A DNA stretch of 64,000 nucleotides, from contig JAYUSF010000220.1 in assembly GCA_043755815.1 (NCBI GenBank), forward strand, positions 14,361 to 78,360. Direction: 5' to 3'. Below are positions 1-64,000 of the stretch, piece by piece. Each line of letters opens with the position of its first letter. Positions within the stretch are counted from its first letter, which is position 1. The notes below the pieces were generated by a model. That model made no database searches, had not been told where the DNA came from, and saw only the letters and a program-made list of their open reading frames with translations. Origin of the DNA: Verrucomicrobiota bacterium (lineage in GTDB: Bacteria; Verrucomicrobiota; Verrucomicrobiia; Limisphaerales; UBA9464). The translations under genes and the position numbers were made by a program.

Positions 1-498
1 GCGGTCGTGTTCGTGCTGGGCCTGACGGCGGCGACTTTCAACAGTGCGGACTCGGTCCTGACCACGCTAACCACTTCGTTCTGCATCGACTTCCTCCGAC
101 TGAACGAGCGCACCGACCTCGACGAGGCGGCCCGGGCACGGCGCCGCCACTGGGTGCACATTGGTTTCGCCGCCGTGTTGCTGACCGTGATCATGATCTT
201 TCGCGCCTTCAATGACGCCTCGGTCATCTCCACCGTGCTCAAGGTTGCCGGCTACACCTACGGCCCGCTGCTCGGGTTGTTCGTGCTCGGCATGTCGACG
301 CGACTGTCGGTGCGTGACCGCTGGGTGCCCGCCCTGTGTTTCATTGCCCCTCCGTTGTGCTGGCTGTTGGACCGGAATTCCGCGGCCTGGTTTCACGGCT
401 ACAAGTTCGGCTTCGAGCTGCTCATGCTGAACGGGTTGATCACCGCCGCGGGAATCATGCTTTTCGCGCGAAGATCGAATCCCGAGAAAGCTCGGTAG
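1..498 (+). CDS. sodium:solute symporter (SSF)-like membrane transporter, C-terminal portion (5' end outside window)
   Basis: Frame 1 is open from base 1 to the TAG at 496-498 (track ORF 7..498). The product is a run of hydrophobic TM-like segments (GFAAVLLTVIMIF, YGPLLGLFVLGM, ALCFIAPPLCWLL, LLMLNGLITAAGIMLF) like the last helices of SSF permeases. The family call is from recall only. Confidence 0.5.
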   Translation, partial: AVVFVLGLTAATFNSADSVLTTLTTSFCIDFLRLNERTDLDEAARARRRHWVHIGFAAVLLTVIMIFRAFNDASVISTVLKVAGYTYGPLLGLFVLGMSTRLSVRDRWVPALCFIAPPLCWLLDRNSAAWFHGYKFGFELLMLNGLITAAGIMLFARRSNPEKAR

Positions 499-604
499 GC
501 CGCCGCCATCCGCGCGAAGCCAGAAAAAAGGCAGGGCGACCGGTTCGCGATCGCCCTGCTGAACGGACCCCACTTGGATGGTTGGCAGGTTAGGAAACGC
601 TGGC

Positions 605-648
605 AGAAAGAGAAAACCCGGCGGCCAGTGGGAAATCCAGCCGCCGGG
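605..648 (-). terminator. putative Rho-independent terminator for the minus-strand hscB-side genes
   Basis: A 9-bp GC stem (617-625 cccggcggc pairs with 640-648 gccgccggg) has a 14-nt loop. On the minus strand it is followed by a T-rich tract (ttttctctttct, complement of 605-616). It lies 8 nt past the stop of ORF 656..931. Confidence 0.45.
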
Positions 649-655
649 CCAGTTG

Positions 656-931
656 TCATGAAGCGGCGCGCCTTGCCTGTTCGCCCGGCGCGGTCGAGGT
701 GGAAGGTTGGACTTGTGTCCCGGCGCTGAGGGCCTGGACGGCGGGTATCACTTCGAGTCGTTGGGCGGCTTTCAGTGTTTTTTCCACGAACGAGACGAAC
801 GCATCATCGGTGCCAACCGCAGATAAGCCGAGATTGCTGGTGAATCCCGCCAACGGACTGAACACAACGCGGCACCGTGTCGCCTTTTGCCCACACAAGG
901 TGCCAAAAGTTGCCGCATGGAGTGGGAGCAA
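656..931 (-). CDS. hypothetical small protein (91 aa) downstream of hscB
   Basis: The ORF starts 10 nt after the hscB stop on the same strand and is followed by the hairpin/T-tract at 605-648. Third-position GC is lower than in neighbouring genes and I recognised no family, so coding status is uncertain. Confidence 0.3.
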   Translation of the reverse strand: MLPLHAATFGTLCGQKATRCRVVFSPLAGFTSNLGLSAVGTDDAFVSFVEKTLKAAQRLEVIPAVQALSAGTQVQPSTSTAPGEQARRAAS

Positions 932-941
932 CGACCTCGGA

Positions 942-1562
942 TCACATCGCCAACTGGACGATTCGCTCCTGCACCTGCTCGGTCCAGCGGGCCACGTAGC
1001 TCATCGCCCGGTAGATCTGCTCCAATCGGTCCAGCGGCAAAGCGCCCAGACGTTCAGGCGAACCTATGGCCGGCGCGGCCTCCCAAGCGGCATTGAGCTG
1101 CCTGAGCTCGATGATGAACTCGTCGCGCTTGGCGTTCACCCGGCCCTGAAGCGCCTGCAAACGGTCCAGCCAGTCCAATCCTTCCTGCATCAGGCACAGC
1201 TTGAGCATGGGCGACTCCGCGGCGGACTTGCGCTTCAGGAACTCGTCGGCGTCGCGGCAGCTCTGACCGACTTCGACGAACAGATCCATCGTCCCCGGGG
1301 GGATGCGCTGCACGTCCCTGGGTTTGCCGCCGGCCTCGAGTTCCAGCAGGTGGAGCAGCCGGTCGCGCGGTTCGCGAAGCGTGTTGTAGGCGGCGTTCAG
1401 CTCCGCGTAACGGGTGTTTGCGGCGGCCTTCTCGGCTTCCGAAGCCGAATGAACCCGATCGGGATGCACCGCGGTCGAAAGCGGCAGGAAACGGCCCTTA
1501 AGCGCTTCGGCGTCCAGCCAAGGCCGGCGGGGTTCGGAAAGCAGGGCGAAGGCGTCGGTCAT
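942..1562 (-). CDS. hscB: HscB-like J-domain co-chaperone for Fe-S cluster assembly
   Basis: The N-terminal J-domain has the HPD tripeptide (STAVHPDRV). The layout DAFALLSEP...LDAEALKGRFL...HPDR...AAANTRYAELNAAYNTLREPRDRLLHLLEL parallels E. coli HscB. A helical C-terminal half follows, and an A-type Fe-S carrier gene lies in the same orientation. Confidence 0.75.
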   Translation of the reverse strand: MTDAFALLSEPRRPWLDAEALKGRFLPLSTAVHPDRVHSASEAEKAAANTRYAELNAAYNTLREPRDRLLHLLELEAGGKPRDVQRIPPGTMDLFVEVGQSCRDADEFLKRKSAAESPMLKLCLMQEGLDWLDRLQALQGRVNAKRDEFIIELRQLNAAWEAAPAIGSPERLGALPLDRLEQIYRAMSYVARWTEQVQERIVQLAM

Positions 1563-1639
1563 GGGGGCTGAATTCGGGGCTAATTACCACAAGGTGGATT
1601 TACCAACGCGGTCACGAACGCTGCGGTAACTCCCCAATG

Positions 1640-1909
1640 TCAAATGGTCGACAGGCTGATGATGAACCAAAAGCTGAACGGACTTTTCTTTCGAGAAACA
1701 ACCTGTCCTCCACGGCCCCGAAAATAGCCTCGACCTACGGCTTGGACCCAAACTGAGACGACCATCCAGTCTAAAAAGGAAAAGAGCAGTGAAGCCCAAA
1801 GGCTACCGCAGCGATAACCCCAAAGCAGCGCCACCGATACGGTTGGCAGGAGCAAGCTCCACAGCCACTTGGCGTTGGGGTTCGCCGCAACCAATTTCAT
1901 GCTCGCCAC
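1640..1909 (-). CDS. hypothetical small membrane protein (89 aa)
   Basis: The ORF sits between the A-type carrier and hscB on the same strand and starts about 10 nt after the carrier stop. It has two Trp/Leu-rich hydrophobic segments (WLWSLLLPTVSVALLW, LWASLLFSFLDWMVVSVWV). The local GC dip and lack of any recognised family keep confidence low. Confidence 0.3.
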   Translation of the reverse strand: MASMKLVAANPNAKWLWSLLLPTVSVALLWGYRCGSLWASLLFSFLDWMVVSVWVQAVGRGYFRGRGGQVVSRKKSPFSFWFIISLSTI

Positions 1910-1919
1910 GAAAGGTGGT

Positions 1920-2321
1920 TCACGCGCTGAAACTCTCGCCGCACGAGCAGCTCGTCGCGGCGTTCGGGTTCTTCACCTTGAAGCCGCCTTCGGTCAGGGC
2001 GTCGGAATAGTCCAGTTCGCTGCCGGTCACATAGAGGGCGCTCTTGGGGTCCACGACCACCCGCACCCCGCAGCTCTCGACGAGGATGTCGCGGTTCTGC
2101 GGCTGGTCCTGCAGGTCCATCTTGTATTGCAGGCCCGAGCAGCCGCCACCCACGACCGCCACCCGGAGCACGCCGCTGGGCCGCCCCTGCTTGGTCAGCA
2201 GCGACGACACCTTGTGCCCGGCGGAGCCCGTGAGCTTGATCAGCCGCTCGTCGCCCACACGAAAACTAGGCTGGGCCGCAGCGGCGGCGGTGGCAGAAGC
2301 TCCAATCTTTCCGGCAATCAT
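1920..2321 (-). CDS. A-type iron-sulfur cluster insertion/carrier protein (IscA/ErpA/HesB family)
   Basis: It has the GGGCSGLQYKM motif and the C-terminal SCSCGESFSA (C-x-C-G-x-S-F) cysteine ligand motif. The body VLRVAVVGGGCSG...VVVDPKSALYVTGSELDY is typical of the family. The track ORF extends to 2414, but ATG at 2321 (MIAGKIG...) gives a family-typical 133 aa and avoids overlap with the upstream gene. Confidence 0.85.
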   Translation of the reverse strand: MIAGKIGASATAAAAAQPSFRVGDERLIKLTGSAGHKVSSLLTKQGRPSGVLRVAVVGGGCSGLQYKMDLQDQPQNRDILVESCGVRVVVDPKSALYVTGSELDYSDALTEGGFKVKNPNAATSCSCGESFSA

Positions 2322-2407
2322 GACGTGGCCACGGTAGGGTTCGCCCGCCGGAGCGTCAACGAACGCAGCCTGTGTTCTGAGGTGTCCAGAAAACCGGCGC
2401 CCTTCGT

Positions 2408-3025
2408 TCAGCAATTCGCGTATTTCCAGTTCCGTGGTTTACCTTCGGCCAGCCATTCGAGCGTGGTCGCGAGCCGTTGGGCCCGGGTTTCCGGCCGCTT
2501 CGCCTCGGTGACCCATTCCACGTATTCCTTGCGATGGCTGTAGCTGAAACCGTCGAAGGCCTTCGCCGCGGCCTTGTTCTTCTTCAGCGCGGCCTGCAAG
2601 TCATCCGGGACGGTCAGTGCCTTATTGGTCTTCCCAGTTGCGGCGGGCCGTGGGCGGCCGGGCGTATCAATGAGGTTCAGCTCGACCGCGTGCCTGAGGT
2701 AACGGATCAGCGTCCGGTCGTCGGGCAGGTCGTCCAAGCAGGTGATCTTGCCCATCAGTCCCATGGCCTCGTCGCTCGCGTGACCGTCGGCGGCGAGCAG
2801 TGTTTCCATGTCCTGATGCCAGAAGCCGAAGGTGCAGTGGGCTTTGAAGGCGGCCATGCTGCACAGGATTTTCCCGTTGGAGACGAAATTTGGGAAACTC
2901 CACTTCTTCGTCTCCTCGACGGTCGGACAGGCCCGGTGAACAAGTTCCCGGAGATGACGGAGGATCGGTCGGGCAAAGGGAGCCGCGGCGGCGATGTAGG
3001 CGTCCACCCAAGGATCGGTTTTCAT
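2408..3025 (-). CDS. YdeI/DUF1801-type protein (YdhG-like N-domain plus YdeI/OmpD-associated C-domain)
   Basis: The N-terminal half (VDAYIAAAAPFARPILRHLRELVH...WSFPNFVSNGKILCSMAAFKAHCTFGFW) and the C-terminal half (PDDLQAALKKNKAAAKAFDGFSYSHRKEYVEWVTEAKRPETRAQRL) match remembered signatures of DUF1801 and YdeI domains. Confidence 0.7.
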   Translation of the reverse strand: MKTDPWVDAYIAAAAPFARPILRHLRELVHRACPTVEETKKWSFPNFVSNGKILCSMAAFKAHCTFGFWHQDMETLLAADGHASDEAMGLMGKITCLDDLPDDRTLIRYLRHAVELNLIDTPGRPRPAATGKTNKALTVPDDLQAALKKNKAAAKAFDGFSYSHRKEYVEWVTEAKRPETRAQRLATTLEWLAEGKPRNWKYANC

Positions 3026-3070
3026 GGCGGTGGTGGAATTGAACCACCCACGGCCGATGACGCGAGGGGA

Positions 3071-4078
3071 TTATGCCGCCCGCGGTTGGAACTTCGAGGT
3101 GGCCGCCAGCTTCTCCCACAGGGCGCGTTCTTCCTCGGTGAGCTGGCCCGGGACCTTCACCCACAGCTTCACGTAAAGTTCGCCCCGTTCGGCGGTCTGG
3201 CCTTTGGGCAGACCGTGGCCGCGGACCCGGAGCTGCTGACCCGAATTGGTGCCGGCCGGGATGCGCACGCCGACGCTGCCGGTGAGCGTGGGCACGGTCA
3301 GCGTGGTTCCGAGGACGGCTTCCCACGGTGCCAGGTCCACCTCGGTCACGAGGTCGACCCCCTGCACGGTGAAGTCCGGATGGGGCGAAATCCGGACGCG
3401 TAGCAAGAGGTCGCCGGCCAGGCCGCCGCCCGCGCCGGCCTCTCCCTTGCCGGCCACGCGGATCATCTGGCCTTCCTGCACTCCGGCCGGAATCCGCACC
3501 TTGAAGCTGTGCGATTCGGTTTCGCCGCTGCGCGAGTTGACCCGGCGGAAGGAAACCTGACGCAGGGATCCGTTCATCACCTCGTCGAGGCTGACCGCGA
3601 GGTCGCCCTCGACGTCGGAACCGCGGGTCATGAACTGGGCTTCGGGGCTGCCGCCGGTCTCCTGAAACGGCCGGAAGCCGCCGCCCCCGCGGGCGCCGAA
3701 GAACTGCTCGAAGAAATCGCTGAAGCCGGTGCCGCCGAACTGGAATTCGGAATCGTCACCCGAAGGGCCGGCGCGCCGTGAACGTCGCCGGGCGCCACCG
3801 TCGTTCCCGTAGGGTTCCCAACCCGGTGGTGGCTGGAAGCCGGACCCCTGCTTCCAGTTGGCGCCGAGGGTGTCGTATTTCTTCCGGTTCTCCGGATCCC
3901 CAAGGACTTCGTAGGCCTCGTTGATCTCCTTGAACTTGTTTTCGGCTCCCTTCTTATCGGTCGCCACATCGGGGTGATATTTCCGGGCAAGCTGACGGTA
4001 AGCCTTCTTGAGTTCGTCGGCCGACGCCGTGCGTGGGACCCCGAGGGTGGCGTAGTAATCTTTGAAATCAGGTCCCAT
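3071..4078 (-). CDS. cbpA: DnaJ-class chaperone without zinc finger (CbpA-like curved-DNA-binding protein)
   Basis: The J-domain is canonical (DYYATLGVPRTASADELKKAYRQLARKYHPDV...FKEINEAYEVLGDPENRKKYD). A G/F-rich linker and two DnaJ C-terminal beta domains follow, and there is no CxxCxGxG zinc finger. The start is set to ATG 4078 (MGPDFKDYY). The 35-codon upstream extension in the track (to 4183) has no homology-like content. Confidence 0.85.
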   Translation of the reverse strand: MGPDFKDYYATLGVPRTASADELKKAYRQLARKYHPDVATDKKGAENKFKEINEAYEVLGDPENRKKYDTLGANWKQGSGFQPPPGWEPYGNDGGARRRSRRAGPSGDDSEFQFGGTGFSDFFEQFFGARGGGGFRPFQETGGSPEAQFMTRGSDVEGDLAVSLDEVMNGSLRQVSFRRVNSRSGETESHSFKVRIPAGVQEGQMIRVAGKGEAGAGGGLAGDLLLRVRISPHPDFTVQGVDLVTEVDLAPWEAVLGTTLTVPTLTGSVGVRIPAGTNSGQQLRVRGHGLPKGQTAERGELYVKLWVKVPGQLTEEERALWEKLAATSKFQPRAA

Positions 4079-4412
4079 GTGTGGCGGGCAGAGCAATAGC
4101 CGGGGAAACGGATTTCGTAAAACCACAGTTCGCGGGAACCGGGAGGAAGGCGTTCGGACTTGGCCGCCGTGCCCGATCCGCACGCCGGTTTGCCCCTGTC
4201 TCAGGCCGGCGCGCCACCGATTTCCCGCCTGTCACAACAGACCGCTACAAATTGTCCCGCGAAGGCACTAGGTGTTTACGCGACGAGGCAGCCCGTCTCG
4301 TCGAAATGGCGAAAAACCGGGGAATCCGGCGGAGTCAAAGTTCCGGCATACGGACTGCAAAGTGAGCGGCAGAGGACGCGAAGGTCGCGTCTACAAAATG
4401 AAAGGAAATGCC

Positions 4413-4880
4413 ATGACAACCAACGTGCCTGTTCGTCGTAACCAGACTTATCCGGTGAGCCCGTTCGCCACGCTGCTCAACTTGGGCCGGGACTTTGACC
4501 GGCTCTTGGAATCGCCCTTCGCCGCCCTCGGGCGGGAAGGTTTGCAGACGGCCTTTGCGCCGGCTCTCGAGGTCCGTGAGGATGCCGACAACATCACGGT
4601 GACGGCGGAACTGCCGGGCGTGGAAAAGAAAGACGTCAACGTCACTTTCCATGACGGTGTTCTGACCATCTCCGGTGAGCGCAAACAGGAGCGTGAGGTG
4701 AAGGAAGGCGAGTATCTCCGTTCCGAGCGGTATTACGGACGTTTCGAGCGTCAGGTGGGGGTTTCGACGCCCATTGAGGCCGACAAGATCAAAGCCGCCT
4801 GCAAAGACGGCGTGCTGACGGTGACGCTCCCGAAAAGTGCCTTGGCCAAACCCAAGACCATCGACATCGGTGTGAACTGA
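4413..4880 (+). CDS. Hsp20/alpha-crystallin family small heat-shock protein
   Basis: The alpha-crystallin core is present (PALEVREDADNITVTAELPGVEKKDVNVTFHDGVLTISGERK...RSERYYGRFERQV...ADKIKAACKDGVLTVTLPK). The start is set to ATG 4413, which follows aaggaa (4402-4407). The track ORF begins at 4272. Confidence 0.9.
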   Translation: MTTNVPVRRNQTYPVSPFATLLNLGRDFDRLLESPFAALGREGLQTAFAPALEVREDADNITVTAELPGVEKKDVNVTFHDGVLTISGERKQEREVKEGEYLRSERYYGRFERQVGVSTPIEADKIKAACKDGVLTVTLPKSALAKPKTIDIGVN

Positions 4881-4921
4881 GCGTCGCGGCTGAAGAAATC
4901 AGCGGACAGCCGCCGTTGTGG

Positions 4922-4956
4922 GCCCGTGGGGTAAGAGAACCCCACGGGCTTTTCAT
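4922..4956 (+). terminator. Rho-independent terminator after hsp20
   Basis: A perfect 9-bp stem (cccgtgggg 4922-4930 pairs with ccccacggg 4939-4947) has an 8-nt loop and is followed by cttttcatt. It lies 42 nt after the hsp20 stop. Confidence 0.65.
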
Positions 4957-4981
4957 TGCGGCTGGAAAGCCGCCACTCCGC

Positions 4982-6394
4982 TCAGCCGAGCACCGAATCC
5001 CGCATCACCCCATAGATCTGGGTGGATACCAGTTCCGGACCGGGCAGGTGCCCCGGTGCGATCACGATGGGCCAATCCTCGCGGCTGGCGGGGCGGCATC
5101 CGTGTGATCCCTTCACCAGCGACGCGTCGAGCGGAATGACGTCCATGAGCATGCGGAAGCCGAGCTTCTTCTGCAGCAGGCGCCAGGCGATCTTGAGCTT
5201 CACTGCGGGGATGGCGGGGTCGAGAAACAGTTCCACCGGATCGTAGCCGGGCTTCCGGTGGATATCCACGCAGCGCGCGAAGTCCGGCGCCCGGGCGTCA
5301 TCGAGCCAGTAGTAGTAGGAGAACCAGGCATTTTCCTGCGCCACCGCGACAAGGTCGCCTGCCCGCGGATGCGCGAGGCCGTTTTCAACCTTGGACGCAA
5401 AGTCCCAAACTTCCGCCACGCCGGGCGTCGCTTCCAACAGCGCCTGAACCTCGTCCTGCACCGACGGGTCGTTCACGTGGATGTGGGCAAACTGATGATC
5501 CGCGACCGCGAAGGCCTTCGAGTTGCCCGTGTCGAGCAGTTCGAACCCGAGTTCTTCCCGGACCGTGAGCCAGCCCCGTTTGCGGAATTCGCGGTTGAGG
5601 TGGATCGGCGTGTCCACCGGCGTGATGCCGTATTCGCTGAGCATGATCACCTGAACGCCGCGCCGGCTAAAGAAGTCCAGCAGGTCGCCCACAATGGCGT
5701 CGATCCGGCGGAGATCGTCCACAATCGCAGGATGCTTCGGACCCAGCCTCTGCAGGTTGTAGTCGAGGTGGGGCAGGTAAACGAGGTTGAGCGTGGGCCG
5801 GTGCTTTTCCTCCACCCACTTCGCTGAATTGGCGATCCAGCGGGTCGCGGCCTCGGGTTCGCCCTGCGGTGATTTCACCCCCGCCGCCGGCCCCCAAAAG
5901 GTGGCGAAGGGGAACTCCCCAAGGTCGCGCTTGATGGCCGGCCGCAGGTCGCTCGGCCAGGAATAGATGTCGAAGAACTTCCGCCCGTCCGCCGGATACA
6001 TCGGGCGCGGCGTGATCGACCAGTCGGCGCCGGAATACATGTTGAACCACCAGAACAGCTTTGCGCAGGTGAAGGCCGGGTTGGTCGCCTTGAGCTCGTC
6101 CCAGAGCTTCGGCGCGGTGACGACGTGGTTCGACTGCTTCCAGAAATGAACCTCGCTGAGTTCCCGGTTAAACCAGCCGTTGGCCACGATGCCGTGGATG
6201 CTCGGCCGGTGCCCGGTGAGGTAGTCCGACTGCGCAGTGCAAGTGACCGCCGGCAGGGCCGGATCAATGACGGCGTGCGGATTGCCCTGAAAATAGGCGC
6301 GCAGGCGCGGCGTGTGTTCGCCGATGAGCCCGCGCGTGAGGCCGACGACGTTGAGAACTGCGGTGCGTGTCACGGGCCGACATCGGAGAGCCAA
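4982..6394 (-). CDS. alkaline-phosphatase-superfamily nucleotide pyrophosphatase/phosphodiesterase (NPP)-like protein
   Basis: This 470-aa product has the N-terminus VLNVVGLTRGLIGEHTPRL, then TCTAQSDYLTGHRPSIHGIVANGW, then LVYLPHLDYNLQRLGP and a late HG(C)RP motif. These resemble type I phosphodiesterase/NPP family members. The assignment is from recall. Confidence 0.7.
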   Translation of the reverse strand: MALRCRPVTRTAVLNVVGLTRGLIGEHTPRLRAYFQGNPHAVIDPALPAVTCTAQSDYLTGHRPSIHGIVANGWFNRELSEVHFWKQSNHVVTAPKLWDELKATNPAFTCAKLFWWFNMYSGADWSITPRPMYPADGRKFFDIYSWPSDLRPAIKRDLGEFPFATFWGPAAGVKSPQGEPEAATRWIANSAKWVEEKHRPTLNLVYLPHLDYNLQRLGPKHPAIVDDLRRIDAIVGDLLDFFSRRGVQVIMLSEYGITPVDTPIHLNREFRKRGWLTVREELGFELLDTGNSKAFAVADHQFAHIHVNDPSVQDEVQALLEATPGVAEVWDFASKVENGLAHPRAGDLVAVAQENAWFSYYYWLDDARAPDFARCVDIHRKPGYDPVELFLDPAIPAVKLKIAWRLLQKKLGFRMLMDVIPLDASLVKGSHGCRPASREDWPIVIAPGHLPGPELVSTQIYGVMRDSVLG

Positions 6395-6498
6395 AACTGT
6401 TCCGGGTAAAGCGGCTGGTTTGGGAAAGCGCGGCCGTCGATGGAGACTGCCCCGTTCTTGGGCTTCTCTCCCGCGGGCCGGTTACCTAGCGTCGTCCC

Positions 6499-7845
6499 GT
6501 GAAACTTGCCCAGCTTCAGGCCGCGGTGAAGGCCGGCTCCATTGACACCGTCCTCGTCGCCATTCCCGATCCCTTCGGCCGGCTCGTCGGCAAGCGGTTC
6601 CGCGCCGACTACTTCCTCGATTCCGTGGTGAAGTCCGGCACGCACGGCTGCAACTACCTCCTCACCGTCAACATGGAGATGGACCCGCTCGACGGGTTCA
6701 AGGTTGCCAACTGGGACGCCGGCTTCGGCGATTTCGAGATGCGGCCCGACCTCGACACGATCCGCGTGCTGCCGTGGCAGCCGGGCGCCGCGTTGGTGCT
6801 CTGCGACTTCCTCAAGCACGACGGTTCGCTGGTGGCCGAGGCGCCGCGGTCGGTGCTGCGCCGCCAGTTGGACCGCGTCGCGAAGCTGGGCATGACGTGC
6901 TTCTGCGCGAGCGAGCTGGAGTTTTACCTCTTCAACCAGACCTTCCACTCCGCCTTCACCGACGGTTACCGGAACCTCCAGCCGTCGAGCGATTACCGCA
7001 TCGATTACCACCTCATGCAGCCCACGCGCGACGAGCCGCTGATGCGCGCGCTGCGCAACCAGCTCACTGCCGCCCGGGTGCCGGTCGAGAGCAGCAAGGG
7101 CGAGTGGAGCCGCGGCCAGCACGAGATCAACTTCACCTACGACCAGCCACTCCCGATGGCCGACATGCACGTCCTCTTCAAGCAGGGCGTTAAGGAGATC
7201 ACCGAGCAGCACGGCAAGGCCGTCACCTTCATGGCGAAGTATTCGCCGAGCGAGGCCGGCAACTCGTGCCACATCCACATGAGCCTGTGGAAGGGTGGCA
7301 AGAACGCCTTCTGGGATGCGAAGGCGCACGCCGGCTCGAAGCTGTTCCGGCAGTTTCTCGGCGGCCTGATGAAGTATTCGCCCGAGCTGTGCCTGTTCTA
7401 CGGACCGACGATCAACAGCTATAAACGCTACCAGCCCGGTTCCTGGGCGCCCACGCGCATGGCCTGGGCGACGGACAACCGCACGACCGGTTTCCGCGTC
7501 GTCGGTCACGGCAACGGCTACCGCCCCGAGAACCGCATGCCCGGCGCCGACGCGAATCCGTATCTCGCCTTTGCCGGCATGCTCGCGGCCGGCCTCGCGG
7601 GCATTGAAGAGAATCTCGACTGCGGCCCGGCCTACGAGGGCAACGCCTACCTCGATCCCCAGCTGACCCGCCTTCCGAGCTCCCTGCGCGACGCCACGGA
7701 CCTGTTCGAGCAATCCGCACTCGCGAAGTCCGCGTTCGGCGCGGAAGTGGTCGAGTTCTACGCCCACCATGCGCGGCTGGAACACCAGGCCTTCGGTGAC
7801 GCCGTGACCGACTGGGAGAAGCAGCGGTATTTCGAGCGGATTTGA
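6499..7845 (+). CDS. glutamine synthetase family protein (type I-like, gamma-glutamyl-amine ligase/PuuA-GlnA3-like)
   Basis: GS catalytic-domain motifs are present: SELEFYLF, EWSRGQHEINFTY, NSCHIHMSLW, TTGFRVVG..., ENRMPGADANPYLAFAGMLAAGLAGIEE. It is 448 aa, divergent from the NPP-like gene. Confidence 0.85.
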   Translation: MKLAQLQAAVKAGSIDTVLVAIPDPFGRLVGKRFRADYFLDSVVKSGTHGCNYLLTVNMEMDPLDGFKVANWDAGFGDFEMRPDLDTIRVLPWQPGAALVLCDFLKHDGSLVAEAPRSVLRRQLDRVAKLGMTCFCASELEFYLFNQTFHSAFTDGYRNLQPSSDYRIDYHLMQPTRDEPLMRALRNQLTAARVPVESSKGEWSRGQHEINFTYDQPLPMADMHVLFKQGVKEITEQHGKAVTFMAKYSPSEAGNSCHIHMSLWKGGKNAFWDAKAHAGSKLFRQFLGGLMKYSPELCLFYGPTINSYKRYQPGSWAPTRMAWATDNRTTGFRVVGHGNGYRPENRMPGADANPYLAFAGMLAAGLAGIEENLDCGPAYEGNAYLDPQLTRLPSSLRDATDLFEQSALAKSAFGAEVVEFYAHHARLEHQAFGDAVTDWEKQRYFERI

Positions 7846-7846
7846 A
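7798..7846. repeat. direct repeat copy 1 (49 bp, GS-gene 3' end including stop codon)
   Basis: gacgccgtgaccgactgggagaagcagcggtatttcgagcggatttgaa is identical to 12019-12067. Confidence 0.95.
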
Positions 7847-7848
7847 AC

Positions 7849-8015
7849 GTAGGGCAAGCTGCCAGCCTGCCCGGCAGAATCTTCGATAGCTCTGCAAGCG
7901 TCTCCGGCAGCGGAGCGCCGAGCATCGCTCGGCTCGGATTGGCCGCTGGTCGTCCTGGCCGAGCAATGCTCGGCGCTCCGGCAAACACGAGGGACAGGCT
8001 GGCAGCCTGTCCTAC
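7849..8015. repeat. nested palindromic (hairpin-forming) intergenic repeat element, REP/MITE-like
   Basis: The outer arms are gtagggcaagctgccagcctgccc (7849-7872) and gggacaggctggcagcctgtcctac (7991-8015), about 21/24 complementary. The inner arms are cggagcgccgagcatcgctcggc (7911-7933) and gccgagcaatgctcggcgctccg (7958-7980), complementary with one mismatch. Each inner arm is itself a small hairpin. Confidence 0.8.
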
Positions 8016-8206
8016 TCGGTGGCCCGACTGCACGGCGGTGTAGCTGGCGTCGAGGGCGGGACGTGCGTCCAGCAGGTCGTATCATTGAGCCGGATGTTCA
8101 AATCGGGACCGAAGCCGAGCTTTGCCGGGCGATCCGGTAGCGGCTCAACTTCAGCAAGACGGCCCTTGCTCGGCATGATGGTCGGGGGTTCCAACCCGTT
8201 GGTCTG

Positions 8207-9859
8207 CTATTTCGGTGGCGTAAACAGGCGAAAGAATCGGCGAACCGGGCTGTCCGGTTCGTCGGAACCTTCAATGTGAGGGCTGGTGGCATCGAAGAGG
8301 TCTTTGTAAGGGCCTTCAGGCTTCTCAGCGCGTTGCAGCACCACCTTCGGCTTATTCCAGAAAATGAGAGTGGGATGCCTGTCATCGAAAACGAAGGCTC
8401 CGAGACTGCCTTGTGACTCCGGCCCCTGCAGGAGGAAAGCATGGTCCTCGACCTCGCCATCCGGGGCCGACGCGGTGTTCAGGGCCTCCTTCGCGGTGCT
8501 GAAGCGGAAGCGCACATACAAGTGACCTCCGATCGGGACCTTCACCCCCGAAAGGCTGAAGCTGAACTGGTTCACGCCGGCATAGACGCCCGTGGCGCCC
8601 TCCCGTTGCGTGACGAAATCCGTGGTCAACATCTCGCTCGAAGCGCTGAAGCTCCCGTCACCGTTCTTATCCGCCATGACGGTCAGGAAACCCGCCGCCG
8701 AGGCATACACCGCGCCGCTGAGGACCCAGGTGGACGGATCCCGCGGATCCACCTGCGCGAGCCGCATCACCACGCCATCTTCATCGGGTCCGTCCTTATC
8801 GCGGTTGTCGTCGACGGCGTAAGGGGAGGGCTGGCCATCCCCGTCCGCGTCCACCGTCAGCCCCAGATGGATGCCCGGCTTGATGACGTGGGCCGGCCCG
8901 CCGCTGGCGGCCAGGGTCCGATAGGTGTCAGGGGCGTCGCCGTAGTCCAACGCGCCTTCCGCGGGTGGCGCCGCATGGACCGGCACGGGCGGGGAGAGCT
9001 CCGACGTGTTGCCGCTCGGGTCGGTGTATGTCAGCCGCACGGTGGTGCCGGGAGGAGGATTGTCCGGGGCAGGAAGATTGATCTCAAACTCACCGGTGGG
9101 GGTTCCCGTCACCTGAAAGACGCCCGTCGGCGTAAGCCGGACTAAGCCGCTAGCGAGCCGTTCTTGGGTGTAGATCTCGACCACTCCGACTTTGTCGGTC
9201 GCGAGACGGATCTGGCCGGTCACCTCGGTGCCCGTTGCCGTTGGCGTCGCCACGACGGTATCGGGGAAGGGGGTCCCACCGGGGCCGTTGGGATCGGTCG
9301 AATTCGGGCCGTCGCCGCCCACATCTATCGGGTTGGGACCCGTGAAGGTGTTGTTCTGGAGAGTGACGATTGGCTGAGCCTCTCCGGGTTCGTCGCGCAC
9401 GACGATGTGCGCGGTCTGGTCGTAAGGGGAATTGCCTGTGAACGTGTTGCCCTTGACGAGGGTCACCGGAGTGCTGCCTTGGGATGTATTTCCGCCGCCT
9501 TCGATCAGAATGAAGGGTTTCGTCATCGGCAGGTCGTTTTCGCCGTCACTGCTGAACTCATCAAAAATGCTATCGGAAATCTCCACGCCGGGGCTGCCCG
9601 TCAGCGTCATTGCGGGAGCGGTGGTGTTGAACTGCGAGTCGGTCACCACAAAGCCGGCCGAGTTTTGGGCGTCGATGGCCTGGCCGTTGCCGACTACAAC
9701 CACCCCCCGGACCTCGTTGTCACGACCGTCTATATCGGCGATGGCGGCTACCGCTCTCCGGAGGTCGCTCTGAAACTCGCTATCCGCATCTAGGGATAAA
9801 AGCGCCCCGAGGACGAGGCTTTGGAAAGATGTTGCCCCCCCCTGAAACCGGAGAGCGTA
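8207..9859 (-). CDS. C-terminal fragment of a beta-helix adhesin-like protein, with a GEVED domain and an FFRL-type terminal module
   Basis: The frame is open from 9859, and the track lists 8207..9703 from a GTG. It contains beta-helix-like turns (NTFTGNSPY, LQNNTFTGPNP) and an Ig-like stretch. Next come ALDYGDAPDTYRT...LGLTVDADGDG and SAPDGEVEDHAF, which is the GEVED signature. The tail is VVLQRAEKPEGPY...RRFFRLFTPPK. It is probably continuous with 9790..11015 through a poly-G slip. Confidence 0.6.
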   Translation of the reverse strand, partial: YALRFQGGATSFQSLVLGALLSLDADSEFQSDLRRAVAAIADIDGRDNEVRGVVVVGNGQAIDAQNSAGFVVTDSQFNTTAPAMTLTGSPGVEISDSIFDEFSSDGENDLPMTKPFILIEGGGNTSQGSTPVTLVKGNTFTGNSPYDQTAHIVVRDEPGEAQPIVTLQNNTFTGPNPIDVGGDGPNSTDPNGPGGTPFPDTVVATPTATGTEVTGQIRLATDKVGVVEIYTQERLASGLVRLTPTGVFQVTGTPTGEFEINLPAPDNPPPGTTVRLTYTDPSGNTSELSPPVPVHAAPPAEGALDYGDAPDTYRTLAASGGPAHVIKPGIHLGLTVDADGDGQPSPYAVDDNRDKDGPDEDGVVMRLAQVDPRDPSTWVLSGAVYASAAGFLTVMADKNGDGSFSASSEMLTTDFVTQREGATGVYAGVNQFSFSLSGVKVPIGGHLYVRFRFSTAKEALNTASAPDGEVEDHAFLLQGPESQGSLGAFVFDDRHPTLIFWNKPKVVLQRAEKPEGPYKDLFDATSPHIEGSDEPDSPVRRFFRLFTPPK

Positions 9860-11015
9860 TCAGATGCGCCTTTCATGTGGATGCGGTGGTCACTGGGAGC
9901 CGGTTCGCCGCTCGGTTCCGCTTGTTGCTTGGCAATCAGTGGCCGCCGCAGGCTGTTTTCAGAGGGTCTCCTTGCGGCGAGCGCCTCTCCAACTGGCAGC
10001 GGATGTCCCACGGCATCCACTTCCCAACCCAGCAGACATTGCGTGATTTGATGCCCGCCACCCCCGCGGAGTTCGATGTCATCGCCGGGATTGTTGAGGA
10101 AAACCAGTCCCTGGACTAGGCAGTCCTGCGCCTCGATTCGCAGGCCATCGCTGCCCGCCGGCAGGTTCTTCCCGTCGAGGCGGATCAGCAGCGTGGGCTT
10201 GAACTCGTTCGTGGACGTGTTGGCCGCACTGCCCGGCTGGCTCAGTCCGTCAAGGATCACGGCCCGCTTGATGACCGGCAGTTCGGTCGACGCCGCGATG
10301 GTATGGACGCCCGCTCCCGGAATATTGAACTCGATCCGCCGCGAAATCGCCGCTCCGGCGGCGTTCGCGTCCAGGATGGCCTGCCGCAACGAGCCCGGCC
10401 CGCTGTCGGCCGTGCTAGTGACCACGGCGACCAGCGGCGGACCCACCGGGAAAGTGACGGCGCGGCAGGCGCAGAACTCCGAGGTGTTGCCGGCGGCATC
10501 CGTGGCCGTGGCCGTGAAGAAGTTGCCGGGGGCGGCGACGGTCAACGTCAGCTCAAAGGTCGCGTTGCCAGAGGCATCCGTGGTCACGGAGGCGGTGCCG
10601 AGATACGTCTGACCTTCACCGTTGCCGGAAGGATCACATTCGTCGTTGCCGTAGAAATCGAGCGTGAAAGTTTGCGCGGCCACGCTGTTCAGGCTGCCCT
10701 GGAGCACGAGACCGGCAGCCGAGTTCGACGCGAGCGTCAGCACCGGAAAGTTCTGCCCGAGATTGGCCCCGGCATCGGCGTCGCCCGGGTCATTGGCGTT
10801 GATGCCGCTGCTGAAGCCCAGATCAATTCCGAGCGACAACGCGAACTGGTTGACCGGCCCGGGCGGCGACACGTTGCCAAAGATCGAGTTGCCCCGGATG
10901 GAAACCTGCCGGCCGGTGACATTGAACACGCCGTCGCCCCGGTTGTGCGCGATGACGTTGGCGGCCCCGGGCTCAATCCCGCCCACCGTGACGCCGTAGG
11001 CATTCGAGACGAATG
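9790..11015 (-). CDS. middle fragment of the same beta-helix adhesin-like protein
   Basis: The track ORF is 9790..11181. The sequence looks meaningful only from about 11015 (FVSNAYGVTVGGIEPGAANVIAHNRGDGVFNV...). It has parallel beta-helix style repeats and then a second copy of the module VTSTADSGPGSLRQAILDANAAGA...IEFNIPGAGVHTIAASTELPVI...ILDGLSQPGSAANT. Confidence 0.55.
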
Positions 11016-11860
11016 CCGCCGCCCAGATTACCCACGTCCGCGCTGCCCAGGAAGTCGGTGCCGATGCGGTTGCCCAGAATGCGAATCGCCAGGTTCTGCC
11101 CGGAGGCGCCGATGATGCGGAGGGTGGCGTTGGTCTGATTGCCGATGAACTGGTTGCCGGCTCCCGGCTCGGTCCCACCAATGGTCCCGCGCAGAGAATT
11201 GGTCAGCACCAAGGCCCCGCTGGCGCTGCCTTCGACCGGCGCGCCAGGCGTGCGGCGGATGCCGAAGAAATTTCCCTGAATGAGGAAGTCCGTTGCCTCG
11301 GTGGCCGAGATGCCGATGCCGCTGACGATCACGTTGCGCTGCCCGGCAGCCGTCCCACCGACGCGCGCGTTCACCCCTCGCCGGGTGGTGATGCCGACGC
11401 CGTCACCGCGAAACTGGCAGCCCTCGATTACGGTGCCATTCCCGGCCATATTCACGCCCGCCAAGCCGCCGACGAAGTCCACGCCGCGGATCACATTGGT
11501 TGCCCCGACGCAGACCAGGAAAAAGGGCGCGGTGCTGCCGGCCTCACCGATCTGGATGCGCCACTGCGCGTCCATGCCCGTCGCAAGCGTGTTGGGCGCG
11601 GAACCGGGCTGCGTGAAGCCGTCCAGCGTGACCTGGCCGTTCAGGGACGGCAGTTCCGACAGGGGGACGATCTGGTGAGGGCCGTCGCCCGGGATGTTGA
11701 ACTGGATCACGTCCGCCCCCGCCGGCTGGCTGTCTTGCAGCGCCTGCCGCAGCGAGCCCGGGCCGGTGTCGTTGACGTTGGTGACGGTGAAGGTGGCGGC
11801 GTGGCTGAACAGGCTGAACCCGAGCAGACCAAGGGTCGCGACGTCGGATAAGCGTTTCAT
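10973..11860 (-). CDS. N-terminal fragment of the beta-helix adhesin-like protein (signal peptide plus a CSLREA-like N-terminal module)
   Basis: It begins MKRLSDVATLGLLGFSLFSHAATF (Sec signal), then TVTNVNDTGPGSLRQALQDS...IQFNIPGDGPHQIVPLSELPSL...LDGFTQPGSAPNT, then repetitive G/N/I-rich beta-helix turns. It ends at a stop shortly after the frame break near 11013. Confidence 0.6.
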   Translation of the reverse strand: MKRLSDVATLGLLGFSLFSHAATFTVTNVNDTGPGSLRQALQDSQPAGADVIQFNIPGDGPHQIVPLSELPSLNGQVTLDGFTQPGSAPNTLATGMDAQWRIQIGEAGSTAPFFLVCVGATNVIRGVDFVGGLAGVNMAGNGTVIEGCQFRGDGVGITTRRGVNARVGGTAAGQRNVIVSGIGISATEATDFLIQGNFFGIRRTPGAPVEGSASGALVLTNSLRGTIGGTEPGAGNQFIGNQTNATLRIIGASGQNLAIRILGNRIGTDFLGSADVGNLGGGIRLECLRRHGGRD

Positions 11861-12018
11861 GGCGAATCAAAGACTCGGCCAACGTCGGAACGGATTGGGG
11901 CCAACGGCCGACGCAACAAAGTGCTTTAGGCTGTGAGCAGGCGCTTCCCGCCGGTCCAAAGCGAGCCCAAAGGCGTCCGTAACAATCGTTAGGGGGCGCA
12001 GCTTTTCACCGCGGCAGC

Positions 12019-12067
12019 GACGCCGTGACCGACTGGGAGAAGCAGCGGTATTTCGAGCGGATTTGAA
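12019..12067. repeat. direct repeat copy 2 (49 bp, non-coding duplicate of the GS-gene 3' end)
   Basis: It is identical to 7798-7846 and lies 64 nt upstream of the glgB start. Confidence 0.95.
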
Positions 12068-12131
12068 GTGCGAGGGGGCGGGCCGTGCTTTTGCCATTCC
12101 GCTTTCCCCGGGTCGGGCGTTTACTCCCGCC

Positions 12132-14327
12132 ATGCTTCTCACCGACGCCGAGCTGCACTCGCTCACCGGGCTCGTTCATCAATCGCCCCACACGCTCCTC
12201 GGACTGCATCCGCTGGGCGATGGTTCCGGGCTGGTCGCGCGGGCGCAAATTCCCGACGCCGCCAAGGTTGAACTGGTGCCGGTGCATGACGTTTCGAAGC
12301 CGAAGATCGCGCTGAAGCGGATCGGGGAGACGGCGGTGTTTGAAGGCACGACGAAGAAGGCCAGCGAGGTCTACGCCTATGACCTCGTCATCACCTGGGG
12401 CGACGGCACCAAGACCCAGGGACGCGACCCGTTCTCCTTCTGGCCGACCGTCGGTGAAACCGACCTGCACCTCTTCGGCGAAGGCAATCACCGCAAGTTG
12501 GGCGACGTTCTTGGCGCGCAGTTGAAGACGCTCGACGGCGTTCCGGGCACCGGCTTCGCCGTCTGGGCACCCAACGCGCGGCGCGTTTCCGTCATCGGCA
12601 GCTTCAACGGTTGGGACGGCCGCCGCCATCCCATGCGCCTGCTCGGTTCGTCCGGCGTGTGGGAGATCTTCGTGCCCGGCGTCACGGAAGGCGCGCTCTA
12701 CAAGTTCGAGATCCTCGACGCGCAGGGGAATCTGAAGGTGAACACCGACCCGTTTGGCGCGCTCTTCGAGCAGCCGCCCAAGCAGGCCGCCATCGTCTGG
12801 AACACCAAGAAGTTCCAGTGGAGCGACGCGGCGTGGCTGGAGCAGCGCACCAAGACCAACTCGCTTAAGGCGCCGATGAGCATCTACGAGGTCCATCTTG
12901 GCTCCTGGCGCCGGAAGTCCGGCTGGGAAGCCCTCGGCTACCGCGAACTCGCCGGACCGCTGGTGGACTACGTGCGGAAGCTCGGCTTCACTCATGTCGA
13001 ATTCCTGCCGCTGGCCGAGCACGCCTACTACCCAAGCTGGGGCTATCAGGTCACCGGGTTCTACGCGCCCACCAGCCGTTACGGCACCCCCGAGGATTTC
13101 CAGTTCCTGGTCAACGCCCTGCATGAGGCCGGCATCGGCGTGCTCGTGGACTGGGTGCCAGCGCACTTCCCGCGTGACACCTGGGCCCTCGCGCAGTTCG
13201 ACGGCACCGCGCTCTTCGAGCACGCCGATCCGCGTCAGGGCGCGCATCAGGACTGGGGCACGCTCATCTTCAACTACGGCCGCAACGAGGTCAGAAACTT
13301 CCTCGCCGCCAACGCGCTGCACTGGTGCGAACGCTTCCACATCGACGGCCTGCGCGTGGATGCCGTCGCCTCGATGCTCTACCTCGACTACTCGCGCAAG
13401 GAGGGCGAATGGATTCCCAACCAGTTCGGTGGCCGCGAGAATTTGGAGGCCATCGAGTTCCTCAAGCACTTCAACCACCTCATCGGCACTGAACATCCCG
13501 GCGTCGTCACGATCGCCGAGGAAAGCACGGCCTTCCCGATGGTCTCGCGCCCGCCTTGGCTCGGCGGGCTCGGCTTCAACCTCAAGTGGAACATGGGCTG
13601 GATGCATGACACGCTCGGCTACTTCGGCCGCGATCCGATCTACCGCCGGTTCCACCAGAACGACCTCACGTTCGCGATGCTCTATCAGGGCCACGAGAAT
13701 TTTGTGCTGCCGCTCTCGCACGACGAGGTCGTCCACGGCAAGGGCTCGCTCCGCCAGCGCATGCCCGGCGACGACTGGCAGGCCGCCGCGAACCTCCGCG
13801 CGCTACTGGGCTACCAGTGGCTCTTCCCCGGCAAGAAGCTCCTCTTCATGGGCCAGGAATTTGGCCAGTCCGCCGAATGGAATTCCGCCACGGAACTCGA
13901 CTGGTGGCTCCTCGAAGCCGGCCCCTTCCACGCCGGTATCCAGAAGTGGATGGGCGACCTCAACGCCTTCTACCAGGGCGAACCTGCCCTCTGGCGCGGC
14001 GACTATGAGCAGGATGGATTCTGGTGGGTGGACTGCGGTGATCACGCCAACAGCGTGCTGACCTTCATCCGCCACGACCGCGAGTCCGGCTCCCACGTCC
14101 TCGCCGTGCTGAATCTCACGCCCAATCTCCTGAGCGGCTACCGCATTGGCCTGCCCAAGCCCGGCTGCTGGCGCGAAGTGCTGAACAGCGATGCCGGCAT
14201 CTACGCCGGCAGCAACCAGGGTAATCCGCTGGGCGTGACCGCCGAGGATTACGCGGTGCAGAACCAGCGTTACTCCGCGATGTTCACGCTGCCGCCGCTG
14301 AGCGTGAGCGTGTTCAAGGCGGAGTGA
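12132..14327 (+). CDS. glgB: 1,4-alpha-glucan (glycogen) branching enzyme
   Basis: GH13 branching-enzyme motifs are present: FAVWAPNARRVSVIGSFNGWDG, VLVDWVPAHFPRD, HIDGLRVDAVASMLYLDY, VVTIAEESTAFP, FVLPLSHDEVVHGKGSL, and the C-terminal VLNLTPN...YRIGLP. The start is set to ATG 12132 (MLLTDAELH...). The track ORF begins at a TTG at 12063 inside the 49-bp repeat. Confidence 0.95.
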   Translation: MLLTDAELHSLTGLVHQSPHTLLGLHPLGDGSGLVARAQIPDAAKVELVPVHDVSKPKIALKRIGETAVFEGTTKKASEVYAYDLVITWGDGTKTQGRDPFSFWPTVGETDLHLFGEGNHRKLGDVLGAQLKTLDGVPGTGFAVWAPNARRVSVIGSFNGWDGRRHPMRLLGSSGVWEIFVPGVTEGALYKFEILDAQGNLKVNTDPFGALFEQPPKQAAIVWNTKKFQWSDAAWLEQRTKTNSLKAPMSIYEVHLGSWRRKSGWEALGYRELAGPLVDYVRKLGFTHVEFLPLAEHAYYPSWGYQVTGFYAPTSRYGTPEDFQFLVNALHEAGIGVLVDWVPAHFPRDTWALAQFDGTALFEHADPRQGAHQDWGTLIFNYGRNEVRNFLAANALHWCERFHIDGLRVDAVASMLYLDYSRKEGEWIPNQFGGRENLEAIEFLKHFNHLIGTEHPGVVTIAEESTAFPMVSRPPWLGGLGFNLKWNMGWMHDTLGYFGRDPIYRRFHQNDLTFAMLYQGHENFVLPLSHDEVVHGKGSLRQRMPGDDWQAAANLRALLGYQWLFPGKKLLFMGQEFGQSAEWNSATELDWWLLEAGPFHAGIQKWMGDLNAFYQGEPALWRGDYEQDGFWWVDCGDHANSVLTFIRHDRESGSHVLAVLNLTPNLLSGYRIGLPKPGCWREVLNSDAGIYAGSNQGNPLGVTAEDYAVQNQRYSAMFTLPPLSVSVFKAE

Positions 14328-14330
14328 GCC
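14205..14330. repeat. glgB 3'-end segment duplicated at 16209-16334 (copy 1, functional)
   Basis: gccggcagcaaccagggtaatccgctgggcgtgaccgccgagga...gtgttcaaggcggagtgag aligns to 16209-16334 with a few substitutions. Copy 2 also has one extra A. Confidence 0.9.
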
Positions 14331-14370
14331 GGCAGTTTAGATCCACCAAGCACGGAGATCGCTCGCCACC

Positions 14371-14640
14371 ATGGATGCCCCGGAACTGTTATTGGCCTTT
14401 TTTGCAGTCATGGGCCTGCTTCTGGTGATCTTCGCCTCATCGGTTGCGAGGCTGCTTCGGTCGTTGTCGGCGATCGCGTTCAAACAGCCCAGCCAGCAAT
14501 GGCCTTTGGCGAAGGCGATGGTGGGTCTTGTGTTCGAGCCCCGGCGACTTCCCTTTGTCGTGAGGGCGCTCGGAGTTGCCTATGTGGCGACGGGGATGTT
14601 GCTTTTTTTTCTTATAAAGCTGCTACCTCGTCTTGGTTAA
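14371..14640 (+). CDS. hypothetical small membrane protein (89 aa)
   Basis: It has an ATG start and two clear hydrophobic helices (LLLAFFAVMGLLLVIFASSV, ALGVAYVATGMLLFFLIKLL). It lies in the accessory patch after glgB. No family was recognised. Confidence 0.4.
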   Translation: MDAPELLLAFFAVMGLLLVIFASSVARLLRSLSAIAFKQPSQQWPLAKAMVGLVFEPRRLPFVVRALGVAYVATGMLLFFLIKLLPRLG

Positions 14641-14728
14641 GGGCGCGCACGGGATCCAGGTCCGCTCTCTGGCATTGCCGCGCAAACGCCCCCTTGACCG
14701 GTTGCCCAACTCGCAACAGAAGTGAGTT

Positions 14729-14953
14729 ATGCTGAATCTGGAAAATCTCCGGTCCCGGGTGCGCGGTGCCGGCTTCACTCCCTTCACTTTGCACCTGACC
14801 GATGGACGGGAGCTTCAGGTGCCGCATCCTGAGTTCATCGCAGTTAGCCGCAATATCGTTGTGGTGGTGACCGAGGACGGAGTGAGTTTCAGCATTGATC
14901 CTCTCCACATCGTCGCAATCTCCGACAGGTCGGCGGCGCCGACGGCTGGGTAA
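14729..14953 (+). CDS. hypothetical protein (74 aa)
   Basis: The ATG-initiated ORF has globular-looking composition (FTPFTLHLTDGRELQVPHPEFIAVSRNIVVVVTEDG). No recognisable family. Confidence 0.35.
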   Translation: MLNLENLRSRVRGAGFTPFTLHLTDGRELQVPHPEFIAVSRNIVVVVTEDGVSFSIDPLHIVAISDRSAAPTAG

Positions 14954-15038
14954 GATCGTCGGCACATGTTTCTGCGTTGTAGTGAAGGCGGTCCGTTTGC
15001 CGGATTGAACCGACGGTTGAATACGACATACTTCCGCC

Positions 15039-15284
15039 ATGCGACTTGCTGAACTCTTGCCGGCTCTTCGCGAGCTGCCGCGACCGGAGAAGCTGCTCGC
15101 GGTGGAATTCCTGAACAACGAACTCGCCCGAGACGCTGAGCCTGGAGCGACTACAGTCCAGAGTGCCAAACCGGCTGCTTCCGGTGCGATCCATGCCGAA
15201 GTGCTGGCCCTTTCCGGCCTCGTCCCGGCCGGCATTGAAGCCCGGGAAAGCCACATGGAGCACCTGCTGGCCAAGCACCGGTGA
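15039..15284 (+). CDS. putative antitoxin (addiction-module component with LPxxE(K/R) N-terminal motif)
   Basis: The N-terminus LPALRELPRPEKLLAVEFLNNELA resembles the LP..ER..La..L motif of small addiction-module antitoxins. Its stop overlaps (GTGA at 15281-15284) the start of a PIN-like remnant. Confidence 0.4.
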   Translation: MRLAELLPALRELPRPEKLLAVEFLNNELARDAEPGATTVQSAKPAASGAIHAEVLALSGLVPAGIEARESHMEHLLAKHR

Positions 15285-15463
15285 AAGTCCTGCTGGATCT
15301 CAACGTCCTGCTCGACGTGGTGCAGCAACGGGTGCTGGGAAGTGAAATGTTCCGCGGGCAGCCGTTCAGAACATCTCTTCGCCAAAGGGAAGCTGGCTCG
15401 GAAGCAGGAACGTCTTCACCAGTTCACCCTCGCCGCAGACGGTCATTCCCGGAAACCGCTTGA
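15281..15463 (+). pseudogene. truncated PIN-domain (VapC-like) toxin remnant
   Basis: The first 17 codons (V)KVLLDLNVLLDVVQQR match the conserved PIN N-terminus containing the first catalytic Asp. After about codon 20 the sequence loses any PIN-like character, and the region is occupied by an opposite-strand two-gene cassette. Confidence 0.3.
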
Positions 15464-15611
15464 ACCAAGGCCCCGGCGGCACGGTTGGCTGAGTGTCCAG
15501 CCACGAGGCCAACTGCCCGAGCGCACTGGCCGGAATGCGGCGCTGCTCAATCCGATCCAGCAGGTGTCGCAACACCGCGGGTGGCAGGTTCTGACGACGA
15601 ACCGTGGGCAT
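15366..15611 (-). CDS. hypothetical protein (81 aa), downstream partner of a putative antitoxin (candidate toxin)
   Basis: Its ATG shares one base with the upstream gene's TGA (TGATG at 15609-15613), a typical TA-pair coupling. No known toxin family was recognised. Confidence 0.4.
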   Translation of the reverse strand: MPTVRRQNLPPAVLRHLLDRIEQRRIPASALGQLASWLDTQPTVPPGPWFKRFPGMTVCGEGELVKTFLLPSQLPFGEEMF

Positions 15612-15823
15612 CAGCGGCGGCCGTAGAATCCGGTCTCGATGGAGTCTCGCAGGACTTGGGCTTCCGCAACGTCGTTGGTCGTTGCCAAGCGTTCTCCCAG
15701 AGTGGTCAAGGCGGCGGCGCTCAGCATCCCCTCAGCTTCCAAACTGCGGGCGAAGCGGATGACTTCAGCCCGCTCCACGGCTGGCAGGGCGACAATCTCG
15801 CCGATGATTTGCGTGGCAGTCAT
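15611..15823 (-). CDS. putative antitoxin (addiction-module component, LPxxER motif)
   Basis: IIGEIVALPAVERAEVIRFARSLE matches the LP..ER..(hydrophobic)..L motif of small addiction-module antitoxins. It is 70 aa and coupled to the next ORF. Confidence 0.4.
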   Translation of the reverse strand: MTATQIIGEIVALPAVERAEVIRFARSLEAEGMLSAAALTTLGERLATTNDVAEAQVLRDSIETGFYGRR

Positions 15824-15883
15824 GACCGCAGGCTACTGAAACTGGGCGACAGGGTCAAACCGGGTGGACTCAGAAGGAATGCA

Positions 15884-16212
15884 GGCGCATCTGGGCACCG
15901 TCGGCTGTGCTCCGCTTGCTGGTGGGGCGAGACTCTGTCGAGCCCCACCAGCAAGCGGAGCGAGGCGAACGGAGTGAGCATCTCTTCCCCTCGCCCCCGA
16001 GACGCTCGCCGCGCTCGCACCGGCTCCGCCGGCAAACAGGGCTCGACGGAGTCTCGCCCCACCGGGCACGCGCGGTGTTTGACGCGCGAATGCTTGGTGA
16101 ATGAATGCAACTGCGCAGCGTCGTCGGCTTGAAACAGCTTCAATGAAATTCCCTGCCTCTGGCCGTCGCCTCTTCGCCATCTTGTCCGCCTTCAGTTTCG
16201 CCTGGGCCGCCG
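15884..16212. repeat. copy 1 of a ~330-bp repeat (upstream region plus first codons of the beta-helix gene at 17377); contains a nested palindromic element at 15913-16063
   Basis: It aligns along its length with 17117-17446 at an estimated 85-90% identity by eye. It includes a perfect 15-bp stem (15913-15927 with 15943-15957) and a long-range arm at 16042-16063. It ends at the chimeric junction with the glgB-tail copy. Confidence 0.85.
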
Positions 16213-16334
16213 GCAGCAACCAAGGGCAATCCGCTGGGCGTGACCGCCGAGGACTACGCGGTGCAGAACCAGCGCTGCTCCGCGATGTTCACGCTCCCGC
16301 CGCTGAGCGTGAGTGTGTTCAAGGCGGAGTGAGT
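16209..16334. repeat. non-functional duplicate of the glgB 3' end (copy 2)
   Basis: See 14205-14330. It is fused at 16209-16212 (microhomology gccg) to the signal-peptide-coding 5' end copy, giving the chimeric track ORF 16101..16376. Confidence 0.9.
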
Positions 16335-16462
16335 TCCGGGCAGCTTCCTGACGGGCACCGCTCAGTTTGTTGCTGAGTCCATTTCCCAAGCCCCGCGGAC
16401 CGACAGCGAGTTGCACAGACGTGCGCCCGACCACTTGAAGCGCTCCACGCTCCGCGCGGGGC

Positions 16463-16765
16463 CTACGCCGCCAAGGGCAGCACGAGCGGCTGGAGCGTCT
16501 TGAGTTCCGGGGCCAGCCGGCGCTCGGCTTCGCGCAAGTCGTAGTGCGCTTGCAGGTTCACGAACCATTGCGCGTCCACCCCCAGGATGTGCGCCAACCG
16601 CACCGCAGAGTCCGGCGTCAGCGGCCGGCGGCCGTTGACGATCTGCGACAGCGTGGGCTGCGAGATGCCCGTGGCCCGCGCCACGCCCGCCACCGTGAGG
16701 TTCAGCGGTTCCAGGAATTCCTCCCGGAGCAGCACGCCCGGATGTTTCAGCTTCAATGCGTTCAT
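16463..16765 (-). CDS. higA: HigA-family antitoxin (XRE-type HTH)
   Basis: HPGVLLREEFLEPLNLTVAGVARATGISQPTLSQIVNGRRPLTPDSAVRLAHILGVDAQWFVNLQAHYDL is a textbook HigA/VapI HTH antidote sequence. The start is set to ATG 16765, 4 nt after the higB stop. The track ORF runs to 16786. Confidence 0.9.
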   Translation of the reverse strand: MNALKLKHPGVLLREEFLEPLNLTVAGVARATGISQPTLSQIVNGRRPLTPDSAVRLAHILGVDAQWFVNLQAHYDLREAERRLAPELKTLQPLVLPLAA

Positions 16766-16769
16766 GGCT

Positions 16770-17051
16770 TCAATGGTAGTCCACAATCTCCACGTCGTGC
16801 GCGTTGCCCGCCTGCCAGCGGAAGCACAGCCGCCACTGGTCGTTCAGCCGCAGGCTGTGCTGCCCCTTGCGGTCGCCCTTCAGGGCTTCCAGCCGGTTGC
16901 CCGGCGGCACCCGCAAATCTTCCAGCCGGGTGACCGTATGGAGCAGTTGCAGCCGGTCCAACGCCTTCTGCTGGATGCCGGGCGGCAGGCGTCTGGACCG
17001 TTCCGCCCGCCAGATGCGCTCGGTTTCCTTGTCGGCAAAGCTGACAATCAC
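16770..17051 (-). CDS. higB: HigB-type toxin (RelE/ParE superfamily, plasmid maintenance system killer protein)
   Basis: The 93-aa product reads FADKETERIW...IQQKALDRLQLLHTVTRLEDLRVPPGNRLEALKGDRKGQHSLRLNDQWRLCFRW...DVEIVDYH, which matches the HigB killer-protein family. The toxin-first gene order is typical of higBA. Confidence 0.9.
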   Translation of the reverse strand: MIVSFADKETERIWRAERSRRLPPGIQQKALDRLQLLHTVTRLEDLRVPPGNRLEALKGDRKGQHSLRLNDQWRLCFRWQAGNAHDVEIVDYH

Positions 17052-17116
17052 TCCGCCGCACCGTTTCTCCGCAGCGCCAATTCGTCAAACGAATAGAACG
17101 GACGCGTCCCGGCCAG

Positions 17117-17446
17117 GGCGCATCTGGACACCGAACGCAGCGCTCCGCCTCTTGGTGGGGCGAGACTCCGTCGAGCCCACGAACGAGCGTAGCGAGGCGA
17201 ACGGAGTGAGCATCTCCTCCCCGCGCCCCGAAATGCTCGCTGCGCTCGCGCCGGCTCCGCCGGCAGACAAGGCTCGACGGAGTCTCGCCCCACCGGGCAC
17301 GCACGGTGTTTGGTGCGCACAAATGCTTGGTGAATAAATGCAACTACCGTGGCTTCGTCGGCTTGAAACTGCTTCAATGAAATTCTCCGCCTTCATCCTG
17401 CGCCTCTTCGCCACCCTGTCCGCCTTCAGCCTCGCCTGGGCCGCCG
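17117..17446. repeat. copy 2 of the ~330-bp repeat (native upstream region and 5' end of the beta-helix gene); contains a palindromic element at 17154-17294
   Basis: It has perfect 24-bp inverted repeats: ggtggggcgagactccgtcgagcc (17154-17177) and ggctcgacggagtctcgccccacc (17271-17294). It aligns to 15884-16212. Confidence 0.85.
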
Positions 17447-18630
17447 AAAGCACCGCACCCTTCGGCCAGCTCAAGAACCTTCGCGAGTTTGGCGTCGCGC
17501 CGACCAATTCACCCGCCGCCAACAAGGCCGCGCTCCAGCAGGCGATTGACTGGGCGGCCCCGCGCGGCGCGGCACTGTTTCTGGAGCCGTCGGACGAGCC
17601 GTATCCGGTGGACGGCGGGCTCGTGCTCCGCATGAACGTCTCGCTCATCGGCGTGCATGGCCCGGTCGGACGCGGCACCCGACATCCCGCCAAGCCGCAG
17701 CCGGTCGGCAGTGTCTTCCGCATCACCGACACGACGAACGTCTTCCTCACCGTCGAATCCGCCACGCAGGTCCGCGGGCTTCAGTTCTGGTATCCGGACC
17801 AAACCATCGACGATCCGGCGAAGCTCATCCGCTATCCCGCAACGATCCAGGTTTCGCAGACCCGCGCGGCGCAGGGCGTGACACTTTCGTGCCTGACCTT
17901 CTACGGCGAATGGCTCGCGATGGACTTCAACTCCAAGCCGCCGCACATCTGCGAGCAGATCCTGTTCGAGCACTGCTACGGTTATCCGCTCGGCGGCGAA
18001 TTCATCCGCCTCGACTACTGCTACGACATCCCGCGGATTCTCCACTGCCATGTAAACCCGTCGAACCAGCGCTTCATCCGCGGCGGCTACAGCAAGTCGG
18101 TGATCGATGCCGTGGTCGCGCAGAAGACCTTCACCTACGCCATCAATCATACCGACAACGCGGTGCTGATGGACGTGTTCACCTTCGGCGTTTACGGCGG
18201 CGTCTATCTCGGATCGGCGACCTACGGGCAGCTTACGCAGTTCAACCTCGATTGTGTGACCGTGGGCATCCACAAGCTCGGCGACGGCACGTTCAACCGG
18301 AATTGGCAGATCGCGCAGGGTTCGATCATCGCCAACACCGGCCCGCGCGTGGAAGACGTGCATCCGATCATCATCGAAGGCCAGGGCCACACCGCGCTGG
18401 CCAACGTGGAATGCTTCTCCGGCGGCAACGGCGCGCTCACGACGCTGAACCAGTCGCAGGACTTCCTGCTCGTGCGTGGCGACAGGAAACTCACCGTGAG
18501 CCTGGTCGGCTGCCGGATGCGCAACTACGTCGCCGACTCGCCGCTGACGCTGCTGAACCCCAAGGCGCTGGTGCAGGCGACCGTCTGCGTGGACAAGCGT
18601 GAAGAAGCGTGGAGCTGGCCGGTGCGGTGA
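17377..18630 (+). CDS. secreted right-handed beta-helix protein (pectate-lyase-3 / GH28-related superfamily)
   Basis: The signal peptide is MKFSAFILRLFATLSAFSLAWAAE. The N-terminal block NLREFGVAPTNSPAANKAALQQAIDWAAPRGAALFL resembles the start of Pectate_lyase_3/tailspike-like domains. The start is set to ATG 17377. Confidence 0.6.
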   Translation: MKFSAFILRLFATLSAFSLAWAAESTAPFGQLKNLREFGVAPTNSPAANKAALQQAIDWAAPRGAALFLEPSDEPYPVDGGLVLRMNVSLIGVHGPVGRGTRHPAKPQPVGSVFRITDTTNVFLTVESATQVRGLQFWYPDQTIDDPAKLIRYPATIQVSQTRAAQGVTLSCLTFYGEWLAMDFNSKPPHICEQILFEHCYGYPLGGEFIRLDYCYDIPRILHCHVNPSNQRFIRGGYSKSVIDAVVAQKTFTYAINHTDNAVLMDVFTFGVYGGVYLGSATYGQLTQFNLDCVTVGIHKLGDGTFNRNWQIAQGSIIANTGPRVEDVHPIIIEGQGHTALANVECFSGGNGALTTLNQSQDFLLVRGDRKLTVSLVGCRMRNYVADSPLTLLNPKALVQATVCVDKREEAWSWPVR

Positions 18631-18774
18631 CTTGGGGGGCGGGACTACCCCAGTGGCAGCGCGTTCCGCGATGAAGCACGGCTTGCCTTGCCACCGGGGT
18701 CCCGGAGTGGTGGTCGCCAACTTTCCTGAGGCGGGGGCTTGCCTCCATTCCCTCCCTCGCCAAATTGACCGCCC

Positions 18775-19806
18775 GTGATCTCGCGTCGCAGATTCATGCA
18801 GGCCACGCCAGTGGCGCTCGGTTCCCTCCTGGCGGCACCGTCGCTCCTCGGGGCCGAAACGACGGCGACCCCGCCCGTCATCGGCCGTAGCACCCGTCCG
18901 GCCCGGGCGGGTGATGGCGTCGCCACGCTGGATCACGGACGCCGCCAGGGACTCCGGCTCCTCCAGTTCACCGACAACCACTTCTTTTGCGGCGTGAAGG
19001 AGGGAATGGAAATCATCGGCGATGACCGCGCGACGGAACGCGACTGGCAGAGCTTCGTCCGCCACTTCCAGCCCGACCTCATCGTGGCAACCGGTGACCT
19101 CTGGCACGATAACCCCGGCGGCCGCGGCCAGGCCACGCTCGAACACGTCCTGCCGAAGCTCGCCGCGCTCGGCGTTCCGTGGGCCACCTGCTGGGGCAAC
19201 CACGACCAACTCGATGACTACCAGCGCGGACACGACGCCCTCGAAGCCGCCCGCCACTCGCTCTACCGCGGTGGCGCCACGCACGGCGACTACCGGATCG
19301 AAGTCCGCACCACCGACGCCACGGGCGCCGACCGGCCCGCGGTGCAGTTGTTCTTGCTGAACAGCAACCAGTTCGGCCTCGGCGACTGGCAGCTCGCCGC
19401 GCTCGGGCGCATGCAGGCGGAACTTTCCCGCACGGCCACCATCCCGTTGCCGGCGCTGGCCTTCTTCCACATTCCACTGCTTGACCAGAAGACGCTCTTC
19501 CGCCCCAAGGTGATCGCGGGGCTCTGTCACGAGGAGGTCTGCCACGAGCAGGAATCCGGTCGCGCCTTGCCCGCGCTTGCCGAGGGACATGCCCTCCGCG
19601 CCACCTTCTGCGGCCACGACCACGTCAACGACTATGCCGTGCGCGCCCGCGACGTGGACCTCGTTTACGGCCGCGCGACCGGCCATGCGGGTTACGGCGG
19701 CGACCAGGTCCGCAAGGGCGCCAAACTCATTGAACTCGACTTTGCCACCGGCGCCTACACCCAGACCACCGTCTTCGCCGACGGCACGCGCTGGAAGCCG
19801 GTGTGA
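18775..19806 (+). CDS. Tat-secreted calcineurin-like metallophosphoesterase
   Basis: A twin-arginine signal (ISRRRFMQATPVALGSLLAAPSLLGA) is retained only with the GTG start at 18775. Metallophosphoesterase motifs are present: QFTDNHF, ATGDLWHDN, WGNHD, FFHIPL, CGHDHVNDY. Confidence 0.85.
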   Translation: MISRRRFMQATPVALGSLLAAPSLLGAETTATPPVIGRSTRPARAGDGVATLDHGRRQGLRLLQFTDNHFFCGVKEGMEIIGDDRATERDWQSFVRHFQPDLIVATGDLWHDNPGGRGQATLEHVLPKLAALGVPWATCWGNHDQLDDYQRGHDALEAARHSLYRGGATHGDYRIEVRTTDATGADRPAVQLFLLNSNQFGLGDWQLAALGRMQAELSRTATIPLPALAFFHIPLLDQKTLFRPKVIAGLCHEEVCHEQESGRALPALAEGHALRATFCGHDHVNDYAVRARDVDLVYGRATGHAGYGGDQVRKGAKLIELDFATGAYTQTTVFADGTRWKPV

Positions 19807-20022
19807 GCTGAGTGCCGATTTCCGATCCCGCGTGTTGCGAAAGGGCCGAGGCCCCGCCCTTCAGCGCACGCGTCCCGCCTCCACCCAATCGGCAGCGGTA
19901 GAGCGCAAGCACTCAGGTTAGCGCTCATTCAGGCGTCAGGCGGAAAGGATGCCGCGATGTGCCGGCAATTCCGTAGCTCGGGCCGTTTGGTGCTTCCGGG
20001 GAATGATTGGCGGCGCAATGGC

Positions 20023-20748
20023 CTACCTTTCCAAGGCACGCAGCAGATACGTCATCTCCTCGTCCACGCTGCCGTCGTCGGGCTGCGTTTCGTGGACCTC
20101 CTCGCGCAGGGCTTCGCGGAAGCGTTCGCGCAGGCGGTGCAGCGCGACCTTGAACGCGCCGCCGCCCAAACCCACGGCCCGGCCGGCGGTATCGTAGTCC
20201 GCCTGGGTGCCGCTGGAGGTCAGGAACGGGCGCAGAGCGCTGAACTCGGCCTCCTTGCCCCGGCGGGCGTAGGCGGTCTCGACGCGGCCGAGCGCGCGTT
20301 CGAGGAGCGTGAGCGCCCATTGCCGGTCGAAGAAATGTTGCGGCGTTTCCGCCGAGGCGGGTTCCTCGCAGAACCATTCCTCGGCTTCGGCGGCGTCGAA
20401 CGACACCACCCGGCCGCCGCCGCGGCGTTCGGCGCCGGCCTTCACCTGTTCGTCGCGTAGGTGCCGGCGGAACACGGTGAGCAGGAAGGTGCGCAGGCGA
20501 CCGCGTTCGGCGTCGGCGCGGTCGAACAGGCGTAGGTGCAGCACGGCGGCGAAGAAGCCTTGCACGGCGTCCTCGGCGTCGGCCGGTGCGAGGCCGCTGC
20601 GACGGGCCCAGGCGTAGAGCGGGAACCAGTAGGCGGCGCAGAGCTGTTCGAGGGCGGCGCGGGCCGGTTCGCCGTCGCCGCGCGCCTGGAGCACGAGGCT
20701 CCAGCGGGTCGGGGCGAAGGCGGCGGGACCGTGGGAATCGGCCGGCAC
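20023..20748 (-). CDS. ECF-type sigma-70 family RNA polymerase sigma factor (planctomycete/verrucomicrobial subgroup)
   Basis: The N-terminus TRWSLVLQARGDG..ARAALEQLCAAYWFPLYAWARRSG...DAEDAVQGFFA (region 2) and the C-terminal HTH GGGAFKVALHRLRERFREALREEV (region 4) are typical of this ECF subgroup. The maximal ORF reaches 20853, and I favour the GTG at 20748. The start is uncertain. Confidence 0.8.
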   Translation of the reverse strand: MPADSHGPAAFAPTRWSLVLQARGDGEPARAALEQLCAAYWFPLYAWARRSGLAPADAEDAVQGFFAAVLHLRLFDRADAERGRLRTFLLTVFRRHLRDEQVKAGAERRGGGRVVSFDAAEAEEWFCEEPASAETPQHFFDRQWALTLLERALGRVETAYARRGKEAEFSALRPFLTSSGTQADYDTAGRAVGLGGGAFKVALHRLRERFREALREEVHETQPDDGSVDEEMTYLLRALER

Positions 20749-20810
20749 GCGAAAAAAGTAGGGGCGGAGGTGTAACCGCGCCAGCGGCGTTCCCAAGAAG
20801 GGGGTGACAG

Positions 20811-23800
20811 ATGAAGAAGGAAACGTCAGTGGCGGCGGGGCATGACTCGGCACCCGTAGGAGACGAGGTCACGAGGCTCACTTGTTTGGCGGTGAGCCTC
20901 CTGAAGTCGGCTGAAGAAGCCCGCCCTCACCCTGTCCCTCTCCCCCGAGGAGAGGGGATCGCCCGCTTGAACGAAGTGACTCCACAAGCGCTGCCGAGGA
21001 CTGCGCTGCGGAGCGCGGCTAGCGGGGCTGAATCTAGGCGGACGCTTTGTGAAGTCGTCGGACGCCGGCAGCGTCTCCCTCTCAGCCCGTCGGAGCGGGG
21101 GGAGAGGGTCGGGGAGAGGTGGGTGCTGAAAGGGCTGCGAACGTTGCTTGGTTCAACCCAGCGACCCAGCGGGCAGCCTGGCAGGCTGCCCTACGCTGGC
21201 GGCGGCTGGAAAGCCGCCGCTCCGGGCGTGTCGCTGGCACTCGCGTTGATGCCAGCCTTCGCGGCCGACGCTCCCGTCTCCACCGTGGGCTTCCTCAACG
21301 CGGCGCGGCCCGAAGCGCCGGGCACGTTGCTCAGCCATCCGGCGGCGAACGGCTCCGCCACGCTCGGGCGCACGACGACGATCAATTACGTCAACGGCTG
21401 GCTCATCATCGGCGGCGAGGGGCCCGGTTCCGCCGAACCCTACGACCTGATCAAGCGGGTCTATGACCTCGCCGACCCCGCCAATCCCGTCCGCCGGTAT
21501 CCGTTGGACTTCGGCCCGGACTACCCCGGGAACCGCTGGATCCAGAACACCGACGGCTGGAATGCCCACGGCAGCGCGCAGAGCGGGCCGTATCTCCTGC
21601 CGCTGGTCATGCGTGTGGCGACGTTTGGCGGACCGGTGGAACTCGGCGGCGAGAGCGGCACTCCCAACCAGGGTGAAATGGCCTTGGGCTACAACCGCTC
21701 CAGCCAGGCCGGACCGTGGGAAGCCACGATGCTCTGGTATGGCACGCCCAACCAGCAGATGCAGATCCGCCGCGTCGGCCTGAGTCCGGGCGGCGCCGCG
21801 GAATTCCATACGCTGGCCACGTTCGACCATGTGGGCGCGTTTGGCGGCGGCGACTGGCACCCGATGTTCTTCGGCGACCGGCTGATCTATGCGCGCAGCG
21901 GCGGCGCGGCGCGCGACGGCGTGGTGGTTTACCGGCTCGAATATCACGACCCGAACGACGACGGCGTGCCGGATTCCGTGACCCCACATTTCGTGAGCTC
22001 GCTGCCCGGCGGCTTCGAAGGTTATTGGCCGAACTTCTTCAGCGACGGCACCGGCCTTTACGTCATCGGGTCGGCGACGGACATCCTCACGTCCGCGGAC
22101 ATCACCGCCGCGGCGAGTGCGGCCGGCGGTCCGGTCGTGGCGGGGCCGACCCTGACGATCCCGGGCTTTTCCAACGCCTCGTATCCGGTTTACCAGGATC
22201 AGTTCGGATTCATCCACAACCGCAAGGTGAACATGACGCAGTTCCTCGCGGGGCAGGGCATGGGCGCCATCGCGCTCACGCTCGACGAGGCCGGCACCGG
22301 CGTGGACACCACGCAGATCAGCCTGCCGCTGGGCAACCTTTGGATCACGGGCGGTTATCCGAATCCGGGCCGCACGCAGGGCATGGGCGTGTGGGTTCAC
22401 CAGCAAGGACCGGACACCAACGCGCCGACGGTGGCGTTTCACATTCCGCAGGCCAACCGCGCGAACTACCCGCGCCTCGCCCCGCTCAGCTTCCTGCTGC
22501 ACGAGCACCCGCGCCACGGCGGCCTGCGCAACGGCATTGATTTCACCGTGCGGCCGGTCGCGGCGGACGGCACGACGCTGGGGCCCTTCGTGCCGGGCTA
22601 CCTCATCCATGATTTCGCCGGTGTGATCACGTTCACGCCCAGCGGCGGACTCGCGGCGGAAACGACCTACCAGGTGGACTTCCTTGCCGACACTTCCGAC
22701 CCGCTGAACCCGGTCGGCTTCTTCGACGCCGCGGGCAACATCATTGCGCCGTATTCGTTCCGCTTCGCGACCGGCGGTGGCGTAAACGCGCTGCCCGCGC
22801 CGCAGTTCACCGGGGTCACGGCGAGCGACTACCAGCCCGGTCCGGGGGAAAATTTCACCGTGAACGCAGCCGCGAGCGGCACCGGCGCGCTGGAATTCCG
22901 CTTCAACTTCGACGGCACCTGGTCCGACTGGGCCGCGCATCCCACGACCAATCACGCCTACCCCGTCGCCGGCCGTCAGCGCGCGCTGGCGCAGGTCCGC
23001 GATGACAGTGGAGTGGTCGTCACCGAGCCGGTGAACCTCCTCGTGCTCAGGCCGCCAGCCGGGCCGTTGCCGACGCAAAGCTCTACGCTCGTGGTCGGCG
23101 ACGACGGCGCGGCTGGGCGTCGCGTGTGGGTGGTCAATCCGGACGCCAACACCGTCACGGTGCTCAACGCGGCAAGCGGCGCGGTCGTGGCGGAACATGC
23201 CGTGGGGCAGAATCCACGCTCCGTGGCCCGCGATGCGCTCGGCCGTTACTGGATGACGTGCCTGGGCTCGGATGAAGTGCGCGTGCTCAACCCCGACGGC
23301 AGCCTCGCCCACGGCCTCACCGTGCCGTATGGCTCCGCGCCGTTCGGCGTCGCGGCGTCACCCGACGGGCAGTTCCTCTATGTGACGCTGTCCGGTCCCG
23401 GCCGCCTGCGCCGTTACTCGGCGGAAAATCCCAACGCTGCGCCGCTGGAGACCGCCACGTTCCCCACGCCGCGGGCGTTGGCGATCAGCGGCGACGGTCA
23501 GCGGGTGCTGGTGACCCGATTCATCTCGCCGGAACTGGACGCGGAAGTCGGCGAGTTCGACGGCACCACGCTCGCGTCGGTGCGGACCTTCCGCCTCGCC
23601 AGCGCGAACCCGACCGATAACGGCGACCGCGCGTCGGGCGTGCCCAATTACCTCGCCGGCATCGCCATTGCGCCGGATGGCCGACGGGCGGTCGTCGTGT
23701 CGAAGCAGGACAACGTGCAGCGCGGCACCTTCTTCGGCGTGGGCAACCTCTCGCACGAGACCACGGTGCGTTCCGTGCTGTCGGTGCTCGATCTCCAGGC

Positions 23801-25982
23801 CAACGCCGAGATCCGGCACATCCGGCGCGACTTCGACAACTCCGACAGCCCGACCGCCGTAGCCTACACGCCGCTGGGCGACACACTGCTCGTGACGCTC
23901 CAGGGCAACAACCGCGTCGTGGGCCTCGACGCGCTGAACCTGCTCCCGGCCACCGGCTTCAACGCGAACGGTGCCACCGTGACGTCGCCCGCGGTGAAGA
24001 CGCTGGAAGCCGCCACCGGCCTCGCGCCGCAGGGCCTGCTGATTGATCCGGGCGCGCAGCGGATCTTCGTCCAAAACTTCATGGGCCGCAGCGTGACGGT
24101 GCTCGATGGCCATCCGCTGCTGGCCGAGAACCGCACGTCGCTGCCCACGCTGGCCACACCCAACACCGTCGGCACCGAGCTGCTTTCGCCCGCGGTTCTC
24201 ACCGGCAAACGCATCTTCTACAACGCGGCCGACCCGCGCATGAGCGCGGACAGCTATCGCAGTTGCGCGAGTTGCCACGTGGACGGCGGCAGTGATGGGC
24301 GGGTTTGGGATTTCACCGGCCGGGGCGAAGGCTTCCGTCGCACCACCGATCTGCGGGGCCGCTCCGGCACCGGACATGGGAATGTGCATTGGACCGGCAA
24401 TTTCGATGAGATCCAGGACTTTGAGCACGACATCCGCGGCGCGTTCGGTGGGACGGGTTTCCTGAATCTGTCGCCCACGGACTTCGCCGCCAAACATCCG
24501 TCGCCCGCCTCGGCCAAGGCCGGGCTCAGCCCGGACCTCGACGCGCTCGCGGCCTACGTGACCTCGCTGAACCAGGCCACGATCCCGCGCAGTCCGCTTC
24601 GCGCGCCCGACGGTTCGCTCACGGCCGCTGCCGTCACGGGACGCGCCACCTTCCTTTCGCTGAACTGCCAGCAATGCCACGGCGGCGCCGCGCTCACCGA
24701 CAGCGTGGTGGCACCGGTCGGGGCCACGCCGCTGCATGCGGTGGGCACCGCTTCGCAGCTCAGCGGCCAGCGGCTCGGGAAGGCGCTGGTAGGTCTCGAC
24801 ACCCCGACGCTGCGCGGCCTGCACACCGCGAGTTCCTACCTGCACCACGGCCAGGCGGCGACGCTCGCGGAAGTCTTCCGCTACGCCGGCGGCACCGTCC
24901 TCTTCTCGGCCCAGGGACAGTTCATCGGGGCGCCGGCGGTGAACGTGGAAGGCGACAGCCCGGCCCAGGGCGGCGGCGGAATTCTGCGCGGCGCGTGGGG
25001 CGGCACCCTGGTGAATGTCGGCGGCGTTCCCGGCAACGGCGTGCGTTTCGTCAATGTGGACGGCGGGCCGGGCGGACCCGCGCGGATCGGGCTTCGTCAT
25101 ATCCTCCGCGGCATCAGCACCAGCGTGCTGCGGGTCAACGGTGTGGAGCAAAGCCTCCAGTTCCTGCCGCAGTCGCCGAACAACGACTGGATGACCAGCG
25201 GCTGGCGTTGGGTGACGGCTGACATCTCGCTCAATTCCGGGCCGGTGAACACCATCGAAGTCCTCCGCGGCACGCACGAGTTCACCGACTTCCAGCTCAA
25301 TGCGATCCTCGTCTCGCACGCCGGCGATCTGGCTGCGGCCCAGCCGCATGGCGTCGTCGAATCACTTCAGTTGGGGCACCGTGAGGACCTGTTCACCTTC
25401 CTGCGTTCGCTCGACGGCAGTCCGATCCCGGGCCTCGCCACTAACCAGCCGCCCGTCGCGGCGCCGGATGTATTTCCGCGGCTGGCGGGCCGGAGCCTCA
25501 AGATTCCCCTCGCCCAACTGCTCGCGAACGACACCGACGCCGATGGACCTTCCGCGCTTACGATTATCGCCGTCAACCCAGCCTCGGCGAATGGCGTCGG
25601 GCTGACGGTCCAGGACGGCTTCGTGCTCTACGATGCCGGCGGCAACGCCGCGGCCGATACGTTCACCTACACCGTCAGCGACGGCGAAGCCACGGCCCAG
25701 GGCACGGTCACGCTCCAGGTCGAAAATGGCCCCGGCGGGCCGACGCTGAACCTGGTCGCCACCGCGTCCGTGGGCGACGAACGGCACTTCACCGCGGCCG
25801 GCATCCCGGGCCGGAGCTACGCCCTCCAACGCGCCGCCACCGTGAACGGACCTTGGGCCAACGTGCCCGGCGCCGCTGCGGCCGCCGTGGCTTCGGCCAG
25901 CGGTGAAGTGCCTTTGCGCGACCTCGCGCCGCCCGCTGAACCGGTGGCGTTCTATCGGGTCGTAGAGGCGATGGCTCCGTAG
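20811..25982 (+). CDS. large secreted multidomain protein: beta-propeller repeats, Ig-like (SbsA/Big_5-like) and PKD domains, di-haem cytochrome c peroxidase/MauG-like module, cadherin-like domain, FYRV terminal module
   Basis: The maximal ORF is listed. The first ~105-140 codons translate REP-like repeats, so the real start is probably in-frame GTG 21123, TTG 21144 or GTG 21228, ahead of the signal-like VSLALALMPAFAADAP. Domain evidence: FLYVTLSGPGRLRRY / ISGDGQRVLVTRF propeller-type repeats, the PKD-like FTVNAAASGTGALEFRFNFDGTWSDW, two CxxCH motifs, the cadherin-like LLANDTDADG...FTYTVSDGEATAQGTVTLQV, and the tail ...FYRVVEAMAP. Confidence 0.8.
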   Translation: MKKETSVAAGHDSAPVGDEVTRLTCLAVSLLKSAEEARPHPVPLPRGEGIARLNEVTPQALPRTALRSAASGAESRRTLCEVVGRRQRLPLSPSERGERVGERWVLKGLRTLLGSTQRPSGQPGRLPYAGGGWKAAAPGVSLALALMPAFAADAPVSTVGFLNAARPEAPGTLLSHPAANGSATLGRTTTINYVNGWLIIGGEGPGSAEPYDLIKRVYDLADPANPVRRYPLDFGPDYPGNRWIQNTDGWNAHGSAQSGPYLLPLVMRVATFGGPVELGGESGTPNQGEMALGYNRSSQAGPWEATMLWYGTPNQQMQIRRVGLSPGGAAEFHTLATFDHVGAFGGGDWHPMFFGDRLIYARSGGAARDGVVVYRLEYHDPNDDGVPDSVTPHFVSSLPGGFEGYWPNFFSDGTGLYVIGSATDILTSADITAAASAAGGPVVAGPTLTIPGFSNASYPVYQDQFGFIHNRKVNMTQFLAGQGMGAIALTLDEAGTGVDTTQISLPLGNLWITGGYPNPGRTQGMGVWVHQQGPDTNAPTVAFHIPQANRANYPRLAPLSFLLHEHPRHGGLRNGIDFTVRPVAADGTTLGPFVPGYLIHDFAGVITFTPSGGLAAETTYQVDFLADTSDPLNPVGFFDAAGNIIAPYSFRFATGGGVNALPAPQFTGVTASDYQPGPGENFTVNAAASGTGALEFRFNFDGTWSDWAAHPTTNHAYPVAGRQRALAQVRDDSGVVVTEPVNLLVLRPPAGPLPTQSSTLVVGDDGAAGRRVWVVNPDANTVTVLNAASGAVVAEHAVGQNPRSVARDALGRYWMTCLGSDEVRVLNPDGSLAHGLTVPYGSAPFGVAASPDGQFLYVTLSGPGRLRRYSAENPNAAPLETATFPTPRALAISGDGQRVLVTRFISPELDAEVGEFDGTTLASVRTFRLASANPTDNGDRASGVPNYLAGIAIAPDGRRAVVVSKQDNVQRGTFFGVGNLSHETTVRSVLSVLDLQANAEIRHIRRDFDNSDSPTAVAYTPLGDTLLVTLQGNNRVVGLDALNLLPATGFNANGATVTSPAVKTLEAATGLAPQGLLIDPGAQRIFVQNFMGRSVTVLDGHPLLAENRTSLPTLATPNTVGTELLSPAVLTGKRIFYNAADPRMSADSYRSCASCHVDGGSDGRVWDFTGRGEGFRRTTDLRGRSGTGHGNVHWTGNFDEIQDFEHDIRGAFGGTGFLNLSPTDFAAKHPSPASAKAGLSPDLDALAAYVTSLNQATIPRSPLRAPDGSLTAAAVTGRATFLSLNCQQCHGGAALTDSVVAPVGATPLHAVGTASQLSGQRLGKALVGLDTPTLRGLHTASSYLHHGQAATLAEVFRYAGGTVLFSAQGQFIGAPAVNVEGDSPAQGGGGILRGAWGGTLVNVGGVPGNGVRFVNVDGGPGGPARIGLRHILRGISTSVLRVNGVEQSLQFLPQSPNNDWMTSGWRWVTADISLNSGPVNTIEVLRGTHEFTDFQLNAILVSHAGDLAAAQPHGVVESLQLGHREDLFTFLRSLDGSPIPGLATNQPPVAAPDVFPRLAGRSLKIPLAQLLANDTDADGPSALTIIAVNPASANGVGLTVQDGFVLYDAGGNAAADTFTYTVSDGEATAQGTVTLQVENGPGGPTLNLVATASVGDERHFTAAGIPGRSYALQRAATVNGPWANVPGAAAAAVASASGEVPLRDLAPPAEPVAFYRVVEAMAP
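24264..24680 (+). other. di-haem cytochrome c peroxidase (CCP/MauG)-like module inside the large protein
   Basis: There is CASCH at 24264-24278 and CQQCH at 24666-24680, 134 codons apart. The CCP-like context is NAADPRMSADSYRSCASCHVDGGSDGRVWDF and GRATFLSLNCQQCHGGAALTD. Confidence 0.7.
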
Positions 25983-26084
25983 TCCGTTGGGGAATTTATC
26001 GTTATTGAAATAATGAAGCCTTCTTTGTTCACGTCCCGTTGTCTCCGACCTGTGGTGACCAAGGCTGCCGAACCAACACCGCCG

Positions 26085-26264
26085 CCCGGAGGGCTCCTGG
26101 AACTTAGCCGGGGGCAACGACCCCGGATCGGATTCCGCGTCCCGTCGCAACCCGGCAGGGGTGTCGGATGCTCGGACGTTCCACCACCCCTCCAGGGTGG
26201 AATGAACCAACCCGACCCGAGTCCGGGGGCGTTGCCCCCGGCTAAGTTCCGGAGGCCCTCCGGG
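26085..26264. repeat. MITE/REP-like palindromic element with ~43-bp terminal inverted repeats
   Basis: The left arm is cccggagggctcctggaacttagccgggggcaacgaccccgga (26085-26127). The right arm is tccgggggcgttgcccccggctaagttccggaggccctccggg (26222-26264). They are complementary apart from 3-4 mismatches, and the element ends 3 nt before ATG 26268. Confidence 0.8.
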
Positions 26265-26267
26265 CCG

Positions 26268-26963
26268 ATGGCGAGTTTGGCAGTTGCGCTTGGCGTGGGA
26301 CTCCTTAGGGCCGCCGCCGCGGTTGTGGAGTTCGACTCCGGGCCGGTGAACCAGTGGATCCCGGACGACTCGGCGACCGGGATTGCCTCCACGATCAACG
26401 TGGATGATGCCGGCGTCGTCACGGGGGTCAGCGTTCGCTTCGAACTCAGCGTGCCCGCGAACCAGACCGGCTGGCTGGGCGATCTCTACGCCTACCTGCG
26501 GCACGACGACGGTTTTGCCGTGCTGCTCAATCGCCCCGGGCGGACGTCCGTGAATCCCTTCGGTTACGGCGATGTTCAGACCATGAATCTGACCTTCGCC
26601 GACAGCGCGTTCAACGGCGACATCCACGGTTATCGCGCCACGGCGCCGTTGAATGCGTCCGGTTCGCTCGTGGGTCCGTTGCTGGGCGCGTGGGCGCCCG
26701 ACGGCCGCGCGGCTGACCCCGCCATGGCCCTGGACACCATGCCGCGCACCGCGCTCCTCGGCGGCTTCGCCGGCCACAGCCTGAATGGCAACTGGACGCT
26801 GTTCGTCGCCGATCTTTCGAGCGGCGGCCAACACCGCCTCGACCGTTGGGCCTTGGAGTTTGAAGTTCAGCCGACGCCTGTGCCGGAACCCACCCCCTCG
26901 GCGGCGGCGGTGACGGTCGGCTTGCTGCTGTTCGCAGGCTGGCGCAGCCGGAGGCCGCGATGA
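26268..26963 (+). CDS. PEP-CTERM-anchored proprotein-convertase P-domain protein
   Basis: The signal is MASLAVALGVGLLRAAAAV. The P-domain-like core is IPDDSATGIASTINVDDAGVVTGVSVRFEL...GWLGDLYAYLRH...LNGNWTLFVADLSSGGQHRLDRWALEF. The C-terminal sorting tail is VPEP plus TM (AAAVTVGLLLFAGW) plus RSRRPR. The start is set to ATG 26268. The track extension from 26013 translates the palindromic element. Confidence 0.75.
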   Translation: MASLAVALGVGLLRAAAAVVEFDSGPVNQWIPDDSATGIASTINVDDAGVVTGVSVRFELSVPANQTGWLGDLYAYLRHDDGFAVLLNRPGRTSVNPFGYGDVQTMNLTFADSAFNGDIHGYRATAPLNASGSLVGPLLGAWAPDGRAADPAMALDTMPRTALLGGFAGHSLNGNWTLFVADLSSGGQHRLDRWALEFEVQPTPVPEPTPSAAAVTVGLLLFAGWRSRRPR

Positions 26964-27052
26964 GGATCAGCGGACCAAGTGCTGTCCGGCCACGTCCCCT
27001 CGATCCTGGAATCTGGACTTCCCGGCGTTCACCCGCGGTTCACTGTTTTCCC

Positions 27053-28216
27053 ATGAAACTTCTGTTCACACTTCTGACCTCGGTTGGTTTCGCGCTGCAG
27101 GCCGCCGATGACCTCACGCCGTTGTCGGATGAGTTTCGTTCGCCTGCGACGCGCACCAACTGGCAGCGCATCTATCAGACCGAAGGCTGGGGCAACGACG
27201 CGCTGGCCACGTTCGATGTCGGCCAGCAGCGGCCCGGCCGCCTGCTCCTGGTGCCGCACACCAGCAGTTGGTATGCGGAATGGCGCGGCGAACTCACCTA
27301 CAAGACCGTGACCGGCGACTTCGTGATCACGACCGACGTCGAGGTGTCGCGGCGAGGCGGCGGCGGAGCGCCCAACAGCCTGTATTCGCTGGCCGGCATC
27401 ATGGTGCGCTCACCGCGGACGATGACTTTACCCGCGCAGTGGACGCCCGGCGGGCAGAACTACGTCTTCCTCTCCCTCGGGGCGGCCAACACGCCCGGCA
27501 CCTACCAGCACGAGGTGAAGACCACGGTGAACAGCGTCTCGACGTTGGAGATCACGCCCGGCGCTTCGCGGGCCCAGATCCAGGTCGCGCGCATCGGCCG
27601 GCACCTGATCCTGCTGCGGCGGCCTGCCGGCGGAAGCTGGGTCGTGCATCGCCGGTATTCCCGGCCGGATTTCCCGGCGACGTTGCAAGCGGGCCTCACC
27701 GTTTACACCGACTGGCCTAACTGCGAGCGAGTCGGTGCCGCTGCCCAAAACGTCACCGTGCTGACCAACGGAGCCTCACTGCCCGGCGGGGAAACCTTTG
27801 CCGGCGCCAATCCAGATCTTGAGGCGGTGTTCGACTACGTGCGCTACGCCCGTCCGCAGGTGCCGGCCAATCTCGTGGGTGCGGACCTGTCGAAGCCCGC
27901 CGCGGTGAGCGACGCGCAGTTGCACGCCTTCCTTGGAGACGCCGCCCATCAGCCGGCCGTTGCTCTGCGGTTGCACTCCGTGGAGGTGGGCCCGGGAGCG
28001 ACCCGCCTGCGAATCGGCTACGCCAACGGCGAACCGATTGAGGCGCATCGTCTCGACCGGTTGCGGATTTGGGCCACCGCGGCCATCGGGGTTCCACGGG
28101 CGACGTGGCGCGTCCTGCCGGTTCCGGGGCAGTCCGCCGGCGAAGATGCGTTGGTTGAGGATCCGGGCGCGGCTGGAGATGCGGGCCAGTTCTACTCCGC
28201 GGCGGAACTCCCTTAA
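27053..28216 (+). CDS. secreted hypothetical protein, ConA-like/DUF1349-like beta-sandwich N-domain
   Basis: The signal peptide is MKLLFTLLTSVGFALQAADD. The core WYAEWRGELTYKTVTGDFVITTDVEV...YSLAGIMVRSP...NYVFLSLGA...QVARIGRHLILLRR...LQAGLTVYTDW is reminiscent of DUF1349/LamG-type jelly rolls. The assignment is weak. The start is set to ATG 27053. Confidence 0.55.
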   Translation: MKLLFTLLTSVGFALQAADDLTPLSDEFRSPATRTNWQRIYQTEGWGNDALATFDVGQQRPGRLLLVPHTSSWYAEWRGELTYKTVTGDFVITTDVEVSRRGGGGAPNSLYSLAGIMVRSPRTMTLPAQWTPGGQNYVFLSLGAANTPGTYQHEVKTTVNSVSTLEITPGASRAQIQVARIGRHLILLRRPAGGSWVVHRRYSRPDFPATLQAGLTVYTDWPNCERVGAAAQNVTVLTNGASLPGGETFAGANPDLEAVFDYVRYARPQVPANLVGADLSKPAAVSDAQLHAFLGDAAHQPAVALRLHSVEVGPGATRLRIGYANGEPIEAHRLDRLRIWATAAIGVPRATWRVLPVPGQSAGEDALVEDPGAAGDAGQFYSAAELP

Positions 28217-28980
28217 CCGGACGTCAGCAGCTTCGCGGCGGCGAAGAGGGCGAAGACCAACACCAGCGAGTCGAACCATTTCTGCGGCAGGCGGGCCATG
28301 ACGTTCTTGCCGAGGAACAGGCCGCCGACAATCGCGGGCACCAACAGCAGGTTGAAAGTGAGGCTGGGCGTCTGGATGAGGCCGAGCTGGACGCTGAACG
28401 GCACCTTGATCGCGTTGATCAGCAGGAAGAACCACGCCGCCGTCCCGACAAAGGCGTCCTTCGGCAGCGCCACTGCCAGCAGGTAAACCCCCATGACCGG
28501 TCCGGCCGCGTTGGCCAGCATCGTGGTCACACCCGCGATCAGGCCCATCGTCCAGGCGAACCCGGCCGTGTGGGGCACCCGCGCGAAGAGGTCGGGCTTC
28601 CAGTTGCGGCCCAGTTGCACGAGTGCCAGCGCGAGCACGATGCCGCCGATCACCGGATTGAAGCGGGAGGCGGGAATGCCCTGCCGCTGCGTCCAGCCCA
28701 TCATCGCCCAGCCGATCGCCACGCCGATCAGGGCCGGCGGCAGCGTGCGGAACACATGCGGCCACTGCGCGTGCCGGCGGAACAGCAGCACCGCGCCGAT
28801 GTCGCCGGCGACCAGCATGGGCAACACCACGCCGGTCGAGGCGAGGCCGGGGAACAGGTGCGCGAAGATGACCACGTGCAGCAGGCTGATGCCGGGCAAT
28901 CCGCTCTTGGAAACGCCGATGCCCGTCGCCGCGAGGACGGCGAGCAACCACTGGACGACACTGAATTCCGGCAACACCAA
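28213..28980 (-). CDS. TauE/SafE family sulfite/anion exporter (membrane protein)
   Basis: This 255-aa polytopic protein has the duplicated 4-TM pattern and motifs GIGVSKSGLPGISLLHVV and GLIAGVTTMLANAAGPVMGVYLL, typical of TauE/SafE (DUF81). Confidence 0.8.
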   Translation of the reverse strand: MVLPEFSVVQWLLAVLAATGIGVSKSGLPGISLLHVVIFAHLFPGLASTGVVLPMLVAGDIGAVLLFRRHAQWPHVFRTLPPALIGVAIGWAMMGWTQRQGIPASRFNPVIGGIVLALALVQLGRNWKPDLFARVPHTAGFAWTMGLIAGVTTMLANAAGPVMGVYLLAVALPKDAFVGTAAWFFLLINAIKVPFSVQLGLIQTPSLTFNLLLVPAIVGGLFLGKNVMARLPQKWFDSLVLVFALFAAAKLLTSG

Positions 28981-29030
28981 GCGTCGAGCGTTTCAGCCGC
29001 CGGCGCGCGCCGCAAGGATCGCCGCCGGTT

Positions 29031-30578
29031 TCAGAAGCTGGGCCGTGGCCGCGCGAACTTCCACGCCGGGTTCATGCGGTCCACCTGGGCCTGCGTGCGG
29101 TCGTCGCCGAACTGGGTCCAGTAGCGTTGGGCGAAGGGGTTCAAATACGGCCCGAGCGCGTCTTCGTTGTCCACCGTGGCCGGCAGCACGTCGGCCCACC
29201 ACGCGTCATACGCCCGCCGCAGGCGGGCCACCACTTGTGGATGAACCGTGCTGACGTCGCGCCGTTCGCCCGGATCGGCGTGGAGGTCGTAGAGTTCGAC
29301 GCCGTTCACCAGCTTGAAGCGCGTCTCCCGGATGGCGCAGGTCCGATACCTTGCCTCGGCCGCTTCGCCGGCCTCCCAGCGACCGTTGTGAGTCACCAAC
29401 AGCCGGTCGGGCCAAGCCGCGGCCGGATTCGCCAGCAGCGGCAGCAGGCTGCGGCCTTCGACCTGTTTCGCGTAGGGGCTCAGGTCGACGCCGGCAAGTC
29501 CGGCGAAGGTGGCAAAAACGTCGACGTGCGCCGTCAAGGCCGCGCACTCGGTGCCCGCAGGGATGCGGCCCGGCAGCCGCCAGAACGAAGGCACGCGCGT
29601 GCCCCCTTCGTAGGGTGTGCCCTTCATCCCGCGCATGCCGGCGTTGTAGAGACCACCCTCCGAATGGCCGTTGTCGGTCAGGAAGATCACGAGCGTGTTC
29701 GTTGTCAGGCCCCAGGTGTCGAGTTGCGCCAGCAGCCGGCCGAGCGCCGCGTCGAAGTGCGCGATCATCGCATAGTAGTTGACGGCGTTCGTGGAGAGAC
29801 CGCGGCCGCGATAGGGCCCCGCCCATTCCTCGCCGGGGATGACGTAGGGTCCATGGGGTGCGTTGGGCGTGACGTAGGCGAAGAACGGTTTTCCGGTCTG
29901 CCGCCGTTCGCCGATCCAGCGCGCGGCCTGGTCCACGAAGACGTCGGTGCAGTAACCGTGCGTGCGCTCGAACCGGCCATTATGCCAGACCGCGGGATCG
30001 TGATAGCGGTTCCCCGGCGCATCGCCGCAACTGCCCGGATACGACTGCCCGATCCCGCCGCCGCCGTGGATGAACACCTCGTCGAAGCCGCGCCGCTCCG
30101 GGAGGTAGGCGTCTTCGTCGCCGAGATGCCATTTGCCGAAAATGCCCGTCGCGTAGCCGGCGCCGCGCAGCACCTGCGCGATGGTCACGGCACCGAGGTT
30201 CAGGCGTTCGCGCTCGAAGATGGTGTGGGTGATGCCGTTCCGGAATTCGTGCCGGCCGGTGAGCAGCGCCGCGCGGGTCGGGGCACAGGTCGGGCTGACG
30301 TGGAAACCGGTGAAACGAAGGCTTTGCGCGTGCAGGCGATCCAGATTCGGCGTCTTGAGGAGCGGGTTTCCGTGGCAGCCCAGTTCGCCGTAACCCTGAT
30401 CGTCGGTCATCACGAGCAGGATATTGGGTCGGGTGCCGGTTAACCCGGTGGAATGGGCGATTGCCGGCAAACCAAGGAGCAGGCAGAGGCCCGCGACTAT
30501 GCCGGTTGCCAGCCGTCCGAGGCGAAGCGCCAACGGGGCCGCCGGTTGTGGTTGCTCCATGGCAGGCGGCTCGTTCAT
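29031..30578 (-). CDS. Cys-type arylsulfatase (formylglycine-dependent sulfatase family)
   Basis: Evidence includes PNILLVMTDDQGYGELGCHGN and the sulfatase signature SPTCAPTRAALLTGR (C-x-P-x-R). Also present are GKWHLG, LVIFLTDNGHS and KGTPYEGGTRVP. The start is set to ATG 30578, which forms an ATGA overlap with the upstream gene's stop (30575-30578). Confidence 0.9.
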   Translation of the reverse strand: MNEPPAMEQPQPAAPLALRLGRLATGIVAGLCLLLGLPAIAHSTGLTGTRPNILLVMTDDQGYGELGCHGNPLLKTPNLDRLHAQSLRFTGFHVSPTCAPTRAALLTGRHEFRNGITHTIFERERLNLGAVTIAQVLRGAGYATGIFGKWHLGDEDAYLPERRGFDEVFIHGGGGIGQSYPGSCGDAPGNRYHDPAVWHNGRFERTHGYCTDVFVDQAARWIGERRQTGKPFFAYVTPNAPHGPYVIPGEEWAGPYRGRGLSTNAVNYYAMIAHFDAALGRLLAQLDTWGLTTNTLVIFLTDNGHSEGGLYNAGMRGMKGTPYEGGTRVPSFWRLPGRIPAGTECAALTAHVDVFATFAGLAGVDLSPYAKQVEGRSLLPLLANPAAAWPDRLLVTHNGRWEAGEAAEARYRTCAIRETRFKLVNGVELYDLHADPGERRDVSTVHPQVVARLRRAYDAWWADVLPATVDNEDALGPYLNPFAQRYWTQFGDDRTQAQVDRMNPAWKFARPRPSF

Positions 30579-32296
30579 TCGGGCTGGGAGGTCACGCGGA
30601 AAAATTCGGCGGCGCCGTCGAAGGCCGCCTCGCGGTTCAGCGTAGTTCCGGTTCCGGATACCGGTTCGCCCACGGATGTCCACGCGTCGAGGCTGTTGCC
30701 ACGCTCGAACTGGTAGCGAAAGCCCGCCGGCGCCGGGAGGGACACCTGCACGCCGCCGGCTTTGGGAGCCACCGTCACCCGGGCTCCATCCCCCGGGAAG
30801 ACCAGATCGGCGACCCAACCGGCATCCGTGGGAACCAGGCCCGCCAAGGCCGACCGGTTGGGATAGCGGGCGCTGCCGTAAACGGTGCGGCCGTCATGGC
30901 TGACGCGTTCGACGACGAGGTTCTGATAGCTCGCCAACGCCACGTTGGCCCCGTTCGGCAGCAATTCCGCGACCCGGTAGGGTTTGCCATCCCGGGTCCA
31001 GATTTGGAGCCGCCCCTTTGGCGTCGTGGCCCAACCGACCATCACGCTGCCGTCAAAGGAGGTGTCCTTCAGCCCGCCGGTGACTCCGGGTTTACCGGCG
31101 TAAAGCACGACGAGGCCGCTCTCCGCGGACCAGTAGGCCGGCCGTTCCATGGAACGCCCCACGACGGTCCGGCCATCGCCGGAAAGCCGGGCGGCGACGA
31201 AGCGCTTCGGAAGCGGGATCGCCGAAGCATCACCTTCCCGCCAAACTGTCGAACCCAGCAGCGCCACGCGTCCATCGTGGGAAAGCTGATAGCCGCCTTC
31301 CGAAAACGCCTGGGCGCTGCCGTGAACGACCACCGTTTCGAGGGTTTCCAGGTTCAGTCTCTGCAGTTCATTGCCTTCGCCGGAGATCAACGCATGGCGC
31401 CCGTTGGCGCTCAGTCCGGAAACCTGGGGAGGCGGCAGGTCGGTAACCATTCTCTGGCGGATCAGCTTGGGCTGCCAAGCAGTCCCGTTCCAGCGGTTGG
31501 CGGCGATCACCGAGCCGTCGGCGGAGATGCCGGCAAACGACCAGAAAACGTTGGTCATGGGGGGCGGAACGGCTGATTCCAAAACGATGTCGGCGCTCAG
31601 CCGGCTCCTTCGGACCAGCAGCGGACCGTAGAGCGGTTCGGGGTTGGTTCCAGGCGTAAGTTCGATGATCACGGCACTTCCGCCGGCTGCGAATTCCCTG
31701 AACGCCGTGCTCGGGGGTTGGTAATGAAACCCGGGTCCGGCCTGATAGTAGCTGTTCGCGAAAAGGGGTTTGAAAACACCCGGAGTCGGCGCCGTGACTT
31801 CCTGGAGGGGCGACAGTCTGGCACTTTTCAGTCCTCTCAGCGCCGTGAGTCCAGGTCCAAACTCACTTGGATTTGAAAGGGGCGGCGAATCGAACGCGGC
31901 AGATTGGCCCCGCACGCCGGCCGATTCCCATGTCGGTCGGCCCCCGCCTTCGTTATCCCAAACCCGCATCTGGATTCGCGCCTTGCTCTTCCACGGGACT
32001 CCGGGCACCGCCACTGGATCCGGGTGGTTAAAAACCCCCTCGGAGTTTCCCATGCTGACCACGGGGCCGACCGGAGCGAGGTTCTCGTCGGACGTGCCGA
32101 GCGGTCCGGCGTAGAACTGGACCGAATACTCGCTTCCCGTGAGCTGCGTGACCCCGTCGCGGTCGAAGAGCGGCGCCTCAAACGGAATGCCAAAGGTTCC
32201 GTCGCTGCTGTTCGCGCAACGAAAGGTTCCCTGGGCCAGCGTGGAGACCGCCGCCAACGCGGCGGCGAGCAAGGCTGTCGGGCAGGTCAGATTCAT
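30575..32296 (-). CDS. secreted repeat protein (S/T-x-DG-x-x-V-V-G 'HAF-like' repeats) with FFRV terminal module
   Basis: The signal is MNLTCPTALLAAALAAVSTLAQG. The N-domain FEAPLFDRDGVTQLTGSEYSVQFYAGP... is common in PVC secreted proteins. Repeated units are ISADGSVIAAN, LSANGRHALISG, LSHDGRVALLGS, LSGDGRTVVGRS, SFDGSVMVGWA and VSHDGRTVYGSA. The tail is ...YQFERGNSLDAWTSV...EFFRVTSQPE. Confidence 0.7.
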   Translation of the reverse strand: MNLTCPTALLAAALAAVSTLAQGTFRCANSSDGTFGIPFEAPLFDRDGVTQLTGSEYSVQFYAGPLGTSDENLAPVGPVVSMGNSEGVFNHPDPVAVPGVPWKSKARIQMRVWDNEGGGRPTWESAGVRGQSAAFDSPPLSNPSEFGPGLTALRGLKSARLSPLQEVTAPTPGVFKPLFANSYYQAGPGFHYQPPSTAFREFAAGGSAVIIELTPGTNPEPLYGPLLVRRSRLSADIVLESAVPPPMTNVFWSFAGISADGSVIAANRWNGTAWQPKLIRQRMVTDLPPPQVSGLSANGRHALISGEGNELQRLNLETLETVVVHGSAQAFSEGGYQLSHDGRVALLGSTVWREGDASAIPLPKRFVAARLSGDGRTVVGRSMERPAYWSAESGLVVLYAGKPGVTGGLKDTSFDGSVMVGWATTPKGRLQIWTRDGKPYRVAELLPNGANVALASYQNLVVERVSHDGRTVYGSARYPNRSALAGLVPTDAGWVADLVFPGDGARVTVAPKAGGVQVSLPAPAGFRYQFERGNSLDAWTSVGEPVSGTGTTLNREAAFDGAAEFFRVTSQPE

Positions 32297-32370
32297 GTGG
32301 CGGTTGACGTTTTGTCGCCGGGACCGCCGTCATTGGCAATACGCCAATGGGCGCAGGCTCGATCGAGTCG

Positions 32371-35133
32371 TTACGGGCGGAGCTCGCGTAGCTCTGCCGC
32401 CAGGGCCTTCGCTTCTTCCTTAGCCTCCGGTAGCGGCTTGCCCTTGCCCATGCCGGGACGCTGGTGGCCGACGTGGGTGAGCCAGGCGTCCTTCAGCACC
32501 CGCTCGCGCTGTTGCACGAGCTTCAGCACCTCGGCTCCGCGCGGATGTGACTTCACGAGCGCATCGGGTTGGTCGGCGTTCACCAGTGTGGCCTCGGCGC
32601 CAAGGTGGCGGAGCAGTTCGCGGGCGATCAGCCAGTGGCCCTGCGTGTTGGCGTGGACGCCGTCGCCGGCCAGCAGGAACTGCGGGTTGGTGCGGCGCTG
32701 TTCCGCGAGGAAGCGGTTCATCGGCCCGTGCGTGTCCACGACTTCCCAGCCGTTGGTGCGCTGGCTCACGAGCCAGTCCGAATAGCGGTCGAGCACGCCG
32801 TTGTAGCCCTCGAAGGGCTGCGGATACGCGTCGCGTCCCGCGGGCAAGGTGCGGCCGGCGAGCGGCTGCGGATCAAACACCGGCGGCGTCAGGTGGATCA
32901 CCCGGACGCCCTCGTGCGCGGCCCGTTCGCGCAGGCGCTTGATGCCGTCCTGGAACTTCTTGAAGCGCTCTTCGCCGAACGGGAAGTAGATGCCGTCATT
33001 CATGCCGTAGCAGGCGACGATCAGGTCGGGCTTCGCCCTTTCGAGCAGCCGGCCGAGGCGTTCATGCGCGTCGGGCCGTGGAAACGCGCCGCCGGCGTGG
33101 CCGTCTTCCGACAGCCCGGAAACCGTCTCGCTCGGGAGCCCAAGGTTGAGGAACTCGAGGTCGGCCGTGGGAAACTGCATTCGCACCCAGGCCTCGACGA
33201 ACTCACCCCACTCGCCGCCGTAGGTGATGCTGTCGCCGAGCCAGACGATGCGTTTCGCGGCGAGCAACCCCAGCGTCAGGGGCGCCAGCGCGCGATTGTC
33301 GGCGCCGTGATGGACCAGGCGGATCTGGCGCACGTCCATCACGGCGCCGCCCTGTTTTCGCTGCGGCTTCAGCGCAAGCGTGTGCGTGCCCGCGGCCAAA
33401 ATCACCCGGCCGAGCCGGCGCGGGACGAAGTTCTGGAAGTGGCCGGTCTCCTCGACGACGAACGGCACCTTCAGGTCGCCGATCTCGACGTTCACGTCGC
33501 TGCCGCCGTGTCCCCAGCCGCAACCTTGCAGCAGCTCAATCTCGAAGGTCCCGCCCTGCGCCAGCGTGAAGCCCCAGCTCGGCCAATCCTCGGCGCGGCC
33601 CCACCAGCCAAGCGTGTTCTTGAATGGCATCGGCTCGTAGCGCAGCACCGAACCGTGCACGGCGGCGCTCCGGGAATGGAGCAGCAACGAACCGTCGGCC
33701 TGCTGCGCGATCGGCTTGGGCTCGTGCGCCGGGTTATACATCGGCCACTGCGCGCCGACCTTGCCCTGCCAGTCGAAGAGCTTCTTCGCGAGTTCCATGA
33801 CCCGCTCCGGCTGGGCGGCTGCGAGGTCCTGCTGTTCGCCGGGATCGGCGGCGAGGTTGAAGAGTTCGTGGCGGCCGTCCTCGTAGTATTGGATCAGCTT
33901 CCAGTCGCCGGCGCGGATCGCGGCGTAAGGGGTCGCCCCGCCGGGGTGATAGTGCGGATAGTGCCAGCCGAGAACTTCCCGGCCCAGTTTGGCTGCGGGG
34001 TCGTTCAACACTGGCAGCAGGCTCAGGCCGTCGTTCAGCGGTTCGGCCTTCCGCGGTGCGCCGTCCGGCTTGGCCAAGGCCGTCGCAACCGTCGCGGCGA
34101 GGTCCATCGTGATGACCGGTTCGGCGCTCACCGAGCCGGGTTTGGTCACGCCGGGCCACTTCACCAGCAACGGCACCCGCACGCCGCCTTCGTAGGGTGA
34201 ACCCTTGCCCGAACGCAGCGGGGTGTTGGAGGTCGGCGGGTTCGGCCCGAGCACCAGCCCGCCATTGTCGGAACTGAAGATCACCACCGTGTGATCGGCG
34301 ACGCCCGCCTTGTCCAAAGCTCTGAGGATCCGGCCGACGGAGGCGTCGAGGCTCTCCAGCATCGCCGCATAGACGGCGTTGGTCTGCGAGCCGCCGACCC
34401 GGGCGGCCTTGCGCTGGTATTTGGCGACCAGCTTGGCCGGCGCCTGCAGCGGCGTGTGGACCGAGTAAGGCCAGTAGTTCAGGAAGAAGCTGCGTTCGCG
34501 ATTGGCGGCGATGAACTTCGCCGCCTCGGCGCCTTCGCGCTCGGTCAGGTATTCGCCCTTCGGCCCGTCGGGCAGCGTCGGAAGGTCGTAGGGCGCGAAG
34601 TAGCTCGGGGGCTGGCCGCGGGAGTAGCCGCCGGCGTTCACGTCGAAGCCCTGCTGCTCGGGGCCGAACCCGTCGCCGCCCAGATGCCACTTTCCGACGT
34701 GGGCCGTGGCGTAGCCCGCGGACTGGGCCCGCTCAGCGAGCGTCGTCTCGGCAAGCGGGAGCTGCTTCACCCAGTCGGCCGGCGGCTTGAGCTTCGCCTT
34801 GGGCGCGTCGTGGCCGGCGATCCAGTCGGTAATCTTCAACCGGGCCGGATACTTGCCGGTCATCAGCGCCGCGCGGGTGGGCGAACAGACCGTGCAGGCC
34901 GAATACGCCCGGGTGAAACGCATTCCCTCGCGCGCCAGCCGGTCGAGGTTCGGCGTTTCGTGAAATGTGCTGCCGGTCACACCTAGGTCATGCGCCCCCA
35001 GGTCGTCGGCCAGGATCAGTACGACGTTGAGGGGCGTGGTTTCGGCGGTGGCGGTTTGAAACGCAGCGAACAGTCCGAAGGCCAGCGAGAGCCAGCCCAG
35101 TCGGGCGCGCCGGAGGATGCGGGGGAGCGACAT
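32371..35133 (-). CDS. fusion protein: Cys-type sulfatase (N) plus beta-sandwich CBM-like module plus SGNH/GDSL hydrolase (C)
   Basis: The N-terminus has the signal LGWLSLAFGLFAAFQTATA, NVVLILADDLG, the signature CTVCSPTRAALMTGKYP, GKWHLGG and VIFSSDNGG. The C-terminus has SGNH blocks IVWLGDSITYGG (block I Ser), CYGMNDG (block III) and GDGVHANTQGH (block V D-x-x-H). Confidence 0.85.
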   Translation of the reverse strand: MSLPRILRRARLGWLSLAFGLFAAFQTATAETTPLNVVLILADDLGAHDLGVTGSTFHETPNLDRLAREGMRFTRAYSACTVCSPTRAALMTGKYPARLKITDWIAGHDAPKAKLKPPADWVKQLPLAETTLAERAQSAGYATAHVGKWHLGGDGFGPEQQGFDVNAGGYSRGQPPSYFAPYDLPTLPDGPKGEYLTEREGAEAAKFIAANRERSFFLNYWPYSVHTPLQAPAKLVAKYQRKAARVGGSQTNAVYAAMLESLDASVGRILRALDKAGVADHTVVIFSSDNGGLVLGPNPPTSNTPLRSGKGSPYEGGVRVPLLVKWPGVTKPGSVSAEPVITMDLAATVATALAKPDGAPRKAEPLNDGLSLLPVLNDPAAKLGREVLGWHYPHYHPGGATPYAAIRAGDWKLIQYYEDGRHELFNLAADPGEQQDLAAAQPERVMELAKKLFDWQGKVGAQWPMYNPAHEPKPIAQQADGSLLLHSRSAAVHGSVLRYEPMPFKNTLGWWGRAEDWPSWGFTLAQGGTFEIELLQGCGWGHGGSDVNVEIGDLKVPFVVEETGHFQNFVPRRLGRVILAAGTHTLALKPQRKQGGAVMDVRQIRLVHHGADNRALAPLTLGLLAAKRIVWLGDSITYGGEWGEFVEAWVRMQFPTADLEFLNLGLPSETVSGLSEDGHAGGAFPRPDAHERLGRLLERAKPDLIVACYGMNDGIYFPFGEERFKKFQDGIKRLRERAAHEGVRVIHLTPPVFDPQPLAGRTLPAGRDAYPQPFEGYNGVLDRYSDWLVSQRTNGWEVVDTHGPMNRFLAEQRRTNPQFLLAGDGVHANTQGHWLIARELLRHLGAEATLVNADQPDALVKSHPRGAEVLKLVQQRERVLKDAWLTHVGHQRPGMGKGKPLPEAKEEAKALAAELRELRP

Positions 35134-35199
35134 GCGGCGAGTCTGCCGCGAGCCGTCGCCGGCGGGAAGACTTGAACCGGAGAAACCGGGCGGGCGACA

Positions 35200-35229
35200 G
35201 GGAAAATTAATCTCAGAAAGTTGGTTAGA
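35200..35229 (+). promoter_or_regulatory. AT-rich ~30-bp motif, copy 1 (gggaaaattaatctcagAAAGTTGGTTAGA), upstream of the giant-gene operon
   Basis: It is an imperfect direct repeat of 35389-35417. Both copies lie in the 315-bp divergent intergenic region between the sulfatase-SGNH gene and the PEP-CTERM/giant operon. Its function (promoter or operator) is inferred only. Confidence 0.3.
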
Positions 35230-35388
35230 CCATTCAGGGGATCCCCGAACTGGAAGGTGAATGGACCGAATTCTCGAGACGCATCCGGGCGGGGCAGATC
35301 TGCCAACTGGGCACGCGCACGGCGAAGGGCGGGAGCGACCTCGGTGGACTGCCGGGTCTCGTTCACCGGGCGCAGCGATCGACGCCTC

Positions 35389-35417
35389 GGGAAAGAATTA
35401 CGGAAAAGTTGGTTAGA
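35389..35417 (+). promoter_or_regulatory. AT-rich ~30-bp motif, copy 2 (gggaaagaattacggaAAAGTTGGTTAGA)
   Basis: It shares the exact 12-mer AAGTTGGTTAGA (35406-35417 versus 35218-35229) plus flanking similarity. It ends 31 nt upstream of ATG 35449. Confidence 0.3.
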
Positions 35418-35448
35418 TGGCAGCAACGCGCAGCGAACTGAAGGGTGT

Positions 35449-36090
35449 ATGGCTTCTGGGCATTCAATCTGGCGATGGCCGCTAACGGCTCCGGGAGTGG
35501 TGCTCGCGACCGCCGTCGTGGCCACCCTCGAAGGGTCCGCCCGGGCCGCTTCGGGTTCGGGGCTCGGGACGCCCTGGGTGGCGGAAACCGATGTGCCCGC
35601 GGTGCTCCAGACCCAGACGGTGGCCCTGGTCGCCGACGGGGGGCGTCCGCTGCCCGCGCAGCTCCAGTTCGAAATCGGCTTTTCGACGCCGGAGGTGACG
35701 GCGGTCGGGCTGCTTTACGACAGCCTGACGCTTAGTCTCTCCCGCCCCGACGGCTCGGGTTCAACCATTCTCGCCACGGCGGACGCGTTCGGTCTCACGC
35801 TTGGGCCCGGCGGGGTGAGCGGGCTGATTCCGGGCGGCTCGGTCCAGGTCAGTGAAGTCGACTTCCGCGCCGTGCCGATGCCGGGCGCAACGACGACCTT
35901 CGCCTATGCGGTGGTCGTGGAACTTCCGCTTGGAGCCCGGTCCGCGGATTACCGGGCCACCTTCGACCTGTTCGGGAATGGCGACCTGCTGGTGAGCCGG
36001 AGCTATGCGCTGGCGGTGCCGGAACCGTCCGTGATGGCGCTGCTCGCGGCGGGCCTGGGTTGGACCCTGATTCGGAGGAACCGGGCATGA
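35449..36090 (+). CDS. small PEP-CTERM-anchored secreted protein (213 aa), first gene of the giant-protein operon
   Basis: The signal-like N-terminus is WPLTAPGVVLATAVVATLEGSARAASG. The C-terminal tail is the canonical LAVPEPSVMALLAAGLGWTLIRRNRA (VPEP plus TM plus basic cluster). The start is set to ATG 35449, and the stop overlaps the next gene's ATG (ATGA 36087-36090). Confidence 0.75.
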   Translation: MASGHSIWRWPLTAPGVVLATAVVATLEGSARAASGSGLGTPWVAETDVPAVLQTQTVALVADGGRPLPAQLQFEIGFSTPEVTAVGLLYDSLTLSLSRPDGSGSTILATADAFGLTLGPGGVSGLIPGGSVQVSEVDFRAVPMPGATTTFAYAVVVELPLGARSADYRATFDLFGNGDLLVSRSYALAVPEPSVMALLAAGLGWTLIRRNRA

Positions 36091-39000
36091 TCCGCAGCCT
36101 ATTCCATCGTCTTCTGGCGACCTGTTTGATCGGGCTCAGCAGCGTCAGCGCCGCCGAGTTGAGGCCGTTTCCGCTGGCGGGTGGCACCGTGGCGCTGGAA
36201 CGCGCCGACAGTCCGGCCGGCGTCTTTTTCCGGGCGTTCCGCCCGAACCGGGCCACGGGCCGCTGGGAGGTGGACCTGGTTGTCACCAATGGATCCACGA
36301 AACCCCTCCGGCTCCCGCTCGTGCTGCGCTTTGAGACCGCCGACCGCGTGGCTCCGGGAATCACCGGCACCGTCGTGGATGGCGACGGCAAACTCTTTCT
36401 CGATCTCACCGCGCAAGCGGGAGGCAGCGAACTGGCCCCCGGCATGGCGCTGCCAGGTTTTACGCTTTCACTCGGCGACGGGCAGACGCGGTCAGATCTG
36501 CGCGCGGCACTGTTCTCAGCTCCTGAAGCCCCGCCCACGACTCAGACCTTGGTGCGGACCCTGACGGCGGATGGTCTGCCGCTGGCCGGCGTCGCCGTCG
36601 AGGAAATCGGTTCCGACGCGCCGCAGAGCTTCACTTCCGCGCGTGGCGGCTGGCTGACGCTGGAAGCGCGTCCGGGCGTCCGGGGCTGGCGGTTCCAGCT
36701 TCCGGGAAACGAGCCCGTGATCCGGCTGGCCGCGGAACTCACGCTGGGGACGGTCACGGAATTGCCGTCGGTCCGGCTCGTGGCGACGGGTGCCGGCGTT
36801 GTGCAACGCTTCTCCGCCGATGCCTTGCCCGCGTCCCTGCCGCGTGGCTGGAGCCCGGCGGTGCTCGTCCGCAGCGTCGCGGGAGCGCAGACGGTTGAGT
36901 TGAATGAGGTGGTGCCGGTGGGCCGGTCGGCCGTGCTGGCGCAATGGGATGACGCGGCGTTGGTCTGGCGCGCGGTGCGAACCGTTCCCGGCGAGGGCCG
37001 GCAAAGTGTCGCGTTGAACTTTCCGGTGGCGGGACTCTTCGCCGTGCTGGTTCCCGACGCGGTGCCGGTGGCTCCCCGGATTCCCAACGCGGGTGAAGCC
37101 GTCGGTGAAGTCATTTCTGCGGTGGACCCGGCCACGCTTTCGGCCACGGGTCGCGTCAATCCGGTTTCCAGTCCGGCCCGTCGCGAGGCGGCTCTGGTCA
37201 CGGCCACGGCGACCGTGGAATTTTCCAGCCCGGCGGGTCCGCTCAGCAGCGGGCTCAAGTTTCCCTGTCAGGTCACCGAGGAATACCAGTTGCGTGACGG
37301 GACGCGGCGGCAGTTGCCCGCCTTCACGGTGCAACTCGTCGGCTATCGCCTGCCCGGTGCGGCAGCAGACGGCCCGGTGGTGGCGAAGTTTCCGGTGCGG
37401 CCGTTTCAATTGCTCGCGGGTGAGGAACTCGCGGAGGCCGTCATTCGCGTCGAGGTGCTGGCTCCGGCCGCGTTCAATGGCGGGGTGCTGAATGCCAGCG
37501 GTGGTCCGCTGGCGGACGGTGCCCTGCGGGTCACTGCTGCTGCTGGAGATTACGCGCGTCCTGAAGCGGCGGTGCTGCGGCGCTTGTCGTTGCCAGACCC
37601 GACCGGCCTCGTGCCCGCCGGACTGGAACTGACCCAGGTCTTCGAACTCAGCGTGGCCAACGCCCAGGCCGGCAAACGGCTCACGCTGCAAACCAGCCCG
37701 GTGACGCCGAACCGGAACTTTGTGCTCGCCCGTGCCGTGTTCGACGAAGGCCGTCACGGGTTCCAGCCCGTCGAGCGCATGACGAGCGACGCCGTAGGCG
37801 TGTTGAGTTCGCGCGAGCCGGCGGCCGGCGAGCGGTTACCGGGTGTGGACGGCGGCGGCCAATACTGGCTGTTCCAAACTTCCGCGGCGAACGCGCTCGT
37901 GAGCGGCATCGTGCGCGATCGCGCCGCCCAGACCGCGGCCGGTGTCGTCGTGCGTGCCGGCCCGTGGACGGCCTTCACCGATGCGGCCGGGCGCTACCAG
38001 CTCGCCGCCCCGGCGGGCACGACCGAACTGACCCTCCTCGATCCTAGGACCGATGATTCCGGCTCGGCCACGCTGACCGTCACCGCCGACTTGGCAGCCG
38101 TCTCCGCGAACGCGGACACTGCTGGGCTCGGCCCGCGAGTGCTCGCGGCATCGCCGGCAGACGGTTCAGCGAATGTCCCGCGTGTCGCGGCCGTGACGCT
38201 GACCTTCAGCCGCGCGCTCAATCCGGCGACGTTGCTGGGTGACGCCGTGAAGCTCACCGCGCCCGACGGCTCGGCAATTCCCGCGAGCGTCTCGCTGAAC
38301 CTGGCCCGCACCGCGATCACCGTGTTGCCTTCGGCGCAGTTGCCGGCTTTCGCCGCGCTCAAGCTCAGTCTCGCCGCCACGATTACCGACCTCACGGCCC
38401 GCCCGCTCGAAGGCCCGCGCGAGTTCCGCTTCACGACCGAGAGCGACGTGCTGCGGCGCGACGACGCGGCCCTGACTATTTTCGAGCCGGTGAACGGATT
38501 CGCGCCGATGGTCGGCGGTGCCGGCATGGCCGAGCCGGATTCGCCGGTGATCCTCGTCAACGACACGACCGGGTTTACGAGCACGGTGCTCTCGAAGCCC
38601 GATGGCAGCTTCACGAACGACATCCCGGCCGACGTGGACGACTTCCTCAGCGTGGTGCTGGTCAACCGCAACGGCACGCGCAACACCGTGCCCGCGAGCC
38701 GGCAGGTTTTCCGCGACGGACGCGTGGGCATCTTCGCAGCGGGCGGCACCATCCGTTCGGCGGGCGAAGGCGTGCCGGTGGACTTCATCGTGGATCCCGG
38801 TTCGATTGCCGGGAAGACGGTCTTCAAGGTCGAATCCATCGCGCCGGCCGCCTTCTCGGCGCTCGTGGCCGGGAAACTTCCCGCGGGAGCCGGCCCGATT
38901 CTCGGTGCCTTTGAACTCACCGAGACCGGCGATCCGCTGACGCTCGCGGCCGACATCAGCGTGCCGGTGAAGCTCGCCGATCTCGGCCTGCCGCCGGGCG

Positions 39001-48383: not shown

Positions 48384-51300
48384 GCCTGCCCGCGTTCATT
48401 CATGATGCCGTGCTCGCTTGGATCTTGGCACCGGTCAGTCCGGTGGATCGCAACGCGCAGCGCCAGTTTTGCGGGCGACGATGTCAATGGGCGTTGGCTA
48501 TTCTGCTGCCTCTTGGGTTTCTCGGTTCTGCTGCTGCCGCCGCCCCGCTCACCACCCTCGAATACCGTATCACCGGCTCGGTGATGCGGGTGTCGCCGGC
48601 GGTGTTGTCGGTGCCCAAGGGCATTGCGGGGTCCGTGGCCGTCGAGATCGTCGGGGATGCGGCGACGGTGCGGGAGGCGTTCGTGTCGGCGACGCTGCGC
48701 GGACCGTCGTTTGAGGCGCGGGAAATTTTCGCGGCACCGGGGCAGCCATTGGTGCTGCCGCCGCTCAACGTCGTGGGCGACTACCAGCTCGCCAACGTCC
48801 GCCTGGTGGATTCGGCCACGCAGGCCACGCGGCTCGAAGGTTCGCCGTCGTCGGTGCCCGTGCATGTGTTCGACGAGGTGCTCGTGAGCCGGGTCACGTC
48901 GCGCCCGCTGACCGGCGACGAGATCAAGGAGAAGGGCATCTTCATTGATGAGCAGAACTTCCGCGTGACCGAGTTCGAGGTCGGCTTCGTGCTCGATGGA
49001 AAGACCATTCCGGTCCGGCTCCCCGTCGTCTCGCCGCGTGCGAACCAGACCACGGAAATCATTCCGGCCGCGGAACTCGAGGAACGCCTCAAGGCCGCCC
49101 AGCAGATCAATCAGGATCTGGCGGCGCAGCTCCAGTTGCCCGACGCGGTGAAGGTCGCCTCCATCGAGCTGCAGCCGGTCAACTTCCAGTTCACCGAAGA
49201 GACCGAGCAGGAACTGGGACTGAGCATCCCGCCCATCCCGGCGCTGCTCGTCATTCCCGGCAACATCGGCTTCCTGAACCAGTTCTTCTCCGTGCAGGTG
49301 TTCACCGAGAACGCCGCGCCCGCCGGCTCCGGACTGAGCGTGCTCAACGTGCAGGCGGAACTGGTGTTGCCGCCCGGCGACGACAAAATTCCCAGCCCTG
49401 ACTTCAACCAGCCCGGCGACGATCCGCTGCGCTTCGCGCGCATCGGCGCGGCCCAGCAGATTCGCCCGAGCCAGCCCATCGTCCGGCCCGGTGCTGACGG
49501 CAAACTCGGCACGCCGGACGACATCGGCCGGCTGACTCCCGGGGAAGGCGGGCAGGCGGAATTCCTCGTCGAAGGACTTCAGGAAGGACTGCACGTCATG
49601 AACCTCAAGCTCACGGCCGATCTTGAAGGTCTGGCCGCGGGCGTGATCCGCATCAACGGCAAGGCCGCCGGCTCCGTGCTCGTGCGGAATCCGAAGTTCT
49701 CGATCGCCTTCACGCACCCGCGCACCGTGCGCACGCAGGAACCCTACGACGCAAGCGTCACAATCCTGAACACCGGCAGCGGCGTGGCCAACTTCGTCCG
49801 CGTGACCCTGCCGGCCGCGGCGCTCAGCGGAGCGGCGCTGGAGAGCGATGCCACGGTGGAACTGGGGACGATCCCGCCAGGCCAGTCCGCGACGGCGCGC
49901 TGGAAGCTGCGGGCGCAGCGGACTGGCCAGATCACCTTCTCGAACCTCACGTTCGGCGAAGATGCGACCGCTGGCCGCTTCATCCTTTCGATGGGCGTGG
50001 ACGAAAACGGCGTGGCGCTCTCACCCGATTCGCTCGGCTTCCCCGACGACGTGGCGTTGCTGCCCGAGCGCGTCCGCAACGCGGCGGACCGCGTGCTCGG
50101 TCAGGCGCTCTCCGCGGCCACCGCGCCACTGCTGCCGGCGGGCGTGCTGCCGGTGAGCAAGGCGCACGTGAAGGACCGCGTGCTCGAACTGGCTGAAGCG
50201 GGGCAGCGTCTGCGCTACGGCGACGACACGAACCGCGTGCTGCTCGACCTGCTGCTCGACTGGCAGGGCGCGCGGCGCTTCACCGCGGGCTTCGACCAGA
50301 TTCTCCGCGAGAATGACGCCGGCACCGAATGGCGCGACGCGATCTTCGGCGAACTCCTGCTCGCCGACGGCCGCAATGTTCCGGACTTGCTGTCGGCCTT
50401 TGCGCCGGAACTGGCGGGCCGCACCGAGCCGATGCAACTGCTCGCCGACAACTTCGGCACCGACGTTGGCCGGGACTGGCTGACCACGGGACTCGTGACT
50501 CTGGCCGGCAGCGCGGTTCCCCGGACGCTCGGCTACGGGGAAACTTCCGGAGCCTTGTTCGTGCAGGAAGGTGAACTTGCGACCGGCACCAACGCCTGGC
50601 GCTTCACCAATCCGGTTCCGGCCGGCGTGGTGCGCCTGCTGCGGCTCGGCTCGACCGGCACGGGCTCTGAATTCTCCTGGCTCACGCCCGCACTCGACGC
50701 CGGCAGCCGCGCCGAGCTGGATTTTGCCAGTGAACCACCGGTGCTCCGGCTCGACCGCGATGGCGATGGCGTGCCCGACGAAACCCTCGCCGCGACACGC
50801 CGCGAGATTCTGGAAGCGGCCCCGCGCGTAATCGGAGTCATCCAGGATCCAACGGTGCTCGCCGGCCGTCCGGCCATTCCCTGCACGGGTGATCTCCGCG
50901 TGCTGAACTACGGCACCGTCATCGGCGTGCTGTTCTCGAAGCCGCTCACACAGGATTCGATCAACCGGCCCGCCGCCTACGTGCTCGACGACGGCAACAC
51001 GGCCAGCACCGTGCAAATCCAAGGCGGTGGGCGGCTCGCACTGCTCAACCTCCGCCGCGGCATCTCGGCGGTGCGCCCGCGCTCGCTCACCGTGCAGGGC
51101 GTGGCGGACGAGCGCGGCAACCTCATTGCCAGTGCGCCCCGGGCCATCCGGCACGAACTGCTGGGCAACTCCTTCGCCGACGGCATCGCCATCAACGGCC
51201 GCGTGCTGCGCGGCGACGGCTCGCCGGCCGTGGGCGTGCCGGTGACGCTGACGATGAATGACCAGGCCCTGGCCGGCGATTCCTGCGTCCCCCACATCTT

Positions 51301-54300
51301 CCGGCCCAGCCAGGTGTTCACGGATGCCAACGGCGACTTCACGTTCGACTTCGTCTTGGCCGGACCGAATTTCACGGTCAGTGCCACCGACACGGCGGGG
51401 CTTTCGTCCGAGGCCCTCGCGGTGCTGCTCAGTTCCGGGGACGACACCGCGCAGTTGCGCACGCGGCTGACCGAACTCGCCGAGCAGAATCAGGGCTCGA
51501 TCCTCGACGCCTTCGCCGCGGGCGCGCTGCCCGAGGCCATTGCCAAGGCCGAGGGGCTCGACCGCGCGCTCTTCCGCGACACCGCCTCACCCGGTCGAAC
51601 GGGCGGCACCAACTTCGTCGCGCTGCGTTTCCGCGGTCGCGGCACCGTGACCGGCACGGTCCTCGGCGCGGACGCCACGACCCCGGTGGCCGGGGCGGCG
51701 GTGAACCTGTTTCCCGATCCGAACTCGCGCGAGCTGGGTCGCGGCGTCTTCAGCGATTCGGGCGGTCGTTTCGCCTTCTTCGGCGTGCCGCTGGGTTCAT
51801 TCTCGGTGCAGGTGGACACGGGGGCCGGACTTACGCGCAGCGTGTCGGAGTCGCTGGCCACCCCGGGCGAGTTGAAGGATGTGCCGGTGGTCCTAAGCGC
51901 CGCGCCGGTGGCGCGCGGCAGCGTGGTCGGGCGGGTGACGGAGGCCGATCTGGCCACCGTGCATCCGGGCGCACAGGTCTTCGTGCTGGACAAAACGACC
52001 GTGCTGGCGACGGCCACGAGCGACGCCAACGGCGACTTCACGCTGGGCAATGTTCCGGTCGGTCTATGGACCCTGATCGCGATTTCGCAGGATGGACGGC
52101 GGGCAACCCCTGAAGGGTTCACCGTCACCGTGACTGCGGGCCAAGCCACGCGGGCGAACCTCGCGCTGCCGGGCTTCGCGTCGGTGGCGGGCCGCGTGCG
52201 CACCTCGTTTGGCGTGCCGATGGCCAACGCGCTGGTGGCGGGTGGCATCAACCTGGTGACCAGCGACGCCGATGGGCGCTTCCTGATTCCTGACGTGCCG
52301 ACGGGCCAGCGTTCGTTCATGGCGGCCGTCACGCCGGAGCGCAATCCGCTCGTCAAATTCCAGCGCACGGGCTCCGCCTCGCTGCTCGTGCTGCCGGGCA
52401 TCGTCAACGTGCTCGACATCGTGCTTGCTCCGGCGGGCGCGATTCAGGGAACCGTGCGCGACGAAGAGGGGCGGCCCGTGCCCAACGTCCGCGTGGCCCG
52501 GCCGGTGGATGATCCGTCGGGCTTTTTCTGGGTGGTGAGCGATGCCAACGGCTTCTACCGCTTCGAGAACATCGAGCCCGGGCCACACGTCATCAGCGCG
52601 CCGTCCGGGCCGGTGGACGACACGGACGTGAGCGGAGTTCTGAACACGCTCGGCAACGATCCGAACGAGGGGCAACTGGGTGCCGCGTTGCAGAAAGCCT
52701 TCGCGATCTTCACGGGTGCAAGCAATCCGCTGCTCAACGGCGAGGGCGGCAAGTTCCGGCCGGACAGTTGGGGTTACATCAACGCGGACGTGCGGTTCGA
52801 CGGCGATGTGGTGGTCCAGGACGTGCAGTTCTTCCGCAAGGGCACGGTCACCGGCCAGGTGCTCAACGGTCAGGACGTGCCGATCAGCGCAAAGGTCCGC
52901 CTCACCGGGCTGCTGCCCGCCAACAACGGCGCGCCGATGCTCCGCGTGCTGGGCGACCAGAACAGCGACCCGGCCACCGGTGAGTTTGCGTTTCCCGATT
53001 CCGTCTTCTTCGGTTCACCCGGCAAGCCACGCACCGGCCAGGTCACACCGGGCACGTTTGGTTTGCAGGCGGCCTCGCCGTTCTTCCCCGTCGTGCTGAG
53101 CGAAGGCGGGCTGCTCACCGAGTTGATCACGTCGGCGCACCGGATCATGAAGTTCCCGCCGCCGCGCGAAATCTCCGGCCAAATCGCCGGGCAGGTCTTC
53201 AATCCCGACGGTGGTCCCGCGGCGGAAGGTGTCCGCATTCTCGTCCCCGCCGGGCGACACATCCGGCCGGATCTCAGCCGGGGTTTCGTGCCCGAGGAAT
53301 CGCAGACCGGTAAAACCTACAGCCAGCAGGTCGGGGCCCTGATCACGGCGGGCGTCAAGGCGGTGCCGCCGAACTTCCCGCCCACGGTGAAGATTCCCGC
53401 CGGGGAGCAATACGACGTGGTGGCGTTCGATCCCACGACCGGGCTGCTCGGCTTCTCGAAGGTGTTCGTCAACGCCGGTGAGACCAACAACGTGGTGGTG
53501 CGGCTGCTCGGCAAGGGCGGTGCGCGCGTGCTGGTGGTGTTTGCCGACGGTTCGCCGGCGGCGGGCGCGGACGTGATCCTGGAAGGCTCCGCGTTTCCCT
53601 TCGGCGAATTCACGGGCCGCAGCGACGCGGCGGGCCTGGTCGAGTTAAGCAATCTCACGGAGAACGACTACGCGGTCCGGGCGACGACGCAGGTGGGGGC
53701 CGTGCAGATCAGCGGCCGTGCGGCAGTGCGGGTGCCGCGGGCCGGCGTGGGCGAGGCGACGGTGAGGCTCCAGCCCACGGCCAGCATCGCGGGCCGCTTT
53801 GTGCGGCGCGACCTGACCACTCCGATCGTCGGCGCGCAGATCAACGTGGGTGGCATCGCCTTTGCCGGCACGGATGGGGACGGCGCGTTTCTCGTCACGG
53901 GCCTGCCGCTCGGCACTTATCGCGTGACCAGCAGCGATCCAGTGAGCGGCGTGGGCGCGCTCGCGAACGTCACCCTCGCGGTGAACGGCGAGACGAACCG
54001 GCTGACGCTGATCGAGCAGGCGCTGGGTGAGATTACCGGCCGCGTGCTCGACAGTTTCGGCACGGGCGTGGTGCCCGGGGCCGAGGTTACCATCCGTTTT
54101 GATGACGGGCTGAATCCGGAGCGCACGGTCACCACCGATCCCACGGGCCGGTTCCGTTTCCCGGCGTCGCCGGCCGGCGGCTTCCAGATTTCCGCGCGTG
54201 ATCCGCAGTCACCCGGGCTCAACGCTTCCCGCAACGGCACCTTGCCCGACAACGTCGCCACGCTGGATTTCGACGTTGCGTTGACGCCGCTCGGCAACGT

Positions 54301-57300
54301 GCTGGTGCGCGTGCGGCAGCCGGACGGTTTGCCCGCAGTCGGGGCTCTGGTCACGGTTCCGGGTGCCGGCGAACGGCCGGCGGAAGCGGACGGCTCGGTT
54401 CGCTTCGCGGGGTTGCCACTGGGAACCCGCCGGATCATCGCGCGGGACGGATTGTTGGAACGATCACGGAGTGTCGCCCAGGGCGATGCCCAGCTCACCA
54501 CGGCGGGCCAGACGGCGGAGGTTGAACTCACGTTGAGCGGTGTGGGCGAGATCTCCGGCCGCGCCTTCCAGAGCGACGGCACGACGCCCGTGCCAGCGGG
54601 GTCCATCGTCACGCTGCTGGGCTCGCGCCTCGTGGAAGAACCGCCGCCTGCCAACGCGCAGACCGGCTCCGACGGAAACTTCCGCTTCGGCAACGTGGGC
54701 CTGGGTGACAACCGGCTGACACTCAAGAGCGGAGGCCTGTCCGCGTCCGCGACGGTCCGCCTCGTCAGCAACGGCCAGTCCGTCACGCAGGATCTCGAAC
54801 TCGTCGCGAGCGGCAGTGTCATCGGGCGCGTGCTGCGGGCCGACGGTTTGCCGGCGGCCGACGTGGGGGTCGTCGTCCAGTTCGGCAATCGCGGCGGCAC
54901 GACGGATCGGGCAGCGGGCTTCACCGGAGTTGACGGACGGTTCCGGTTTGAGGATGTGCCGCTCGGGCTTGCACTGCCGGTGGAAGCCGTCGCGGTGAAC
55001 TTCGACGGATTCGCCCGCTCCGAGTTTAGCCTGACGCTGAACGGCCAGGAAGCGGACCTCGGCGACCTCACGCTCGATGAGTCGCCGCCGGCCGTGGTGC
55101 GCAGCGTGCCGGCCGCGGGCGAGCTGGAAGTTTCCACGACTGCGCCGATTGACCTGATCTTCTCCGAGGCGATTGACCCGGTCTCGATTGACGACGGCGG
55201 CATCTTCCTCCGCCGCGACACCGACGCGATTCCGATCACCGTGACGTTGCTCGACGCGCCGGAAGGTGCCGGCCGCCGTCTGCGAATCACACCCGTGCAG
55301 CCGCTGCGCTCGCAGCAGCTTTACACGGTGCTGATGGTGTCGGAACTGCCGGGCGCGACCGGGGGCAGCGCGTTTGGTCCGCGCGACCTTGCGGGCCGGC
55401 TGCTGGCGCGCTCGTTCACGCTCAGCTTCACGACCGCGGACAACAATCCACCGGTGTTGCTGTCCAGCTTCCCGGCCGCCGGTGAAACGCAGGTGGACCC
55501 GCGCTCAGTGCTCCGGTTCGCCTTCAACGAAACGCTGCGACCCGGCGCGGCGGTGACGCTCGCCGGACCGGTGGGCCCCATCACGGGAACCAGCGACCTC
55601 GTCTTCGGCGGGCAGGCGGTCACGTTCACGCCGCTGGCGGCGCTGCCGCTCAACGCCCGGTTCACCGCGACGCTGAACGGCGTGCTCGACCTCGCGGGCA
55701 ACGCCGCGGCGGGCCAGCCGCTCACACTCACCTTCAACACGCTCGACACGCTCGGGCCGGAAATCGCGACGTTGCGGATCGGTGGCGGCGTGGCCCCAGT
55801 AGCGGGGCGCACCATCGAGGTCGAGGCCGTGCCGGCCGCAGTGGAGGCGGGCATGCGGGTGCGGTTCGTCCGCGACCTCACCTCGGTGTTGGGCACCGAT
55901 AGCAGTTCACCCTTCCGCGTTTCGCTCACCCTGCCGGAATCCGGCGGCGTGCGGGTGGACGCGATTGCCAGTGACCGGTTCAACAACGAGGGCACTGCCG
56001 CGGTGCTGGAGATCAACACGGTGGCGAACGAAGCGCCGGTCGTGGAACTGGTGCGCTTGGAACCCGTGACTGGGCCGGCCCCGGCGGGCTCGACGCTGCG
56101 GCTGCGGGTTTCGGCCACTGACGACGTGCAGGTGACCAACCTCACCGTGGTCGTGAGTGGTTTCGCCAGCTTCACCAGCACCTTCGCGAACGGCGCGCAG
56201 CGTGAGATCAGCGTGCCGATTCCAGTGGAGTTGCCCGACGACGCGAGCGTCACCTTCACGGCGACGGCGCGTGACTTCCGCGGTGTGGAGTCCGCGCCGG
56301 TGGTGGTGGAAGTGCCGCTGATCCGGCGGCCGTTGCCGCTGCTCAGCGTCGTAACCAACGAGCTCGAACTGCCCGAGACGCTCGTGACCAATCTCGTCGT
56401 GACCGCCACGCATGCGGATGGCGGTCTGGCCCAGTTGGAACTTCTGGGAGCCAACTTCGCGACGCTGGTGTGGACGAACAACGGCACGACCAATCTCACC
56501 TTCACTCCGGCCATCGGCGAAACGAATGCCGTGCTCCAAGTGGCGGCAGTGACGGCGGGCACCAACGAATTTGCGATCCGCGCCACGGCGACCAACGGCC
56601 TCACCGCCACGCTGTTCGTGCGCATCATCGGCCTCGCCGACCTGGATCGTGACGGCACTCCTGACCGCATTGACACCGACCTCGACGGCGACGGACTCCC
56701 CAACGACCGCGAGGTCACGCTTGGCACCGATCCGCGCAAGCCCGACACGGATGGCGACACGTTGACAGACGGCGCGGAAGTCGCCGCCGGGACCGATCCC
56801 ACCAAGGCCGACACGGACGACGACGGGCTCGCTGACAATGTGGATCCGCGTCCGACCGAACCGAATCTCGCCCCGGTCGCCGGGAACGACACGCTGCTCG
56901 CGCGCCGCGACGGCTCGGTGGAGTTCGCGAAGGCGACGCTGCTGGCCAACGACAGCGACCCGGAGAACGAGGGGGTCGCGTTCGTCAGCTTCACCGCCCC
57001 GGCGAACGGCACGCTCATCGAAGTCTCCCCGACCGGGCTGCGCTACACGCCCACGCCGGACTTCAGCGGTGACGACGCCTTCACCTACACCGTGCGCGAT
57101 CCGCTCGGACTGACCGCAACGGCAACGGTCGCCGTGTCGGTCGCCGCCAACCGTCCGCCGGTGGCGACGCCGGCCGAGTTCAGCCTCACGCAAGGCGGTG
57201 CGGAATTCTTCCTGCCGACGGGCACTGACCCGGATGGCGATGCGCTGACCTTGGCGATCACCCGCCTGCCGACGCACGGCAAGCTCTTCCAAGTCACGGG

Positions 57301-59359
57301 CACCTTGAGTCCGCAACGGGGCGACGAAATCACCGCGGTGCCGGCGACCGTCAGCAACCCGGTCCACGGTGTGCAGTATGTGCCGGAACCGGTCTTCTTC
57401 GGCAGCGACACCTTTGCGTTCCGGGTCAATGACGGCGAACTGGATTCCGCCCCGGGCGAGGTGCGCGTCACCGTGACGGAAGACCCGTTGGCGGACACCG
57501 ACGGCGATGGCATCCCGAACCGCTACGAGCTGGCCAACGGCCTTGATCCGCTCGTGAACGATGCGGGCGGCGACCTTGACGGTGATCTGCTCACGAACTT
57601 CCGCGAGTTCGAACTGGGCACGGCCGCCAACGACGCCGACACCGACGATGACGGTCTGTCCGACGCCTTCGACCCGCGGCCGCTGGTTTCCGATGCCACG
57701 GCGATTTCCGGTCTGTTTGATACCGGCACGGACGCTGTGCGGTCGCCGCTGCCCGACAGTTCGGCCGAGCCGCACTATTTCTTCCTCGCGAATCCCGATG
57801 GTCCGGCCACCACGCCGGTCGTCCATCGCGGCGACATTTTCCCCATCGCGTCCGGCCCGTGGCTGGCCAACTCGGACCGTTCAAAATGGATTGCGCCGCG
57901 TCCGGACACCGGATCGGCGGCGACGGGCAGCTACCGGTATGTGCTGGAGTTCGTGCTGCCGGAGTTCGTGCCCGGCACCGTGACCGTGGAAGGCCGCTGG
58001 GCGAGCGACAATGCGGGCGTGCTGCTGGTGAACGACACCCATCCGGCAGGCGTGGATTCCGCGTCGTTCACCGGGTTCACCCCCTTTCGCCTGACGAGCG
58101 GCTTCGTCGTGGGCGTGAACCGGATTGAGTTTCGCGTGGACAATGGCGGCGGTCCGACCGGGTTGCTGGTGGACGGGCTGGTGGGGCGTTTCGTGCCCCT
58201 TTCGCTCCTCGCCGGCCGGGACGCCGACGGCGATGGGCTGCCCGACCTTTATGAACTGGCCAACGGTCTGAACCCGCAGGTTGCCGATGCCGACGGTGAT
58301 CTCGACGGCGACACGCTCACGAACCGCGGCGAGTTTGACCTGGGCACCGCGCCCAACCGGGCCGACACGGACAACGACGGCTTGCGTGATGACGCGGAAA
58401 TCGCGGCTACCACAAACCCGCTGAACCCCGACACCGACGGCGACGGGATTCTCGACGGCCAGGATCCCAATCCGTTGCAGTCCGACGCGGACCTCGACGG
58501 CGATGGCATCGCCGACGTGCTGGATGACGACATGGATGGCGACGGGCTGGACAACGAGGACGAGTTGACCGGCAAATTGGGCGTCGTCACCGATCCCCGC
58601 CGCCGGGATACGGACGGCGACCGCTGGCCCGATGGTCTCGAGGTCGAGGCCGGCTCCAATCCGCTCAGCGCTGCCTCCGTGCCGGAACTGTTCCAGGTCG
58701 GTGAACCCGCGGTTGGGATTGTCCTGCCCGTGGTGCCGGCGAGCGCAATCAATGGTGGCGGCCTCACGGTGTCGTTCCCGGAGGCCAGCGTGGTGCTGGC
58801 GGTGACTCCGGCGACGGCGCTGAATGGCAGCGGCTTCACGGTCTCATTCCCGGAGGTGTCGCTGGTGCTGCCGGTGACGCCGGCCACGGCGTTGAACGGC
58901 AGTGGCTTCACGGTCTCGTTCCCCGAGGCGTCGCTGGTGCTGCCAGTGACGCCGGCCTCGGCACTGAGCGGCAGCGGCTTCACGGTGGGCTACCCTGAGG
59001 TTTTCCTCCGCTTGGAGGTGCCGGTGACGCCGCCGAATCCGGACGGGGGCGGCGGCGGTTCCCCGAGTGGTGGAGTTGGCAGTGGCGGAACGGATGTCCT
59101 TTCGCTGCGGCTTGTTGAAATCCAACTGCCTTCCGCGGCTGCCCGCAGCGGTGCCCAGTTGGCCGCGGTGCCCCACTGGTGGGTGTTGCTGGAATGGCAG
59201 GGCTCGGCCGACGCGCGCTACGTCATCGAGGCCAGCCCCAACCTCACCGAATGGACCCCGGTGCCGGCCGAGTCGCTGTCCGCAGCGGACGGCTCATTCC
59301 GAGCCCGCTGCGAGACGGCCCAGGCGGCGGCCTTCTATCGCGTGCGCCAGTTGCCGTGA
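48380..59359 (+). CDS. giant secreted multidomain protein 2 (3,659 aa): CARDB-like domain, about a dozen CarboxypepD_reg-like units, Ig-like domains, TSP3-type Ca-binding repeats, cadherin-like domains, 24-aa tandem repeats, FYRV terminal module
   Basis: ATG 48380 overlaps the stop of giant 1 (ATGA 48380-48383). An alternative in-frame GTG at 48443 gives a more conventional signal, (M)DRNAQRQFCGRRCQWALAILLPLGFLGSAAAAAP. Repeated units have the form G.V.G.V....G.P..GA.V......TDA.G.F.F..VP.G.Y.V (I counted at least 13 by eye). D-rich TSP3-like runs are DTDLDGDGLPNDRE..DPRKPDTDGDTLTDG..DPTKADTDDDGLAD. Cadherin-like blocks are LLANDSDPENEG...FTYTVRDPLGLTATATVAVSV. The tail is ...RYVIEASPNLTEWTPV...AFYRVRQLP. 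Confidence 0.9.
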   Translation: MSLPAFIHDAVLAWILAPVSPVDRNAQRQFCGRRCQWALAILLPLGFLGSAAAAAPLTTLEYRITGSVMRVSPAVLSVPKGIAGSVAVEIVGDAATVREAFVSATLRGPSFEAREIFAAPGQPLVLPPLNVVGDYQLANVRLVDSATQATRLEGSPSSVPVHVFDEVLVSRVTSRPLTGDEIKEKGIFIDEQNFRVTEFEVGFVLDGKTIPVRLPVVSPRANQTTEIIPAAELEERLKAAQQINQDLAAQLQLPDAVKVASIELQPVNFQFTEETEQELGLSIPPIPALLVIPGNIGFLNQFFSVQVFTENAAPAGSGLSVLNVQAELVLPPGDDKIPSPDFNQPGDDPLRFARIGAAQQIRPSQPIVRPGADGKLGTPDDIGRLTPGEGGQAEFLVEGLQEGLHVMNLKLTADLEGLAAGVIRINGKAAGSVLVRNPKFSIAFTHPRTVRTQEPYDASVTILNTGSGVANFVRVTLPAAALSGAALESDATVELGTIPPGQSATARWKLRAQRTGQITFSNLTFGEDATAGRFILSMGVDENGVALSPDSLGFPDDVALLPERVRNAADRVLGQALSAATAPLLPAGVLPVSKAHVKDRVLELAEAGQRLRYGDDTNRVLLDLLLDWQGARRFTAGFDQILRENDAGTEWRDAIFGELLLADGRNVPDLLSAFAPELAGRTEPMQLLADNFGTDVGRDWLTTGLVTLAGSAVPRTLGYGETSGALFVQEGELATGTNAWRFTNPVPAGVVRLLRLGSTGTGSEFSWLTPALDAGSRAELDFASEPPVLRLDRDGDGVPDETLAATRREILEAAPRVIGVIQDPTVLAGRPAIPCTGDLRVLNYGTVIGVLFSKPLTQDSINRPAAYVLDDGNTASTVQIQGGGRLALLNLRRGISAVRPRSLTVQGVADERGNLIASAPRAIRHELLGNSFADGIAINGRVLRGDGSPAVGVPVTLTMNDQALAGDSCVPHIFRPSQVFTDANGDFTFDFVLAGPNFTVSATDTAGLSSEALAVLLSSGDDTAQLRTRLTELAEQNQGSILDAFAAGALPEAIAKAEGLDRALFRDTASPGRTGGTNFVALRFRGRGTVTGTVLGADATTPVAGAAVNLFPDPNSRELGRGVFSDSGGRFAFFGVPLGSFSVQVDTGAGLTRSVSESLATPGELKDVPVVLSAAPVARGSVVGRVTEADLATVHPGAQVFVLDKTTVLATATSDANGDFTLGNVPVGLWTLIAISQDGRRATPEGFTVTVTAGQATRANLALPGFASVAGRVRTSFGVPMANALVAGGINLVTSDADGRFLIPDVPTGQRSFMAAVTPERNPLVKFQRTGSASLLVLPGIVNVLDIVLAPAGAIQGTVRDEEGRPVPNVRVARPVDDPSGFFWVVSDANGFYRFENIEPGPHVISAPSGPVDDTDVSGVLNTLGNDPNEGQLGAALQKAFAIFTGASNPLLNGEGGKFRPDSWGYINADVRFDGDVVVQDVQFFRKGTVTGQVLNGQDVPISAKVRLTGLLPANNGAPMLRVLGDQNSDPATGEFAFPDSVFFGSPGKPRTGQVTPGTFGLQAASPFFPVVLSEGGLLTELITSAHRIMKFPPPREISGQIAGQVFNPDGGPAAEGVRILVPAGRHIRPDLSRGFVPEESQTGKTYSQQVGALITAGVKAVPPNFPPTVKIPAGEQYDVVAFDPTTGLLGFSKVFVNAGETNNVVVRLLGKGGARVLVVFADGSPAAGADVILEGSAFPFGEFTGRSDAAGLVELSNLTENDYAVRATTQVGAVQISGRAAVRVPRAGVGEATVRLQPTASIAGRFVRRDLTTPIVGAQINVGGIAFAGTDGDGAFLVTGLPLGTYRVTSSDPVSGVGALANVTLAVNGETNRLTLIEQALGEITGRVLDSFGTGVVPGAEVTIRFDDGLNPERTVTTDPTGRFRFPASPAGGFQISARDPQSPGLNASRNGTLPDNVATLDFDVALTPLGNVLVRVRQPDGLPAVGALVTVPGAGERPAEADGSVRFAGLPLGTRRIIARDGLLERSRSVAQGDAQLTTAGQTAEVELTLSGVGEISGRAFQSDGTTPVPAGSIVTLLGSRLVEEPPPANAQTGSDGNFRFGNVGLGDNRLTLKSGGLSASATVRLVSNGQSVTQDLELVASGSVIGRVLRADGLPAADVGVVVQFGNRGGTTDRAAGFTGVDGRFRFEDVPLGLALPVEAVAVNFDGFARSEFSLTLNGQEADLGDLTLDESPPAVVRSVPAAGELEVSTTAPIDLIFSEAIDPVSIDDGGIFLRRDTDAIPITVTLLDAPEGAGRRLRITPVQPLRSQQLYTVLMVSELPGATGGSAFGPRDLAGRLLARSFTLSFTTADNNPPVLLSSFPAAGETQVDPRSVLRFAFNETLRPGAAVTLAGPVGPITGTSDLVFGGQAVTFTPLAALPLNARFTATLNGVLDLAGNAAAGQPLTLTFNTLDTLGPEIATLRIGGGVAPVAGRTIEVEAVPAAVEAGMRVRFVRDLTSVLGTDSSSPFRVSLTLPESGGVRVDAIASDRFNNEGTAAVLEINTVANEAPVVELVRLEPVTGPAPAGSTLRLRVSATDDVQVTNLTVVVSGFASFTSTFANGAQREISVPIPVELPDDASVTFTATARDFRGVESAPVVVEVPLIRRPLPLLSVVTNELELPETLVTNLVVTATHADGGLAQLELLGANFATLVWTNNGTTNLTFTPAIGETNAVLQVAAVTAGTNEFAIRATATNGLTATLFVRIIGLADLDRDGTPDRIDTDLDGDGLPNDREVTLGTDPRKPDTDGDTLTDGAEVAAGTDPTKADTDDDGLADNVDPRPTEPNLAPVAGNDTLLARRDGSVEFAKATLLANDSDPENEGVAFVSFTAPANGTLIEVSPTGLRYTPTPDFSGDDAFTYTVRDPLGLTATATVAVSVAANRPPVATPAEFSLTQGGAEFFLPTGTDPDGDALTLAITRLPTHGKLFQVTGTLSPQRGDEITAVPATVSNPVHGVQYVPEPVFFGSDTFAFRVNDGELDSAPGEVRVTVTEDPLADTDGDGIPNRYELANGLDPLVNDAGGDLDGDLLTNFREFELGTAANDADTDDDGLSDAFDPRPLVSDATAISGLFDTGTDAVRSPLPDSSAEPHYFFLANPDGPATTPVVHRGDIFPIASGPWLANSDRSKWIAPRPDTGSAATGSYRYVLEFVLPEFVPGTVTVEGRWASDNAGVLLVNDTHPAGVDSASFTGFTPFRLTSGFVVGVNRIEFRVDNGGGPTGLLVDGLVGRFVPLSLLAGRDADGDGLPDLYELANGLNPQVADADGDLDGDTLTNRGEFDLGTAPNRADTDNDGLRDDAEIAATTNPLNPDTDGDGILDGQDPNPLQSDADLDGDGIADVLDDDMDGDGLDNEDELTGKLGVVTDPRRRDTDGDRWPDGLEVEAGSNPLSAASVPELFQVGEPAVGIVLPVVPASAINGGGLTVSFPEASVVLAVTPATALNGSGFTVSFPEVSLVLPVTPATALNGSGFTVSFPEASLVLPVTPASALSGSGFTVGYPEVFLRLEVPVTPPNPDGGGGGSPSGGVGSGGTDVLSLRLVEIQLPSAAARSGAQLAAVPHWWVLLEWQGSADARYVIEASPNLTEWTPVPAESLSAADGSFRARCETAQAAAFYRVRQLP
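58718..59005 (+). repeat. 72-bp (24-aa) coding tandem repeat, about 4 copies, near the C-terminus of giant protein 2
   Basis: The units are VLPVVPASAINGGGLTVSFPEASV / VLAVTPATALNGSGFTVSFPEVSL / VLPVTPATALNGSGFTVSFPEASL / VLPVTPASALSGSGFTVGYPEVFL. The equivalent Glu codons at 58781 and 58853 are exactly 72 nt apart. Confidence 0.9.

Positions 59360-64000: not shown

Follow-up and report, generated by a model that had tools for sequence, protein, structure and literature searches.

One of the closest likenesses to the locus described here is the C-terminal displacement of Rhs proteins (Jackson et al., 2009; PMC2935791). Comparable arrays of orphans are known from CDI and T6SS effector-immunity loci, and the displacement seen in the T6SS loci has been ascribed to homology-facilitated illegitimate recombination (HFIR) (Kirchberger et al., 2017; PMC5361080). 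Campbell-type insertion-duplication and HFIR have been described in natural transformation (Prudhomme, 2002; Meier and Wackernagel, 2003; both as cited in PMC5361080). As in Rhs, CDI and T6SS displacement, the locus studied here has orphan fragments of variable length of a conserved gene lying downstream of it (53–99 nt, in four lineages), new DNA placed directly after the conserved part, an old 3′ end that would have been moved downstream and not deleted, and no dedicated recombinase. The proposed mechanism is also the same, namely homologous recombination with a circular intermediate, or HFIR. There are differences. Unlike in Rhs, the anchor lies at the far 3′ end of a metabolic gene of the glutamine synthetase (GS) family and not in a polymorphic-toxin core, the orphans do not exceed 99 nt, and the cargo is neighbouring chromosomal context, toxin-antitoxin (TA) pairs or defence-like genes instead of toxin tips with immunity genes. 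Unlike in all three systems, the GS protein, a Gln-synt_C enzyme, keeps its full coding sequence and is not re-tipped.

The window, that is, the whole 64,000-nt stretch of DNA analysed, contains the following features around the GS-family gene and the glgB gene downstream of it.

6499–7845, plus strand: GS-family gene, intact, 448 aa (Pfam Gln-synt_C, E = 5e-99).
7798–7846, plus strand: repeat copy 1, the final 48 nt of GS including its TGA (7798–7845) plus 1 nt.
7849–8015, no strand: nested palindromic (REP-like) element between convergent genes (inverted repeats I2 and I6).
8012–8194, minus strand: relic of a Type ISP/IIG restriction-enzyme C-terminal gene, 60 codons (protein and DNA alignment to L163).
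8207–11860, minus strand: adhesin-like secreted-protein gene in three frames (8207–9703, 9790–11181, 10973–11860), a pseudogene (ORFs, weak Pfam matches).
11861–12014, no strand: DNA upstream of the adhesin-like gene, joined at its right end to the orphan GS tail by a new, presumably illegitimate joint.
12015–12067, plus strand: orphan GS tail, repeat copy 2 (12019–12067 perfect; 12015–12018 is CAGC).
12132–14327, plus strand: glgB, 1,4-alpha-glucan branching enzyme (CBM_48, GlgB_N, Alpha-amylase).
14204–14328, plus strand: glgB tail, copy 1 in another duplication of a gene end.
14329–15883, no strand: accessory block B, small ORFs without family matches.
15884–16212, plus strand: copy of a REP-like element, upstream region and first 70 nt (signal peptide) of the gene starting at 17377.
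16208–16333, plus strand: orphan glgB tail, 94% identical, one indel.
16463–17051, minus strand: HigA (HTH_3)/HigB toxin-antitoxin pair, block D.
17117–17446, plus strand: resident REP-like element and 5′ end of a secreted-protein gene (ATG at 17377).

The GS-family protein scores under the NCBIfam equivalog cut-offs for GlnA, type III GS and gamma-glutamylputrescine synthetase. Compared with L001–L004, the gene shows 93.5% nucleotide and 97% amino acid identity, and the homology is confined to positions 6447–7845. The earlier note had described a perfect 49-bp direct repeat of the 3′ end of this gene bracketing an accessory segment, and both points are borne out: 7798–7846 and 12019–12067 are identical at 49 of 49 nt and enclose 4172 bp. 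In 100 dinucleotide-preserving shuffled controls, no match was found at up to 3 mismatches, and chance expects none. The extent given for the repeat holds for the perfect stretch but not for copy 2, which reaches 4 nt further left, giving an orphan of 53 nt. These four bases, CAGC, include the Ser codon AGC found in sister lineages, whereas the window’s GS has GGT there. Over 12015–12066, the orphan is identical to an L163-type GS tail at 51 of 52 positions versus 50 of 52 for the window’s own GS, and sister-lineage GS tails are 94–98% identical to the orphan over 52 nt. The perfect identity of the copies suggests a recent event, as the earlier note had read it, and older orphan-tail events in relatives have copies that are only 86–95% identical.

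The left 350 bp of the insert, comprising the palindromic spacer and the relic, is the normal GS-downstream context of L004 and L162–L180. In these sister lineages, a Type ISP/IIG gene lies directly 3′ of GS. Window positions 8003–8190 are homologous (78% nt, 63–70% aa) to the gene relic found after GS in L004 and in 19 JGI contigs. No second GS tail is seen in any of these within up to ~8 kb. The window’s relic carries an internal deletion of ~160 nt and has 63% amino acid identity to a 166-aa ORF of L163, which matches PF18135 Type_ISP_C and the PADLOC type IIG REase-MTase model. At the position equivalent to 7849–8015, L004 and L163 have another palindromic spacer. By alignment, the left end of the insert and the CAGC of the orphan are shown, at the level of sequence, to be of sister-lineage origin (L004/L163). 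The insert had been said to carry only the palindrome and the three-frame gene; both are there, but the word “only” was wrong, since the 60-codon relic is present as well. The palindrome folds at −114 kcal/mol (z = −8.4). An integron cassette array was considered and rejected, no integrase having been found in the scanned ORFs and the palindrome occurring once in the window and, among the other loci, only in L161, which is the Logan copy of the window’s own segment.

The adhesin-like gene has weak matches to GEVED and Big_6, the former also present in homologues, and its frameshifts recur in an independent Logan contig. A search for a close intact homologue found none, the best match being 36% identical over 35% of the query. 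The joint between the insert and the orphan tail is located at 12014/12015, and no terminal inverted repeats link the insert ends.

The Logan assembly of run SRR23617202 contains a 4232-bp contig that matches window positions 7817–12048 exactly. It consists of the 4172-bp insert and, at either end, 30 nt of a repeat copy, the length predicted when a 49-bp repeat bounds a contig built at k = 31. The insert and both insert-to-repeat junctions are present in the reads of this independent assembly. We consider it very unlikely that the arrangement is an assembly artefact or reflects a mixed population, in which the real molecules would be GS, one repeat and glgB, together with a separate 4221-bp circle or another strain’s locus, misthreaded into one path. 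The window does come from a metagenome-type assembly (source contig of 84.6 kb), the relatives are all MAGs, and the Logan contig, ending 30 nt into each copy, fits both graph resolutions equally. However, ordinary reads are longer than 49 bp, as are the large k-mers that metagenome assemblers use, so that the path through the repeat was probably spanned. The two junctions seen in the reads also speak for the deposited arrangement, and independent MAGs of other studies (L001, L019 and L077) show this architecture too, with copies that have diverged.

These three MAGs represent three other species with their own orphan GS tails, 53 to ~99 nt long, and with toxin-antitoxin or defence-like cargo between GS and the orphan. 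L001 corresponds to L002 with two additions, a low-GC insert of 806 bp (51% vs 68% GC) and an orphan GS tail of 84–88 nt. The orphan of L001 and the DNA downstream of it match L002, and the GS-attached tail of L001 ends in a foreign ATT TAG. L002 is the empty site of L001, and the L001 orphan is clearly the resident tail. L019 has a ParD-like antitoxin and a PIN toxin, and L077 an AF2212-like antitoxin and a MazF-like relic. The left edge of the orphan lies at 53 nt in the window, 53–54 nt in L019, 88 nt in L001 and ~95–99 nt in L077, with the right edge always at the stop codon. All five duplications, the GS and glgB cases together, end at a stop codon, +0–2 nt. Orphan tails were found at 3 of 80 GS ends vs ~1 in 2100 other gene ends, an enrichment of roughly 80-fold (Fisher p ~2e-4). 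Several related Verrucomicrobiota have been struck independently at this gene end.

In most relatives, GS is the last gene of an alcohol-DH/aldehyde-DH/GS operon, and the contexts downstream of it are unrelated and differ between almost all lineages. The content found there includes an RM relic, TA pairs and an imuA/imuB-like cassette. Oliveira, Touchon and Rocha reportedly described, in 2017, integration hot spots flanked by core genes, with turnover via recombination in the flanks. As at such hot spots, the conserved GS flanks a region that holds different content in almost every lineage; unlike in hot-spot replacement, recombination here left an orphan-tail scar, exposing the mechanism of an additive event.

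We lean towards reading the repeat as a scar left by homology-anchored insertion-duplication (of the Campbell type or by HFIR) and not as the ends of a self-mobile island. The “scar of a duplication-mediated insertion”, which the earlier note had mentioned as an alternative, is close to this reading. We suggest that DNA of a related Verrucomicrobiota lineage entered the cell by some presumed route, and that the incoming fragment would start ~53 nt before the stop codon of the donor GS and continue into the donor’s GS-downstream DNA, i.e., the palindromic spacer, the Type ISP/IIG relic and the adhesin-like pseudogene. A crossover within the near-identical GS tail, made by the host's homologous recombination, would follow, while the far end of the fragment would be closed by the single illegitimate joint at 12014/12015. 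This may occur by circularisation, with a putative circular intermediate followed by a Campbell-type single crossover, or, equally possible, by HFIR of a linear strand. GS would thereby stay intact, and the resident tail would be shifted 4.2 kb downstream, to a position before glgB, as a non-coding 53-nt orphan. Which side was resident is judged by analogy with L001/L002, given that no genome with GS next to glgB was found. That the duplication stops exactly with the stop codon would follow from the lack of any sequence common to donor and recipient past GS; that the GS-downstream content differs in almost all lineages explains the flush right edge.

In support of insertion-duplication, the duplicated segment is homologous in the incoming and resident DNA and ends where the homology ends, and the incoming DNA matches a relative’s homologous locus in its relic and its AGC-type tail (L004/L163 lineage). 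The parallel events in relatives, one of them a filled/empty pair, the microhomology joint on the glgB side, and the search for recombinases, which found none in the window or beside GS in relatives, likewise count in its favour, as do the published precedents. Several points weigh against it. No GS locus or glgB locus with the two genes directly adjacent was found, a stretch of 49 bp gives RecA-type recombination little to work on, the GS enrichment is not obviously predicted by random homology-anchored events, and the common left edge of the window and L019, at −53/−54, hints at a fixed site. The locus resembles Campbell-type and HFIR events in its single homologous anchor, in its single, presumably illegitimate joint, and in the duplication of the anchor on either side of the foreign DNA. 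The locus differs from the laboratory events, which have anchors of hundreds of bp as far as they are reported in PMC5361080, in being natural and in having an identical stretch of 49 bp.

The glgB gene, which starts 64 nt past repeat copy 2, has undergone a gene-end duplication as well, with the order A-B-C/A′-D-C′. The segment 15884–16212 is 84–90% identical to 17117–17446 and is fused to the orphan glgB tail (the C/A′ joint) via the 5-nt microhomology CGCCG (16208–16212), a likeness to HFIR. This order is a circular-intermediate or tandem-junction topology, which a site-specific recombinase acting at the glgB tail could not make, and the CGCCG joint is a signature of illegitimate recombination. 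Block B may have a TA-like arrangement, judging from gene size and order.

The earlier note had preferred to read the two copies as attL and attR of a site-specific integration. Under such a scheme, the GS tail would be attB, and integrase-less cassettes bearing attP would be inserted by a recombinase encoded elsewhere. In its favour, one gene end was struck repeatedly, in four lineages and with unrelated cargo, and more often than other gene ends are; the left edge is common to the window and L019; the cargo, with its TA pairs and a gene family that in L182 lies beside an SMC-like ATPase, SIR2 and HicA, is typical of mobile islets; and the foreign type at the left of the orphan and at the right of the GS-attached tail fits attR and attL. 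The locus also shares with integrase-borne islands in the 3′ ends of tRNA, tmRNA or protein genes a repeat that is the target’s 3′ end, a reconstituted gene, an empty site in a relative (L002 vs L001) and accessory or defence-related cargo. Unlike those islands, it has no integrase, excisionase or conserved element ends, and the repeat length varies between events. Pfam scans found no tyrosine or serine recombinase, integrase or transposase in the ORFs of the insert or in the main window ORFs (two giant ORFs excepted), in line with what the earlier note had said of the insert, nor was a recombinase found in the inserts of the relatives or beside GS in 80 plus 19 related loci (neighbour clusters by eye; precomputed Pfam). 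Moreover, the nucleotide conservation of the final 16 GS codons is not unusual (rank 124 of 433), the left end of the window’s insert is ordinary chromosome in sister lineages without any attR, and the neighbouring glgB structure requires illegitimate recombination anyway. Site-specific integration is, in our view, improbable. It is a possible, though tentative, proposal that the GS tail serves Limisphaerales/Pedosphaera-like Verrucomicrobiota as a dedicated docking site. Small cassettes lacking a recombinase (TA pairs, defence-like genes, stray chromosomal segments) would bear a 50–100-nt GS-tail handle and would either excise as circles by tail-tail recombination and insert again at the GS tail in other lineages or be moved by an unlinked site-specific recombinase. 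If true, this would account for the ~80-fold GS enrichment and the common −53 edge.

It is also doubtful that the orphan arose with no crossover in the repeat, having come attached to the glgB-side block, with a translocation or import breakpoint 53 nt from the end of another GS. Given the similarity of sister tails noted above, 49 identical bases are not improbable, and glgB has moved with respect to distant relatives, its conserved neighbours (homologues of window ~1062–1574 and 1920–2270) lying 10 kb upstream here. The adjacency of GS and glgB is found nowhere else: the empty site for which the earlier note had proposed a search, with GS directly before glgB, did not turn up in 80 plus 19 GS loci or in 80 glgB loci. 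However, an origin with no crossover needs an unobserved GS-glgB arrangement in a donor or second locus, just as insertion-duplication does, and it leaves unexplained both the L001/L002 pair, whose orphan is clearly the resident tail, and the same architecture in four lineages. Target-site duplication by a transposable element would place direct repeats around an insert, as seen here, but is effectively refuted. A duplication of 49–53 nt far exceeds any target-site duplication known to us, and there are no terminal inverted repeats and no transposase. Fill-in duplication can produce neither the extra 4 nt of the orphan, which differ from copy 1 in a lineage-specific way, nor the foreign TAG stop of the GS-attached tail of L001.

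Most bacterial accessory-gene hot spots are without mobile-element genes, and the entry of DNA into them is usually inferred and not seen. With its orphan tail, its microhomology joint and the filled/empty pair in relatives, the present case preserves the scars of additive gene gain, most likely through ordinary recombination, in uncultivated Verrucomicrobiota. It also shows how TA and defence genes accumulate downstream of a conserved gene at the end of an operon. Should the GS tail prove to be a preferred handle, the logic of Rhs-type displacement would extend from toxin genes to housekeeping genes.

The tail of the intact glutamine-synthetase-family gene (GS) occurs twice in the window. Bases 7798–7846, which are the final 48 nt of the GS coding sequence plus 1 base, recur at 12019–12067 with 49 of 49 nt identical, so the perfect 49-bp repeat described in an earlier note on this DNA is confirmed. 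These are the only two copies in the window at ≤3 mismatches, and none appeared in 100 dinucleotide-preserving shuffles. The features around the repeat, and around a second scar discussed below, are as follows.

Features of the window bearing on the two scars
6499–7845: GS-family gene, 448 aa (Gln-synt_C, E = 5e-99)
7849–8015: nested palindrome, fold of −114 kcal/mol (z = −8.4)
8012–8194, minus strand: 60-codon ORF
8207–11860, minus strand: adhesin-like gene split over three frames; GEVED and Big_6 signals are weak
154 nt: upstream region of the adhesin-like gene, rightmost of the four features between the copies
12132–14327: glgB, starting 64 nt past the second copy
17117–17446: resident REP-like element, upstream region and 5′ end of a secreted-protein gene (gene start at 17377)

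A protein database records the insert's 498-aa ORF in an 84.6-kb NCBI contig and in a Logan contig of run SRR23617202. The Logan contig, 4232 bp in length, matches window positions 7817–12048 exactly, covering the 4172-bp insert plus 30 nt from each repeat copy. This is the size predicted for a contig that ends in a 49-bp repeat at k = 31, which we take to be the value in use for the Logan assembly. An independent assembly thus recovers both junctions between insert and repeat, together with the inner gene's frameshifts. A second sample also contains this Logan contig.

The interval was previously described as carrying only the palindrome and the three-frame gene; both are present, but the 60-codon ORF lies there as well. 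The insert is not atypical in GC content. A protein database search gave no close homologue of the adhesin-like gene apart from the window's own contig, and this passenger gene is already a pseudogene. As had been noted from the sequence, no integrase or transposase is found inside: a Pfam scan of the insert's ORFs, and of the main ORFs of the window except two giant ones, identified none. The giant ORFs are adjacent, at 36060–48383 (4107 aa) and 48380–59359 (3659 aa), and contain Asp-rich GAC/GGC repeat families (56672–58556) and a tandem 72-nt repeat (58706–58993). Around them, a 57-nt repeat (35137–35193 and 61327–61383, 81% identity, 26 kb apart), whose first copy is directly upstream of a PEP-CTERM protein gene (35221–36090), may represent a regulatory or leader element common to both sites. 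No tRNA, tmRNA or Rfam family lies within the window, so an RNA target is rejected. Further REP-like palindromes, at 15898–16063, 17131–17294 and 26084–26265, share no sequence with that at 7849–8015. The arms are 41 nt long in one, which is duplicated together with the block downstream of glgB, and 44 nt long with 91% complementarity in another.

The source organism is a Limisphaerales/Pedosphaera-like verrucomicrobiote. Among the 439 GS loci of GTDB genomes, the surroundings of GS were surveyed in the best 80. Most relatives have GS at the end of an operon that opens with two genes resembling alcohol dehydrogenase and aldehyde dehydrogenase, and the content downstream of GS differs in almost every lineage. 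The adjacent clusters, judged by eye, include homoserine kinase, an MFS transporter, a TPR protein, sugar isomerases and similar genes, and no recombinase was seen among them. The closest GS genes among these loci, L001–L004, have 97% aa and 93.5% nt identity to that of the window, and the homology extends from 52 nt before the start codon up to the stop codon only. This module (6447–7845) is 93–97% identical in L001–L004, in 19 JGI contigs (L162–L180) and in L172–L174. Its flanks are unrelated among these lineages on both sides, and the clade lacks the two dehydrogenase genes that precede GS elsewhere. The GS gene itself may have been relocated or transferred. Mismatch profiles against L001–L004 reveal no breakpoint inside GS, and GS mosaicism is rejected.

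An empty site with GS directly followed by glgB, which the earlier note proposed to look for among relatives, was not found. The best 80 of 439 GS loci lack glgB, the adhesin-like gene and the upstream phosphodiesterase in the neighbourhood of GS, none of 19 further GS contexts reached via protein clusters has glgB, and none of 80 JGI-metagenome glgB loci (best identity to the window, 74%) has GS. Searches for exact matches to the window's GS and glgB proteins found no record.

Three of the 80 relatives (best 80 of 439) carry an orphan GS tail of their own downstream of the intact gene.

Orphan GS tails in relatives
L001: 84–88 nt, 95% identical, with an internal TAG, behind an 806-bp insert
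L019: 53–54 nt, behind a ParD-like antitoxin and a PIN toxin
L077: about 95–99 nt, behind an AF2212-like antitoxin and a broken MazF-like toxin

The right edge is the stop codon (+0–2 nt) in all cases. The left edge is variable, with −53/−54 common to the window and L019. The window scar has 0 differences in 49 nt versus 5–14% divergence in the other four scars, and the recent event proposed earlier from the perfect identity is, on this comparison, probable.

The locus L002 is the empty site of L001: L001 is matched as far as the GS stop by L002 positions 1–1669, and from the orphan onward by L002 positions 1586–7964. The L001 orphan and the sequence downstream are of the L002 type (ATC TGA), whereas the GS-attached tail ends in ATT TAG; because it differs from L002, the attached tail of L001 is the one that arrived with the insert. 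This insert has 51% GC within a 68% GC locus and codes for one 246-aa protein (11389–12129), from a family of about 250 aa with 14 clusters and no Pfam domain. The cargo was considered as a GS-specific cassette and rejected, given this 14-member family and the contexts of its homologues in L181 and L182, which have no flanking gene-tail repeats. The L181 homologue (5001–5756) is a low-GC singleton. In L182 (5001–5768), its neighbours are a 544-aa uncharacterised protein on one side and an 895-aa SMC_N/AAA ATPase on the other; SIR2_2 and HicA are also close by. The family may be an uncharacterised defence component. A further block of ~6.5 kb between GS and a restriction-gene relic (L001 12359–18493, L002 1890–7964) is absent from L004. 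Its first gene is RecA-like (imuA-like), followed, as judged by eye, by Y-family polymerase and dnaE2 lookalikes. The block makes the region downstream of GS a multi-event hot spot.

The origin of the insert's left end can be traced. When the insert was compared with all loci by tblastx, high-GC noise was dominant and the only usable match was to L004, at 8003–8179. Segment 8003–8190 is homologous to the sequence downstream of GS in L004 and in the 19 JGI contigs, which carry GS proteins from the same 90% cluster. There, the homologue is the 3′ end of a gene convergent to GS, whose product matches Type_ISP_C and the PADLOC type IIG REase-MTase model. Remnants of this gene have 523, 166 or 35+104 codons depending on the contig; the window's version has 60, with an internal deletion of ~160 nt. 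No second GS tail was found in those contigs within up to about 8 kb. The insert's left end is thus normal chromosomal sequence from downstream of GS in a sister lineage and not a mobile-element terminus. The second copy of the tail runs 4 nt further to the left (CAGC), where sister lineages have TTC AGC GAC versus TTC GGT GAC in the window's own GS. Over 52 nt, the orphan matches the sister-lineage tail at 51 positions and the window's own GS at 50.

A second scar adjoins the first. The last ~125 nt of glgB (14204–14328) recur 2 kb downstream, at 16208–16333, with 94% identity. Segment 15884–16212 is a copy of the REP-like element, the upstream region and the first 70 nt of the secreted-protein gene, and it is fused directly to the orphan glgB tail at a 5-nt microhomology, CGCCG. 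The order is therefore glgB tail, block B (small ORFs), 5′ part of the next gene, then glgB tail, block D (HigA/HigB), 5′ part of the next gene. This topology is that of integration through a circular intermediate (Campbell) or of a joint formed by tandem duplication between two alleles of the spot downstream of glgB; it cannot arise by site-specific recombination at the glgB tail. HigA (HTH_3) and HigB form a toxin–antitoxin pair on the minus strand (16463–17051). The five small ORFs upstream of the pair (14371–15823; 60–89 aa) have no Pfam, NCBIfam or PADLOC match, and the start of the one at 15281, by eye, resembles a truncated PIN toxin.

We propose that the donor of the GS scar was a circularised sister-lineage fragment carrying, in order, the AGC-type tail, the palindromic spacer, the restriction–modification relic and the adhesin-like gene, and that the recipient was a resident chromosome with GS(GGT)–glgB. 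A single crossover inside the 49 identical bases would give exactly the observed product. A linear strand could equally have acted by homology-facilitated illegitimate recombination (HFIR); with the illegitimate end inside the anchor, the same product would form, with the roles of donor and resident swapped. Mechanistically, the scar works like a Campbell-type insertion-duplication or HFIR.

The earlier note read the repeat as the attL/attR footprint of site-specific integration. We consider this improbable, and it is kept as a rival because of the common −53/−54 edge and the strong enrichment of orphan tails at GS. Such tails occur at 3 of 80 GS ends and at no other gene end in the same 1.2 Mb. 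A further 1.05 Mb of unrelated loci contained one other gene-3′-end duplication (L156, 648–808 and 1581–1741, a direct duplication of 161 nt, 98.8% identical). Fisher's test gives p of about 2e-4, with gene numbers in the denominators taken as roughly one per kb. Against an integrase stand the lack of a recombinase in the insert, the tested window ORFs and the GS-adjacent genes, the left edges that are unequal between events, the chromosomal context of the insert end in lineages without the duplication, and the neighbouring glgB joint, which needs illegitimate recombination. Nor is conservation of the GS tail special: when 81 genes were aligned by codon, the final 16 codons ranked 124th of 433 in nucleotide identity and 79th of 433 in synonymous identity, and an att-like constraint is rejected on these ranks. 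Target duplication by a transposon is excluded by the repeat length, by the absence of inverted repeats and of a transposase, and by repeat edges that differ in a lineage-specific way.

The orphan tail may instead have travelled with the glgB block, whose position is rearranged relative to distant relatives. In three such loci (L084, L086 and L091), glgB is followed by homologues of window ~1062–1574 and 1920–2270 (minus-strand frames; 51% and 83% aa identity), which in the window lie about 10 kb upstream of glgB with relative orientation kept. This circularly permuted order indicates rearrangement around glgB. However, such travel needs the same GS–glgB adjacency, which was not observed, and leaves L001/L002 unexplained. 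Mis-threading by the assembler of an empty site and a 4221-bp circle, with which the k = 31 contig alone is compatible, is unlikely, since the repeat is only 49 bp long and diverged versions of the same architecture occur in independent MAGs.

Homology-anchored insertion-duplication is thus the reading we prefer, and the repeat is a real recombination scar, well supported and of a type already known. It does not pass the tests that define integrase islands, integrons or transposons. The architecture is similar to the displacement arrays of Rhs, CDI and T6SS, but the scar does not belong to these toxin families because it is anchored in a metabolic enzyme that keeps its sequence. The moderately interesting point that remains is the high frequency of events at the GS tail. 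A circular-intermediate model has been proposed for Rhs tips (PMC2935791). The enrichment at GS could likewise come from cassettes flanked by GS tails, which would excise by homologous recombination and spread with the tail as a “handle”.

Follow-up and report, generated by a model that had tools for sequence, protein, structure and literature searches.

The window, a stretch of 64,000 nucleotides from a Verrucomicrobiota contig, carries a gene island bordered by two conserved genes. On the left, glgB (1,4-alpha-glucan branching enzyme; 12063..14327, + strand) is an intact ORF with 87-90% amino acid identity to its orthologues in relatives L001, L004 and L203, the last of which shows the domains GlgB_N, CBM_48, Alpha-amylase and Alpha-amylase_C. 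On the right, gene 17377 (17377..18630, + strand, 417 aa) encodes a conserved secreted protein: 170 related stretches were found in genome contigs, and the best 80 of these 170, from several phyla, share 64-94% amino acid identity with it. The "beta-helix" label given to this gene in the initial annotation found no support from Pfam, NCBIfam or PDB sequence matches, of which the protein has none. The sole hint was a weak Pect-lyase_RHGA_epim match in one of 24 homologues, and a single-sequence AF2 model (pLDDT 33) was unusable.

Comparison of the window with itself gave the order G1-X-A1-G2-Y-A2 over 14205-17446, where G1 and G2 are copies of the glgB tail, A1 and A2 copies of a segment reaching into the signal-peptide codons of gene 17377, and X and Y the two interiors. 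G1 and G2 are similar over 111 nt at 95%, and their full alignment of about 126 nt holds five substitutions and one inserted A; the alignment of A1 (15883-16212) with A2 (17115-17446) extends for about 330 nt and shows 85-89% identity. Both repeat pairs far exceed chance expectation, while X and Y showed no similarity in this self-comparison. The initial annotation had placed two interleaved repeat pairs here in a G-interior-A, G-interior-A order and judged the event not recent; the self-comparison and alignments bear out both the pairs and their order, and the age is supported as well. This recombination scar is real and old, and it lies inside a variable toxin-antitoxin island that extends from glgB to gene 17377.

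Interior X begins with a small hydrophobic ORF of 89 aa (14371..14640, + strand), part of an 'alpha-type' glgB 3′ flank that is colinear with L207 right after the glgB stop. It is 67% identical to the L207 ORF over an equal length and without gaps, and no further homologue was found among 5.8 billion proteins. A 74-aa ORF follows (14729..14953, + strand), from a small family without annotation (27 homologues), which also lies downstream of glgB in L207 and L209 and forms three tandem paralogues in L206. The next gene encodes a vapB-like antitoxin (81 aa; 15039..15284, + strand) with 85% amino acid identity to an L004 ORF upstream of a PIN_3 gene. Its toxin partner is lost, and a deletion scar, PIN′ (15281..15334, + strand), retains only the first 18 codons of a PIN (vapC) gene: 18 of 18 residues agree with the PIN_3 protein of L004 at its N-terminus, unrelated sequence follows, and homology to L004 stops at 15335. 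The same truncation was found in L204. Finally, two overlapping genes (15366..15823, - strand) coding for 81-aa (15366-15611) and 70-aa (15611-15823) proteins have a toxin-antitoxin-like architecture but gave no match in Pfam, NCBIfam, PADLOC or PDB-fold comparisons; for the 81-aa protein, at least 1985 homologues were counted, 80-81 aa long. The location of this pair varies, left of a two-component module in L203 and right of it, truncated, in L001.

Interior Y is attached to G2 by a native 'beta-type' glgB 3′ flank (16335..16405, + strand), which is homologous to what follows the stop codon of glgB in L001 and L203 and has no similarity with the flank on the 3′ side of G1. It carries an intact type II toxin-antitoxin operon (16463..17051, - strand), higB at 16770-17051 and higA at 16463-16786 (or 16463-16765), in agreement with the earlier identification of Y as higBA: higB matches PF05015 at 3.1e-18 over profile positions 2-91 of 91 and higA matches HTH_3 at 1.1e-12. 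In L001, higBA sits directly downstream of glgB.

Repeat A had been described as a promoter with signal-peptide codons. The second part of this description held and the first was too simple: about 205 nt of A are a MITE-like palindromic element and not promoter, and no promoter consensus was found in A. Copy 1 (15883..16087, + strand; core 15921-16063 with 24-nt terminal inverted repeats) is strongly structured (z = -5.9) and flanked by GAATGC at 15877-15882 and 16088-16093. Copy 2 (17115..17320, + strand; core 17154-17294) has arms that are 100% complementary, and the two copies differ at about 13% of sites. The element is carried by L204 and absent from L001, L002, L004, L203, L206 and L207, L001 showing an empty site at the position of copy 1. 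At least 120 metagenome contigs contain its arm motif, and in five of them the 145-nt core is 76-84% identical. It is thus similar to MITE and REP-like repeats by its terminal inverted repeats, its lack of coding capacity, the 6-bp direct repeat at the original site with an empty site in a relative, and its relatives on unrelated contigs, but differs in that its family comprises a short form of about 70 nt and a long one of about 150-205 nt, and in that its mobility is putative and no transposase partner was found. Copy 1 is followed by a stub of gene 17377 (16088..16212, + strand), made of its 5′ UTR (16088-16142) and signal-peptide codons 1-23 (16143-16212). The functional 5′ UTR and signal-peptide codons follow copy 2 (17321..17446, + strand), and the stub is 89% identical to them in the UTR and 83% in the codons.

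Two alleles can be delimited in this arrangement. Allele 1 reads glgB-89aa-74aa-vapB-PIN′-81aa/70aa-MITE-5′ UTR-signal peptide and ends after signal-peptide codon 23; allele 2 comprises the last 41 glgB codons, the native glgB 3′ flank, higBA, MITE, 5′ UTR, signal peptide and gene 17377. They meet at CGCCG (16208..16212, + strand), a 5-nt microhomology at the site of the previously noted gccg (16209-16212) and one base longer. The A1-G2 joint is an illegitimate junction of duplication type, linking downstream to upstream sequence at a short GC-rich microhomology. A chimeric ORF crosses it, in which MKFPASGRRLFAILSAFSFAWAA continues into glgB-tail sequence thrown out of frame by an extra A, as the initial annotation described. 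In silico deletion of this A (CAACCA[A]GGG, 16222/16223) restored ...AWAA-GSNQGNPLGVTAEDYAVQNQRCSAMFTLPPLSVSVFKAE-stop, which indicates that the fusion was originally in frame. It is now a dead fusion, and the functional ends are glgB with G1 and gene 17377 with A2, consistent with the former view of A2 as the native start of this gene. G1 (14205..14330, + strand), the final 41 codons and stop, carries two unique changes relative to the relatives, both synonymous and in third positions; G2 (16208..16334, + strand), the pseudogene copy, carries about 2-3 unique substitutions, a Tyr-to-Cys change among them, besides the single indel.

The possibility of an assembly chimera had been raised for this junction, and we found the joint reproduced by a second assembler. 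Logan contig L081 (run SRR23617202, 2 samples) corresponds to window 16042-17294, without any difference at 16208-16212, and mismatches the window only at 17268-17282, within a repeat arm; L082 corresponds to window 13897-15983 at 100%. Logan contigs come from k=31 de Bruijn assembly with an assembler other than that of the window, and because 5 nt of identity cannot generate such a joint, the rearranged molecule exists regardless. An artefact or alternative connectivity through the palindromic element, with allele 1 intact on the chromosome and the 1.23-kb unit (MITE-UTR-signal-peptide stub, G2, flank and higBA) in a circle, a tandem array or another strain, would agree with the breaks of L082 and L081 in or near the element (15983 and 16042), which leave 15984-16041, within the A1 element, covered by the window assembly alone. 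Moreover, at 17268-17294 L081 leaves the path of the window and enters a third element copy with a different flank; that sample thus contains several copies of the element, which entangle assembly graphs. We nevertheless hold this explanation to be highly improbable: besides the k=31 joint, the divergence between the element copies allows larger-k assemblers to separate them, the right arm of the window (17271-17294) is fully complementary to the left arm while the variant arm of L081 is not, which favours the window path, and a 1.2-kb circle would have no replication function.

The left junction of copy 2 with the higBA region lacks a target-site duplicate, which indicates a derived junction. 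It lies within about 2 nt of the left end of the element, as judged from the L001 empty site, as would be expected of an adjacent deletion at an element end, and the unit of UTR stub, G2, flank and higBA is bracketed by two direct element copies. These features would suit an element acting as the driver, by transposase-mediated adjacent deletion or composite mobilisation of the segment between the direct copies. Such an origin is unlikely in our opinion, as the decisive A1-G2 joint falls at plain microhomology 125 nt beyond the element and at neither of its ends, homology between A1 and A2 is equally high through the non-element UTR and signal-peptide codons, and no transposase gene is evident among the island ORFs.

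Comparison of the regions downstream of glgB in relatives revealed that the island is hypervariable, with at least eight configurations (L001, L002, L004, L203, L204, L206, L207 and L209), and that the single-copy states evoked in the initial annotation exist. Four of the relatives possess a LytS/LytTR/pilin-like module that is missing from the entire window. Each half of the scar matches a different single-copy configuration. G1 with the 89-aa and 74-aa ORFs is colinear with L207 (window 13211-14946, 85.8%), and the succession vapB/PIN′-81aa/70aa-repeat-gene 17377 is that of L204, which is colinear with window 15024-16212 and then runs uninterrupted into gene 17377. G2 with its flank and higBA matches the single-copy arrangement of L001 and L203, in one HSP with L001 (window 16208-17105, 87%) and over 16212-16405 with L203. 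Both flank types are therefore older than the event, and as a single chromosome has one glgB end to duplicate, they cannot come from simple duplication. L207 is itself no deletion derivative of the window structure, since the region upstream of its gene 17377 is 34-38% identical to A1/A2, lacks the MITE, and has a 74aa-to-gene-17377 junction common to L206. A second, independent signal-peptide stub was found in L209, where PIN′ is fused to UTR and signal peptide before unrelated DNA, with a breakpoint within about 3 nt of that of the window.

The age of the flanks and the separate single-copy matches indicate that the interiors were probably distinct alleles from the start. On balance we lean towards a scar formed by two different island alleles stacked head-to-tail, DNA of allele 2 having been added to a chromosome with allele 1. 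The tandem duplication proposed initially keeps its duplication-type joint at microhomology, but not its single interior that later diverged, given the matches of the flanks to L207 against L001 and L203, and of the remainder to L204. An extended form of this model is the main rival, tentatively possible: sister-chromatid illegitimate recombination at CGCCG would have duplicated in situ the span from inside glgB to signal-peptide codon 23, with later loss or exchange of different cassettes in the two copies. Both the type of junction and its microhomology agree with this model, and so do the MITE insertion shared by both A copies and their sister relationship in MITE and 5′ UTR (mutual identity 85-89%, identity with L204 or L001 about 70-74%; quartet site counts of 7:2:1), which this model predicts and a merger explains only by recent sharing between donor and recipient. 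Branch lengths also agree with one constrained and one free copy, with 2 unique changes in G1, 3 plus the indel in G2, and an A1 branch about three times that of A2 in a three-sequence comparison of signal-peptide identities. Each cassette set is kept exactly once, as would be expected if loss of the last toxin-antitoxin copy were lethal, and CCGGnCAG at 14329-14336, 16338-16345 and 17109-17116 provides short matches at the other two junctions. A free-standing allele 2 (glgB-flank-higBA-MITE-gene 17377) was found in no relative, which counts against a merger.

Against duplication in situ, the glgB-89aa junction is common to L207 and the native flank and higBA of the second copy to L001 and L203, so that two older flank types would require inter-lineage replacement; at least three further events are needed, and a perfect repeat of about 3 kb, probably highly unstable, would have to survive until then. 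A heteroallelic merger would start from diverged repeats of 125 and 330 nt. No G site is shared-derived between G1 and G2 in the comparison with relatives; at two sites G1 agrees with L206/L002 and G2 with L004/L203, although homoplasy in a decaying pseudocopy is possible over about 125 nt. Likewise, three sites in the signal-peptide codons pair A2 with L001 against A1 (91% for A2-L001 versus 83% for A1-A2), few sites in about 70 nt where homoplasy is possible. The higBA-MITE junction requires an extra deletion under both models.

One illegitimate joint plus homologous recombination would be the most likely way to merge the two alleles, allele 2 coming from a closely related strain, or from a diverged sister copy, into a recipient with allele 1. 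A first route would be homology-facilitated illegitimate recombination (HFIR), with gene 17377, in its conserved body, as the homologous anchor and with the free end within glgB joining at CGCCG on the border of the anchor with insertion of 1.24 kb. Alternatively, the fragment may have been circularised at CGCCG and integrated by a single crossover in the A homology of about 330 nt. HFIR is known from natural transformation of Streptococcus pneumoniae, Acinetobacter baylyi and Pseudomonas stutzeri and from E. coli conjugation, with 3-10 bp microhomology, inserts of about 1 kb and usually a deletion of about 1 kb of recipient DNA; circularisation with single crossover is an alternative fate of incoming DNA (PMC3240628). 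The scar is similar by its single joint, whose microhomology is short and GC-rich (5 bp), its insert size, and the position of the joint at the border of a conserved stretch, a potential anchor, with DNA added beside the conserved gene. It differs in that no recipient DNA is deleted and that the 'foreign' DNA represents an alternative allele of this locus, hence the duplicated flanks. Also, the homologous crossover is not observable here and, like the donor and recipient tracts, is a supposition of the model. Microhomology-mediated, RecA-independent tandem duplications in bacteria likewise join a downstream to an upstream site at a few identical bases, head-to-tail, leaving intact outer genes and a non-functional central fusion, but the units here have no common interiors and bear two different ancient glgB-flank types.

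Orphan arrays formed by sequential displacement, for which HFIR has been proposed as mechanism, are known from the T6SS effector-immunity arrays of Vibrio cholerae and from orphan toxin-immunity modules of Rhs/CDI systems (PMC5361080). There too, a new module arrives next to a conserved gene, displacing the former module and a stub of that gene, which are nevertheless kept; the explanation given for their retention is that losing a protective gene would be costly. Here, toxin-antitoxin cassettes between two housekeeping-type genes take the place of secretion-system effectors, the stubs are the 3′ end of glgB and the 5′ end of a signal-peptide sequence, and the window shows a single stacking step, with one other stub in L209. 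The locus is no new kind of system; it is ordinary in kind, a neat instance of known recombination processes. The useless fusion would have decayed later, by frameshift and faster substitution, and recombination between G1 and G2 or A1 and A2 would eliminate one set of toxin-antitoxin genes, a plausible contribution to the persistence of the scar.

A repeat search of 12-20 kb in the window found the tail of glgB twice (14218-14328 and 16223-16333, 95% identity) and a collinear chain of matches between 15884-16218 and 17117-17452 (84-90%). Pairwise alignment set the extents of the two glgB tails at 14205-14330 (G1) and 16208-16334 (G2), and those of two copies of the region upstream of gene 17377, with its signal-peptide codons, at about 15883-16212 (A1) and 17115-17446 (A2). 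Both approaches agree on two interleaved repeat pairs, as claimed in the initial annotation. G1 and G2 differ by five substitutions and one indel, A1 and A2 by 11-17%; the same search gave no similarity between the two interiors, X (between G1 and A1) and Y (between G2 and A2). Special conservation or gene conversion was ruled out as the cause of the 95% identity of the G copies, the 3' third of glgB being generally 90-97% identical to a related locus, L001.

The passage from A1 to G2 lies at CGCCG (16208-16212), where the gene 17377 signal-peptide coding sequence meets glgB codon -41. This pentanucleotide occurs both in the signal-peptide codons (GCC GCC G/AA) and in glgB (TAC GCC G/GC), so that the microhomology is 5 nt long; the 4-nt gccg proposed earlier was correctly placed and one base too short. 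Read from the ATG at 16143, the ORF encodes MKFPASGRRLFAILSAFSFAWAA and then glgB sequence out of frame, and removal of one A from CAACCAAGGG (16217-16226) gives back GSNQGNPLGVTAEDYAVQNQRCSAMFTLPPLSVSVFKAE with its stop. This agrees with the earlier description of a chimeric ORF thrown out of frame by an extra A. Since deletion of that single base restores the frame, the fusion was in frame at birth and the frameshift came later; the ORF (16101/16143-16376) is a pseudogene. No exact protein match is on record for it, for the gene 17377 product or for a 128-aa ORF running across A1 and the joint. Separately, we observed CCGG(n)CAG at 14329-14336 (between G1 and X), 16338-16345 (just after G2) and 17109-17116 (between higBA and the mobile element described below), which could be the microhomology used at the other two junctions, or chance in GC-rich DNA.

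An independent assembly (Logan, k=31, run SRR23617202) contains two contigs that match the window, each present in two samples. The first, L082, is 100% identical to window 13897-15983. The second, L081, corresponds to 16042-17294 and is identical over the joint, with differences confined to 17268-17282, where it enters a third copy of a palindromic repeat with another flank; this extra copy breaks up the Logan assembly of that sample. As a de Bruijn joint cannot arise from 5-nt identity, the junction was present in the reads. The stretch 15984-16041, which lies within the palindromic element of A1, is covered by the window assembly only. Mis-assembly, a swap of paths through the two element copies included, is very unlikely. 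The window arms 17154-17177 and 17271-17294 are perfectly complementary, which favours the window path over the swapped one.

Relative to L001, window 15883-16087 (205 nt) is an insertion with GAATGC at both sides (15877-15882 and 16088-16093), and L001 carries the empty, uninterrupted site. The element has inverted terminal repeats of 24 nt, GGTGGGGCGAGACTCYGTCGAGCC, and folds far beyond shuffled sequence (z about -6). In soil, peat and lake metagenomes, at least 120 unrelated contigs carry its arm motif (loci L083-L202, for example L109 1207-1349 and L148 6565-6706), and five of them share a 145-nt core at 76-84% identity. Short forms (arms 39-56 nt apart) and long forms (about 150-205 nt) exist, and the 64-kb window holds no copies besides the two. 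An Rfam scan of 13.5-18.5 kb assigned no Rfam family, the palindrome giving sub-threshold miRNA-hairpin matches alone. With its inverted repeats, target-site duplication, empty site and dispersed copies in unrelated flanks, the element is MITE-like. The 205 nt of A upstream of the duplicated 5' UTR are best read as a mobile repeat and not as a promoter; the 5' UTR and the signal-peptide codons make up only the last ~125 nt of A. A sigma-70 promoter scan returned 0 sites, and terminator-like sites were no more frequent than in shuffled controls. The second copy (17115-17320) is without the left target duplicate, so that the junction of higBA with the element needs one further deletion in any model; a rearrangement driven by the element itself is very unlikely.

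The right border of the island, gene 17377 (17377-18630, plus strand), encodes an unusually conserved secreted protein of 417 aa with 64-94% amino acid identity among the matches listed (L001-L080). The alignment, with 73% mean column identity, spans Verrucomicrobia, Planctomycetes, Abditibacteriota, Bacteroidetes and other MAGs, and shows numerous invariant positions occupied by Cys, His, Trp, Asp and Asn. The product gave no match in Pfam, NCBIfam or PADLOC, nor in the PDB even with a 24-sequence profile. One of 24 homologues scanned singly showed a weak pectate-lyase-like Pfam match, and the single-sequence AF2 model reached a pLDDT of 33; the "beta-helix" label is a guess.

Scanning a collection of genomes with the protein of gene 17377, together with exact-protein look-ups, gave eight related loci from Verrucomicrobia/Limisphaerales MAGs and metagenome contigs, with 85-93% nucleotide identity to the window in glgB and gene 17377. 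The two genes adjoin in all loci reaching both, and the intervening DNA differs in each. Between glgB and gene 17377, L002 carries only a module M; L004 an 87-aa ORF, vapB-PIN and M; L001 the native glgB flank, higBA, M, OmdA and a truncated 81/70 pair (the 81-aa and 70-aa ORFs discussed below); L203 the native flank, a 227-aa ORF, an 81/70 pair and M; L207 an 89-aa and a 74-aa ORF; and L206 three 74-aa ORFs, tandem paralogues at 684-1398. Two further contigs are partial: L204 reads vapB, 18 codons of PIN, 81/70 pair, MITE-like element and gene 17377, and L209 reads glgB, a 134-aa ORF, a 74-aa-like ORF, vapB, 45 codons of PIN fused to a gene 17377 stub (UTR and signal peptide), and unrelated DNA. 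Module M is 3.3 kb long and encodes a LytS-type histidine kinase, a LytTR response regulator and an N-methyl pilin-like protein (L001 4782-8134; L004 6557-9856; L002 899-4193; L203 4676-7864); it is found nowhere in the 64-kb window, nor in L206 or L207.

Outside glgB and gene 17377 we found no synteny between the window and these relatives, even at protein level. With L001, L003, L004 and L203, synteny stops exactly at the outer ends of the two genes (<12060, >18640). The relatives' loci lack any adjacent equivalent of the window's neighbouring genes, namely the Metallophos protein (18775-19806), a 276-aa ORF (20023-20853, minus strand) and the ORFs at 9790-11860; a very large ORF of 1723 aa (20811-25982) directly follows the divergently oriented 276-aa ORF.

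On its minus strand Y carries higB and higA as one intact operon, with the toxin gene first and the two genes overlapping or abutting; matches to PF05015 (3.1e-18, whole profile covered) and HTH_3 (1.1e-12) bear out its earlier identification as higBA. X contains an 89-aa hydrophobic ORF, a 74-aa ORF (14729-14953) of a family that carries no annotation, and a vapB-like gene with 18 N-terminal codons of its PIN toxin behind it. These codons match the start of the full-length L004 PIN_3 protein without a difference and are all that is left of the toxin in the window, where VapBC is accordingly not intact. An overlapping pair of 70-aa and 81-aa ORFs follows on the minus strand (15366-15823; also L203 8104-8561 and L001 9604-9949). 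The ORFs of X, this pair included, gave no Pfam, NCBIfam or PADLOC match. Homologues of the 81-aa protein number at least 1985, mostly of 80-81 aa with a few up to 98, and 65-99% identical among the 120 listed, Armatimonadetes included; this family too is unannotated. Its AF2 model (pLDDT 82) consists of two helices and a three-stranded sheet and has no PDB fold match at E<=0.001. The position of the pair within the island varies between genomes; this and the architecture are its only toxin-antitoxin-like features, and the pair may represent an undescribed toxin-antitoxin-like family. An integron-type cassette array was ruled out because the cassette boundaries share no repeat: besides G, A and the element arms, no attC-like shared boundary repeat lies between cassettes in 12-20 kb. 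The island ORFs contain no integrase domain.

The A1-G2 joint connects downstream sequence to upstream sequence, head to tail and at a short microhomology, as a tandem duplication would and as had been proposed for this junction. Comparison of the region downstream of glgB in relatives gave the single-copy states: L001, L002, L004, L203, L206 and L207 have one glgB tail and one gene 17377 5' end each, and in L204 X runs straight into gene 17377. A simple tandem duplication would also give copies alike over their whole length, later decay allowed for, whereas here the interiors are unlike and G1 and G2 are followed by 3' flanks of two types. In copy 1, 13211-14946 (glgB to the 74-aa gene) is a single unbroken match to L207, the sequence right after the glgB stop included; 14990-15335 matches L004, and 15024-16212 matches L204, which then enters gene 17377 and not G2. 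In copy 2, 16208-17105 is a single unbroken match to L001, where higBA directly follows glgB, and L203 too has 16335-16405 as the 3' flank of its glgB. This native flank bears no similarity to the sequence 3' of G1. Thus the functional glgB has an "alpha" flank and the pseudocopy G2 a "beta" flank, and both types occur in other lineages, which speaks against the earlier proposal of one duplicated interval with later diverging interiors.

Since a chromosome has one glgB end and duplication in situ gives the same flank twice, the simplest reading of these sequences, and on balance a probable one, would be that two pre-existing, different island alleles were joined. Duplication in situ with later replacement or loss is possible and rather doubtful. 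A version in which the duplication was followed by copy 1 losing higBA and copy 2 losing X had its basis in L001 and L204; it was demoted by the junction of glgB with the 89-aa ORF, which is common to another lineage, L207. L207 itself did not arise from the window structure by deletion, as it is without the MITE-like element, its gene 17377 upstream region is essentially unalignable with A1 and A2, and its junction of the 74-aa ORF with gene 17377 is common to L206. One observation counts against the joining of two alleles: in the element and UTR, A1 and A2 are sister sequences (85-89%, versus about 70-74% to L204 or L001), so the two alleles would have shared that segment recently. The few informative sites (2-3) hint at different origins of G2/A2 and G1/A1. 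G1 and G2 have no common derived state, and at two sites G1 agrees with L206/L002 and G2 with L004/L203; over the signal-peptide codons A2 shows 91% identity to L001 and 83% to A1, with 3 sites versus 0-1 grouping A2 with L001. Sliding identity against seven relatives showed no clear switch from donor to recipient; parental sequences are not among them, and they are syntenic in glgB and gene 17377 alone.

If two alleles were joined, the starting point would be a chromosome with allele 1 (glgB, 89-aa ORF, 74-aa ORF, vapB, truncated PIN, 81/70 pair, element, UTR, signal peptide) and a fragment of allele 2 (glgB tail, native flank, higBA, element, gene 17377) reaching from inside glgB into gene 17377. 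The fragment could have entered by homology-facilitated illegitimate recombination (HFIR), with a homologous anchor and an illegitimate joint at CGCCG. Alternatively, it could have circularised at CGCCG and been integrated through one crossover within the 330 nt of homology between A copies. Both routes yield exactly the observed product and are indistinguishable here. HFIR is known to combine one homologous anchor with one illegitimate joint at 3-10 bp of microhomology and inserts of ~1 kb, and circularisation with a single crossover is one fate of incoming linear DNA (PMC3240628); the window joint of 5 bp and insert of 1.24 kb resemble the reported HFIR values. The joint falls exactly at the start of the conserved body of gene 17377, after its fast-evolving signal-peptide codons.

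G2 carries three unique changes and the indel, G1 two synonymous changes, and the signal-peptide branch of A1 is about three times that of A2. From the divergence of the copies and this excess of unique changes in the pseudocopies, the structure is judged not recent, as first suggested; if two alleles were joined, part of the divergence would be older than the joining and the age of the scar would be read differently. Recombination between G1 and G2 would delete X, and between A1 and A2 higBA; if the modules are active, cells in which the repeats had collapsed would be poisoned. A similar logic of retention has been proposed for immunity genes in T6SS arrays (PMC5361080).

A second scar was found in L209 (1396-1755, JGI 3300071644 contig), where PIN is cut after ~45 codons and fused to the terminal 11 nt of the 5' UTR of gene 17377 and 25 signal-peptide codons, with 160 nt behind them that match none of the sequences compared. 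This independent stub ends within ~3 nt of the position of the A1-G2 joint, which hints that the gene 17377 border is a recurrent joint site; 83 loci homologous to gene 17377 contained no further stubs of its 5' end. An unlikely extension is stacking of alleles enforced by toxin-antitoxin modules, in which ordinary homologous replacement of an allele would kill recombinants by deleting the resident toxin-antitoxin cassettes, and the survivors of rare illegitimate add-on events would keep the old allele beside the new. Each round would then leave a glgB tail and a signal-peptide 5' end as a stub, the scar would be locked in because G1/G2 or A1/A2 collapse removes a toxin-antitoxin set, the L209 stub would mark a recurrent process at a conserved gene border, and the island would be the chromosomal equivalent of the orphan arrays of T6SS and Rhs systems.

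This kind of event is already known from illegitimate or HFIR-type recombination, displaced-module arrays, toxin-antitoxin islands and MITE insertions, and the window, from an organism known from metagenome assemblies alone, is a well-resolved new instance. It offers a clean natural case of the rebuilding of a flexible island between two conserved genes, with at least eight configurations among genomes 8-15% diverged, cassettes truncated and re-joined, and one probable case of stacked alleles that keeps its breakpoint to the base. A "duplication scar" seen in one genome can be a merger of two pre-existing alleles. If toxin-antitoxin modules force retention of displaced alleles, the structure would speak directly, at the genome level, for the part they have been proposed to play in keeping regions of the chromosome stable.
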